From: Chlorokybus atmophyticus
Lineage: Eukaryota > Plantae > Mesostigma and Chlorokybus algae
Length of the DNA: 64,000 nt
Direction: 5' to 3'
Assembly: GCA_009103225.1 (NCBI GenBank)
Contig: RHPI01003533.1
Span: 244,713-308,712, forward strand
Below are positions 1 to 64,000 of the stretch, piece after piece. Numbering within the stretch: position 1 is the stretch's first letter; each line of letters begins with the position of its first letter. The notes beneath the pieces were generated by a model that saw only the letters and a program-made list of their open reading frames with translations, was not told where the DNA came from and did not search any database. Both the position numbers and the translations under genes were made by a program.

Positions 1-2249
1 GGACTTTCATGGATGCCGACGGCGTGCAAACCCTTGACGACACCCCCCTGGTGATCGGAGGCAATAGCAGCAGCAGCGGCAGCGGCATCCACATCCACAT
101 CGGCGCTATCATTGATATCGATCGCGGCAGCCAAGTGCCCGGACGTGGCGCAGCTGGTTGCCCTCCAAGCTGCATTAGCGCATGTCACCACTCGACTCCG
201 TAGTTCAGCCGGATCAAGCGGCGGCGGCGACGGTGGAGGCAGCAGCACTAAAAAAGATTGCCCTTTTTTAACGACTGATACAGCGCAAAAATGCATCTAC
301 TATGCAAGTTTTGTAACATCTGACTGTTAGATTGTCTGATGTGTCTTGTTAAGACAATCTGATGCTCAGACCGTGTACGGACATAATGCATCAAAATCTG
401 ATAGTCAGCTATATGCTTGTCGAATGTGCATATACAATTTGTATGGAGCGATCGTGTAATTATAAAACGTTGGTGTGCTTCACACATGCTTATCTTTATT
501 ATTAGGTATATCAATTGGCACACGCAATATACAAACATACATTCAATTTAAGAGAGGAGAGGACACTCGTGTGTTCACCAATTACCATATAGCTATACAA
601 CAATAAGCACAATGTTCTAGCAGCACTATGTGTACCTATGTGCAGGCAATGAATTCACCCGGCCTCGCCACCGCTGTTGCTGCCTGCAATGCACATTTGT
701 TAATACAACGCAAGCTAGCTTAATAACAAGGCTGCGCAAGTGCCTTCGGGAACGATCTACATGTTAACCACGCACATGAGCACATATGCATTGTCAAAGC
801 AAGCTAGGCATGGTAACCATTAGTACGCCGCTCGCCAACACGCCATTCCCCCACACACACGGACACATGCACTTGCAATATCAGACCGTGTACACACGCA
901 CACATACATGCGCACCCACATCGCAGTTGTGTGTGAGCAAGCCATCAACTGCAAGTGCAATGCCACACGCCCACACACGCGCACCCACACGGCCAGACGC
1001 CCGTGCAAGCACGTACGTACGCGCTCACCTGCCCACCGGCTCGCTGACAGGCGGCCGGCTGCGATTGCTTGCCTTCCTAGTGGCCGACCAAACGGCCACC
1101 ACCAGTGCTGCAGTCACCACCCGGCCCACGGCTGCGACCACCCGGCCGCCACCTCTGCCTCCAGCCGTTGCAGCCGGCAATCTGAATCTGGCCAGGGCTA
1201 GGGCTGATCTGCGGGCTGCTGACTTGCGTTCATGTCATCACATGCATGTTACCGTATGGCACGTATGTGTGACAAATATAACACAATAACATAACTCACA
1301 CGTGTATGAGTATTGAATTATACATACATATGCACATGTACAAATATATACGCACACATATATACACACACATATATATATGTATAAATATATATACACA
1401 CAACTGTTTTTTGTACAGACTACCCAAGGGGTTCAAGCATGTTTCCATCAGGGAGGCCGCAAAGAAATATTTGCTGAAAGTGTGTACAAATATATCTATA
1501 TAAATGCAGCATCGAGCGATGAGCGGATGTGGGTTCTATAGTTGAAGACGAGTGGCTGCGTGGTGAATGTTACAATTGAATACATACAAACAAGTGTTGT
1601 GTGTATGCATGTAATTGCTGCACTATAGCTAGCAGACGTTCTATTTCGAAGCTTGTCATGCATGTACACCAATGAACACAAACGCACTCTACACGTACTC
1701 CGACGCACAGCTGCTCTGATTGTAAAATGTTCAGGTATCCACCTCTCTCAGCTTATCAATTACCTTCTAGTTGCGACCACATGTGCTGAAAAAGTTTCAG
1801 ACATGGTCTCAGGTGGTCTTTGATGAGGTGGTTTTTGATTGTCAGGTGTATTTTGTCCTTATTAGACACCTTAGGGCTATCCGCCGACGTTTTCGTACAG
1901 CCTTGCACACACGCACACGTTGGCTGCCGCACCTGATCGTCATCAATGTGTCGCACTGCTTGCGGCGTCACGCTCACATCGGAGGCGTCGCATTTGTTTT
2001 GCTGCCCGATGGGGCGGCACCGCCACGCATGACGCGTTGCGCGACGAGATGTAAGGTATCATGCGTGACGCCGACATCGTCGTCAGCAGGGAGCTGGTTG
2101 GTTTCATGCCGTTTTAGAAGGACGAAGCGCGCGGGCGACGTGTCGATGTGGTGGCGTTGACGCCTGGCTGCTGCTGGATGTGAACGTCACGGCTTGTACG
2201 GAGCAGCCAGGGGCGGCGGTGCGTCACGCCGAGTTGTCGAAGCGCAGGA

Positions 2250-2925
2250 TGTAACAGTCAAGGCCAAATTCTGTGATTTTCATGGCCGTTTTAGGCCTTA
2301 TTTGTAAGGTACATGTTTTTAATGACTTGTGGTGGATATCGGCGAGTTATGAGTCTGCCGCGGATATCGACTGGGGCCCCAAGACCAGTCCGGAAGGTGC
2401 CAGAAAACGGAGGGCCAGTCGAGAAGGGCTCGACCAGATTTCTGGAAGGGCCTGGCGCCAAGTAGTATAACTTGACCATATGAGCAGCAAATTATGAGAT
2501 CTTTGGTGCGTTGGAAAGGTCTAGAAGTGTACTACAAGATTCTGCAAGAATATCTTAGCTTCTAGTTCCGTCTAGCGCTAGAATCGTCTAGACAGTAGCA
2601 TGTGCAGACTGGTAGGTATAAAAGTGACATTTCACAATTTGCAATACAACCTTTAGCTCCCTAGTTAGTTTCTTGTGTGCAAGCTTGGTGGTGGCTAGCA
2701 GGGGTTGCTAGCGTGTGTCCACCGGTGTGTGCTTGCTTGTGTGACGATCCAAGGCGCTACACAAGTCGGTGTGTAGCTTCGAGCGCATGCGCGTGCGTAC
2801 GCGAGAGGCGGGGCGCGCGTGTGTGCTTGGCAGAGGGGGCAAGGTTCCGGTGTGAATACCGTGTCTTGGTGAGAGGGTTGTTGATTGGACCAACTCACAG
2901 GTGACAAGGCACGAGCACCGTCACA
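2250..2925 (+). repeat. 5' LTR of element 1 (676 bp)
   Basis: TG...CA termini, direct repeat of 7638-8314, followed by AC and the tRNA-iMet-type PBS. TATA-like GGTATAAAAG near 2615. Confidence 0.97.
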
Positions 2926-3019
2926 ACTGGTATCGGAGCACTGTTTACAAAGGTGAGAGAGGAAGTGTGTGGGCGATTACACTTTTCATTCGGAAGCGGA
3001 GTGTAGTGTGTTAGTGGAG

Positions 3020-4048
3020 ATGGAGGATGCTCGCATGGAAGAGCTTCAAGCTGCCATCTTAGCATTAAGAGAAGAGCTTCATCACACTCAAGCGGCGGCA
3101 CAAGCACAACGCGAGGCGTATGAGCATGCGATGGCGCGTGTACAAATTCCCATGGCATCAAGCTCGCGCGTGCATGTGAAGGTGCCAAAGCCCAAGCCAT
3201 TCAGGGGTCAACGTGATGGAGATGCAGTGGATGAATGGATTTTTCAAGTATCGTCTTGGTTGAAGCTCACGGAGGTGCCCACGCATCTGCACGTGGAGGT
3301 TGCAGCGACATTGCTTGAAGGTGCAGCACTTGTGTGGTGGAGGCATCGATGTACACGTGTTGCAAACGGGTTGGCGCTACCATTGACCACCATGGAAGAA
3401 TTGGCACTGGAGGTCAGGCATCAATTTGTTCCCGTTGAGAGCGTGAAGGCCGCACGCGACAAACTTGCAGCCCTTGTGCAAATGGGGTCGGTGATGGCGT
3501 ACACGGCCGCGTTTCAGCGATTGGTGATGTCCATACCCAATATGACCGAGGAGGAGCAGTTGGACAGGTATACACGTGGTTTAAAACCTTTGGGGCGTAA
3601 AGAAGTGGAGCTACGGGACCCGAAGACACTCGCGGAGGCTATACGCATCGCGGAGCGTCTCGACGCGTTGTACTTCAAGTCCACCACAAGAAACACTGAC
3701 TGGAGGCAAAGGCATGGTGATCAGCCCCGGGGAGGCGTTCAACATGCATGGAGACGAGGAGAACCAAGTTTAGCACTTGCAAATGGAGGTGGAGCTGACT
3801 GTGGGCCTGCACCAATGGAGGTGGGTGCCATACACACACATGGAAGTGAGGCGAAGCACGGCGGACGTGGTGAAAGAGGTAAAGGTGTGCGCAAGTGTTA
3901 TGCGTGTGGGTCGACGGAGCATTTGGCGTACGGATGCCCAACACGAAGCATGCGAAGGCCAACACCGGATGGCAACCCTCGCCGTGATCGTCGCGTCAAC
4001 ACCATGGAGCAAAATGGCGTGGAGCAGGAAAACGACTTTCCCCAGTAG
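3020..4048 (+). CDS. gag: Gag of element 1 (retrotransposon gag plus CCHC zinc knuckle)
   Basis: Open frame from ATG at 3020. Capsid-like motifs PKPFRGQRDGDAVDEWIFQV and VMAYTAAFQRL; knuckle CYACGSTEHLAYGC. Confidence 0.9.
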   Translation: MEDARMEELQAAILALREELHHTQAAAQAQREAYEHAMARVQIPMASSSRVHVKVPKPKPFRGQRDGDAVDEWIFQVSSWLKLTEVPTHLHVEVAATLLEGAALVWWRHRCTRVANGLALPLTTMEELALEVRHQFVPVESVKAARDKLAALVQMGSVMAYTAAFQRLVMSIPNMTEEEQLDRYTRGLKPLGRKEVELRDPKTLAEAIRIAERLDALYFKSTTRNTDWRQRHGDQPRGGVQHAWRRGEPSLALANGGGADCGPAPMEVGAIHTHGSEAKHGGRGERGKGVRKCYACGSTEHLAYGCPTRSMRRPTPDGNPRRDRRVNTMEQNGVEQENDFPQ

Positions 4049-7000
4049 GTGAGGAGGCTACTGCTGGGGATAGGAATGAGCCTCATGCACGGACGGATGC
4101 TGTGACTTTCGCATTAAAGAAGCAAGAGGAGATGGCTTTGAACGTGCCAATGGCGGTCAGTTATGCAAACGAGGAGACAACAAAGTACTTCGGGCTTCGA
4201 GCACACATTTGCGATGACCAAGGACGATGGAGAGAGTGTAAGCTCATGATTGATAGCGGTGCCAACAGCAACTTCATGAGTATTGATATCGCGCGGCGTT
4301 ACGGTTGGCTTTCGTCATTACGAAGAGGTGAAGTGAAGCTCGCTGATGGAGAGCCACCCTCTGGAGGTGATGGCGCTGCGTTTATGACCAAAGAGTTGTG
4401 CGTTCGCATTGGGAAGATGAAGGAGAGCATGCGATTTGCTGCATCACCCTACGGAACGGGTTTGATGGGATTTTCGGACTACCGTGGCTATGGCAACATA
4501 ATCCAGCCATCAATTGGAGGAAGCGCGTGCTCACCATCGAGCGAAACGGTGGAGAGTCCATTCAAGCTGCATCGGACGTCATCGAGGCGCGGCACGCACA
4601 ATTAGGTGGTACGACAATTGCCCAGATCTCTTATGTGCAATTGAGGAAGTTATTGTCTCCACGGAAGGCAAAGGCTGCATGGTTGTGCGTGGTGCGCGAA
4701 AACACTGCAAAGTCAGCACCGGAGATGAGTGACGATGTTCAGACAGCTACTATGGACCCCGAGGTGTGTAAACTTGTTAAAGAATACGAAGATATCATGG
4801 TGGACGGACTTCCATCTGGTCTACCACCTCCACGGAGCGTAGACCACCGTGTGGAGCTGATTGAGGGCGTGCACAAGCCACCGTATCGACCCGTATACAA
4901 GTTGTCACCTTTGGAACTGGAAGAGGCCGAGAGGCAGGTGGCGGACTTGCTGAAAAGAGGCTACATCAGGCCTAGTAAGTCCCCCTATGGTGCACCTATT
5001 TTGTTTGTACGAAAGAAGAACGGGAGCTTGCGCATGTGCGTCGACTACCGAGCTCTCAACAACATCACGCAGAGGAATTGCTTTCCACTCCCACGTATCG
5101 ACGAGTTGCTGGAGCAACTGCAAGGTGCGCAGTACTTCACAACACTTGATCTTGCTGGAGGTTATCACCAAATTCGCATCGTGCCCGAGGATGTGGAGAA
5201 AACAGCTTTTAACACACGTTATGGGCGCTACGAGTGGTTGGTCATGTCCTTCGGACTTACGAACGCACCGGCAACATTTCAAACGCTTATGAACAGCGTT
5301 TTTGCTGACTTGATTGGTAAGGGAGTCCTCGTGTACCTCGACGACATTTTGGTGTACGCGACAACAAAGGAGGAGCACGTGGCACTTCTACGGCGCGTGT
5401 TGCAGCGTTTGCGCGAACACAAGTTGTACGCCCAGCTACAGAAGTGCAAATTCTTGCTTCGAGAGGTGGAGTACCTAGGCCACATTGTGTCGCATGAAGG
5501 CATCAAGCCGGACCCCAACAAAGTGCAGGTGGTGCGCGAGTGGGCTGCCCCGACCAATGTAAAGGAGGTGATGTCCTTTTTAGGCCTTGCGGGGTATTAT
5601 CGCAAGTTTATCATGGGGTTTTCGCGCATAGCTGCTCCCTTGACTACCCTACTCAAGAAGGGAAAGCATTGGAGCTGGTCAGCAACAGAGGAACATGCAT
5701 TTGCTGCGTTGAAGAAGGCGCTGACGGAGGCACCAGTCCTGGCTCACCCCAACATGGAAAAGACATTTATTTTGGCTTGCGACGCGTCCGACACAGCCGT
5801 AGGAGCTGTTTTGCAGCAAGACCATGGCAACGGCCTTCAACCAGTAGCATNAAGCATTCTTCAGCAAAAAGATGAGTGGTGCGGAGATGAATTACCCCGT
5901 GCACGAGAAGGAACTTTTAGCGCAAGTCATGGCGCTACGACAATAGCGTTGTTTTTTGAAAGGCAAAAAGTTCGTGCTTGAAACGGATCACTCTCCACTG
6001 AGGTACTTACAAACACAACCTCATCTGAGTCGCAGACAAGCTCGATGGCTTGAGTTCTTTCAATTTTTTAACTTCGATATCAAGTACAAGCCCGGTACGT
6101 CAAATGGTGTTGCTGACGCGCTGAGCCGGCTTAATGCAATTGAGGCACTCGCTCAAGTGCAGCCCGAGTGGACCGACCAGATTCGGCAAGTGCTTCGTGA
6201 AGACACGCAGGGTATGAAAGTGTTGCAAGAGCTGGAAAATACAGCTACGGACACAAGTGGGCACTGGTCAATGCGCGACGGGCTGCTGTGGCACCATGGG
6301 CGCTTGTACATCCCCAACGTCGCGCATATCCGTGTGAAGTTGCTGAAGGAAGCTCATGACGTGCCCATTGCTGGTCACCAAGGGTTGGAAAGGACTTTGG
6401 CAAGCTTAAAACAGCGTTTTTACTGGCGAGAGATGCATCGCGATGTGCGCGACTACGTGGCGTTGTGCGACGCATGCCAAAGGGTGAAGGCAAGCAACCA
6501 AAAGCCAGGTGGGTTGCTGAAACCTCTCCCTGTGCCGTTGTCTTAGTGGGAGCAAGTTACCATGGACTTTATCACGGGGCTACCAAAGACAAAAGCAGGG
6601 TACGACGCTATACTTGTGTTCGTCGATAAAACCAGCAAAATGGTACGCTTGGCACCGTGTAGTGAGTCTTGCACGGCACCGGAGGCAGCACGCTTGTTCG
6701 TGAAGCATGTATTTCATTCTCATGGATTACCACGAAGCATTGTGAGTGATCGCGACCCGCGCTTTACAAGTAAGTTTTGGGAGGCGCTGCATAGTGCAAT
6801 AGGTACCACCTTGAAGTTTATCACGGCATTCCACCCGCAAACTAATGGGCAAACGGAGCGGGCCAACCGTGTGATCGAGGACATGCTGCGTTGCTACGGT
6901 AACGCGCGACAAGACAATTGGGAGGAGCTGCTTGAGTTGGTTGAGTTTGCGATCAACAACCACCACAATGCAAGCACAGGTGTCACTCCCTTCCTTATGA

Positions 7001-7695
7001 ACTACGGGCAACATCCATTGACACCGTTGACTGCATGGACACCGCGACGACATGACGTGCGTGTGGAGGCAGCTAATGACTTCCTTACAAAGTGCGCGGA
7101 CATTAACAAGGCAGCTAGGGATGCGTTATTGGTGGCACAAAATCGGCAGAAGCAGTACGCGGACGCGCATCGCCGACACCTCACGTTTCAGGAAGGCGAC
7201 ATTGTGTTACTCTCCGCGAAGCACGTCCAGGTGCGTAAGGGAGTTCGCAAGCTGAATGAACGCTGGTTGGGACCATTTAAGGTCAGCAAAGTTATCTCGG
7301 ACGTGGCGTACAAGTTTGAGCTACCCGACACCATGCGTGTGCACCCCGTTTTTCACGTCTCCCTTGTGAAAGCATATCGAGGACAACCGCCAAAAAGGCC
7401 ACCCCCCGAAGTTGGCACGAACGGTGAACCCGAGTGGGAGGTAGAAGACATCCTTGGTGAGAAGTTTGTGCATGGCGTACGCAAGTTCTTAGTGAAATGG
7501 AAGGGCTATCCGTTGCATGAAGCATCCTGGGAGCCAGAGGCACACTTGATTAATGCTCAAGACGTTGTGCGTGCTTATCTTGCTCGACGACAACCTCGCG
7601 AGCTTCGAGGACGAAGCTCACTTGGGGGGGGGAGGAGTGTAACAGTCAAGGCCAAATTCTGTGATTTTCATGGCCGTTTTAGGCCTTATTTGTAA
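4027..7695 (+). pseudogene. pol: Pol of element 1 (protease, RT, RNase H, integrase, chromodomain), disrupted
   Basis: PR motif LMIDSGAN; RT motifs LRMCVDYRALN and VYLDDILV; RH motif ACDASD; IN motifs H..PIAGHQG..CDAC, MDFITG, SDRDPRF and GQTERAN; WLGPFKV; chromodomain EWEVEDIL..FLVKWKGY..ASWEP. Lesions: 1-bp frameshift near 4450, in-frame TAG near 5944 and at 6544, and an assembly overlap (agcat-n-aagcat) at 5851. Confidence 0.93.
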
Positions 7696-8314
7696 GGTAC
7701 ATGTTTTTAATGACTTGTGGTGGATATCGGCGAGTTATGAGTCTGCCGCGGATATCGACTGGGGCCCCAAGACCAGTCCGGAAGGTGCCAGAAAACGGAG
7801 GGCCAGTCGAGAAGGGCTCGACCAGATTTCTGGAAGGGCCTGGCGCCAAGTAGTATAACTTGACCATATGAGCAGCAAATTATGAGATCTTTGGTGCGTT
7901 GGAAAGGTCTAGAAGTGTACTACAAGATTCTGCAAGAATATCTTAGCTTCTAGTTCCGTCTAGCGCTAGAATCGTCTAGACAGTAGCATGTGCAGACTGG
8001 TATAAAAGGTATAAAAGTGACATTCTACAATTTGCAATACAACCTTTAGCTCCCTAGTTTCTTGTGTGCAAGCTTGGTGGTGGTTAGCAGGGGTTGCTAG
8101 CGTGTGGCCACTGGTGTGTGCTTGCTTGTGTGACGATCCAAGGCGCTACACAAGTCGGTGTGTAGCTTCGAGCGCATGCGCGTGCGTACGCGAGTGGCGG
8201 GGCGCGTGTGTGTGCTTGGCGGAGGAGGCAATGTTCCGGTGTGAATACTGTGCCTTGGTGAGAGGGTTGTGGATTGGACCAACTCACAGGTAGCAAGGCA
8301 CGAGCACCGTCACA
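7638..8314 (+). repeat. 3' LTR of element 1 (677 bp)
   Basis: Immediately follows the PPT, has TG...CA termini, and is followed by TSD CAGGA. Confidence 0.97.
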
Positions 8315-8712
8315 CAGGAAGTAGAGAGACCACCCGCCCGTCGGACACATTTGATCCATTGACAGCGAAAACGCACGGTACTTTGGGAAGTGCGTTCCAC
8401 AACGTCCTGGCCGTGCGCGTCGCGCACAGTGGCCACACTTGCCGCACAAGCGTAGGGCGGGTTTCCTGACGCTGTACAGGCAGCGCATGTCCTGCAGCGC
8501 GCACAAGGACTGGCAGATCTAGAGTGAGGGGCTGCGGTGGTGGCGCTGGTACCGGGTTGCACGAGCACACACGTGGCAGCGCCGACGGCGGAGGACGACG
8601 CCGGAAGGCTAGCTAATGGCTAGCATAACTTTAGAGCTCCTCCCCACCGGACGGATAGCCGGCGGAGAGGATAGATTAATGCCGCCTATCCGTCATTTAT
8701 CTTACGAAACCA

Positions 8713-9334
8713 TGTGAGAAGCCGGTGGGTGACCGGTAGTGGCGCAGTCACCACCGTCATCCACGTGGCCTGTGCGCCGAACGTATTAGCACACACAGCT
8801 CATGCCCACCCGGGGAGGCAATGAGCAAAATTCATTGTGAAATTGTGACATTCACATAAGCACGCCATGCATCATTCACTCAAGTTTCAGAAGTCATTCT
8901 TGTATTAAAGATGCTTGAAGAGAAGGCGGCTCCCGGGTTGCCTACAAGTGAGCCGCTGAACTACTTTTATACCCTTGTCACTAGTCTTATCCAACTAGGC
9001 ATGCAATAACAAATAAGCTTATTAACCACTGTTTGATTAATAATGCAACTATAATATGTCGGCATAGCCACACTAGGGCATCTTCCCTAGCTATTTACAG
9101 CCATTTCCTGCAGTAAGACCCGTGGCTAACTGCCTTATTATGCGATCACATGGTTAATTAAATAACCAACATTATTTTAACTACATCAACACCTACTGGC
9201 CGTTGATGCAGCACCTCCTCGCCGTCTTCATCGCACGGTCGTCACGCTCCGCGCACGGTCTTCATCGTTGTGTCGTGATTGGACCACGCGGCCTGGTCAC
9301 TGTCTCGCTGCCGGGCACCCGTCTGGTACCCACA
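8713..9334 (-). repeat. 3' LTR of element 2 (622 bp)
   Basis: Direct repeat of 17471-18088. On the element strand it reads TGTGGGTACC...GGCTTCTCACA. Confidence 0.95.
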
Positions 9335-11990
9335 GATGTGAGAAGCCCCTCCCCACCAACACAAAAACCCACCTGGGTTTTGCTGAGGAAATTTTCACAT
9401 AATCCAGGGAATTCAGTAAACCCAGCAAACATTGCAGTAGGAGCCTGAGGTTGCACATTGAGCGGTCCTGGCAACAGCACGATCAGCACTCCTTCCGGGT
9501 TTCCCGGCATGGTCGTGGCGTGCACTGCATAATACTGGTATTTCTCGTCTGCTGGCAGTTGTACGGAGGTAGGGAAGAACCCACTCTTGCTGTTGATACA
9601 GGTTTTCATGCCCCGCACGTCCACCACAATTGGCCCAATTGATTTTGCAGCGCCTGTGACTGCTCTCTGGGTCTGCATGAGGCCCTGGTCGGAGCCATAT
9701 TGGTTCATGACCCCGGACTCGAATGGATTTATATCCGCCGTTGGCCCCAATTCTACCACGCCGTCGATGGAGCCGCCACGTCACGTACGGAAACGCGCAC
9801 AGGCGACTTGCCGTGGTGTCGCGGCGTACGAGCCCTTATTGGCGACCTGATGCGGTACGGTGACCTGTCGCGCGGCACCGTGAACTGCCCACGTGGCGAG
9901 TACCTACGCGGCGAACGCTCGCGACCGCGGTCCCTTGAGCGATGCCGAGTTGGTGAGCGCGATCGAGCTGGCTGGGGTGAGCGCGCCGATCGTTGTGAGC
10001 TGTGAGCCTTGCGATCCTTGCGATTGGGTTCAGCCCGGGGAAGATGATCTTTGTGAGCAGCAGTCCCGACCTGGGGCAATTCAGGTCCTTCCTGGGTAGG
10101 GACTGGTAGCCGTGTATCAATGTATTGCTTCAAGGCCGCGAACATCTTCTCCATCTCCGTGGGTGACTCCGGGGACTTCAAATTTGTCTGGTCTTGGGAC
10201 CCATTATGTAAATGAGGCGGCTTTAGGATTACTTGCTGGTTGGGTTTAGGCGTGTTTAGGACCCTGCCAATGCGCGTGATTCGACTGAACTTAGGAAGCG
10301 TGTCCGCCGCCGAGTCCACCATCACCACGTCGTCATCTTCAATACCCTTGCCGTCCCCCTAGACCACGCCATCCTTGGGCTCCTGGCTAACGCCAACATT
10401 CCTGCCGCCTGTCGGAACTCTCGTAATAACTTCCGGCATGATATCGGGAACTTGCCTATTAGCTTCCGTCCAAACTTCCCTTTTTTGGAATGGAAGCTTC
10501 CTTTGTAACTCTCATAATAACATCCTCAACAACTTCCGCAGCTACTTCCACGCCGACTGACGCCGTTGGCACTGCCTGGTCGACGGTGCCTGCCGCGTCG
10601 ACGCCCGTTTGCACTGCCGCTCCAGCGACAGAGCTCGTATTGTCTTCATAGTCCAAGGGGTCTTGGGAGGGAGACCTGGTGGACCCTGTTACTTGAACAG
10701 GCTTGGGTGCTGCTGGCACGCTCACTTGCCGGGTGGGCACCTGACCCAAAACCACATTATCATCAGCCAAAATAGGCTGTAATAAAGTGTTTTCTGTAGA
10801 AATTGTGCAATAATAGCCACATTGTTGCCAATCAATAACAGGTTGCTGTATTTCAGCTTCCTCACTGCTTGCGGCCAACATCTCATCCACAGCGTTGCGC
10901 ACACCCTCAGCTAATCCTGACTCATCTTCATTGTATTGTGATGGTAGCAGATTAGCCAATGTCAGTGGGTTGCTCTCATGAATTCTCGTAGCAGCAGGTT
11001 GAGGTGCAAACACAGATGCATCAATGCACAGCTGTCGAGTACGCACAAGTTTGCCTCCCATAACTGTAGTTGGACGCTTCACAAACTCAAAGCCCATAAA
11101 TTGTTGTAGCTTTTGCTTGCGTTTGCTACTCAATCTACTTGCTTGAGAGCGTACCAGCTTAGCGGGGCTGTCGTCAAGCTGATAAGTGAATTCTGGTGAT
11201 TCGCGTGTCACTTTCTTCTGCTGTTCATCCCAGAGGAAGGGCGTTTGCCCCGGTGCTGGTGGTGATGGGTAGGACGCCTTGTCCACCTTTGTTGTCATGC
11301 GCGGATAGACAACAGCATGGCCACAAGCTTGACGCCATCCATTCACCCAAGCTGCACGCTCATGTGTGTTGCCAGACTGCTTGTGACGAGGGATGGTGTC
11401 ATGCAGCCTCTCCGGTAGTCCAGGTGGATACTCTAGCCGGTTGTTGATTTTTGCGGGTGCCATGCTGCAACAATAAGCCTTATTGAGTCCTTTTTTAAGG
11501 CTTAATTGATGACTTTTGGCTATGCAGTTAGCTGTGCAGTCAGTCTCTGCTATTGATGCCACTGGAGCAACTCTTGACTGTGACAACTGACTGGGTATGG
11601 CACACCTGCGGCATCCTCAGTGCCCGCCCTGCCTACCCACGTCCCCAGTCACATTATGCCGCCTCAGCAACGTCGCACACACACCTTAACACTGACAAGC
11701 CTGGCTTGGCAATGACTGCCAGTCACTGCCACACTGCAGTGCAACCAGCATACCTGCAGGCTGCAGCTGCTGCTGCGAGCCGCTGCCGGCAGAGGGCGTG
11801 ATGATGGCAATGGCAGGGCGTGCTGCCACAGCCCGCGCATGTCTCCACTGACGTCGCCGCCGTCGTACCTCGGCTGCCGCTCCCGCCGCTGCCGCCGCCG
11901 CTGACCAGTGCTGCTGCACTGGCAACCTCAAAAAGGCTGCAGTTGGCCTTTTCAAGCCGCCGACCGGTGTTGGCCGATTGCGGCCTTCTT
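9262..11990 (-). pseudogene. Accessory (extra) ORF region of element 2, unknown function, fragmented
   Basis: Sense-strand ORFs of 375 aa (10459-11586), 191 aa RS-rich (9753-10328) and 165 aa (9262-9759) between pol and the PPT. A candidate GT-AG intron at 11606-11753 joins an upstream Cys/His-rich frame in frame. No recognisable family. Confidence 0.6.
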
Positions 11991-12144
11991 TTACAATTGT
12001 TTTTTGGGGTTTTTCGGCCTCAAATTCGGCCTTTCCTCAATTTGCCAGCCGCGAGTCTCAGGGCCGTCGATCTTATCCGACGGTCACCATGAGTTCGCGC
12101 GGCTTGCGAATCATGGCGCCGCGGAAGGCCCTTCCTGGGCCTTT

Positions 12145-15100
12145 CTAGGCCCTGTTTGCAGCGTCAGCTGCGCCTCTAACCTTGAAGGGGGTAATTCTCT
12201 CCACATTCACTGTTTCTTGCTTCAAACAAGCTATGTGCTCAACCAAGATAGTTGTTTTGGCCGTGTTGCATATCTCTTTGATCACATAACCTCCTTTCCA
12301 ATTGCCAGCAGCCCCTGCTGCTCTGGGACCGGTTCTCAGCATCACAGTTTGCCCAACCTGCAACCACGCTAGTTGAGTTGGGTCAAGTGGTTGCTTCCTT
12401 GTTGCAAAGTCCTCAATCTGCTTCTGCTGAGCTTGCTCAATATTCACCAGAGCTCGATCATAAAGCCTGCTCACAGACTCTTGGCGTTTCAGCAGCAATG
12501 CAGCTAAGTCCGCCTCTCCCATTGTGGCATAATCCAACTCCTCTATCTCTGAGTTGCTGACCACATTATCAAGCTGAAGCTTGGGGTCTCTGTGATACAC
12601 CATCTTAAACGGTGTCACGCGAGTGCTGCGTTGCTTGGTTACACGGTAGGTGAACAGCACTTGTTGCAAATTCTGCTCCCACCGGTCTCCCACCATGCTT
12701 TTGAACAATGCCAACTTCACTGTCCCATTTATTCTCTCAACCAACCCATTTGTTTGCGGGTGGTAAGCGTCTGAGTTGACGTTCTCAACATTGTAGCGTG
12801 ACAGCAAGTCTTGCACTTCACTGTTGAGAAACTCTTTCCCATTGTCACTCTGAATGATAGCGGGAACACCATGACGGCAGATGATGTCCTCAAGCAGAAA
12901 CTGGCGCACATGAATGCCCTCTTTTGAAGGAATTGCCTTTGCCTCGACCCATTTAATGAGGTAATCAATGGCCATGACAATGTACTTGTTGCCCTTTACT
13001 GTCTCAGGCAGTGGTCCAATCAAATCAATTCCCACTCCGTGAAAGGCTTCACCAGTCACTTTGATTGGATGCAAGGGAGCAGGCTCACGGGATGTACGCC
13101 GGTGCTCTTGGCAACTCATGCAAGAGTTCACATACTCTGTCACTTCCTGAGTCATCCCATACCAGAAGAATCGAGGGCGCAACATTTCAAGCACCTTGCC
13201 AGCACTTGGGTGATGCATGTTGTCGTGATGCATCTGGATGATACCACGCCTCAGACTCTTAGGTGGAACTCTGCGAGTCACCATCTGTGGCCGATCATCC
13301 TTATCATAAGTGCTTCTCCCCTTCTTGTTGCCAGGCCTGGTCCAGACCTCACTGCCTTTCATTGCAAAGCCTTTGGCTCGCTTGCGTACTCGCCTCCTTT
13401 CTTGCTTTGACAGTGCTTTGATGCTGGATGGTTCCTTCAAGTATGTGAGCAACACCTGATCATCCATCACATCTTTTATGGGCTTGCCAGCTGAAAGTTT
13501 TGATGGGGGTAAAGTTTGCGCTTCAACTGGAGCCTCCACTATGTCCTCCCCTTCACCATCGCTCACCTGAGCCACAAGGCTTGGCATAGTGTCTGATTCA
13601 GCAACGTCTTCCCCCTCAGTGCATGTCTCAAGTGCCTCCTCTTGTGCCTTATTGCCGAGGTCAAGCTCATCAGAAGACATCCCCCCCACACGCACTACCT
13701 CTTCTTCAGCAGTGTATAAGTCTGGAGGATTGCGGCTCAGCGCATCCACATGGTCGTGGTTCTTGCCAGGCTCATACTCCACCACAAAGTCATACTCCAG
13801 CAGCTTGAGTGACCATCTGGTGAGCTTGCCCGTAGGATCAACCGTATTCATCAACCATTTCAGAGGGCGATAATCCGTCACCACCGTGAAGGTTGTACCA
13901 TGCAGGTAGTGCCTTCACATCTCCACACTCCACACGGTAGCGAGGCACTCTTTTTCAGTTACACTGTAGTTTCGCTCAGCCTTGTTGAGCATCCGGCTGG
14001 CATAAGCTACAACATACTCTTGGTTGTCCACACGCTGTGACAATATAGCTCCCAAGGCATAGTCTGAGGCATCCGTCATCACCACAAAAGGCATATCCAG
14101 ATCTGGCCTCCTCAACACTGGAGCAGTGGTCAACGCGTGTTTCAGCTCATCAAACACTTGCTGCTGCTCTCCCCCCCACACAAATGGCACCACACTGGAC
14201 GTCAACTCAGTGAGTAGTTGTGCTTTCTTGCTGAAGTTCTCCACAAACCTTCTGTAGTATGAAGCTAACCCCAAGAATGAGCGCACACGTGTTTGTGTAG
14301 TTAGCACAGAGCACTCATGTAATGCCTTCAGCTTGCTGGCTTGTGGTTTCACCCCATTCTCCATTAGGTCATGTCCCAACATGTCAACCTCATACATGCC
14401 AAACTTGCACTTCTCGAGTTCCGCCACAAGCTGTGCGTCACGCAGGGCTTGCATCACCAAGTTCAAATGCTGAATGTGTTCTTCAAAGGTGTTGGAGTAC
14501 ACAATGATGTCGTCAAAGAACACCAGCACGAACTTGTTGCTGTACTTTTTCAACACTGGCGTCATCAGCCTTTGGAACGTCGCTGGTGCATTGGTGAGAC
14601 CGAAGGGCATGGTGTTAAATTCATACAAGCCTGTCTTGGTAACAAAAGCTGTCTTCTCACGGTCATGAGGCTCCACCCACACCTGATGGTAAGCAGACAG
14701 CAAGTCCAACTTGCTGAAGTACTTGGCTTTGCCCACACTGTCCAAAATGTCGTCACACCTTGGCACAGGAAACCTGTCTTTCTTTGTGACCTCATTCAGC
14801 TTGCGGTAGTCTATGCAAAGCCGCCAGCCGCGGCCGTTAGGCTTGGGCACCATCACAATCGGTGAAGACCATGGGCTTGATGAGGGACTCACAATGCCAG
14901 CCTGCAGCATGTGTGTTCAACTTCTTCTTCAATCTGCTGATCCTCAGCACGTGAAGTGCGGTATGGCTTTTGCACAATGGGGCGAGCATCTTCAGTGTCA
15001 ATCGCATGTGTCACCATGTTAGTGCCAGGCACTCTCTCTCCCAACACAAACTCTTGCTTGGTAGCAAAGAGATCATCAAACTTGCTCAGCAACTCCACCA

Positions 15101-16780
15101 CCTCCTCCCTTTCTGAGTGTGCTAACTCAGAGTTGATGGGAAGCTGATGCACTGTCATAATCTTTTCAGCTTGCTTGACCTCTATGCCTGGGGAAGATGT
15201 GAAGGACATTGTGACACCCGCTCTAAGCTCTCCGTCAAAGGTGAGCTGCCTGCTGGAGAATGAGAGATTTGCACCAGCTCGAGCTAGCCAGTCCGTGCCA
15301 ACCAGCAGGTCATCCATTGTTGAGGGGCTGACGTTTACGCGTACGGCATGCGTAATATCACCAATGGTAATGGGGAGCTCCTCAAGCACTCCCAAAAAGG
15401 CGCACTTGTTACCATTGGCAACTCTCATGACTCGGCGGGTGGGTTGCATTGAACTTTGCAAGCCTAACGCTTCCATCAAGGTTATTCCCATCACAGTGCA
15501 TGATGCACCTGAGTCAATCACAGCCTCCACCTCCCGACCCATGATGGTTACTGTAGCATAGGTGGCAGTATGCTCAGTAGACTCAGTCATGTGCACCACT
15601 TGAGTGTCGCTCTTCTCAAGCTTTCTGAGGTAGGTAGTCAATTGCTGTCTGTGTTGAGGACTCACTTTCAACAGTTGCTTGATAGAGATCTTGGCAGTGA
15701 CGTAGTCTAATTGCTCCAGCACATCATAGTTCTCTCCCTTTGCCACCTCATGTGAAGTGTGCATCTTCACAGGCTTGGTCCACACAGCTGTCACCTCTTC
15801 AGTCTCAGGCAGGTGTGGTGCAGATGCGCATGCTGCCGCAGCAGTGCTGCAGGAGGGCACATCCGATGCAGCTGGAATAAGCATGGTTGGCTTGTCATGC
15901 TTAACCTCATCCTCACTGTCACTCATTGCCACCACCATAGACACTTTGGAGGTTGACCCCACCACGTTGCTTGGTGTTGCCATTTGCTCCTTGACCTTGG
16001 CTGCTGCCCATTTGGGCCACATGGGCTTGATGTGACCTGTCTCGTGACAATAATAGCACTGCCTGGTGTCTGGTCTCACTCCTCCCTTCCTGCATAGGCG
16101 TTGCCTTGCTGATAAGCTTGAGGCTGTGTCTTTGTCACCACCTCTGCTAGATGTACCTTTTGTTCAGTCAATTGTTTCATCATAGCATCCATTTTCTTCT
16201 GCAAGTCTGCTAATGCACTTGCCTCCTTTGCCAAGACTTGCTCTTTGCCAACTTGCGCTGCCTGCATAATGCCCTCAAAAACTACAGCATCATTGATGGC
16301 TTGCTCCAATTCCTCAGGCCTTCTGTTAATAACCTTCTCACGCAAGTCTGGCCTCAAGCCTTGTATAAAGCGCGTCTTCTTCCAAGGGTTTGAAAACTCT
16401 CCCCCCAAGCGATCCATGAGCTTCTTCAGGTGGTCTGCGTACGTGCGCACGCTCTCGTTGACCCCTTGCTTCTTGTCATGCAACTCATTCATGTAGATGC
16501 TTGGGTCCCCCACATCAAAGCGTTCTTTCATGGCCACTTTCAGTCCTGCCCAGGTGCTGAACTCACGAGTCAGGTACCAAGTCTGTGCCTCATCCCTCAG
16601 GTGTGTGGCTGCCAGCTTGTACGTGATCTCCTCATTCCAGTTATAGGCATTAGCCATCATGTCTACATGCCTCAGCCATGCTATAACATCCTCCTTCAGC
16701 TGACCATGAAATGTACTGAGCTTTGGTGAAGGCAGCACCACCCTAGGTACAGCAGAAGTAATCTCTGTCACTGCTGCCAT
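12145..16780 (-). pseudogene. Gag-Pol of element 2, disrupted
   Basis: Gag from ATG at 16780 (KLSTFHG..EDVIAWL); knuckle CYYCHETGHIKPMW (last Cys lost); PR motif AVIDSGAS; RT motifs WRLCIDYRKLN and VFFDDIIV; RH motif MTDASD; IN motifs HH..CMSC, GIDLIG, SDNGKEF and GLVERIN. Frameshifts near 16080 and 14905, in-frame TGA at 13915-13917. No chromodomain. Confidence 0.92.
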
Positions 16781-17470
16781 GGTGTTTTTCTGTTGCTTTT
16801 TTCTTTTCGTAGGTTCCACCCCCTCACTCAGGCTTAGCTGAGGGTTTTGTTGTAACCCCTTCCTGGTAAGTGGGCGGTCCTCAATTTTTGTTGGGTGATG
16901 TTTTGTTGGCAGGCCCAAAGGAATTAATCAATAAAATTGTAGAGTATTGCTGGCACAACCTGCAAATACCCCCTCTCCCTCAACGTGAGGTGGAGTAATT
17001 TTACATGATTAAAACCCCCCCACAGGAGTGTTTTGGTTGGTAATTTTCTGTTTTTCTTGCTGCAATTTTGGCTAAGTCCTTGGTGTCTCACAAGGGTGAG
17101 TTGGGCTGGAGCACCGTCCTTCGTCGTCACGCCCGGCAGCGCGTCGTCACACTTGCCGTCACACTTGCCGTCACTCTTGCCGCCCCACGCCCTGCCACCC
17201 GCTGTTCCTTAATCCACTTAATACTCCAGAGTTAAGGTCGCGTCCTCAACTCAATTAAGTGATTACGAACGGCCCTGCAGTGCTGTTCGCGGCTACTGCC
17301 GTAGGTGTAACACCTACGTCCCTTTGGCAGTGCTACGCAACCCTATTTGGCGGTCGTAGGTTTCACACCTACATCGGCGGTCGTAGGTTTTATACCTAGT
17401 GGTGTCCGGTACCCCACAAATGGCTTATTATCACCGGCCTAACTGGCCCAATGACCGCTCCGATACCAAA

Positions 17471-18088
17471 AGAAGCCGGTGGATGACCGGTAGTGGCGCA
17501 GTCACCATCGTCATTCACGTGGCCTGTGCGCCGAACGTATTAGCACACACAGCTCATGCCCACCCGGGGAGGCAATGAGCAAAATTCATTGTGAAATTGT
17601 GACATTCACATAAGCACGCCATGCATCATTCACTCAAGTTTCAGAAGTCATTCTTGTATCAAAGATGCTTGAAGACAAGGCGGCTCCCGGGTTGCCTACA
17701 AGTGAGCCGCTGAACTACTTTTATACCCTTGTCACTGGTCTTATCCAACTAGGCATGCAATAACAAATAAGCTTATTAACCACTGTTTGATTAATAATGC
17801 AACTATTATATGTCGGCATAGCCACACTAGGGCATCTTCCCTAGCTATTTACAGCCATTTCCTGCAGTAAGACCCGTGGCTAACTGCCTTATTATGCGAT
17901 CACATGGTTAATTAAATAACCAACATTATTTTAACTACATCAACACCTACTGGCCGTTGATGCAGCACCTCCTCGCCGTCTTCATCGCACGGTCGTCACG
18001 CTCCGCGCACGGTCTTCATCGTTGTGTCGTGATTGGACCACGCGGCCTGGTCGCTGTCTCGCTGCCGGGCACCCGTCTAGTACCCACA
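17471..18088 (-). repeat. 5' LTR of element 2 (618 bp; lacks the terminal CACA next to the PBS)
   Basis: The element strand ends ...CCGGCTTCT-TT-TGGTATCGGAGC, versus ...CCGGCTTCTCACA in the 3' LTR. Confidence 0.93.
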
Positions 18089-19459
18089 ACCACTCCCCAC
18101 CGGCGCGATAAGTGGCCTCCTATCCATTGCGCGCCAGGATAGCGCGATGGATAGGAGGGTCAGATAGATGAGGACTATCCTAGAAAAGATAAATCATTTC
18201 TAGGATAGTTGGAGCGGTGGGATAGGAGTTGATTGCGCCCCAACACTTGACGCGTGTGCTTCTGACAGTAGGAATTGTGGTTGGCGGGAATTACAAAATA
18301 GGGTTAGGGAGATTTCAGCAGCATTGGTGGCAGAGGCAGCAGGGGCGGCGGCAGCGGCGGTGGGGGAGGTGGCGGGCGCACGCGGTGCTGGGTGGTTGAT
18401 TAGGGCGTTGCATTGCAAGTGGCGTTAAATTGTTGCCGCTTATGGCCGGCTGCAATTGGCTGCGCCGAGCTGATGGTAGTGTGTTCGATCGCTACCAGGA
18501 CAATCAGTACGTCACAGGTGTGTTCCGGACCAAAACCATGCAATGGGTGTTTATGGTTGTGGTTGTGTTGTTGTTGTTGTTGTTGTTGTTGTTGTCGTTT
18601 TTGTTGTTGTTGAGGAGGAGGAGGAGAAAGAGGGGGAGGAAGTGGAGAGGGACGAGGACTTGACGTGCTGTCAATCATGCTTATTGTAGTTGCATTCTTG
18701 TTGTTGTTGTTGAGGAGGAGGAGGAGGAGGTGGAGAGGGGTTGAGGAGGAGGAGGAGGAGGAAAGTAGATTGTGCAGTCAGTGCTGCTATGATTTTGTGT
18801 GTATGCGCATGGAGTGGATTGTACTGTCATTCATGTTGTGTTTGTGTGTGGGGGTGCAGAGCTGCAGGAGGAGGAGGAGCGGCGTCAGGCACAGGCAACC
18901 AAGTCTCACACCCTTGCATTTAATACGTGTGGCCCATACAATGGAGTCCTTGTGCCTGCTGGCTATGACAGTCAGCCGGCATGGGATGAATTGCAGAGCT
19001 AATCTCAGCAACGTCAACAGGTTGCTGTATTATCATGTTGCAATATTGTCATGTGTTGTGTTCGGTTTATGAGGTCTATGCATGCATGTGCAACTTGGAC
19101 GTGCAACTGAGTATGCATCTTGTTCATGGGATCAATCGCAGAGCCAACCTTACAAGCAATGCCTGGGCAGGTGGGCAACTGTCAGTGCTTGCAGTTTTGC
19201 TGTGCTGTTACGTGCTTTCATACTTGTAGTTTGATTTGTATTGGTTCTCAAGCAACTTGATCAGGATGGGCCATTGGGGAGACCATCTACCTCCCATACA
19301 TGCATGCAGCAACTAGCGCCTCCTGCTGGTCGGCCCTTCATGCATCCCTACATAAACAAGCACACGCCAATGCCAGCCACACCTGGCGCTGGGCATCAGC
19401 CAGCATTTCTTCCTCCTGCACACACGCCACACCCATTTTAGGTGACGATAAGCAACCTA

Positions 19460-19495
<36 letters not shown>

Positions 19496-22400
19496 TCTGA
19501 AACATTGCTGCATGTAGAACTGCTCGGGAGTGCCACCCACACACCCCAGCGACCCGCGTGGTGCACACCCGTCCTTCAGCAACGCACACACGCCAGCTCA
19601 AGTCGTGAGTGCTATACATCCTGCACATTACCTCAACCACAATTGCTGATGCTGCCATGCGTGCAACTGCTTATGATGGCATCTGCTCTTGCACCTGTTG
19701 AATTGTTAATGTGTTGAGCGGGTACACTGGTGTACAGTCGGCACCATCCCACGACACCCAAGCTTCACATGGTGCGGAAGGCTTGAACAAAGACGACTCG
19801 ACACAGCACCTCGACATGCAACCCAACGCCCATGATGTTGGCAATGAACAGGCAGACACAGGGGTGAGTTAGTAGCATGACACCATTGCTTGCTGTAAAG
19901 TGCTGCAGCTGGACATGATTGATTAATGCATGGGGCGCAGCAGACTCAAGGCGATCCTGCTGGCAAGAAGCGAAAAGCAACAGCAAAGCGCATCAAAGAC
20001 GGTGTTGGACATGTCGCAAAGCAAATAAAAACCCGGGCACGAGAAATGCGAACAGCCTCCACCCATCTAGGTCCAGTCAAATACTGAGCATGACGATCCC
20101 ACCACACTTCATCACGGAAATATTTCCACACTCGTCCGGTGAGGAGCATCCCAGACTCTGTGAGCAGCTGGCCAAGCATGGCTAAAAGCTGAGTAGATGG
20201 GTATGTTGCCAGAGGTCTTTGCGAGAGCGGTGATGGTGCATGAGCCATCTCCAGCAACATGTCCTCTTCATCATATATCTGAGCCAGCTGCAACCGAGTA
20301 TCTTCCATTTACACGTCCATAAAGCCAATCGAGACCACTTGTTGCTGCACATTCAGCAACCACATGACGATGATGACGCTTATTGCAGTGGCGTCATCCA
20401 TTGTCTGTGCAATTGGGTCTGCACAGGCATGCACAGCTTGTTGGAATTGCGAGCAGCATGTCAACCTCATCACATATATACACACGGTTGTGTTACAATG
20501 TGCTTGCATGATGTTTGGCATGCTGTGAGTGATGTCATGCATGTCTACAACTACTGGCAGCATATCCTGTCATCACACAAGCATCACTGCTACTTCAACT
20601 GCCAGTCATAGAGCAAAGAAACACAACTTGTAAAAGGATTTCAAGTATTATGCCTAGCAACATTCAGAGTCAATGCTAACTTAGGTATCAAGTATCACCC
20701 ACTTACATGCTAGCTAGCCTGTCCTCACAATTTAATTTGCACGCCTGACGCTGCATTACAATCCATGCTTCACCGCTCTGGTACTGGCCGACGCAGACCT
20801 GCCACAAGCTGAAGGTCAGATCTTGATTTGTGTGCCGCTCACATGTATGCCGACACACACTCCCATATAGACACCCACCAACGCAGACGCACTGACTGAC
20901 TAGCAACCCACCCACCCACCCACCCACCCACCCACCCACACACCCACACACACACTGATGCACTGACGAACGCACTGTCTGACGCGAACACGACTTACTC
21001 CAACTACCCCACCTCATGCACAGACACACGAGCCACACACGCACACACCAAAGCACCGACTGCCTGACTGACGAGCTGCAGTGCCAGCGCCTCGCCCACC
21101 CCCCAACCCCACCCCACACATACCCACGCACACAAACGTTTGCACACCGCACTGAATGATACGCATTCATACGACTCACCCGTATGCCTATTGTGCTGCT
21201 GTGCTGCCAACCGCCGCCAACCACAACACGCCTGTTGCCGCCGCCCAAGACGCCAACGCCACCACCACCACCAGAGCAGCGCTAGCGCCAGCGCCACCAC
21301 CACCACCAGAGCAGGGCGTCACAATGGCGGCAAATCACGCCCTCGTCACTCGAGGGCTCCCGCTGCTAGCAAAACCCTAATCCGCTAGTAGTCGGTGTAG
21401 ACTATACACCGAGGCTCGCAATAGGATGTGATAAATGAGCTGTTTTTCGAACGATTTATGTTCTATCCTATTCGACTGCTATTTGTCCGGTAGGGAGAGC
21501 CTCTTAATGCTTGGTTAGGCAGGGACGTTAACATATATCTGTATGCCTCTTGTGTCCGTTTTATTGCGTAAGAGCAAGGCGGCACTCAGAGTGCCGTTTA
21601 CGCAGTAAGGCCCTCACTCATTGTTACTGTTCAACTAGGTAAACATCGCATGTTCGGTGGACCAATAAGTTTGACTAAGTGAACTCCAATGGCATTGCTG
21701 TCACCTAAACCAGGGTTGTTGTACCACCACAAAAGTGTTTACCGTCACATTGTTGTGATAAACACTCTTTGACTACGAAGTGATGTTCGTGTAGACCAAT
21801 AACATAACATTTAATCATCAATTCAAATTATATGTGCGCGAATCCTATTCAATGGTGTTGAAACGATACTCCATTGATCTTATTGACATGCGGCCGATAT
21901 TGCGTCAAAAGTCATATCTGCGTAATTGGATTCGCTCGGCAAGTTGCCAATGACTTGGCAAGCGGTCCGAACATCTTGCATGCAATATAACTGCATTTGT
22001 CAACCAGTTCGATCGCTGCGGGCATGTGGAGGGTTGCGCAAAATAAAGAGTGTAGGCAGCGAGGATTTATCACAACATGCACATGGCGGATGAGGCTGAT
22101 CGTGAGTGTGAGGATAGCCAGCATGAGCACCATGAGCACAAAAAAGAACGTTCCATGCCTGGCAAGAAGGCTGATTAGCTCAGGTTTTGAAAACAATTAT
22201 GGGTTGCCGACGGCTTTGATATGTGCGGTAGCTATTGCAGCACTTGCATGGCACATTAATGGCAGTGTATACAGAAAAACACGTTGGTGCACTGCTATAA
22301 AAGGGGTTTGAATGTGTTTGTAAAGCTTATGAGCGCTTCATCCTCAATAAGCCCGATGGGTTCATGGAGCAGTGGAACAAGTTGAACAAAAGTAGGTTTT

Positions 22401-24098
22401 ATTCCGTATGCTGGAGCAACTTGAAACAGAAGGCCCTTGCCCTATGCTTGAACAACTAAAAATGAAGGCATTTAGCTTTTTAATTATGACATTTGAGATG
22501 ACGCGATCTGGTGCACATGCTTAAATTCCGGGCTTAAGCGATATGACACGTACGAAGGGTATGTGATGCAACATGCTAAAGATGAGAAACTACGACATCC
22601 TCTCACGGTATACGTTGCTAAACCCATGCATTGAATGGAAGCACGTCAGCAATATAACTTTTATTTAAAGTCTTCAGCATTGTATATAAATATCTTCAAA
22701 AGCAGTGTCTGCAATCACGGATAAATATGGCGTCCCAGTTAAAAGTCGAGCCACACGGGAAGCACCCGCTGCGGTATCGCATGCAGCCATGCAATCATGA
22801 GCACGAATTGACATAATAATAATCATCAGCATGTGGTAAATAATTCAAAGCTCTGTTTCAACACTTTTGCTGGCTGAACATTTGTGACTGCCACAATCAT
22901 TGCATTACATGATTTATCGATGCCCTACTTGCTAAGTATATGAGTCATATAGTAATTTTCATCGCTCATCGCATGATTGAGTAATGCATGACAATGGTGT
23001 TTGAAAGTTATGCTAGCCACTCGTTAACATTGTATGTGTCACATACAATGTATTGGCGATTGTCAATTGGGCAATGATGTCGCAAATACTTGCAATTTTG
23101 TTGGTAAAACAAATTGCCATAATACAATTTGCACCTCAAACGAGCGTCAACATCACTCATTGGTTTTGATCGACATGTCGAGAGTTTGAGCTATCTTATG
23201 CTGGCTATAATAAGGGAAATCAATAACAATCATTGACCGGCATGACATTTGCAAGTTGATGTTATTGATTTTTATAATAATATTGTGATGTATAATTGTA
23301 CATGAATTTTTGCAAAACTTGTGCAGTATGCCTACATCCAAAAAATGTAAATCAGCGATGTATACATAAATTTACATCAGTGTGCATAACACGATCATTG
23401 AATTATAAGGTGAGCAAAAAACCTATATAGCGCACTTTTATTTTTATGCAATCAATGTGTGTACTTTTCACTTTGTAATAATTATGCTAGTGCAAAATTA
23501 AAATTCACATGAAATTCACATATATGCACATTATCACATGGCCAGGTTGATATGCTGAATTCATTTATATCGATGTAATATGCTATATCAATGCCCATAT
23601 TAAGCAATCGCCTCCTTTTTTAAATCGAAAGAACTTATACACCGCACCATAAACGACATCATTATTCAATGCGTTGCGCTATAGCGCCTATGTATGAATT
23701 ATCCTTAGATTGATAAGCACATTGTCACAACATACATGTACAAACCTGTGAATTTACTGACATCATGATATCTTGGTTGTTTGCTCACCTCTGTAAGTAA
23801 CATGAACGCTTTTCGTATAGACTTCGAGACATATAACTCCTGTGACAGAAGCAGCTTTCCTGCAAGCAAATCGCTTTCAGCAGTTGTCTAACATCCAGAA
23901 CATGCTCTTACCCATGTGCAAACCGCATGCCTGTGACCAAGTAAGCAGACACGTGACCAGCCGCGGGCGACCCTGTTATCTGTTACATTTGCCCCAAAGA
24001 AGCTGAAAGGTTGGTTGGCGTCATACTTGTTCGTGTCCGTGTCAGCCTCCGCCTCCGCCTCCACCTGCGCCGCCTCTGCATCGTCCTGCCACTTTGAC

Positions 24099-26288
24099 AT
24101 GGACGTGCTGAAGGGCAGGCGGCGCCCCGTGGCGACTGCGGCGGCGGCGCCTATGGCGGCGGCTGTCAACAACAACAACGGCAACAGCAATAGCCACGAG
24201 AAGGACATGACGCCTGAGGCTGTGCTGCAGCTGAATGGCCCTTGCAAAGGTTAGGGTTTGGACTTACATCAATTGTGTGATTGATCTGGAGTTGTGAGGT
24301 CAAAAGCTCGGGCATAGAACAGTAGATTAATGAGTTGATTGACGGATTGACTAAGTATTGGCTCAAAGGAATGATCCAAGCATTGATCAATAAATCACCT
24401 TCCTTGTTATTCCAATCAATCGCTCGGGCAACTGCTTGAGTGATCCATTGCTTGGTTGTTTGATTGCTCCATTCATTGCCTGGTTGCCTAAAAGCCTGAA
24501 AGAAGGAGTGACCACGGAGTCACTATGTGTTAGCCATACGCGCGCTGACATGGTACGCTGTATCTTGTACATGGAGCCTTTGATCGACTTTGACCCACCC
24601 ACCTACCTGACTCGTACACGCAGTTTCGACAAACACCGCTGTGGTGCACATTTCATCAATGTGGGGCATATTTGCTGCATATTATCATCAGCAACATCCA
24701 AACCAATTATCGACAAAAGAGTGTGCGGATGGATCAGATTGACTCACTGAACGAGCGAGTAGAAGAACTGGTAAGTGAGTGAGTATATATAATTAACATA
24801 GTTCGAGGATCGCATAGAGCTACAAATGATGTGGATAAGTACGATTGGAAGTGTTCCAATTAGACCAACCTGCATGAATCTGGCTTCCTTGTGACACACC
24901 AAGCTCTTGGACACACACGCTGCAAGTATCAGTCAACGTGTGTGAGCTCAGTTTATAATAAGTATACACGTATACATACATTCTGCAATGACTCAGCCTA
25001 TGATGTAGATCTTGGTAAGTACACATGTATAACTACAACCTTTTTGAGGTGTTATTAGTTGTGGTTCTCAGTACGCTCTCAGTACGCACCTGTGTACACA
25101 TGCACCTCTTTCCATGCGCGCAGGCTTTCTGTGCCCGCTGTCGGCCAACGTGTACGGTATAGAGTTCTTACAGTTTGAGATTCGTGACTACGACTCTGGG
25201 CGAGTCCTCTTTTCCGTCAAGCGTGAGGGCGAGGCCCCACCAATGCCCTCCGGTAAGCAAACAGCACACATGAGCCCAACAGCACATGTGTGTGTGCGCG
25301 TGCGCGCTACAAGGCTTAATCAATCAAAGTGTAGAATGTGCAAGTATTGTAACATCTCATCAAACTCCGCAGCAAGTTTAGTGACTCCTTGGTTGTGAAA
25401 TGCCAACAAAGGTCTCACAAGTCTCGTCAATGTGCAGGCCCAATTGACCCCGCGGTTGAGACGGCCATGCGCACTATCCGCTACACCTTCCCTGCAGAGT
25501 TCTTCAAGTTCAAGACCATTCGCACAGCGCTCGTTTTTGGGGTCGGCCCACGAGAGGTAAGGGGTTCTGTTGAGGTAGTTATACGCAAGCAAGTGCATGA
25601 ATGCAAGCATGTCAGGCAGGCGCGAGTGCGTGTGCCACGCACGCACATGTGTATACGTGCATGCGCGTGTGGATGCACATACAACGCACACGCTTGCACA
25701 TTTACACAAGTGCTCTTGTGTGGTGCGCATTGACTAGCAAAGCTGCACTTAACTGTCCAACCCAAACCCCAATTCCAACCTCAATGCCAGGTGCCGAACT
25801 TCCGGATGATCGAGAGGCACTACTTCAGGGGGAAGCTGCTGAGGAGTTACGACTTCAAGTTCGGGTTCTGCATCCCCAACTCAACCAACTCCTGGGAGGC
25901 TGTGTACCCCGTCCCCAAACTGTCCAAAGACGAGAGTGAGTGCACAGCATTGTTTGGTTGGTTTTTATGTCCCTTTTCAGCTCCCTATTCAGTCAAAGAC
26001 TCAGTGAACCAGTTAGCTGATCTCCAAAACTCTGAATCAGTTGTTCAATTGCTGAAGTGGTCAAGCGGTTAGCCAACAGAGAGAACAACTGAACACTGAT
26101 CCAATCCTTGAATAATAATGATGTGCACAGAAGTGTTACAACTTATGCGTTGTTGTTGTTGTGCATGTTCCTCAGTCAAGCAGATGCTGGCGGCGCCGTA
26201 CGAGACAAGCTCGGACACGTTCTACTTTGTCAACAACCAGCTGGTCATGCACAACAAGGCCGAGTACGCCTACCGCCAGACCTCGTGA
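24099..26288 (+). CDS. UNC119: UNC119 (GMP-PDE delta family lipid-binding ciliary trafficking protein), 5 exons
   Basis: Exons 24099-24249, 25124-25252, 25438-25556, 25791-25935 and 26176-26288, all GT-AG and phase-consistent. Motifs [52 protein letters not shown] and [21 protein letters not shown]. The start codon is the best guess. Confidence 0.93.
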
Positions 26289-26685
26289 TGAAGACTTGTC
26301 TGCATCAGCGCTGTAACAATAAGCTCGTGTTGCATTGGTTTCTTTTTGTTGGTGTACAAAATATGGTTGTGGCAGCACTTGGATTAGGTAGTGATTTCTT
26401 CTGTGTCAGGGACAGAGGGTGTTGGTTGGTTGTTAAAATGGCAAGTGCACACTGTATTGTATGATGTTTGCAAACCTCATCTATTCGCATGTTGTGGGAC
26501 ACATGTAAGTCTCACACACACACACGCATGAGTGCACATACCCGTGTGCGCAGGTGCAATGCACGGAATGCAATCAAGTACACGTGTATGAATGCTGTTT
26601 GGTGCATTAGGCACTGTACATGTGGGAGTAACGGTTTGACTTCGTGCGGATGCGGTGTCAATTATATTTTACCCCCTTCCCCCCC

Positions 26686-26916
26686 NNNNNNNNNNNNNNN
26701 NNNNNNNNNNNNNNNNNNNNNNNNNNNNNNNNNNNNNNNNNNNNNNNNNNNNNNNNNNNNNNNNNNNNNNNNNNNNNNNNNNNNNNNNNNNNNNNNNNNN
26801 NNNNNNNNNNNNNNNNNNNNNNNNNNNNNNNNNNNNNNNNNNNNNNNNNNNNNNNNNNNNNNNNNNNNNNNNNNNNNNNNNNNNNNNNNNNNNNNNNNNN
26901 NNNNNNNNNNNNNNNN
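26686..26916. other. Assembly gap (N run) flanked by poly-C
   Basis: Run of N in the sequence. Confidence 0.99.
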
Positions 26917-27739
26917 CCCCCCAAAGAAAAGCAAAACCTTTGCCAGCCCTCGAAAGCAGCCCAAACGCACGTTGCACTATTTTCTATACTGGATGTGCGT
27001 CTTATCATGTGCGACAAACTGGTTGTACATGACACGATGTGTCGAATTGAATAGACATAGAGCACATAAGAGCTGCGCTAGGCACGCTCAAAGGTAGAAT
27101 GCAAGATGCAAGCACACAGCCAGCATAGTACAAGCAAACAGCAGTAGCACACAGCACAAGCAATAAATTAGACCGGGGGCCAAGACATTGCTTTACAACA
27201 AGACGAAAGGCAAAGAACACTCTAGAGGTTAGCCCAGGGCTCGCCAAGATTTCAGCAAGCATGACGACGACTGCAACGCTGACGACGACAACAATCGCTT
27301 GGCCCCCCGCTTAGTCGACTGCGCCGCCAGGTGTAAAATATGGCCCACCGGTCCTACCAGCGCCTGCCCACAGCAGTCTTGCCACACGATTAACTTAAGA
27401 CGCTTCAAAACCTCAGCAGCCATTTCTTATGATAAGCGTTACCGATTATGACTGTTAGGCACATGCATATGAGACACCGTTCATGAGTTATTTTGCAGCA
27501 AATCAACACATGCACTAGCACTAGCACCCGCGCAAGTGTATTGTATGACAGTGACATACATGTGGGCATGGCATGACGCTGACATACATGTGGACAGTAT
27601 GAACGGCTCCCCACACTTGCTCACCTGTACTTACCTCACTCACCTGCTGTCGTAGTAGTATATGCCTTAGCAGTCGCAGCCTGCCACCTGGCACAGACGA
27701 GGTCGAGTGTGGGTACGTTGTATCAGACACCCTGCCCGA

Positions 27740-29050
27740 CCTGTTGTACATCCACTGCAACTTGTTGAAAGAACACTCTTAGCATATCCTTCACGTTGCA
27801 TGGCAATTGAAAGTGCTACCATATAAGACAGAAAGTGGGCTGTATACCGTATACATGACGTGCTCAAGCGTAAGAAGCAGATACATTGTAACACAACTAC
27901 CCCCAACTTAGCATGTGACGCAATGTTGGTTGCTGGGTGTGGGGCCCTTCTCCTTTGTATCTGTGACGGTGCTCGTGCCTTGTCACCTGTGAGTTGGTCC
28001 AATCCACAACCCTCTCACCAAGACACGGTATTCACACCGGAACCTTGCCCCCTCTGCCAAGCACACACGCGCGCCCCGCCACTCGCGTACGCACGCGCAT
28101 GCGCTCGAAGCTACACACCGACTTGTGTAGCGCCTTGGATCGTCACACAAGCAAGCACACACCAGTGGCCACACGCTAGCAACCCCTGCTAACCACCACC
28201 AAGCTTGCACACCAGAAACTAGGGAGCTAAAGGTTGTATTGCAAATTGTAGAATGTCACTTTGATACCAGTCTGCACATGCTACTGTCTAGACGATTCTA
28301 GCGCTAGACGGAACTAGAAGCTAAGATATTCTTGCAGAATCTTGTAGTACACTTCTAGACCTTTCCAACGCACCAAAGATCTCCTAATTTGCTGCTCATA
28401 TGGTCAAGTTATACTACTTGGCGCCAGGCCCTTCCAGAAATCTGGTCGAGCCCTTCTCGACTGGCCCTCCGTTTTCTGGCACCTTCCGGACTGGTCTTGG
28501 GGCCCCGGTCGATATCCGCGGCAGACTCATAACTCGCCGATATCCGCCACAAGTCATTAAAAACATGTACCTTACAAATAAGGCCTAAAACGGCCATGAA
28601 AATCACAGAATTTGGCCTTGACTGTTACAGTATCCCCGCAAACTATAGCTTGTTCAATTTGCAATAAATCTGTCAGCACAATCCCTCATCATGTGTTTGT
28701 AACAATGTCATATTTAAGAATGCAATAGAAGTGCCACTAGCAGACGAAATGAGAGTGAGTGTCTGCTGCGGATAGATGCCCCCTCCCAAAGCAGTCTCCC
28801 CCGCATACGTCACAACTTTAACCTCTGGCAAGTCTAGTATTAAAACATCATCCACATAACTCCGGACGGACATACACCATTTGTGCAAGGGGTCTAAGTG
28901 CCCTTGAGCCCTGAGCGTGCGGATCAATGTCAATTCCTTTTTGCTCAAGTAGAGATTGGCCAAGTCGACAATGTTTATTAGACACCCGCATTGTTGCCCA
29001 TTGGTATTTCAATGGCTTGTTTATGCAACCGGTCTCCTGCAGTGCTGACA
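27740..29050 (-). mobile_element. Decayed Penelope-like element RT (Chlamys-like), split by the solo LTR
   Basis: Motifs in the correct order on the minus strand: KQAIEIPMGNNAGV, LANLYL, RSYVDDVL, GGIYP, IAFLNMTL, IYCKL. After the solo LTR is removed: HPATNIASHAKLGVVVLQCICFLRLS and REGY (thumb region). Contains stops and frameshifts. Confidence 0.75.
27962..28629 (-). mobile_element. Solo LTR of the element 1 family
   Basis: Reverse complement of the 2250/7638 LTR, full length, flanked by 5-bp TSD GTATC (27957-27961 and 28630-28634). Confidence 0.96.
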
Positions 29051-29434
29051 TACAGGCTACACAATAAGTACTCCAGCAGAGCAGTCAGAGCATCTGCAAT
29101 GTAAACTTTACAGTAGCTGTATCTCGCTGTGTTGCTCCATGTCACCCACTAATGCTGCAAGACCCTTGCATCCAAATGAGTTTTAGCACAGTAGCACCCT
29201 TGTTCTGTTTTTCAGCAAAAGTAAACAGCTCCTGCACCAGCTATAACAAATACATCAACAAATGTGCATAACTGATGTTTGTGTACAGCTGTGCAAAATC
29301 ATACGCTGCCAAGGACAATGGTACCAGCTTATCTGCTGCTGTGCGGCTGGTGTTCTAGTGTTGTAGCAGCGGTTGAACTCCTAATGACTTTTGTAATACT
29401 AAACCGGTTCGCGCCCGCCCATCTGCTTGTTGCC

Positions 29435-29668
<234 letters not shown>

Positions 29669-30151
29669 GCTGGCTTGTGCGTGTNGCGTGAGGTTGCCGT
29701 TGCTTGCGCGTGAGCACACTTGCATTGGTACCACTAGAAAGCCTATGTATAATATAGAGTGAAGGTTACATGGCCAGAGCCACAACAGTCCTGATTAAAA
29801 TTACTATAACATACGTGTTTACAAGACATTATTAATACACAACAATGCAAATAATCAGATATTAAACGTACGTACTTTTAAGCTTCTCCTCTTGTACCGA
29901 TGGCATAACGTTTTTGAATACAAGTCGTTAACTTTCACACCTGCCATGCACATATTATTAAATTTGACAGGTTATTCATACTTATTACGCGAGCGCTAAT
30001 TAACTTGCACGCATCAACCAGATCAGGTAAGTTGATGTCACGGATGAGTTATGTCTTAATATATGCATGCTTTGCGTCTGTATCATCAAAAGCCTATATG
30101 TGAAACTTAAAGCTAAATAAAAGTGATGGGTTACCACTTTCCCCCCCGCCC

Positions 30152-30248
30152 NNNNNNNNNNNNNNNNNNNNNNNNNNNNNNNNNNNNNNNNNNNNNNNNN
30201 NNNNNNNNNNNNNNNNNNNNNNNNNNNNNNNNNNNNNNNNNNNNNNNN
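30152..30248. other. Assembly gap (N run) flanked by C-rich tracts
   Basis: Run of N in the sequence. Confidence 0.99.
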
Positions 30249-30574
30249 CCCCCCCCCTCCCCCCCCGCCCGGGGGGATTTTATGATGTTTCTCTACCGCT
30301 TACATTGCCCACTGTTCACAATAAAGCATTATACTACCTGTGTAGAAGGCAATGACCTTTGATTAATCCAGGTTGATAAACCACGGGTTTGTGTTGACAT
30401 GCCCGAACCGGTTTAGCTGCCATCCGCTTCCACATCAGCAGCTGACGCAAGCAAGCGAGCAACAGACCACAGTGTAGCCCAGGCCTCCGCCAGGCCAGGC
30501 CAGGCCTGGGCGGGGCGGACCACGCCAGGCCAGGCCAGATTTCTGAGAGGAGGTGTGCTTCTCACGGAGGAGCT

Positions 30575-33500
30575 ATGGCAAAGCGCATGGTGCTTGGTGG
30601 ATGGCGCATTGGCGAAAGACAACTGACCGCAACGCAGGCATTATGGCCTGGGCAGCTTCCTACTGCTGGAGCACTCCACGCGTGAGGCAGTGTGTTTGAA
30701 ATGCTCAACCTACTCAATTATTCCTTGAACTTGACTGAGCTGATGTTGCAATGCTCTTGCTGTGCGGTCGTCTCAATGACAGCAGCTGGTTGCAAGGTGG
30801 CATGACAGCTGATTGTTGGTTGCTGACCCCCAGGCTTCACACGCAAAGCGCAGCAGCGCCAGTCATCCGAAGCACAGTTGTGGTCGGCGACGATGACTAT
30901 CAGAAGAACTGGTGAGCAAGCCTTTCGTCTCTTTGTGCTCGTAAATATTAGCACTTGCTCGCATGAACTAGCAGCCTTAGCACTGGCAGCTTGCAACTCT
31001 GATGGCTTCAGCTGTGTGTATGTGCGCGCGCGTGCACATACACACGCGCGCACACGGACGTGCGTACGCGTGCACGCACACATGGGTCCTTATAGTATTA
31101 CCAGTGTGAAGTTTCAGTCGAGGCCAGCAGCCATGCAGTTGTAACTTGCGTTGTGTTGTGTTGTGATGCTCTATGTCGGCATGCAGGTCAGCTATGGGGG
31201 CATTGGTGGCGCAGCTGAGGTCGGCGGTGTCGATTGTGCTGTTGGGCGGCGGGAGCACCGCGGTAGAGCGCCATAGAGCGCGCAATAAGATGCTGCCGAG
31301 GGAAAGGATAGACAGGTAAGCGCGCACGTATGCGCACGTTGTGGTGTGAGTACATGCCTGGTTGCAAGTGCGTAGACGCGCACAAGCGAATGTGCACATG
31401 TCTGTGTGCCTGCGGGCTAGCGTGTAAGTGTATGCGTATGCATGTGTGGGCGCACACATGCATATGCATACACGTATGTGCACGCACACAAATGCGCGCA
31501 TGCACTCACACACAGGCGCGCGCATATTGGTGCACGCGCGTGTGCGCGCATATATATGCGTGCGGGTGCATGTGCTTGTGCGTGTCCATGCACGCCTGTG
31601 TGGGTGCGTGCATGTGCACATGCATGTGTATGTGTGTGCGTGTTGTGTATGCGCGCACATATGTGTTTGTGCAAGCAAGCGCAAGTATCTGCATGTGCGC
31701 ATGCGTATATGTACACAGCTTTCGCAGTTTCAACTCTTATACATATCCGGAATGCAGACTACTTGATCCTGGATCGCCATTCTTGGAGTTGTCACAGGTG
31801 AGAGAAAGGCTCTGCTGGTTGCCTTATCCTACCCATGCTGATAAAGACAAGTTGACGTCACGGGCAACGCGTCTCATTCTGTTGTGTTTGTGTGTTGCTA
31901 GCTTGCTGGCCACAACCTGTACGGGAAGGAGGTGGTCCCCTCCGGCGGCATAATCACGGGCATTGGAAGGGTGCACGGGCGCCTCTGCATGCTGGTTGCC
32001 AACGACGCCACCGTCAAGGGGGGAACATACTACCCTATCACCGTGAGTGTACTCGTGTTGCTGCCAATTGTGGTAAAGAGATGAGCCAATACATGTGTAC
32101 ATGCATGGGTGTCCACGAAGACATACGTGTTTGCGCACACGCATGCACGCACGCACGTGCAGGCGTTTATACCCATGTGTACATGTGTGGTAGCTGCATG
32201 TAGGTGTAAACAGCCATGTGGACTTGCATGTACCTGCGCATGATGCTCTACACACATACACTCGGACAGGTGTGCATGTTCTCTTTAGTTAAAACGCTCA
32301 TATCGAATGCACAGGTAAAGAAGCACTTGAGGGCTCAGGAGATCGCCGACCAGTGCTCTCTCCCTTGCGCTTATCTGGTCGACAGCGGCGGCGCGAACCT
32401 CCCTCGCCAGGCCGACGTGTTCCCCGACCGCGACCACTTTGGCCGCATCTTCTTCAACCAGGCGCGCATGTCCGCGAGGGGGATACCGCAGGTCGCCCTC
32501 GTGCTCGGCTCGTGCACGGCCGGGGGAGCGTACGTACCCGCCATGGCGGATGAGAGCGTCATAGTCAAAGGGAATGGCACCATCTTCCTTGGAGGGCCGC
32601 CACTCGTGAAGGTAGCGTGCACGTGAAGGTAGCATGTGTCACACGAGCGTGTGCGCGCCTCTTTGTGTCAGCAAATTCTGTGTAAACAACAGATTCACAA
32701 GATGCATGTGCTTGTGCACGCGTCTGTAGGTGGGTGGGTGGGCGTACAACTAACATGACACACGTACAGGACACATATGACGCACTTGACACATATGACA
32801 CACATGTGCTTGCGCGCGTGCGCGCACACGCGCAAGCATATCTGTGTTGAGTTAGTTGCTATGTCAACATGATCTTCTCAAGCGTTGTGCACGGTTGTTT
32901 GAGGTTGTCATGTGTGTAGGCCGCAACAGGAGAAGAAGTCAGTGCGGAGGACTTGGGTGGCGCGGACTTGCATTGCAAAACCTCCGGCGTGACGGACCAT
33001 TACGCTGTCGGTGAGATTGTCTTCAACACGCATGTGGCACATGCGTATTACGCACGCTGCAAAAGGGTGTTGACACTCTGTGGTTGTCAACAGACGAGAA
33101 GCACGCGCTTGCAATCGGGCGAAGCATACTCTTGAACATAAGTGCACCTGCACACAACAGCAGCGCATCAGACAGGTTGGTACACTTTGGGCAGTTTATC
33201 TCAAGTTCTATTTGCTTCGATTGTTTATCTGTGTCCGTGCAGGGAAGTCAAGACTCCACTGTACGACCCGAAAGAGTTGTGGGGAGTTGTTCCCGCGGAT
33301 GCACGACGCACGTATGATGTGAGGGACGTCATTGCGCGCATTGTTGATGGCAGCGAGTTTCATGAGTTTAAAAAACTGTACGGCACGGTAAGCAAGCAGG
33401 GTTGTAGCTCAACATACTTGCGGACGCAATGTTACTTATAGACGCTCATCACTTGTTTAGACATTGGTGACGGGGTTTGCGCGCTTGCACAGCACAACTG

Positions 33501-34478
33501 TTGGGATTGTGGCCAACAACGGCGTGTTGTTCAGCGAGGCTGCACTCAAGGGTGCCCATTTTGTGCAGCTTTGCGACCAACGCGGCATTCCTATTGTATT
33601 TTTGCAGAACATTACTGGATTCATGGTGAGCATGTATAAAGCTAAAGAACACATGCATTGGGAGCGGTTGTGTGGTCTACTCATGAGATGCTCTTTCATG
33701 TTGTGTATGTAGGTTGGGCGCAAGTATGAAGCGGGTGGCATAGCTAAGGATGGTGCGAAGATGGTCATGGCCGTGGCATGTGCAAAGGTACGTATGATGT
33801 TTGATGCAAGCCAGTTGCGTGCGCACAAACCTGCACTGATTATGTTGTGTTGTTCGCAGGTGCCGAAGGTCACAGTCGTCATTGGCGGTAGTTTTGGTGC
33901 AGGCAACTATGGCATGTGCGGGCGAGCCTATTCACCAAACTTCCTGTTCATGTGGCCCAATGCGCGCATCTCCGTTATGGGAGGCGACCAGGTGAACATT
34001 GTGTGTTACCCTGCTCGCGCGTGTATGTGTGCGCGCACACACACGGAAACATATGCACGCGTGCTTGTGCTTGTGCTCATGCATGCGTGTGTGTGTCCTT
34101 CCACGTGTCAGACCAATACGCCACACTCTCAATCCAGGGCCTTGAGCTCGATCCATCACAAGTACACAGTCACAACATTCTCATGCTGACGTCATGCACA
34201 TGCGCTTGTGACAGGCTGCAGGCGTGTTGGCGACAGTGGAGAGGGAGAAGAGGGAGCGGGAGGGGTCCCATTGGTCAGAGACTGAAGAGAAGGAGTTCAG
34301 AGAAAGGATAAGGCAGCGCTACGAGGATGAAGGCAGCCCTTATTATGCATCTGCGCGGCTGTGGGATGACGGCATCATCGACCCCGCTGACACGCGCACC
34401 GTGCTAGCACTTGCCGTTGAGGCCGCACTGCAAGGGTACAGAAGAGACCGGACTGGGTATGGTGTGTTTCGCATGTAA
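30575..34478 (+). CDS. MCCC2: 3-methylcrotonyl-CoA carboxylase beta (carboxyltransferase) subunit, 13 exons, N-terminal presequence
   Basis: Exons 30575-30681, 30834-30911, 31187-31315, 31758-31797, 31901-32042, 32315-32611, 32920-33010, 33094-33175, 33243-33387, 33461-33625, 33713-33787, 33860-33991 and 34215-34478. Motifs [75 protein letters not shown] and [15 protein letters not shown], ending YGVFRM*. Confidence 0.96.
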
Positions 34479-35220
34479 AATGATGATGGCACTGTTGCAC
34501 CTTTAACTAGTATAGTGTTGTCTTCTGCCGGCATGATGCACTTCTTGATCAAGCTCCACCTCATGGCAATAGTGTGCAGGTTGAGCCCACTTGCCGCAGA
34601 TTGTTAGAGATGAGTCTGTGTTGAGGTTGGGCCTTTGTCATGTGTCAATGTTGCACGTACCATAGAAGCGGTTGTGTGCATGCGTGTGCTTGTTAGGGCT
34701 TGTACTCAGGTTTTGGGCAAATGCTGTGCTACCGTTGACGTTCATGCAAACCTGTTCAACCAGTTGCATCTGAAAGGAATGGTCAGGATGTGATGAAGAC
34801 CCCTCGCGACCAGTTGCAGGTATGCAACTCGAGATCCACCGCGTAACAACACTTGACATCTGAAGTAGAGTACCACAGTGTGCCATTGTTGCGTTGTTGC
34901 TGACAGACCACTAAGTGCTGCACTCGTTGAAGCTCGACAAGCAGCGCCCATAATCATGCCAACAATTCAATAGTTTGACACTTCAAAAATGCAAAAACGT
35001 CCGGCATGCAGCATGTGTGTTGTGGTTTACTCAACCTCCTGCTGCACCCAAGCTGTACCATGTCGCCTGTCACATACATACCCCTGTCGCATTTCCTCTG
35101 GCTATTAAGAAGAAAAGCTTGGTTGCTGGGGAAACTACATTAGATCATGCCCATACCACTCAACGTCGGCGCACTTTTGAGCAAAAGCTTCCACTCATCC
35201 ATGCTTACCACAGATGACCA

Positions 35221-37127
35221 TCACTTTCTTGACTTGGTCTTTTTGGCTGGTGTGCTACCAACTGGGGAGCCTGCAGCAACCTGCTTCGTTGCCACACCAA
35301 CCTTGTGAACAAAAGACATATTGTTAGTACAAACATGCACATTAAAATATATGCAATATAGCACGAGCAGCTTACCGCACGAGGAGCTTGTCCTTCAAAC
35401 AGCACATCAAAATGGACGTCTCCAAAACCGCCACACTCCTGATAATTGCACAATACCATGAGTGTGGGTTGCTACACAGTATGGTCTACTCCAAGCACGA
35501 GTCCATGCGTGCCAGGTTGCCACAAACATGTTTCAGGCAAGAGCTTGTGACTGCTAGTCATCATCCCAATCGCCAGTCAAGACTTGCCTTTACCACCGTC
35601 GCAATGTCTGCTTTCTTGCCAAAGAGACCCTGCAAGGCTGCCGCCAACCCACCATTTGCGGCTGTTTCCTCCAAGAAGATGAATGGCTGCACGCAGTGGC
35701 TATGAGGCTACACGCAATGACTATGGACACCTAATTACCATCAACAACCTGAGATGCGTAAATGCAGACACAACGCACCTTCATACAAAACCCAGCAACA
35801 CATGGAATGTGTGCAAACAGTCGTGTAATGCGTGTAACATTAACACCAGCGTTGATATATTACTAATGTACTGCACCGTGACCACTTAGCAACGTGTTAC
35901 CACCCAATGGGTTTACGCATGGCATGTGTGTACTCCTGAGACTAGTTCCAAAACCAGCTCACCTTGCCTGGGCGCAGAACACGTGCGGCTTCAGCAATGC
36001 AAGCAGCCGGATCCGCCACTCCACTCAGCGCATTCACACTGACCTAACGCATATGCCCATGCATGAGGCCTCACCTACAAGCAAACATGACGTGTAAATC
36101 ATTGTTACGTCATGCAGACACTCACCACTGCATCGACGCTACTTGTTGCAATGTCCAGCGGCGCGAGTGGCTGTTGCCTCACGTCCAATGGCATCCCAAT
36201 TGTTGCAGCTGTTGGACAGAATGAACACCTGAGCACAGTGTCATTCAACTTTAAGCAACACATGATCAAGCATGACCGATGCTTTCACCTGTTTGCTGCA
36301 AAAGTCCAGCCTTGGCGGACGGGCTGACACCAATGACCATCCGCGTGCTTTTTGGATAATAATATAGGTTCCTACCGCCCTTCATGCCGAGCTCCACGAC
36401 CGTGGCCTCCTTCGGCACATGTCTCCCCAGCATCGCAGCTGTGACGTACTGTAAAAAGCGACAAGGAATGCATGAAACCAATGCCTTAATGGTAAACCCA
36501 GTCTTTGCAACAAAAACTAACGCAGTATGCCAATGGTTGCGCTTGTCTATTTTGTCTAAAACACACTCTGCACTCTGCATGCGACGTGATATTGCTAATG
36601 CATGCACGACAGCTTGGAACAATGGTTGTGAGTCACAATTTTCCCAAACTACGCTGATTGCTTGTGAGTTGCAAACAGACTTGTCCATCAGTGTGGGTTT
36701 TACAAGGCTGTCATGGCTGGAGGCAGCTGAGCTGACAATATAAACACAGCCGAGTGCAGTTGTGGCACAAAGGAAGTATGGGCACGCTGCACCGCAACTT
36801 GGTTGGATCGTAGTAGCATAGCCAAAAACATGCATGTACATGACACTGGCGGCGACTTACCTGCATGCGTAAATAAACATACGCTCTAAACCCCAGAGTA
36901 ACGACAACTGCGCCGGCTGCAGCAATCTCAGCGGCGGAAGTGATGGCAGGAACTGGGACGCCACCCAGGGCTGCGCTTGTGGCCGGATGACTTTTGTGCT
37001 TGCGCTGTGGTCTGGGCGCTGACCTCCACGCAGGCCTGACGGTGGCCGCACGGCCTGGCGCAACTGCTGGTCGCCGCCGCCGCATAGACAGCGCAGGACA
37101 GGGCAGGAGTAGCGCAAACGACGCCAT
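35221..37127 (-). CDS. SAM-dependent methyltransferase (type 11-like) with putative plastid transit peptide, 7 exons
   Basis: Exons 37127-36861, 36448-36289, 36208-36126, 36043-35963, 35686-35588 (or 35594), 35438-35376 and 35280-35221, phase-consistent. Motifs VVELGMKGGRNLYYYP (motif I), SSVDAVVSVNALS and EAARVLRPGKPFIFLE. Ala/Arg/Ser-rich N-terminus. Confidence 0.85.
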
Positions 37128-37379
37128 GGCCGTACCTCTCAGCACAGCAATATGCGGCGGCGCCGAACACTCTCTCCTCCTGCTATCCCCAGCCACCTCC
37201 CCAGCCACCCTCCGCCGCCGCCGTTGCTGCGGCACCCAAGCTGACTGAGAAAAACAAGTTTGTGAGCAAGAATTTGAGGCCCAGCTGAGGTCAGAACTGA
37301 GCGCCACTGAGCGCCAGCTCAAGGTTAAGCACACCTTCAAGCTTAAGCTCCAGGCATCTTCAAGCACAAGCGCAAGCTT

Positions 37380-37449
37380 AAGCGGAAGCGGAAGCGGAAG
37401 CGGAAGCGGAAGCGGAAGCGGAAGCGGAAGCGGAAGCGGAAGCGGAAGC
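37380..37449. repeat. (AGCGGA)n hexanucleotide repeat, about 11 units
   Basis: Tandem run upstream of the methyltransferase, embedded in degenerate AAGCTY units. Confidence 0.95.
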
Positions 37450-38019
37450 TCCAGTTTCTACAGGCAAGCTCAAGCAGCTACTTGAGCCTGAGATTGAGCT
37501 GCAGCTTGAAGTTGTGCATTATGCGTTACCAACCAAAGCGAAGCGTAAGGCTGCGCTTTGGTTGGTAATTGTACCTGGAGTTCATGCTGTCAATCTTAAA
37601 ATCGAGCACTCAAGCTGATAGTTGTGCTTTCAATTCTGAGCTCTAGCTCAGATCAAGCTTGCATTGTGAGCTTGGGTTTGAGTTTGAATCTACAGTGCTT
37701 TTGCTATTTGCTCGCGAAGCAGCCTACAGTAAGCAAGATCATGCGGTTGACTGCTTCATTCGTTGGTAAGAAGCAATAACGCCTTAACAATGCAAGTCGA
37801 AGCTGCTACCATTTGTCCCATGCGTTACGCCACAGCATTGGTCTGAAGCATAACAACAGCAGGTAACACACAGACTATTGGACGGGGACAGTGCGGACAC
37901 AAACAATCAATTGGTAGCTGAAGTGGGCTCACGGTCATATGTCAGTCGTTGCTGTTCAAACATTGTCACGAGTAACTAGCAGTATGCAAGCGACTTGTGC
38001 GACAATGTTGCTGATTATT

Positions 38020-39080
38020 ACTCTATTATAAAACGTGTATACCATCTCATGCAGTGGGGTGGATATATAAGTTCATTGTCGAAGCGTGACGAAGTCCATA
38101 TTGCTTTGTCCAAGTATACAACTCAAGTACTGCTAAACACTGCAAATACTCCACCTACTAGCGTGTGATGGCATACAGCTTCACCATTTGTACCCTACGA
38201 TAAATACAACACACCATTTGGTAAAAGTTCTCAACCACAGCGAGGGGAGACTTATCTACAACTCAATCAGATCAGGCATTCGTAAAAATTGTAAAAAGTC
38301 ACCCGTGTTGATGGTGTCGACGCTGATGTGATGCTCAGCGCTACAAAGCGCGGGCCAGCGCGAATGGTGGCGACGTGGGAGGCGTGATTGGACGAGAGGA
38401 ATTTGTCGTGGCGGTAGATGCGGTTGTCGCTGTTCTGGTAGTGCAGCCCCGGCTCGTCCACATTGATGCAAGTGTACGTGACTTTGAACACATGCGTCAT
38501 GCATGCAAGCGCAACTGCAAGGTACATTGCACGGTAGTGCCAATTGCTGCAAGTGGATGAGAGATTGTTGAGTGATAGAGAACAGAGTCATGATACAACG
38601 AGCTGTAATCAACATTTACCTGCCACCATCACTACGTTCATACCAAGTCTTCCATAATGTTGCTCTCCTAGTAGTATTACTAACAGACCCATAGTAGGCA
38701 ACGACTACTACTGCTGGTTCGGCTACCGTACTTCAGCAAGTAGTCACTGAGTGGTCGTAACAGTGGCAATATACAGACAAGTAGAAATGGTGCTGATAAC
38801 AGTAGGTAATGTTTCATAAACATGAGTGGTGGAAGTAGTGGTGGCACTCTCCAAGTCGGGTATTGTTATTGTTGGAGTATGTGTTCATAGCACTTATATG
38901 CAAGTTGTTGGCGTACTTGTGGGAACATGCTGGGAGTGGCAATGTGATCAAGAGCCCCAGCCTTGCCGCGGAACGCAGACGAGTAGCGCTTGTTGATGGG
39001 GAGGGTTAAAGCCACATCGAACAAGACACCATTGCTATACATTCATGTAAGCAACCAATTGTAACTGTTGATGTGCATAT
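38020..39080 (-). pseudogene. Copy A of a diverged duplicated coding segment, unknown protein
   Basis: Colinear homology to 41830-42850. Minus-strand peptides VLFDVALTLPINKRYSSAFRGKAG and VFKVTYTCINVDEPGLHYQNSDNRIYRHDKF. Stops are present. Confidence 0.45.
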
Positions 39081-40237
39081 GTATTGTGACCCAACGTTTC
39101 CATCCGTATGCTATCAGTGAAGTCAAGGCATGTTGTCGCCATGCGCGAGTTCGGAGCTTGACTGGCGCTGCAAGCAATTGCATATCAGTGCCACGCAATG
39201 GCCCGAAATGACATGTTGCCTTGTCTCATCCGCACGCACACAAAAATGACGCGGGTCCTGAAGTTTTCCTTGCTTGACACGTAAACGTTAACCCACAAGA
39301 TCGTAGATTACAATGCGTGTTGCATTATGCAACAGCATCTTGGACTGTCTCTATCACTGCATGTGTGGGTGAGAATGGAGTGCAGTACCTCCTAGATACA
39401 CAAAGTTATTTCTTGCATACTGCTCCCTTTCGCCCGTATCTGGATGGGACTAGGCACAGCAGTGGATATGCGCTGCTGTAGCTTGCGGCATTGCAGCACT
39501 CCTAGTAGTAGGCTTTCACATCAGCTGCTATGGCGCATTCTAGAGTGTTTGTAAGCTACAAATAGGCCGGCAGCTGGAATGATTTGTAACGCGGGGCTTA
39601 GCCGACTAGGCCATGGTAGCAAAAGTCGCTACCATGAGAGGTTGTGTGTTGCTCATCAATGCTTCATAAGCCCTTCTTAGCCTATTCCACATTAACCGGC
39701 ATTACATTCAACCCGGTTGTAACCGCGATTTCACATGCACATCTTGGTCCTTCCTGACCGGCAGGCCTTTCCTCGTGTCCGGTCATGACTAGCCAGTACC
39801 GGTCGTGCTGCATAGTTTTCCGCGGCAACTTGCCACGTTGCCGCGCAAAAGCGACATGCGCGCCAATCAATCGACTTAACCTCACACACAGTGTGTACAC
39901 CTTGGCTGTGCGGCCCTACGATAGGGGCCCTACTTGCCTCGATTACAAGAGCAAACTCCGCGTGGGATCTGAGTGGGTGTCCCGCAGACTCTGCAGAATG
40001 GTTGGGGCCACGCCTTGGGTGGGGTAGAGCCTGTGGTGGAGTGTGTGGTGTTGGTTATGGCTTGCGCACTGCATAACCCTCGTAAAGATTGCTTACAACG
40101 TTGTAAATTTGCGCTATAGTAATAGCAGCGTTTCCGGGAAGTTTAACAGGTAAACCCTCCCGCACTTTGCAACCCCAACCCCAATTCGCCCATTCTCTCT
40201 CTCTCCCTCCCTCCCTCCCTCCCCCCCCCACACCACG

Positions 40238-40390
40238 NNNNNNNNNNNNNNNNNNNNNNNNNNNNNNNNNNNNNNNNNNNNNNNNNNNNNNNNNNNNNNN
40301 NNNNNNNNNNNNNNNNNNNNNNNNNNNNNNNNNNNNNNNNNNNNNNNNNNNNNNNNNNNNNNNNNNNNNNNNNNNNNNNNNNNNNNNNNN
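40238..40390. other. Assembly gap (N run)
   Basis: Run of N in the sequence. Confidence 0.99.
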
Positions 40391-41829
40391 CCCACCCACA
40401 CCCACCCACCCCACCAGCGAAAATTCATACGGGTATGGGCAACCATAATGAAGATGCGAGGGTTATCATAATTAGCGGTTACAGTGTTATGTTGCCCTAC
40501 TGTGGACGCATGTGTGTGGGTGCACGCGGAATATTAATCATTGCTTGTTGCTGCCATTGGATGAGCTAAGAAGTTTGACGCATCATTGATGTGCTGTATT
40601 TTGCTATAGTGTTTGCTGTGCTGCTTGCGTAAGGCTAATTTGCACTTGTGCTAACCGTGCTAAAGAGGGTTGTGTGGTTGTCGCACGCTGTGCTGTGCCT
40701 ACGTCAGTGTTAGAGCCTTACCACGTTTGTGGAAGGCTATGTCTACGTACATATCAACAACATCGTAATGCAGTAGTAATAGTTACACACACGTAAACTG
40801 TAGGCAAAACTGAGTGACTAACCTTGCAATGCAAACGCGTTGAACAATGAATACATATGCAAATAGCTTGCAGCTGTTTTAAGTTTTGTTATGGCAAGAA
40901 TATAAACCTTAGCGTGATATCTTAAGATCGTGAAACCTTTTGCGGTGGGGAAGCTGGTCTCGGCATGGTCGTTGTCGTTATGCTTCTGGTCAAGTCCATG
41001 CCTAACCTCTCCCTGTGTTCATTTGCGCTCCCTTCACAAATACAGCTCTTCCTACAGGTACAGGCCTTCCTATCCCCGCAGTCCTTACCTGCCTGCTCTG
41101 CTTGCCTCACCGGTCCTTGCACTTCAGAACCAGCCCCTTAGCTGTAGTGATTGTGTGTAATTTGCTGGATATAATTGATGTGTGTGCATGCTACCACTGA
41201 TGTAACTAAGGGCCTCTACTCTACCTTTCATATGCAAGTTGTATGGATGCATTATAGTAATATCAGCAATATGGGCGATGTGCAGCACTTCATCAAGATT
41301 TTCGCTTTTATCACCCTTGTAACGAGAGCATGAACAAATGGGGTATTCTTGCGAACCAATGACGCTTTTGTTTGTTATGACCATATTTGATTATGTATTA
41401 ATGAATCAAACGCGAGTATTTACTACCTCGCTATGGTTGTCGGTGCCAACTACGCAAAACCGCCCGCCGGATTGCATACATGGATGACTGCGCACCGAAG
41501 CTGGTGTTGCCTGAAACCGGGTTGCCACGACCTCAGCACTAGCCGTAAAACTTTGCCTGAGTAGAACAGGACACTTATAAACAAAGGTTTGGTTGTGATG
41601 CATACGATGCAACGCACTCATGATTGGTTTACATGAATCTTATCGTGTGCCAAATATGTATAGGTATATATGGCGTTTCTGTTTGCTGTTGTTGTGGAGT
41701 AGGTAGGTGGATTTGGTTATGCATGTTAATATTCATAAGCAATACGTACAATTGTAGATCTCTCGCAATGCATGCACAAAAAGCGGTATTTGTTGTGCGT
41801 ATAAAAGAGTGTGTTGCTGATGACTACTT

Positions 41830-42850
41830 TCCATGAATGCGTCTACCAGCTCATGCATTGATATGCACGTTCATTGTCCAAGCTTGATGAAGTTCAAATT
41901 GCTATGCAAGTGCACAACTCAAGTAGTACTGGAAATCTTAACGACTCCACCTACAGTCTGCCCCCTTTAAGAGCATACTGTTTACCCTCTACTATCATAT
42001 CCTTTTAGCGGGGTTATTCTCTTCGCGTTTAAGCGCATAATATGCTCTTGGATGTCTGAGCATAAATATTCTATTAACGCAATTCTGCCTATCAAGTCAC
42101 GCGTCTCACGCTATGCTCATTGCGTCATCAAGCTAATCACACCTTGCCCTTCACGCTCTGCCCATCATGCTTTATGCAATACCCGTCATGCGTTACTCCT
42201 CCAACCTTGGAATATGCTCACTAGAACTTGCAAGAATCGCGCGAAATAATAATGTGCTCATCGTGATCAAGCATATTCTCTTACGCATTAATATTTGCCT
42301 ATATTTCGTTTGGTAATCTCATTGTTCATGCTGTTAGCGAGGTTATTCTCTTGGAGCGAAGTCTCTTAGTGGGGGTAGACTGTACAAGCGTGGGCACAGC
42401 TTCACCCCTTCTACTTTACAACGGGAACAACACACCGTTTAGTAAAAGCTCGCATCCACAACGAGGGGAGGCCTATCTCTACAGCTGAATGAGCATAGCT
42501 TACAAACAGCCACACTGTGTTAATGGTAATGCTGTTGACGCTGGGTTTATGTGCAAGCCACGCAGCGCGGGGGCAATGTTGTTGAGGTGGCAAGGGCGAC
42601 GGATCCGCGGTCGCCAGAGCGGTACTTGTCGGGGCTGTAGATGCGCTTGTCGCTGTCGCAATAGCGCAGCGCTGGCTCGTCCGCAGTGGTTGTAAACGTA
42701 CGTGACTGATTGAATACCTGCGTTATACGTGCAACCTGAGCTGAGAGCAGCGAAGATGTAATCCACAGCACCAGCCTTGCCGCGGAAGACAAACCGGTAG
42801 CGCTTATGATGGGGAGGGTTGGAGTAACATCAAACAAGCCATGATTGCTG
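41830..42850 (-). pseudogene. Copy B of the diverged duplicated coding segment, carrying a MITE and a frameshift
   Basis: Peptides LFDVTPTLPI-(shift)-KRYRFVFRGKAG and VFNQSRTFTTTADEPALRYCDSDKRIYSPDKY align with copy A. Confidence 0.45.
41954..42382. mobile_element. Non-autonomous Tc1/mariner-type MITE (429 bp)
   Basis: TIRs CAGTCTGCCCCCTTTAAGAG and CTCTTAGTGGGGGTAGACTG (20 bp, 3 mismatches). TA TSD at 41952-41953 and 42383-42384. Absent from the paralogous position in copy A (cacctactagcg near 38153). Confidence 0.8.
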
Positions 42851-43445
42851 CAAAGTAAGCATGTCAGAAACCAGTTACAGTTTTATGTTTGCATATGTGT
42901 CATCTTGCAACTTGATTTCAACAACCGCAATGTGTGCTTGCTCACCATGAGTTTCGAGAGAATCCTTGAATGCATACACAAATCACCAACTACGAGCATG
43001 TTCGTCACGCCATCGCGCGCAATGTTCTTTTTTCACAAGGTCTAGCACGGTCTGCACGAGGCATACACAAGCAAAGTCCACGCATGCAATTGTGCCTTGT
43101 TCTTTGCATACACAAGTGCACACGCACGTGCATGTCTGACTCTGTATGTGTCTGTGTGTGTGCATGTGTTGGTGCATGCCTACGTACGCGTGGTGGCAAG
43201 CATTGCGGCTGAGCATCCAGGTCATCGGCATCCCCGCAAATCTAACCATTGGCAATGTTCGTGAACTTCACGATGCAGATGAAGGTATGTAACAGATCAA
43301 TATTATTAAAGCTAGTTGTAGTATACTACTGCACATTGCCAATCGGCACATCACATTGAATATGCTTTGATATGGGCACATTGCTTGTTCATGGGCACAC
43401 TTTGTGCATATGTTATAAGCGATGTGGCATTGCGATATAGAGAAC

Positions 43446-43508
<63 letters not shown>

Positions 43509-43510
<2 letters not shown>

Positions 43511-43840
43511 TCACAGNAGACTTGGTGCTTCGTATGGTCGATTTGTCGGCCCCACAAGTCGCGTCACCGCGACAAGCAGGTCGCGTCCTACCGCGCCGAC
43601 TGAACTGGTCAGTTCGGCGCGACTGCCATTAGGCAAGTCGCGATCCATCGATGATGGCACTTGAAGTGACCAATTACGATGTTACTGGATCGAGAAACAA
43701 CGACCGCGGAATTCGTGTGCCCGGCAGATGTCGAGCCCGGGTCTCAAGCTCTGATACAAGTGTCACAGCCCACTCGACCATAAAAACTTTGATGCTTGTA
43801 TAGTCAATCTGGTTATATAATGTTTGTTTGATGTACCGTC

Positions 43841-43848
<8 letters not shown>
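43509..43848 (-). mobile_element. Candidate TRIM (miniature LTR retrotransposon) inserted in a (GA)n tract
   Basis: 88-bp TGTCACAG...CATTACA unit at 43761-43848, adjacent to an 11/12 match to the iMet PBS complement (GCTCTGATACAA, 43748-43759). A second TGTCACAG at 43509 is cut by a one-base N gap. (GA)n on both sides. Confidence 0.5.
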
Positions 43849-43898
<50 letters not shown>

Positions 43899-44200
43899 AC
43901 AATCCAGTTGGGGTTGGGTACGTATGTACAGTATAGTTGGGAATAATCCATAAAACCTCCTACTGTCAGAGGGGCTCTGGTGACCAACATGGCAACTACC
44001 ACTACAACACCACCGCCAGGTAAGCAGTTTCAAACCTAGTAGGAGGGAGATGCAATGCATGGGGGTCCAGTCACCTACCACAAACTCTATCACACCGCCC
44101 CAGTTGTGACAACCGCTTCATCACAAGTCCTTGATCGCACAGTTTGCCACATGTCCACCTGAACCCATCACGTATGTTGCCGTCGCAAAGTTGACAGGCT

Positions 44201-44790
44201 CTAAATTTCACCATCAAGGCGTATTGCTCGCAGGCATGCTCTCTCCCCTTTGAAGTAGAAGGACCGGCACTTGCAAAGGAATGTGTGCTGACACTGGAAG
44301 CAGCAAGCCGCTGCGTTTGCGACACCCGAACCTGCAATCATTAGGCGAATGCGGATAAGAGAGGGGTAGGGGCTTACAACCACCATACTTTCATTGTCCT
44401 TCATTGGATGCTTGTTGCACACTGATGGGGGTGGAGGGGGACTTCTTGGCAGTGGAGAAGGAGGAGGCGGAAGAGGTGAACTTTCTGATTGGGGAGGAGG
44501 AGGAGGTGAGCTTGTCGGTGGGGAAGGAGGAGGAGGGGAGCCGTCGGATGCAGCAGAACGGCCTGCGCGCAGGCAAACATGTGTCAATGTACGTGCTCGA
44601 TGCGAGAGCCGAATTGAGGCTCTATTCTTAAGCACAGAGCATAGCAAAACGGCAAAGGCAGCGGGAGACATGCGTGCAGGTTCTTGGAGTCAGCCGCAGA
44701 CAGATAAAGCGTTCAGGCTGCTCCTACCTGGGCGGAGCAGCAGCAGCAGCAGCAGCAGAGGCAATTGCCCTGGTGCTGATCGGCGATAGA
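44201..44790 (-). CDS. Fragment of a possible secreted Pro-rich (HRGP-like) protein with a Cys-rich module
   Basis: Poly-Leu stretch ending at an AG/GT donor, then SPPPPSPPTSSPPPPP..., then AAACCFQCQHTFLCKCRSFYF (PAN/apple-like spacing). Splicing and start codon are not resolved. Confidence 0.3.
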
Positions 44791-46906
44791 AAGTAATCCA
44801 ACTCTATAACCTGACGATTGCCTAGTCTGCATCGCTCAATCCTTTGATGCAGCCAGCAACTTGCTTTGCCTACCCCTTTATCCAAGAGGCTGCAGGCGCC
44901 GCCATTCTGGGCTTTAGGGATGCTGTTCGACCAGTAGCCACTCACACGCTTCTTTGCATACACAGGGAGATACAATGAGAGGGTGGTTTGAGCTGCACAG
45001 CTGTGGACGCTGCCGACTTTATACTACTGTTGTGTGGTTTGAGCTGCGCAAACTGACGTGACATTCTACCGAGAGTACTGCTTACAATAACTCAATAAAC
45101 AACGCCATTTGATTGCAAGCTGCACAGCACAGATATCTCAAAGTTCACCGCTGTTCGGAGAATCCTGCCCAGTCCTGTCTTCCTCTCGGGGACGTTGCTA
45201 GCCCTCCAGATGTGAGCAAAGTACAATATGCCATAGTTGCTTTTTTTTGTTTTGTTTTCTTGTTGAATAATACTCCACCTTCCTTCCACCACGCACGCAG
45301 TGTTTGAAGCAAGCGTGCTGTTTGCATGAATCGTATTTCACGCCCTTGCATGATTTGCGCTGACAGCGTCAGCGTCTGTGGACGCATATCATAAGATATA
45401 CAGCAAAGTACACAACTTCTTCTTGCGCTCTAAAAGCCGTGGTTGTTTCCGCGGAAAGGCCGACTGCATCCGGTAAGGCGTGTGGCATGCGGATAAGGCA
45501 ACCAAGTCAATGAGTGCCGTGTCAGGTGGATGCGACTAAGTCTACGTGTAAAAGTGGCACTGCGTGGTGGTTGCAATTTGGCGTGTGCACAGCCAGGCCA
45601 ACATCGGGCCTCGCATGGCGCCGACAGGCTCGCACTTGTAGTATGCGGACAGAAATGGCATGTGTCTCCAACTTGTATCGTGCACAATGGTTGGTGCTTC
45701 AACTACTTGGACACCTGTTCAGTCCTTGCTGAGCAGCCCATTTGTGCGTGTCGTGTTTCATAAAATTTGGAGCACTCCCTGACTCATGCACTCACCTGCT
45801 GAGACTCTCAGCGATATACTCAGTCACTCACTTGCGCACTCCCTCCCTCACTCAAACACCTCTTAAAAACACTCACGTACGCGCGCACTCACTCACTCAG
45901 TCACTTCAACGTTATTGTGACTAAGTGAACCGGTGAGCGAGTGTGGGTTTATTAGGTGAGCGAAAGAGTGGGTGAACAAGTAAGCGGGTGGATGCGTAAA
46001 TGTGTGGGTGAGTGAGTGGCTGATTGGTTGATTGCTTAGTATATATTGGTTAATTGATAGAGCAACTGAACGGGGCAGGCAGTGAGTGAGTAGGCGCGCG
46101 AGTGAGTGGGCAAGGCAGTGAGTGTGAGTGGGTGATCAAGACCGGTTGAGGGTGTGCAGTGCTGCACTCAGCACTGCACAAGTGTCATTGTGCACATGGT
46201 TGGTCAATGAACGCCCACTCACTCGGTGGCTCGCTCGCTCACTCACTCACTCACTCACCGCTAGTGACTTGTGGTGACCGAGGCGTGCGTGCCACTCATG
46301 GTCATCCTAACACATTGCACGCAAATAGCAAAGCACAGCACCAGCAGCAAACCAATGCTCGGACTCTCCTTCAGGTGGTTTGGATTGTGTCATACTACAT
46401 TGTAGTCGAACTTCCTTCTGCTCTCTACAACACAATGTGCGTTTTTGTGCTCATATGTGTACGTGTGCAAAGGTTCGCCGCGAGTGGGAAGCGCTCGCAC
46501 ACACACACCCGCGCGCCAACACCGATCACAGCAACAACAGCAACCAGAGGAGGGCGAAGATGAGGTTGGGTTTGAGTATCAGCAGCCGTGTGTAGCGAGT
46601 GCCGCTCCTTCGACATCGATACGGGACCGCGCGGATGCGCCTGCGGGAGTGGTGTCGGCGCCACGGTCACCGAAACCACTAAGGTCAAGTCAGTCATTCG
46701 AATGTCATGCACTGCAATGTCATAATATACATACATACAGCAAGGCATGGCATCCTACAGCCTGTAGGCTACAGGATGAAAAACATTTTCTTTACACAAC
46801 ACAGCATGGTAATGACAGTGAATGGAATACCCACGAGCGTACACACGCGTGCGCGCACACACACACACTGGGCGCACAGATAGTGATACGTTACTTTGTT
46901 GTACAG

Positions 46907-47274
46907 GAGCATTCGGACCCGCATCCATGCCTCGACACTACCAAAGTGCTGCTCGCAAGCAAAGACGCGCTGATAAAAGAGCTCAGAGCCATCAACGAGG
47001 TAATGTTGTCATAACAACCAATACGTGTGCGCGTGCGTGTGAACTTCATCTTGGCTTCTTGTTGGCTGTGCAGATACTGGAAGCCAAAGTGCGAAAGGTT
47101 GAGCAGCTGGTTCGTCTGAAAGAATTGAAGGTGTAGACGCTATCAGCCAAGCTGAAGCTGCACGAACAACAGCACGAGCCGCCGCAGCCAAACCGGAGCC
47201 AAAAAGAAGGGATGTACGATGTCGATACGGGGCGGGGATATGCGGAAGCCAAGATGGAACAGCTTGCCATATAA
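46907..47274 (+). CDS. C-terminal coiled coil resembling SPEF1/CLAMP, with an in-frame TAG
   Basis: Exons 46907-46999 and from 47074 give SKDALIKELRAINE-ILEAKVRKVEQLVRLKELKV*TLSAKL, resembling the SPEF1 C-terminal motif from memory. N-terminal CH-domain exons were not found. Confidence 0.5.
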
Positions 47275-47716
47275 TATGTGGAGAGGTACTTGATACATTA
47301 TTGAGGATAAATTGCACGGTATGATGCATGTCGTGAGTCATGGGAATCCTAGGGTGGTATGCACAACGCGCTGTGTATAGCCTTGTGTTGTTTATAGTTG
47401 TAGTGGCTGTGTTTGCTTATGGGAAACCAAGAGCTACCGCATGCAAGGATGGCACACACGCACACGCACACGCGCACATTACACACACGTGTGTACCCAT
47501 GCACAAGTAGTGTCAGCAGAAATCCATGCGATGCAGCAGCATACAACTACAACTTTCGGCCTTGCTACTTTCAATGCCAGATGCCTTCAATATCATACAT
47601 AATTGAACGCTGGTATATATACCTGTAGCTAGATTTGTATACACGCTCATATTTCTCCTCCAAGCGTGCCTTCATGCAACCCCTCTATCTACCGACACTG
47701 TACGATCAACAGTAGC

Positions 47717-47762
<46 letters not shown>

Positions 47763-49277
47763 CCACACAAACCAGTAACATGGACGAGGAGGAGGCAGGA
47801 TGTTCTGCATGTTGGGGTTACGTGTGCTTGTGGGCGTGCGGGTTGGCGCCGTCTGCGTGTACGCAATGTTGACGTCATTCAGTGTTGACGAGATTGATGA
47901 GAGCAGCGCTGATCGCTCAATGAGTGCGGCGTGTGGTAGTTAGTGCAGAACCATTTCGATAGCGGTGTACACTGAGTCATGCTCACAGTCATGAGTGCTG
48001 GCGTCGTTGGCGTTGACGTTGTCGGACTTGCATGTCAATACTTACCCATCTAGGATTGATTTTTTCGGTAAGACGCAGTTGGTGCTGCTTAGCGTTGCAC
48101 TATAGTTTCAGTCCAGTCCCGTTCGGTTTGATTATACAAACACAGAAGCAAGCGGGATATCACACAAATGCGCACGAGCGCATGCACACGCACACAACAA
48201 TGCAGTGCGACCCATGCGACAGCTCCCGAGCAAGAATCCGCATGCGCAATCGCAATCCCACTAAGAATCCCAATGCTCTGTGCTGTGCTGTGCTTAGGCT
48301 CCTCCTCTCCCATATAGCGTGCTTGCCCTCATGTCTGTCTGCATGCAGCCTGCAAGGCGCTCTACTTCTGCATCCCACCGAAAAGGTAGCGAAGTGACTG
48401 ATATTGCAAGTGCCTACATGTCCACAGCATAGCCGTTTGCACGGGACTGAGACAAGGGGGCAGGCAACACTCACACTCGCACTCGCGCTTTGTCGCACCA
48501 TTGGCAGTTGCGGCTCACCAACTGCTGTGGCAGGTGTGGACATATGTACATCTACACTTATGGCGTTGGCAACTCCACAGTGACAACACTAGGTGAGAGT
48601 TTGAACAAACAGCACGCGTCCTCACTCACAACATAGGGATGGATTCAGCATGGGACCCCGTATCATTCACCAGCTCATGCACACACCACCTCAACTCTCT
48701 GTGCGTACACACTCACGCTCTCACCTGTCACAAGTCAGGATGCATGCGTAAGTCGGCACACATATTTTGACACTCGCTGAGTTTTTAGGTCATCTTAGCG
48801 TGTTAACGGCTGCACACGTAACATGTAACCACAACGTGCAGCTCCTACGGAGGTGGCAGCGCTGCTTGGCCGTTGCGTGTGCGCGTAGAGGCAAAGGGGT
48901 GCGTGCATGTTGCTCCTTTGTGCGAAGCACGCAACAAGTACTGGTCGTTCAGAACAACACGACATAAGTACTCGATTTTGTGCTGATCATGATGTCGTTG
49001 CGCGACAGCGGGGCTGCATGGAAGTGCATACGAGTGCACGCGTACGAGGACAAGGTGCGGCGTCTTGCACTGGAGCTGTCCATATCTGAAGATGGCGGAG
49101 ATATCGATGCAGCTACAGGTATACAATCAGCGCTCGACCACAACCATCATGAGGCGTGTAATACATTGACAATGTTGTGTCTCCTTGAAGTTGTCGTGTA
49201 TTGCTGCGAATTGCACATCACAGCGGTTCGTGCATTGGTACTTCTATTTGGGCACACTTCGTGTGTATACTACAAGC

Positions 49278-49308
<31 letters not shown>

Positions 49309-50769
49309 CTACTGAGCTGGCGCTGAGCTATGTAATAGTGGTATGTAGTAGTATGACGCTGCGTGTCCGTTTTTACCCATTGGTTGCCCGTTGCGTGAAC
49401 AGGAGATAGGGCTGGCGGTTGAAGGCAGATCGCGGGGGCTGGGCATTGGCATTGTCGTGTCGTCGTGGCCGTTGCTTGCCTCGTTGTCTCACCTCTCCTC
49501 CTCCAGCGCGCAGCAGGAGGAGGAGGAGGGAGGAGCGAGTACTATTACTGCTGGACGCTGCTGCAGCCGTCTTACCCCTGCCTCGTCGAACACATTGCAC
49601 GTAGCTCAGCCCCCTTACTGACCTTGTAGGCTGCCTGGTTGTAATAAGCTTTCGTGCTTGTGATTGTGCAAGCTTGGCTGTGTATTCGTGTGAGTGCATG
49701 TGTTTGCAATGCTAGACCCTATGTGGATTGCCCCAGAGTGGGGTGCATACTTGATGTTGTGGTGTGTTTGGTTGGTTTGTATTATGTCTTGTTTGCAGCA
49801 TGCCGTAGCTGCGTTTGGGGGCTGGTAGGCATCAGTCGCATTAATGCACATGATGCACATGCACGAGGATGATGACGCGGACGCAGCTCCACAGCCTGCA
49901 CAGCCTAAGGAAGCCTCACAACGCCGGTGGAAGGATGTGGAACGGTATGTCCAGCTTGCGCACTACCAGCTGCGATTGCCAATACACGACAAGATCAGCG
50001 CAAAGCGTGATGTCTTGGCTGGTCTTGTTGATACTATCAGCCATTTGCTTGCAAACATGTGGTTAGTTGCATGTGTATGCTGAATGGTAGTAAGAAGTAT
50101 TATGTTGGTCTTACAAGCACCACGGCATTTGAGCGTTATCAACATGTTCAAGCCGGCGCATGTGCACGCCCTACACCTGCGGAGACACTAATGCAGCGAA
50201 CTTGACCGATGGCCTGGGCAGTTGGACCATTGGAGTATATGCCTTTCACGCCGATAACTGATACTCCGGTTGACAAGCAGGTGTGGCAGAAGAGAGCACG
50301 CCAGCGTGAGCGCACTTGGGTTCACATTCTTAGCACAAAATCACCGCATGGTCACAATCGGGAGCATGAGGGCACACAGCGTGCTCGTAAATCGTTCAAC
50401 TGTGCCAAATGGATGTGCGTGAATGTGCATCAGCACGACGTCCGGCACGCCCTTTGTCGCTAACTTTGCAGTTGGCCTTGACGTCATGGTGGAGGCAACG
50501 TGCTTTTTGGTAACACAATATAAACGCCGCTTGCTCTACTTGCAATCACTCGTGCAAGCACGCAAGTTCAGGTTCTATCAGCAGCTGGCGTACAAGCCGC
50601 GCAATCTGCATCACATGCTCACCGTGCTATAGCACTCCCCCGCACCCAATTACTCCAAAAAGGGAGAAGCATGCTAGTGACTTGCAAGTTTTTGAGCCCA
50701 ATGGCTGATATGCTTAACTTACAAATTGTTTTGCAAGCGCCACATGTGCTTGAGACCGTTCCACAATCG

Positions 50770-52900
50770 CTGCGTGCTGCATGGTCTAAGCCCATGCTTG
50801 TTTGGAAGCATAATAAGACACTGAGGTGTGGTTACATCAACAAAACCAGCATGATGACGGCGATTATGACAGCACAACAGCAGTACAATTCGCGAACTAC
50901 CTGCCAGTGTGGCAGCCAACAATTGGTACGGTTTGTGCATGCTGACTTGTTATCACTTTCAACACTGCCATAGCAAAGACTGCGCCTTTGCGACAGTTGC
51001 AATGTGGTGTGAAGTTTCGCCCTGTTGCTGTGGCTATTGTTGCGGAGTGTTTAGCAACGTTGCAAGCATGTGTAGTTATGAAGTTATGCACAAGCCATTG
51101 AGTAGGCAAAACACCAGCCAGGTCATTTGGACAATGATTTGCTTGCCTAATGGCAGACGGTCTACTACAGTAGTGGGTGGCCTCCATGTACTGCTTAACG
51201 GTCAGGTGCAGGGCATGCCGACAAACAGAGCCCATGATTGTACCTGAGTGGCCACTCAGGTGCAACTGCAGTAATTAAATCATGCATTGCTCGGGGAATT
51301 GCAGCGTTGCCTTGTCGCTACACAGGTGGACAAAGCGGCAAATGTATTTGCGTATGTTTGCAAGTATTACTATTTAATATGTTGCTGAATCAGCAACTGC
51401 CACTTATCAGCTGGTACAAGACACAACTAAACAGATGGTGGAGAGACATCAGACCTTCAACCGCTTGCATGGCTACTTGTGTGTACGCATGGGACAACCC
51501 AATCCATCTCACCTTTACATGACGCTCGAGATGCACAAGCCGCCTAAATTACGCTTCATTAATGCAGCGATTAATACTACACTTTGTGAAATCTTTATTT
51601 TCATTGGCGAGAGCATACAAATTCATGTCTTTGGTATTCACTAAGTTGCGGTAAGTGTGCGCCACAGTGCAGGATCCGTTGGTGCGGCAATCATCATGCA
51701 TGTAAGACTCTGCTGTAAGTGGTAAATAGTGGGTGCGTATGCATTGTATGTGTAGTACACAGTACATGTGTGTGCACGGTGGCATGTGTACTTTTTCCTC
51801 TGTTTTCTAATTCACGAGCCTTTGCGCACGCACCAGTCATCTCCGCGGTCATGTACAATCATTGCACGCTCGCCATTGGCTTCATCAAGTGTAACAATGA
51901 CCAATCTTGCATCCACTTGCTACGGCATTGGGAGCTCATACACTGGCAGTCCGCTCACGTGCACTGTGGCGTTGACCATGCACAACTTTCCATCTCACAA
52001 TTACGCAAGCCCTTGAAGCATGCATTGCTTGGGAAGCGGTGGTGCGGGATAGCACCATGATGTTATGCTCGCATCACATGGCACTTCCATAAAAGGAGTT
52101 TGTATTCGCATCTTTTGTTTCTGTGATTGTGCGTGCGTGCAAGCCTACGAGCGTCGCTCTTTATGCATGCGCATGCGATGTTAGCTATACAGATCGTGCA
52201 CAACTAACGGCATGACTGCAACACTTACTTAAATTTTACCATGCACAGTGAAGAGCTCCTAAGCATGAGAATTGCACATGATGTGCGTAACAGCATGACC
52301 GCTCGTATGCATTGCCAATGCGAGCTGCTCGCGGCAACTTGCATGTCCGCACTGCTGCTGACAGGTTACGTACTATATAAGCAGTAGGCAAGTGACAGGC
52401 ATTTTTATGGGTAACAACGCGGGAGTCTACCTTGCCAACAACCTTCCGTTTGTCTTTAAAACTGACTGGCTATAGTTGCTGAAGCCATTGGTACTCGGGC
52501 TAATGTTCAAGCTGTATGCAATTGGCATTGTGCGTTATGCAAATGACTTGTTGGTTGCTGATTTATCAGCGTTTGCACATGTCATGTACAAGAGTGCCAC
52601 CACTCCGGCTGGTGGGATATACCCACAGAACATGGTAAACACGTCGACCATAACAGCACTTGGCACATAGGTCCCAGATGTACGTTCGGATATGTTCATC
52701 TTTTGGACCATTGAGTAAGTGTACACATCAAAGTACTAGGATATATAGCCAACTCACAAAAACTGAGTTTGCTAGCATCCCCAACTTAAGGCAGCGCACC
52801 CGTACTCTAACATTTTTGGCACTGCTAAGCTCAATGTGGTGGTATCACAGTGCTTTCGCTTCATGAGGTTGAGCATGTACAGAGGTCTACTTTTGCACGT
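50770..52900 (+). mobile_element. Second decayed Penelope-like element (same Chlamys-like family as 27740-29050)
   Basis: Motifs in order: PMLVWKHNKT...TTCQC, YMTLEMHKPPKLRFINAA, FMGNNAGVYLANNL, IVRYANDLL, GGIYP, HPYSNIFGTAKLNVVVSQCFRFMRLS. Many stops and frameshifts. Confidence 0.72.
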
Positions 52901-55849
52901 TATGTATTAGCTGTCGATGGACATGCAGGGCATGAGCAATAACAAGCACGCGTTGATCTGATGATTGCGTGCTATTTTGTGGAATACGCCTGCCTTTGTC
53001 TTTGGCACCCATCGCCGTTGTTGAACCTCATCGCATGATACCGTATCAGGTGACATTAATGCACCCAACGAGCGGTTGCCGCTCGTACTTTTACTTATAA
53101 GCAAAAGTGAGTGCGCTATGCACGACCAGCGGTAAGCATGTTTGTGTTATGCTTGCTATGCAATGATGTGTGACTCTATGTGTGACTGTCGTGACATTTG
53201 CCACTGTTACATATGTTTTTTGTAATGTCTGCAGCCGAATTTGCATGTTGCTTGCCTGTTGCGTGAACAGGACATAGGGGGCCGGGCATGAGCATTATCG
53301 TGTCGTCGAGGCCATTGCCTGCCTCGTTGTCGCACCCTCCTCCTCCTCCTGCGCTTGCAGGTACTGTAGCGGTTGTTCGGCTGTTGACCATGTTTGATGA
53401 CGCAGTTACTATAGCGTGTAATTAAATAGCGTTACATAGTAGAGTGGATCAGTTAAAATGAGGGTGGGTAATGGCGGCATGTCTTTGGGGTATGGGGCCT
53501 GTCCCGACCTCATACCGCCAAAAACGCGGCCGTTTTAACCACTAACTGTACTGCAATTGCATCGAATCCCTAGCGATTTGGGTCGCCGTTGGTAAGCAGT
53601 TGCCGCTGAGATAGTTTTCAGCATCTTTCATGCATCTTTGCAATGATTGGCGAATTCGCTGCCTTTTTGAGCAACGGCTGTTGTCACCGTTGCGATCCCA
53701 TTTAATCAAATTCATGTGTGACCAAATGGTGGCCTAACGATGCAATTTTTCATTTAGTTGAATTTCAACGTTAAGGTAACTTAGGTTAGCATTATTTTGA
53801 TGGTTGTAACCTTGGCATTACTTACTGAATATTTTAGCACGTACCGTGGCATGAACGTTACGTTGAGTATTAAGTTTATGAATGCTTAACTGCAAGTTGC
53901 TAGCCATATTGCACCATATTGCAACAGATGTGCTTCATTTTGTAACACATCAGAGATATCAACATGTATCATTGTATCTCCATATTTATTAACATTATTT
54001 ATGTAACACATAAACATGATCAACATGCAGCCATAAGCGGCCACGTATGCAGAACTGTGCTTAATTTTACATTTATTGGCATGCGTTTACACAATTCGAT
54101 GTGCTTTGGACGGCCAGGGTCGTTTAGGCAGATCTAACGGTGTAACGCTTGTACTCGCCGCCTAGCCAATGAGAAGCCGGCCACACATACTGCCGCAGCC
54201 CGGCAGTCGCGGGTGTCGTGTGATGGCCCGACCAAACAGCCGCACCACTGGATATCTCGCATATAACGTGGCAGAAACGTTAGTACTTAATGTATTATCT
54301 TTATACATGTGGGACATGTTCAGATCATATTAAGCCATGTGAACTATCTATATATTATGTATAGAAGATTGCATGTATCATATATTTTATGCATACAAAA
54401 TTACTTATCAGTACCCGGAGGACGGCAGGAGGACGCTCGGCGGACGCCATCGAGCCGTTCGCCGCGCCTGTAGGACAACGCGGCGGACGCCCGCCGCCAC
54501 CGTCCGATCGGGCCGTTAAGCCGTCACTACATTGCGCGAGCTCTAACCGACAATGTGACCGTGACTGGAGTTACCGCCGCCTCATGTCCATAGTGCAGAT
54601 GTCTGATGTTGTTGCTGCTGGTGGTTGATAATCAGTTCATGCATTGGATGCACATGGCTATACAATGGTTGCACATTGAATATACATGATATAAACTTAA
54701 TAAGATTAAATGCCATTGTATGTTATGATTATTGGTTCAACAATATAACTGCTACATAAATATTGAATTAATTAAGTGTTAACCTCGATATGGATTTTTA
54801 TGACACAGGTTTCCATTTTTCCTGTTATCCGTTAAAACAATTATATCATAATGTAACGTGCATGGATAGCACATAACTTGCATATTTTATTATCTTATGA
54901 TCATGTATATGAGTTGTATGAGCAGCATGTGTCATGCTTATAAGACAGAAGATGTGAGTTAAAATCAGAATGCAACATGAAAGTTCAGCACCTAATTTGC
55001 ATTTCATATTCATGTGATCATAAGGTGAGAAAATGTGAACAGCATATTTAAGGCTGACCACTAAGGGCGAGGCCTTTCTTGCAATTCGCTAGCTAATGCA
55101 ACTAAGCACTAACATACATTTCCATACACAGCATACAATAATGTATGACGGATATTATTACTCCGTCCACAAGTAAAACTATCACAGTACAGGATGGTCT
55201 TAAGTTCATCTCTTCAAGCAGCCTCCTAGACACATCAGTGAGGAGGAGTTTGTGTCACAATATGCATCAGTGCACCCAATGCCGACTGAAAATACCGATG
55301 CAATAGCCATGTAGCGTCGTCGTCATAAACAAATCACAGGCAGGGTGGTCAAGCCACTCTCTGACCTATAGGCGCCTAAGCTGTGCTTCATTAACATCTC
55401 ACACAAGCGTGATCATGCATATTGCATGTTGCTTGTGGCTTGCTGCTCTGTGCCCTATTATCATCTACTTCGGGGTTGCCTTGTGCAACCTTCGTGTGTT
55501 ATGCTCACGCATTGTGTGAGCTGTTGTTGGCGAAGTCACATATGCACTGGAGGATACACACATACGGCAACAGTGTGTAAAGCTACTGCACGCGTACGCT
55601 GTGGCACACATGCTTGCACATAGCAATACACAAGGGCAGAAGCAGATAGGCAGCTGTTGTCCACAACACCATCAACAGAAGTAGCTGGAAGTGGGAGGCA
55701 CCTCTTTGTTAGCACCGGCGTCACCCATAGAACACACACTGCAAGCCCTAGGTAGAACACCCGAAAACGCCCCCACACAGAAGGGTAAGCAAGGCCTCTT
55801 TAACAGCTAAGCCAAGCACCCCATACACACAGCAAGTGAGCACCATGCT

Positions 55850-56900
55850 GCGTTCAACTAATGTAACAATACCGTGTCTTCACATACGGTGTGCCTAATG
55901 ATGCAATTAAGCACCCCGCAAGGCAATGCACACTTGCAATACAAGCTGCACACTACTGTCAGCACAATGCATCTGGGCTTGAACCAATGAGACGCGGCTT
56001 TGGTCCGTTCGTTGGGGGGGGGGGGGGGGGGGTCTCGTTGCCAAGAAGACCTCTTTTGGCTTCCAGCAGCACGGCCCCACTGGGCTGGCCGCTCTGAGCA
56101 GTACCTTAGTTCAACCCCTTGCGTACAGTACCTGATAGGGTCGCTTATACAGCTAGTCCTTGCGCTGATGCCGTCAACACATCAGCCTTGTTGTGACTAT
56201 GCCCTGCTTGTTATGCGTAACATTCCTCCCCACTCGCTTTGCAACGTCCCATTGCAACCAAAGTTGGACCCGGGTCCGCACGAGCAGAAACAGTAATAAT
56301 CAAGCCCTGCAACGCAAACCGCACTCCACATTTTGAAATGGTGCAAGTTGTGGGAGTTGGCATCTGTTAGTGAGCACAAGATGATGGTAGTCATTGGAAG
56401 AGTGTCCATTGTTCAACATGTCACATGTTGAACAATGTGCCGCACCAATCAATAGTGACTGATCGGATTGTGGGTGGTAGACTGTACTCAAGCTTTGGTT
56501 AGTACCATGAACGCATATATAGCTCGCAAAAACTTGCTAAAGAACTTGGGACCCTATCTAACACCAGCTCATGTCGTACTTCATGGGACTTGAACCATGA
56601 GCTAATGAAACATCACGCAAACTCTTTCGCATCTACGTCAGTGCGGCAGGGCTTATAGCTTACCGTATTTGTCAGTCTGTTTACAAAGACAATGAGTGCA
56701 TTGTAACCTTTCCTTGATCAGAGCTCAATGACCCAATCGATCCGAGATCCATGCTGACATCTTGCCATTGATCCTGGTCACTGCAATGACTTTAGTAGAC
56801 CAGGCTTTTTACGTGAAGCTGTCGGGCCTGACAGAGTCGTGTGCCCCTCTGGGTGGCTCCCAACCATATTGTCATGATGGGGAATGAGGCCAGCCTAGTG
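55850..56900 (-). mobile_element. Highly decayed chromovirus-type integrase remnant
   Basis: HDNMVGSH, KKPGLLKSL, WQDVSMD, KGYNALIVFVNRLT, LVLDR, STVYHPQSD and RPYQV, in order and across frameshifts. Confidence 0.65.
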
Positions 56901-57113
56901 GGTTGTGAATCTGCACAGCACGGAAGGCAAAGAATACGCCCCTGTCTGTACCTACTTGTGAGAGAAACACATGTGAGGCTGACAACATGTGGTACGATGT
57001 GGTGCTGTGCGCTTTGAGTGATGACAATGCGTTGCTGATAATGCTAACGAGAGCAAGTCAACAAGCCACCCCCCTTTGTGAACTAGGGAAGTCTCTGCTC
57101 CAGGGACCAGTCT

Positions 57114-59900
57114 TCAGCGAGAATGAGGAGGACTACGGACGCGGCAGTTCTCACACCAATATGCCTCCAGAGGCACAGTGTCTTTTGGCGGGTCGAGGCA
57201 GTAGCAGTGCTTACCGTTGTTGCAGCCGTCGCACAACATCATGAGTGCGTCGTTGTCGGCACTGCCGCACTTCTCGCGACGCTTGCTGCGATTGGGTTGA
57301 GGGTGTTAAATGACGTCGAAGCTTGCAATGTGTGGCAGGTGACATGGAGCGCAGTTCTCCAGGCTGTCCTTGAGGCGCTCACCGTTGTTGCCGAGCTAAT
57401 CCAGCACTTCAGAGGGAAGTACCTTCAACACCTTGTAGACGACACGCTTGACACTGATGTCAAGAGTGTCGCTGGTTTGGATCATGCGGTAGACATAGTC
57501 GCCCGCTTTGAAGCGACAACTGCGCTGTTTGTAAAAACCACTGCGGACGTGTTTATAGCGCAGTGTGTCCCGGGGCTGAGCGATGCAGGGATTGCTCATG
57601 GCCATGGGGATCACGTGTGCGAACAGGTAAGCGCGCTGTTGCATGTCGTGCAGCATAGCCACAGGTTTGTTGAGGTTGTCCAGCACGCGTTCCACCTCCT
57701 TTTGTGCGCGGAAGGGGAGTAAGGGTTCCCTGCCAAACAACAGGTGATACGGGCTGTACATGCGCAAGGAAGCTTGCTTGGGCAATCGATAGCCCAAGGC
57801 TATCCATGGGAGGTAGTCATCCCAGGTGCGCTTCTCGTGGTCGATGACGTACTTGCGCAAGGCCTGCTTGATGGTTTAGACCGTACGTTCCGCCAGCCCA
57901 TCCACCTGCGGATGGTCACGTAAGGTGCGCCCGTGGTCAATGTAGAAACGATCGAGCAAGGTGTGAACTCGCCGCGGAACTCCGCTCTTTGGTCGGTGAT
58001 GACTTCAGCGCATGAGCCGAAACAATTAAGCACATGGCCTAGGAAAGCCTGAGCGATTCCTCTGCTGCTTTTGTCGAAAAGGGGGACCAGCTCAACCCAC
58101 TTCGAATCGTGTTCGATTATGACGAGGATGTACTTGTTGCCAAGAGCTGAGGGTGCTGAATCTCCAAGGATGTCTAGTCCCCACCAGTAAAAAATGCCGG
58201 CGATAGGGTGTGGGTGCAGCGTGCTGGTGCGGGTGTTGAGGCTGGCGCGCACCAGGTCGCAGTGCGTGCGTTCGCAACAAAGGCGCAAACCTGGGTGTGC
58301 ATGCCATGCCACCAGTACTGGGCACTCACCAAGCTGACGGTGCGCTTGACACCGAAATGCCCCAACTCTGTGTGGAGTGCAGCGACGATGCCCTCGCATC
58401 GGTGCTGAGCCGGTACCTCCTTGTCATGGATGTGGACCCACCGAAACACGAGTCCATCCTCCCAGCGGTAGTTCTGACATTGCTGCCTGACGCGGTCACG
58501 CTCGCGCGTGCTTAGTCCTGCCACCTGTTGTCCATGTTGTAGGTAGATCACCGAGTTCTTGTCCAACCTGATGTCTTGACCTATGTCTGCAGCCGGGAGT
58601 TGGGCATCATCTGGCGTGGTCTGTTCAACTGGGTCGGTGTCAACGGGGGTGAGCGCTGGCATGTCCTCTTTTTCCAGCATTGTCGGAGCCGCTCCTGTAA
58701 TGGTGTCCCGTCCCGAGCGCAATGCAGCTACGGCAAACATGGTGGCCACCTGCGGTGGTGGTGCCTCTAGACCCAGCTCATGTCGGGCACCAGTGTCGTC
58801 GTCGGTGGAAAGGTGGGGGTTGCGACTGAGGCCGTCTGCGTCCTGGTTGACCAAGTCTGCCCGGTGGGTGATCTCAAAGTCGTACTCTTGTAGCAGCAGA
58901 GCCCACCTGGCCAACTTGCCCGTAAGGTGCTGGTTGGTGGTCGGTGATCAGGAAGAATTGTCTTCCGAACAGAAAAGGTCTAAAGAAGGAGATGGCCCAT
59001 ACTGTAGCAAGGCATTCGCCTTCGTGACAACTGTAGTTGGCCTCAGCGCTCTTGTTGCTGCGGTTGGCGTAGGACATCACCCGCTCCCTCTTGTTGTCGC
59101 CGAGCTGAACCAATACAGCGCCCATGCCGAGCTTGCTCCAGTCGGTATGAAGAAAAAAGGGTTTGGTGTAGTTTGGTCGCTGCAGGATGGGGGCTGAGGT
59201 GAGCCTCTGCTTCAGCTCTTCGAAAGCCTGTTGCTGGGCAAAGTCTTTTACGATCCTCCTATAGTAGTTGGCGAGGCCGAGGAAGGCACGCAGGTGGGTC
59301 AGGTCTATCGGGGCTGGGCATACTAACGCCTCCACCTTGGCCTGCTGAATGTACACGCCGTTGGGCACGATTATGTGACCAAGGTAGGGAACTTTGCGGG
59401 TTGAAAACGTGCACTTGTCGGGGTGCACAATCATCCCTGGTGCTGCAGCTGGTGCTTCGTAGATGTCCTGCTGGACATCTTCAAAGTAGTTTCGTTCGCG
59501 ACGATGGACCACCTGTTCTTGCTGTTCACGGAACTGGGGAGCCCGATCCAGTGGATCAAAGCGGCGGCATTACTCACGCCATGAACATGTGTCCAACTCA
59601 GGGTCGTTGCCCAGCGAACGCGCAGCAAATGCCCGTAACAGTTGAACCACCTGCGGGTCCAAGTCATCGAAGTGGTCCAGGTTGGACGGCTCTTGGTTGG
59701 GTGGTTCCAGCAATGCTGGATGCTCTAGCACCGACCGGCGGTTGTACAGATCTCAGAATATAGTGAGGGTTTTGTCGTTGATGCGAAGGGTGCAAAAGTC
59801 GAGACCAGCTCCTGTCGATGGAGAGGGACAGTGGCGACACCATATAGCAGGGCATCCTCGTCGATTTGTTCAGTCCTAAGATAACGGCTAGTTTAAGAAA
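57114..59900 (-). mobile_element. Decayed, internally deleted Ty3/gypsy pol fragment whose integrase ends in a PHD finger
   Basis: RT C-terminus HPDKCTF..VPYLGH; RH LHTDWS..NYSCHEGECLA; IN H.ELGHFGVKRT, WGLDILG, ITDQ and TWDDYLPWIALGYR; then ENCAPCHLP and (R)EKCGSADNDALMMLCDGCNNGKHCYCLDPP...WCENC. PPT-like AAAGGGGGTGG near 57065-57075. The RT core is deleted. Confidence 0.8.
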
Positions 59901-59949
59901 TGACCTAGATCAAGCCTAAGTCAAAACTTGCAACGGATTACTTAGCACG

Positions 59950-60360
59950 GATTATACTAGGTACCTATGAAGACTGAAGACAATTGCTTCGTGTCGTGTG
60001 GGACTCTTACCGGTAGCCGGGGTCGATGTATGGCTGTAGGCATGACTGATAAAAAGGATTATCGATGCTGGTAGCACGGGAACGACGCCTGGCTGTAGGC
60101 ATCTGCGAGGAAGTTGGCCCCTCCTGGACCGCTGGCATGACAAAGCCTTGGCACGCACACATATGCCACATGTACTCACGTACCTTGTTATATCAACTGG
60201 CATGCTTGAACACTAGTACCACCTCGAGAGCTCTCAAGCTGCTCGATGATGATCTTGCGCGTGCTCATGTTTTTATTCAACATAATGTTATGGGCCTCTA
60301 CATGCACTCCTGTCGCATGGCGAACATGTCAGGTACGACTAGCTTGCTCTTGTAATACCA
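59950..60360 (-). mobile_element. Additional decayed gypsy integrase N-terminal (zinc finger) remnant
   Basis: YYKSKLVVP...MPVDITRYVSTCGICVRAK. Confidence 0.6.
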
Positions 60361-61567
60361 CAAACCTTCGTTGCACACAAAAACTGTATTAGCTTGTTGT
60401 ATTAAGAGAGAATCATGTGTAAGGTTGACCACACATGGCTAGGCCTTTGTAACAACTTACCAACCTATTAAAAATAGCCAACCAATGCAATTGAGCACTG
60501 GCATACATAACACATAAAGGTTGCGCGTGGCAAACCCCGAAGTAGGTGGCGGTAGGGCCAAAACAAGCAAGAAGTCATGCGATTTACATGCGGGCCAAGG
60601 CAGAGCTGTGCACAGCTTACTCTAACTCAACACAACCCTCGCCGATGCTGGAGGCTGTTGCGCGGTCATATCCCCCCCGGTCGTTCAGGCTACATGGCTT
60701 CGTTCGGTCATCACGGCAATCATGTCGTACAGCATGTACGCAACAGCGCAAGCACGCAACCACGCAACAGCATACACACAGCGGGCACTTCAGGCACATG
60801 ATGTAGCAACTACATGCAGCAAGACTCATTAACATACATGTCCACACTGTCAGTCCCCCTGATACAACAAAGTATGCAAGACGCACTACTCGGTCTCCAA
60901 GTAGAACCGTCACAGCAGGGGATGCTCTTAAGTCCTTCTCTTTAGAGCAGGCTCTCAAAGACAAACCTGTGAAGTCTGTCCTCCAATCTTCCTTCGCACA
61001 CCGCTCCCAACACCGTGTGACAGCACACAGCCTACGACACATAGATCAGAGGAAGGCCCCTTTAACAGCTACTGCCAAGCACCGCTCACACAGTAGTGAG
61101 CATAAGGAGCTTAATACTTTTCATCATCATGATGTTTAGCAACTGCCAGCATCCTCCTTATATACTCCTATCTGTTGCCTTCCACACGTTGGCAGCGGAG
61201 GTGCACCTTACCAGCCAGCTGCCTAATTGCCCCCTTCACCACATGTGTTGACCTCAGTTATGTGCTTTGCCACCTTAGGCTATGCCGGCAACAGATTAAT
61301 ACTGTCAGCGAGTTGAGAGTGTTAGCGAAGTAAAGACTTGTTGTGTGTTTCACTATTACTTGGTTTTTGAGATCTGCGTATTGGTTTGTTGAGTGAGAGC
61401 CAGCAAGCTGCGAGTGGGGTGTGACGACACATAACAAGCCTTCAACATGTGACCGAGTGCAGTGCCGTTGCATTTGCAACTGTACTAGGAGCTATGTTGT
61501 GTGCATGTGCAATGACGCTTAGGTCCCTCGCATGCATACTATGTGTACATGTATTACGGCTGGTGTC

Positions 61568-63526
61568 TCACAAGCTCTCAGAGGCTCGCTTCTTGCCCTT
61601 CTTATAACCTACACGCTCCAAGTTCAACTTTTTAACACATGTTGCAATGGTGATGACATTAGCGGGATCCGCTATATGAGCAGCGACTAACTGGCGCGCA
61701 ATCTTCGTGGGTGTTACTAGCTGACCAGTCTTTACCTGTTGCTCTTGAGCACGATGGTGCAGCACTTCATAAGAACATTTCAGCTCGTGAAAGCGACGGC
61801 GATCAAACTTCTTTCGCTCTTCAGCGCTCAGCTTGTCTAGCGGCTTAATACCATTGAAGTCATCACCGTATTCAATAAGCCGATACAACTTCTCCATGCT
61901 CTTCAGAGTACCAAGCTTTGGGAATAGACATGCTGTGCTTGCACTCGCTGTTGTAGTCAGCGGAACTGCTGCCATGGGTGCCGATGTGGTGGCTCCAGTG
62001 TTGTGCCCGTCATGCACAGGTGTTGCTTGCATTGCCGGTTGTCCGAAATATGCAGAAACCCCATAGTCCCAACCAGGCGGCGGAAACTGCACAAAAGAGC
62101 GGGGTATCATGCCCGCAAATGGTCGCGTCAAGGGATGCTTTGAAGGACTTGGCTGCACCGGTCGCAAGGCTCTGCATCTGCGCGCACGCCCGTGCAGTTT
62201 ACACATGCATTTGATATATTTACTACAATATATCAAATGCATGCTAGCGCATCGGCCATTGTCCTTCGTTTCAAAAAACGTACCACTTGCGGCTGGTGCA
62301 GTAGCTGAAGGCGTGTTGTGCTCCCCGCTTGGTTGGCCAGCACGCACACCTGCGCAGTTGACGATTGCAATTGATAACACGAACACCTGTAACTGATCAG
62401 AAACTACAACCACCGTCCTTATACACAACCAAGAATGCATGCCACTAGTTGAGATTGCTCTGATTAGAACTTCAAGTTCTAATCAGAGCAACCAGCTGCA
62501 AATGGTAAGTTACCATTTGCAGCTGGTGCAGTAACTGGAGACGTGTTGTGCTCACTTGGTGTACCTGTGCGCACACCTGTGCAGTTGTCGAAAATTAGTC
62601 AAACTCCTGCGGCTGATACACATGTAGAATGCATACTCACGCACAACCACTTTGTATGCAAGTGCCATGCTGGAGTGTGTATGTCATTGTTAAAAAATAA
62701 CCATTTAAGGCTGGTGCATTTGCATTGCCTGGAGACGTGTTGTGCTCCTTACTTGGTCAAACACCAGGCGGTGCCGCAGCTTCGCACACTGCATGATACA
62801 CACACAACTTCAGTTGGCGCACAAAGTTGAAGAAGACTAGATAAACAATGCACCATTGGCAACAATGAATAACTTACTGTTCGCTGCAGAAGTTGCAGCA
62901 TTTTGTGGTGTGGATGGCGTCGTTGTAGTATCATTGCACGTGCTGCATGTATTCCCTGTAGCACCTGCAGGGCCTGCCGATGAATGGAAGGTTGTCAAAT
63001 ACGAACCTCAATGCATGAGAGAGCGAATGACTCTGGCACAGGGTGCATTTACTTGCTGCCACACCAGTTGCGGTTGTCTGGTTTGCTGTATCTGCGAGCA
63101 ACGCAAGACTGGTCGGCAACATCTCCGCAGGGGTTATCACTTCATGCACGGTTAGAAGTAGACAGGTAGACGCCCACACGCACAGGCAGACAAAAACCCA
63201 CATACGCATTGGTGACAGTTAATGCCGACTCCGCCGCGCATGCGCACGTTCGCACACGGAAGCATACACGCACGCACTCATACACAACGACGCTGACGCA
63301 CATGCACACGGACCAGCAGACGTATGCACACGCGTGCACGCGTCACCAGCATGCGCCCATTAGCATGTGTACGCGCACACACGCACATGACTGCACATCA
63401 GGGCTGTAAGCATGTAGATACAAAGCTTACTGGCTGTTGTGGACGTTGCAACGCCTTGTGGTGTGAATGGCATTGGCGTGGCATTGTTGCACGTGCTCCA
63501 TGTGTTCTCTTCAACACGTGAAGGGC
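61568..63526 (-). CDS. 3' part of a multi-exon gene: duplicated low-complexity exons plus a terminal GCR1_C-like domain (possible Crypton-related or domesticated gene)
   Basis: AG/GT-flanked exons of 96, 96, 63 and 66 nt (63431-63526, 62878-62973, 62514-62576, 62284-62349). Terminal ORF contains TLKSMEKLYRLIEYGDDFNGIKPLDKLSAEERKKFDRRRF. The 5' part is probably beyond the window. Confidence 0.45.
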
Positions 63527-63583
63527 CTGCAGCATTGGACAGGTAGTCGTCATTGAGGGAGCCCCTCACGCGCACGCGCGCAT

Positions 63584-63622
<39 letters not shown>

Positions 63623-64000
63623 GGTGCCACGCCATCAGGGGGTGTCCGATTGGCTGTGCTTGGGCACACTGCAGGGCAACGGGTTGTTAGCTCAATAATG
63701 CATACCACTGCGTGCGCGTGCAGCAAGCAAGCAAACATGCAGATGCCCACGTGCCAACCCCGACACCGGCCGACTCTGACACATGCCGACGCCTACGCCG
63801 ACACGCCTTCGCATTGTCACAAGCACACACGCAGATACATACGCATATTGGCTCAAGCAGATGCGGGTGCAACGTAAGCTCACGCATGCGCACGCATTGC
63901 GTGCGCACACGCACGCAGTCACAAGTTTGTACACTGTTTGACTGACATATGCGCGCCTCAGGTGTGCTTTTGTGCGCATGGTGCTTAAGCACCATGCGCA

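Follow-up and report, generated by a model that had tools for sequence, protein, structure and literature searches.

We found that the LTR retrotransposon lying on the minus strand at positions 8713-18088 of the window (the whole 64,000-nucleotide stretch of Chlorokybus atmophyticus DNA analysed here) represents a Ty3/gypsy family with an end layout that our literature search did not turn up elsewhere. This layout is best accounted for if the two cDNA ends pair via a 7-nt repeat and so give a CACA-TC-TGTG junction that would be cut by integrase, a reading to which we assign a probability of roughly 0.55. A broader proposal, whose chances we put a little short of even, is that of a green-plant lineage of DDE-integrase LTR elements, possibly old, in which circularised 2-LTR DNA closed via the 7-nt repeat would be the obligatory precursor and each element would carry its own junction after the polypurine tract (PPT). 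The features of the element are as follows, in the order in which they are read.

18089-18092, minus strand: left TSD copy, 4 bp, TGGT, in the flank directly before the 5' LTR
17471-18088, minus strand: 5' LTR, 618 nt, TGTGGG...CCACCGGCTTCT, without terminal CACA
17469-17470, minus strand: TT spacer between U5 and PBS, 1 base longer in one other copy
17457-17468, minus strand: PBS, TGGTATCGGAGC, identical to the PBS of element 1
16076-16927, minus strand: gag (Retrotrans_gag, Ty3_capsid), stop-to-stop frame
14889-16163, minus strand: last part of gag, then aspartyl protease; the frame is disrupted on either side
13915-14916, minus strand: reverse transcriptase (FFDD) with the start of RNase H, up to an in-frame stop
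12145-13914, minus strand: remaining RNase H, acidic linker, HHCC zinc finger and rve integrase core
10459-11616, minus strand: additional sense frame, 385 codons, without Pfam family
9753-10358, minus strand: additional sense frame, 201 codons, Arg/Ser/Pro-rich, without Pfam family
9262-9780, minus strand: candidate frame, 172 codons, crossing PPT and 11-mer and reaching into the 3' LTR, without Pfam family
9348-9357, minus strand: polypurine tract, GGTGGGGAGG, its purine run extending 2 nt into the 11-mer
9337-9347, minus strand: right terminus repeated internally, GGCTTCTCACA, 11 nt, identical in the run X2 copy
9335-9336, minus strand: TC spacer, 2 nt, between CACA and TGTG, making a ready-made LTR-LTR-type junction
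8713-9334, minus strand: 3' LTR, 622 nt, TGTGGG...GGCTTCTCACA
8709-8712, minus strand: right TSD copy, 4 bp, TGGT (ACCA on the plus strand), directly after the 3' LTR

Read along the minus strand, the 5' LTR ends GGCTTCT-TT-PBS, with CACA absent, and the integrated 3' LTR ends GGCTTCTCACA and adjoins the 4-bp TSD. An exact 11-nt copy of this 3' LTR end, followed by TC, is placed between the PPT and the 3' LTR; the opening 7 nt of this copy are the same as those that close the 5' LTR. The layout of the 5' LTR, the 3' LTR, the 11-mer with TC and the TSD had been noted in a preliminary description of this DNA and proved exact when we re-examined the sequence. It departs from the canonical layout at both ends: no CA is present at the 5' LTR end before the PBS, the two LTRs are not co-terminal, and the PPT, instead of abutting the 3' LTR, stands 13 nt away from TGTG. 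The usual gap between PPT and 3' LTR is 0-3 nt, as is also seen in element 1 of the same window. By its likeness to a plant motif, the PBS is a putative initiator tRNA-Met site. Nine differences over 618 positions separate the 5' and 3' LTRs, and the window copy is disrupted in gag-pol. The window contains two exact occurrences of the 11-mer and none with 1 mismatch, and the identity of the internal copy to the LTR end breaks off at exactly 11 nt. The chance of such an 11-mer ending at most 7 positions from the LTR start is between 1.2e-6 (base composition) and 2.2e-6 (first-order Markov); the shuffle mean of 1.49 refers to matches with at most 1 mismatch anywhere in the window and says nothing on position. 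The split layout of the LTR ends is therefore not due to chance. A 5-bp TSD (TGGTT, with the LTR starting GTGGG) also fits the letters; this reading was rejected, as the TGTG...CACA symmetry is then lost. RNA folds of the two odd junctions gave nothing decisive.

To see how the layout is distributed in the family, we looked at contigs from public runs. The contigs crossing 17469-17471 came from run X1 (records 3, 4 and 5 and one chimeric contig), and all four run across the 5' LTR/PBS junction without CACA; their complete indel table holds no CACA insertion at the junction, and they represent at least two further variants beyond the window copy. No canonical variant with a CACA-ended 5' LTR was seen among the public run contigs crossing this junction. 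In a contig of run X2, which differs from the 3' LTR region of the window at 10 of 642 bases, the LTR start runs exactly into TC, the 11-mer and the PPT. The 11-mer is thus kept at about 1.6% divergence, which gives no sign of selection. Eight sites distinguish the LTR variant of X1 and X2 from both window LTRs (contig rows paired by hand), and the other copies carry none of the five checkable locus-private LTR changes (three in the U5 of the 5' LTR, two in the 3' LTR). They also have small indels at or beside the frame breaks of the window copy. A related subfamily, with LTR identity of about 85%, is represented by record 7 of X1 and record 12 of X2. In run X3, a 160-nt contig (record 17) matches the window without a single difference across the right insertion junction; the left insertion junction lies outside contig coverage. 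Part of the element was present in two of the six runs listed, none of the runs listed being an RNA run containing the element; run X4 gave short unrelated matches only and run X5 no match. The run contigs cover the element and hardly its unique flanks, which fits RNA or another strain alike and was given no weight.

A one-off event or an assembly artefact is unlikely as the source of the layout, because other copies have both odd junctions and none has a CACA-ended 5' LTR. The comparison of family copies called for in the preliminary description thus found both odd junctions to be common to others, and against the mis-assembly that it had raised stand the contigs from other copies, which show both, and the X3 contig across the right insertion junction. 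Differences between the sequences support, indirectly, that the other copies are probably independent insertions. They are known as short contigs without flanks, with one flanked insertion site in hand, and they may also be alleles or segmental duplicates, a question on which 0/5 shared changes is weak evidence. This bears on another explanation, in which a single accident (e.g. a mostly deleted tandem LTR together with CACA loss) spread without faithful retrotransposition, as alleles, as segmental duplicates or as recombinants with an unseen co-packaged canonical master, the 5' LTR then coming from one RNA and the right end from the other. A second insertion site was not recovered, the runs may derive from different strains, gag-pol of the window copy is broken and the T run before the PBS is longer in one other copy, all of which would suit such an accident; moreover, rare variants are lost from contigs, so a canonical master could escape notice. 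We nevertheless consider it distinctly unlikely. It requires two separate mishaps moving exactly one same terminus, and it has to face the lack of U5-CACA-PBS in all four crossing contigs, at least two distinct variants inside one run and an LTR set apart from both window LTRs by 8 sites. Indels by the frame breaks of the window copy are, in addition, expected of less decayed copies that still have the split layout.

We then considered how these ends could be made. In canonical LTR replication, the right cDNA end is templated by U5 beside the PBS. It had been argued from this that the right end of the element would be made without CACA, and the reasoning was upheld. By established LTR replication, the right end is fixed at GGCTTCT-TT because the minus strand is tRNA-primed, and the left end is extended by 11-13 nt before TGTG because the plus strand is PPT-primed. 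Standard reverse transcription cannot yield the observed right end, and therefore CACA must be copied from the left end. In the circle model, the two 3' ends would anneal, plus-strand GGCTTCT with minus-strand AGAAGCC. The 2-nt TT flap would then be trimmed and the gap filled in by RT or by host microhomology-type repair, so that a 2-LTR circle, open or sealed, would carry the joint CACA-TC-TGTG. Nicking by integrase after the CA of each strand would leave a pair of CA-3'OH ends, each with a 2-nt 5' overhang, and ordinary strand transfer would produce the 4-bp TSD. The predicted product has TGTG...CACA outer ends, a 5' LTR lacking CACA and the internal 11-mer; since it retains the split layout, the layout would reproduce itself in every cycle. 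We rejected a scheme in which a 1-LTR circle integrates at its internal junction, as the product would have one LTR and end at the 11-mer, unlike the observed layout.

That a single event accounts for both odd ends together favours the circle model, as do the intact integrase triad, the lack of a tyrosine recombinase in the frames scanned and the presence of the layout in other copies. Several points count against it. Integrase must spare the identical internal junction by the PPT, and the junction is an imperfect palindrome (TGTGGG versus TGTGAG, with the TC spacer), when foamy virus integrase required a perfect palindrome in its junction (PMC1180852). In orthoretroviruses, the integration precursor has been proven to be linear DNA (PMC11054761). 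A 'splint', or third strand transfer, would keep this linear precursor (PMC11054761) and dispense with host ligation, with an information flow equal to that of the circle model and an identical integrated product. The first step would be an integrase nick behind the CA of the left end, at a distance of 11-13 nt from its tip. Either the short strand so released or the end still attached would pair with GGCTTCT at the right end and serve there as template for CACA-TC, after which integrase would trim the usual 2 nt and the linear molecule would integrate. This scheme demands more ordered steps and processing far from the DNA tip, and its bare 7-bp duplex is weak (-7.9 kcal/mol), so that we regard it as rather unlikely.

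The circle model also lacks an explanation for the likeness of the target site to the PPT on the left and to the PBS on the right. The left flank before the TSD ends GGTGGGGAG, a 9/9 match to the PPT core of which the window has 3 copies, and the right flank starts TGGTTTCG, a 7/8 match to the PBS that is equalled at 20 of 94,682 scanned positions. Flanks resembling PPT and PBS are the signature known for integrase-less Tf1 (PMC11042837), and by analogy single-stranded PBS and PPT tails could have annealed to a look-alike target without integrase, the apparent TSD and the CACA end being by-products. This we hold to be very improbable: it explains neither the source of CACA nor the 11-mer common to other copies, and both ends are precise, with TG...CA and TSD, whereas the integrase-independent events described for Tf1 are truncated or without TSD (PMC11042837). 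The PPT-like word, moreover, occurs again at 8640, within a hairpin- and CTATCC-rich host repeat found on both insertion sides, and the resemblance of the flanks was noticed after the fact. A tandem-array reading, in which the PPT and PBS in the flanks would belong to an older element, was discarded, both flanks lying in one CTATCC/hairpin-rich stretch.

As controls, we used other elements. Element 1 (2250-8314, plus strand) and its solo LTR (27962-28629) show the canonical layout and have 5-bp TSDs, confirming what had been said of element 1. A scan of genome contigs gave 14 contaminating gypsy loci (RT identity 32-58% in the best segment), which served as controls only; among these distant loci CA + 2 nt + PBS was found in 4 of 14 (2 families), the remaining 10 being without readable junction. 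Two 'split' matches from a loose regular-expression scan (L005 and L011) were set aside, neither being at a shown LTR start, and the sole metagenome-contig match to the exact 19-nt junction (L001) is a chance one without any BLAST similarity to the window. Scans of viral contigs for related loci found no relatives, and a degenerate gypsy element at about 55-61 kb in the window has no readable termini. Our literature search, whose scope excluded most subscription papers and Repbase reports, found no description of the split layout.

The assignment to Ty3/gypsy comes from the Gag-PR-RT-RH-IN order with Ty3-type domains and from the direct LTRs, PBS, PPT, TSD and TG...CA outer termini. The integrase is of the DDE (rve) type, with an HHCC finger and an intact DD35E triad (D297-D357-(35)-E393), and no tyrosine recombinase was found in the 7 frames scanned. 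The element is not a chromovirus: the domain scan had no Chromo match after the integrase. The scan also gave no second RNase H family, such as the archaeal-type one of Tat/OTA. The best RT match reaches 55% over full length (among 120 matches listed) and the best IN match about 42% (among 150 listed), so none of the protein matches listed is a close relative. In a quick tree from 117 rows, the RT falls outside a 33-row clade (SH-aLRT 98) containing element 1 as well as chromodomain-bearing proteins of Closterium and Tarenaya. In both this tree and a second one (FastTree, 53 rows picked from 114 candidates, few named plant rows passing the filter), the element has a long branch and no starred sister group, the trees including no named Phygy or Selgy rows.

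If the circle reading is true, one natural lineage breaks the rule that only linear DNA, its ends set by two primers, is integrated, and 2-LTR circles are not mere side products there. What is new would be an element obliged to use the junction route, precedents being optional. It would offer a system where junction cleavage by a retroviral-type integrase, debated for foamy virus and HIV-1, is required, and would tie Ty3/gypsy to the Ngaro split-end design and to circle-forming bacterial insertion sequences. Structure-based LTR finders would class such elements as ordinary because the outer ends are normal (TG...CA, TSD), and further split-end elements may hide in existing libraries.

Among known lineages, Phygy, Selgy and TatI resemble the element in having no chromodomain, a 4-bp TSD and a 5-9 kb range; compared by description, they differ in their tRNA-Trp or tRNA-Ala PBSs (PMC6317226). 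The 4-bp TSD is shared with Phygy, whose NCGN target and mostly tRNA-Trp PBS are not found here (TSD TGGT/ACCA, PBS that of element 1, Met-type), and the aRH domain of TatI is likewise not in the element (PMC6317226). The available text of that source describes no split terminus for the three, and in it Neumann et al. 2019 report no non-chromoviruses among the algae sampled (PMC6317226). Ngaro, of the DIRS order, has an A1-[ORFs]-B1A2B2 structure that is formally the same (LTR body, ORFs, terminal piece, LTR body, terminal piece), so the split-repeat arrangement is formally present here with an 11-nt B (PMC8547959). Ngaro has a tyrosine recombinase, however, and the element a DDE integrase, tRNA-type PBS, PPT and TSD, and its 'B' piece is just 11 nt, with 7 nt overlapping A (PMC8547959).

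Integration from a circle junction was proposed by Panganiban and Temin in 1984 and dropped as the main route when the unjoined 5' ends proved to be 2 nt and not the predicted 4 nt (PMC11054761). The preliminary description was right about this rejection for orthoretroviruses; a correction to it is that the circle-junction model has some precedent (PMC1180852 for foamy integrase, PMC4372172 for HIV circles). The element would have in common with the 1984 model and with HIV-1 2-LTR circles, which can be linearised and integrated as a back-up substrate, an LTR-LTR junction substrate and a retroviral-type integrase (PMC11054761, PMC4372172). Since its spacer is 2 nt, the 5'-end-length test would not discriminate for it, and its standard linear product, unlike that of the retroviruses of the 1984 model, is without the right CA end; the abandoned pathway would here be the normal life cycle. 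Prototype foamy virus comes close to the proposed route, with a DDE integrase and 2 nt between the CA ends: in vitro its integrase cleaves an LTR-LTR junction with this spacer on both strands after CA to give cohesive ends whose 5' overhangs are 2 nt long (Delelis et al. 2005, PMC1180852). Its LTRs are complete, its junction is a blunt-end palindrome and the route was proposed beside linear integration (PMC1180852), whereas our element has no right end until the left has served as its template, and its joint is already encoded downstream of the PPT. A bacterial copy-out/paste-in transposase also integrates end-end junctions with spacers, and in insertion sequences of this kind (ISCth4/IS256, IS911, IS30) a circle is integrated at an end-spacer-end junction as proposed here (PMC7780238). 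These insertion sequences have a DNA-only cycle and a junction that the transposase makes from flanking DNA, with a variable spacer (PMC7780238); in the Chlorokybus element, by contrast, the spacer is encoded within the element itself.

We looked at the ends of the Ty3/gypsy element with the split right terminus, using element 1, another LTR retrotransposon of the window, as a control for the end layout. The features concerned were:

8713-18088, minus strand: the element, bounded by two TGGT copies, its junctions cut out of the minus-strand reading
2250-8314, plus strand: element 1, a canonical chromovirus with a 5-bp TSD
27962-28629, minus strand: solo LTR of the family of element 1, with its own 5-bp TSD

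The preliminary description had given the element a 5' LTR lacking CACA, an 11-mer plus TC beside the PPT and a 3' LTR ending in CACA, and this was borne out when each junction was re-cut. The 5' LTR (618 nt) has the terminal sequence CCACCGGCTTCT, then TT and the PBS TGGTATCGGAGC, while the terminal sequence of the 3' LTR (622 nt) is CCACCGGCTTCTCACA; the two LTRs differ at 9 of 618 sites. The PPT GGTGGGGAGG is separated from the 3' LTR by TC and, before it, GGCTTCTCACA, the 11-mer that is an internal copy of the right LTR end (9337-9347, minus strand). This 11-mer occurs twice within the window, and by chance it would land beside the LTR start with a probability of about 1-2e-6. Canonical ends and 5-bp TSDs are seen in element 1 and in the solo LTR of its family, in agreement with the canonical layout already ascribed to element 1. 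About 50 nt past the PBS of the element lies a sequence that loosely mimics the start of the LTR (17404-17418, minus strand, 12 of 15 aligned positions), at or near which other copies have substitutions and a 2-base deletion.

Chlorokybus atmophyticus is an early-branching streptophyte alga, and the species to which the protein prefix jgi/Chlat1 refers. By its proteins, the element is Ty3/gypsy: Pfam detected Gag, protease, RT, RNase H and an HHCC-rve integrase in the order of that group, and neither a chromodomain nor a tyrosine recombinase was found in the Pfam scan of its frames. The integrase DD35E is intact, and gag-pol is disrupted by two frame changes and one stop. Three extra sense frames without a Pfam family lie between the integrase and the 3' LTR (9262-11616, minus strand), one being Arg/Ser-rich and one passing through the PPT and the 11-mer. 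Among the matches listed, no close relatives were found (RT at most 55% over full length, integrase at most about 42%). In both trees (a quick method and FastTree), the element was a long branch lying outside the clade that unites element 1 with plant proteins carrying a chromodomain, and none of the groups next to it was starred as its sister. In the available part of PMC6317226, Phygy, Selgy and TatI are tabulated with a 4-bp TSD and no chromodomain, like the element, although its PBS and target motif do not fit Phygy; from the algae sampled there, that study reported no non-chromoviruses. The window also contains:

about 55100-61100, minus strand: degenerate gypsy retaining remnants of RT, RNase H and integrase, its decayed LTRs about 78% alike
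38006-39082 and 41812-42898: decayed direct-repeat pair, spacing about 3.8 kb
49367-49504 and 53235-53346: decayed direct-repeat pair, spacing about 3.8 kb
32210-34311, plus strand: exons of the host methylcrotonyl-CoA carboxylase beta chain, one of which matches a jgi/Chlat1 protein at 100% identity across 99 residues

The degenerate gypsy is followed by a Cys/His motif that we take to be PHD-finger-like. Both repeat pairs are possibly old LTR elements; no match to the proteins of the element was found at either.

To find other copies of the family, contigs of public sequencing runs were compared with the element. Two runs (X1 and X2) contain parts of the family, and the X1 contigs were aligned to 17250-18250. 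Those crossing the 5' LTR/PBS junction were:

17361-17524: X1 record 3, with 7 other letters and a T run one base longer
17361-17482: X1 record 4
17453-17524: X1 record 5, with 3 other letters, all in U5
ending at 17497: a chimeric X1 contig

None of the four is canonical at this junction, and only record 3 extends beyond it by more than 31 letters in both directions. Records 4 and 5, which have 30 letters in common, probably derive from a single copy. The complete indel table of these contigs holds no CACA insertion at the junction, so CACA is absent from at least two further variants of the family. The chimeric contig fuses the integrase region (12488) to the U5 end and PBS (17497) via a short shared word, and reflects either rearrangement of a copy or chimera formation in the library. 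On the other side, a 664-nt X2 contig aligns without gaps to 8761-9402, where 10 of its letters differ, and its loose end is exactly TC, 11-mer and PPT. In the rows listed, a 555-nt LTR contig of X1 carries the substitutions of the X2 contig; its overlap with the PBS contigs that lack CACA is 30 letters long. Comparing inner junctions across copies, as had been proposed, therefore makes an aberrant single-copy event unlikely: both odd junctions are present elsewhere, and the split-end layout is real and common to other copies. An X3 contig spans the right insertion junction of the window copy without differences, and no useful match was found among the contigs of X4 and X5. In paired alignment rows, there are 8 sites at which the X1/X2 LTR matches neither LTR of the window copy, and none of the 5 checkable locus-private LTR changes of the window copy was found in other copies. 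This favours separate insertions, although alleles or duplicates would also fit, since flanks were recovered for one insertion only. With a divergence of 1.6%, retention of the 11-mer is no sign of selection. That an accident spread passively, or that copies recombined with an unseen canonical master, we consider improbable. A related subfamily (X1 record 7, 4329 nt; X2 record 12, 6147 nt) matches LTR pieces at about 85%.

As established for LTR replication, what adjoins the PBS becomes the right cDNA end, and what follows the PPT becomes the left one. For the element, this predicts a right end that reads GGCTTCT-TT and lacks CA, and a left end on which TGTG is preceded by 11-13 additional bases. 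Neither is present in the integrated copy, indicating that CACA was copied from the PPT-side copy and that the left end was cut internally; standard replication cannot reproduce this layout. The two cDNA 3' ends are complementary across 7 nt, through which they could anneal. Trimming of the TT flap and gap filling would then produce a 2-LTR circle, whether open or sealed, whose joint reads CACA-TC-TGTG, and nicking each strand once, after CA, would leave standard CA-3'OH ends with 2-nt overhangs, whose strand transfer would yield exactly the layout observed. We give this rebuilding of the right end through annealed ends and a 2-LTR joint, which is then cut, a probability of roughly 0.55; that circularised 2-LTR DNA is the obligatory integration precursor is put at slightly under even odds. 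Against the circle count the junction being an imperfect palindrome and a second, internal junction copy having to escape cutting. A splint, with integrase acting first and no circle, would lead to the same final product, but seems unlikely.

The target resembles the element itself. Its left side (18093-18101, minus strand) matches the PPT at 9 of 9 positions, a word occurring three times in the window, and its right side (8705-8712, minus strand) matches the PBS at 7 of 8, equalled at 20 of 94,682 scanned positions. This may possibly reflect homology-guided targeting, or chance. The interrupted host DNA (8616-8712 and 18093-18240) is hairpin-rich, contains 9 of the 23 CTATCC/GGATAG words present in the window and, from its sequence, looks like a small DNA-transposon-like repeat, a diverged piece of which lies near 21430-21520. 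Flanks resembling PPT and PBS might suggest insertion by annealing independently of integrase (compare the available part of PMC11042837), but this route has no source for CACA and the PPT-like word is found again in the interrupted repeat, making it very improbable.

As controls, the 5' LTR/PBS junction was readable in 4 of 14 distant gypsy loci (two families), and all four were canonical. Locus L007:1-15554, a contaminant of a cyanobacterial MAG, is a gypsy of 15.5 kb that carries additional long ORFs. Its 5' LTR/PBS is canonical, and no purine tract is obvious ahead of its LTR start; in L012 this element is assembled in permuted form with a single LTR. In the literature searched, whose coverage is partial, no description of the split-end layout was found, including the available part of PMC5006619. 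As far as the accessible portions of these papers go, the retroviral circle-junction model was dropped, linear DNA being active and the unjoined ends 2 nt rather than 4 (PMC11054761); 2-LTR circles of HIV-1 can serve as a back-up (PMC4372172), and those of plants are regarded as end-joining products and markers of activity (PMC10959353). In vitro, processed ends arise when foamy virus integrase cuts a junction whose spacer is 2 nt (PMC1180852). The parts of the element are in the order of the split repeats of Ngaro, although it is not of that family (PMC8547959, in part), and copy-out/paste-in insertion sequences, to which it does not belong either, integrate from a junction as a rule (PMC7780238, in part).
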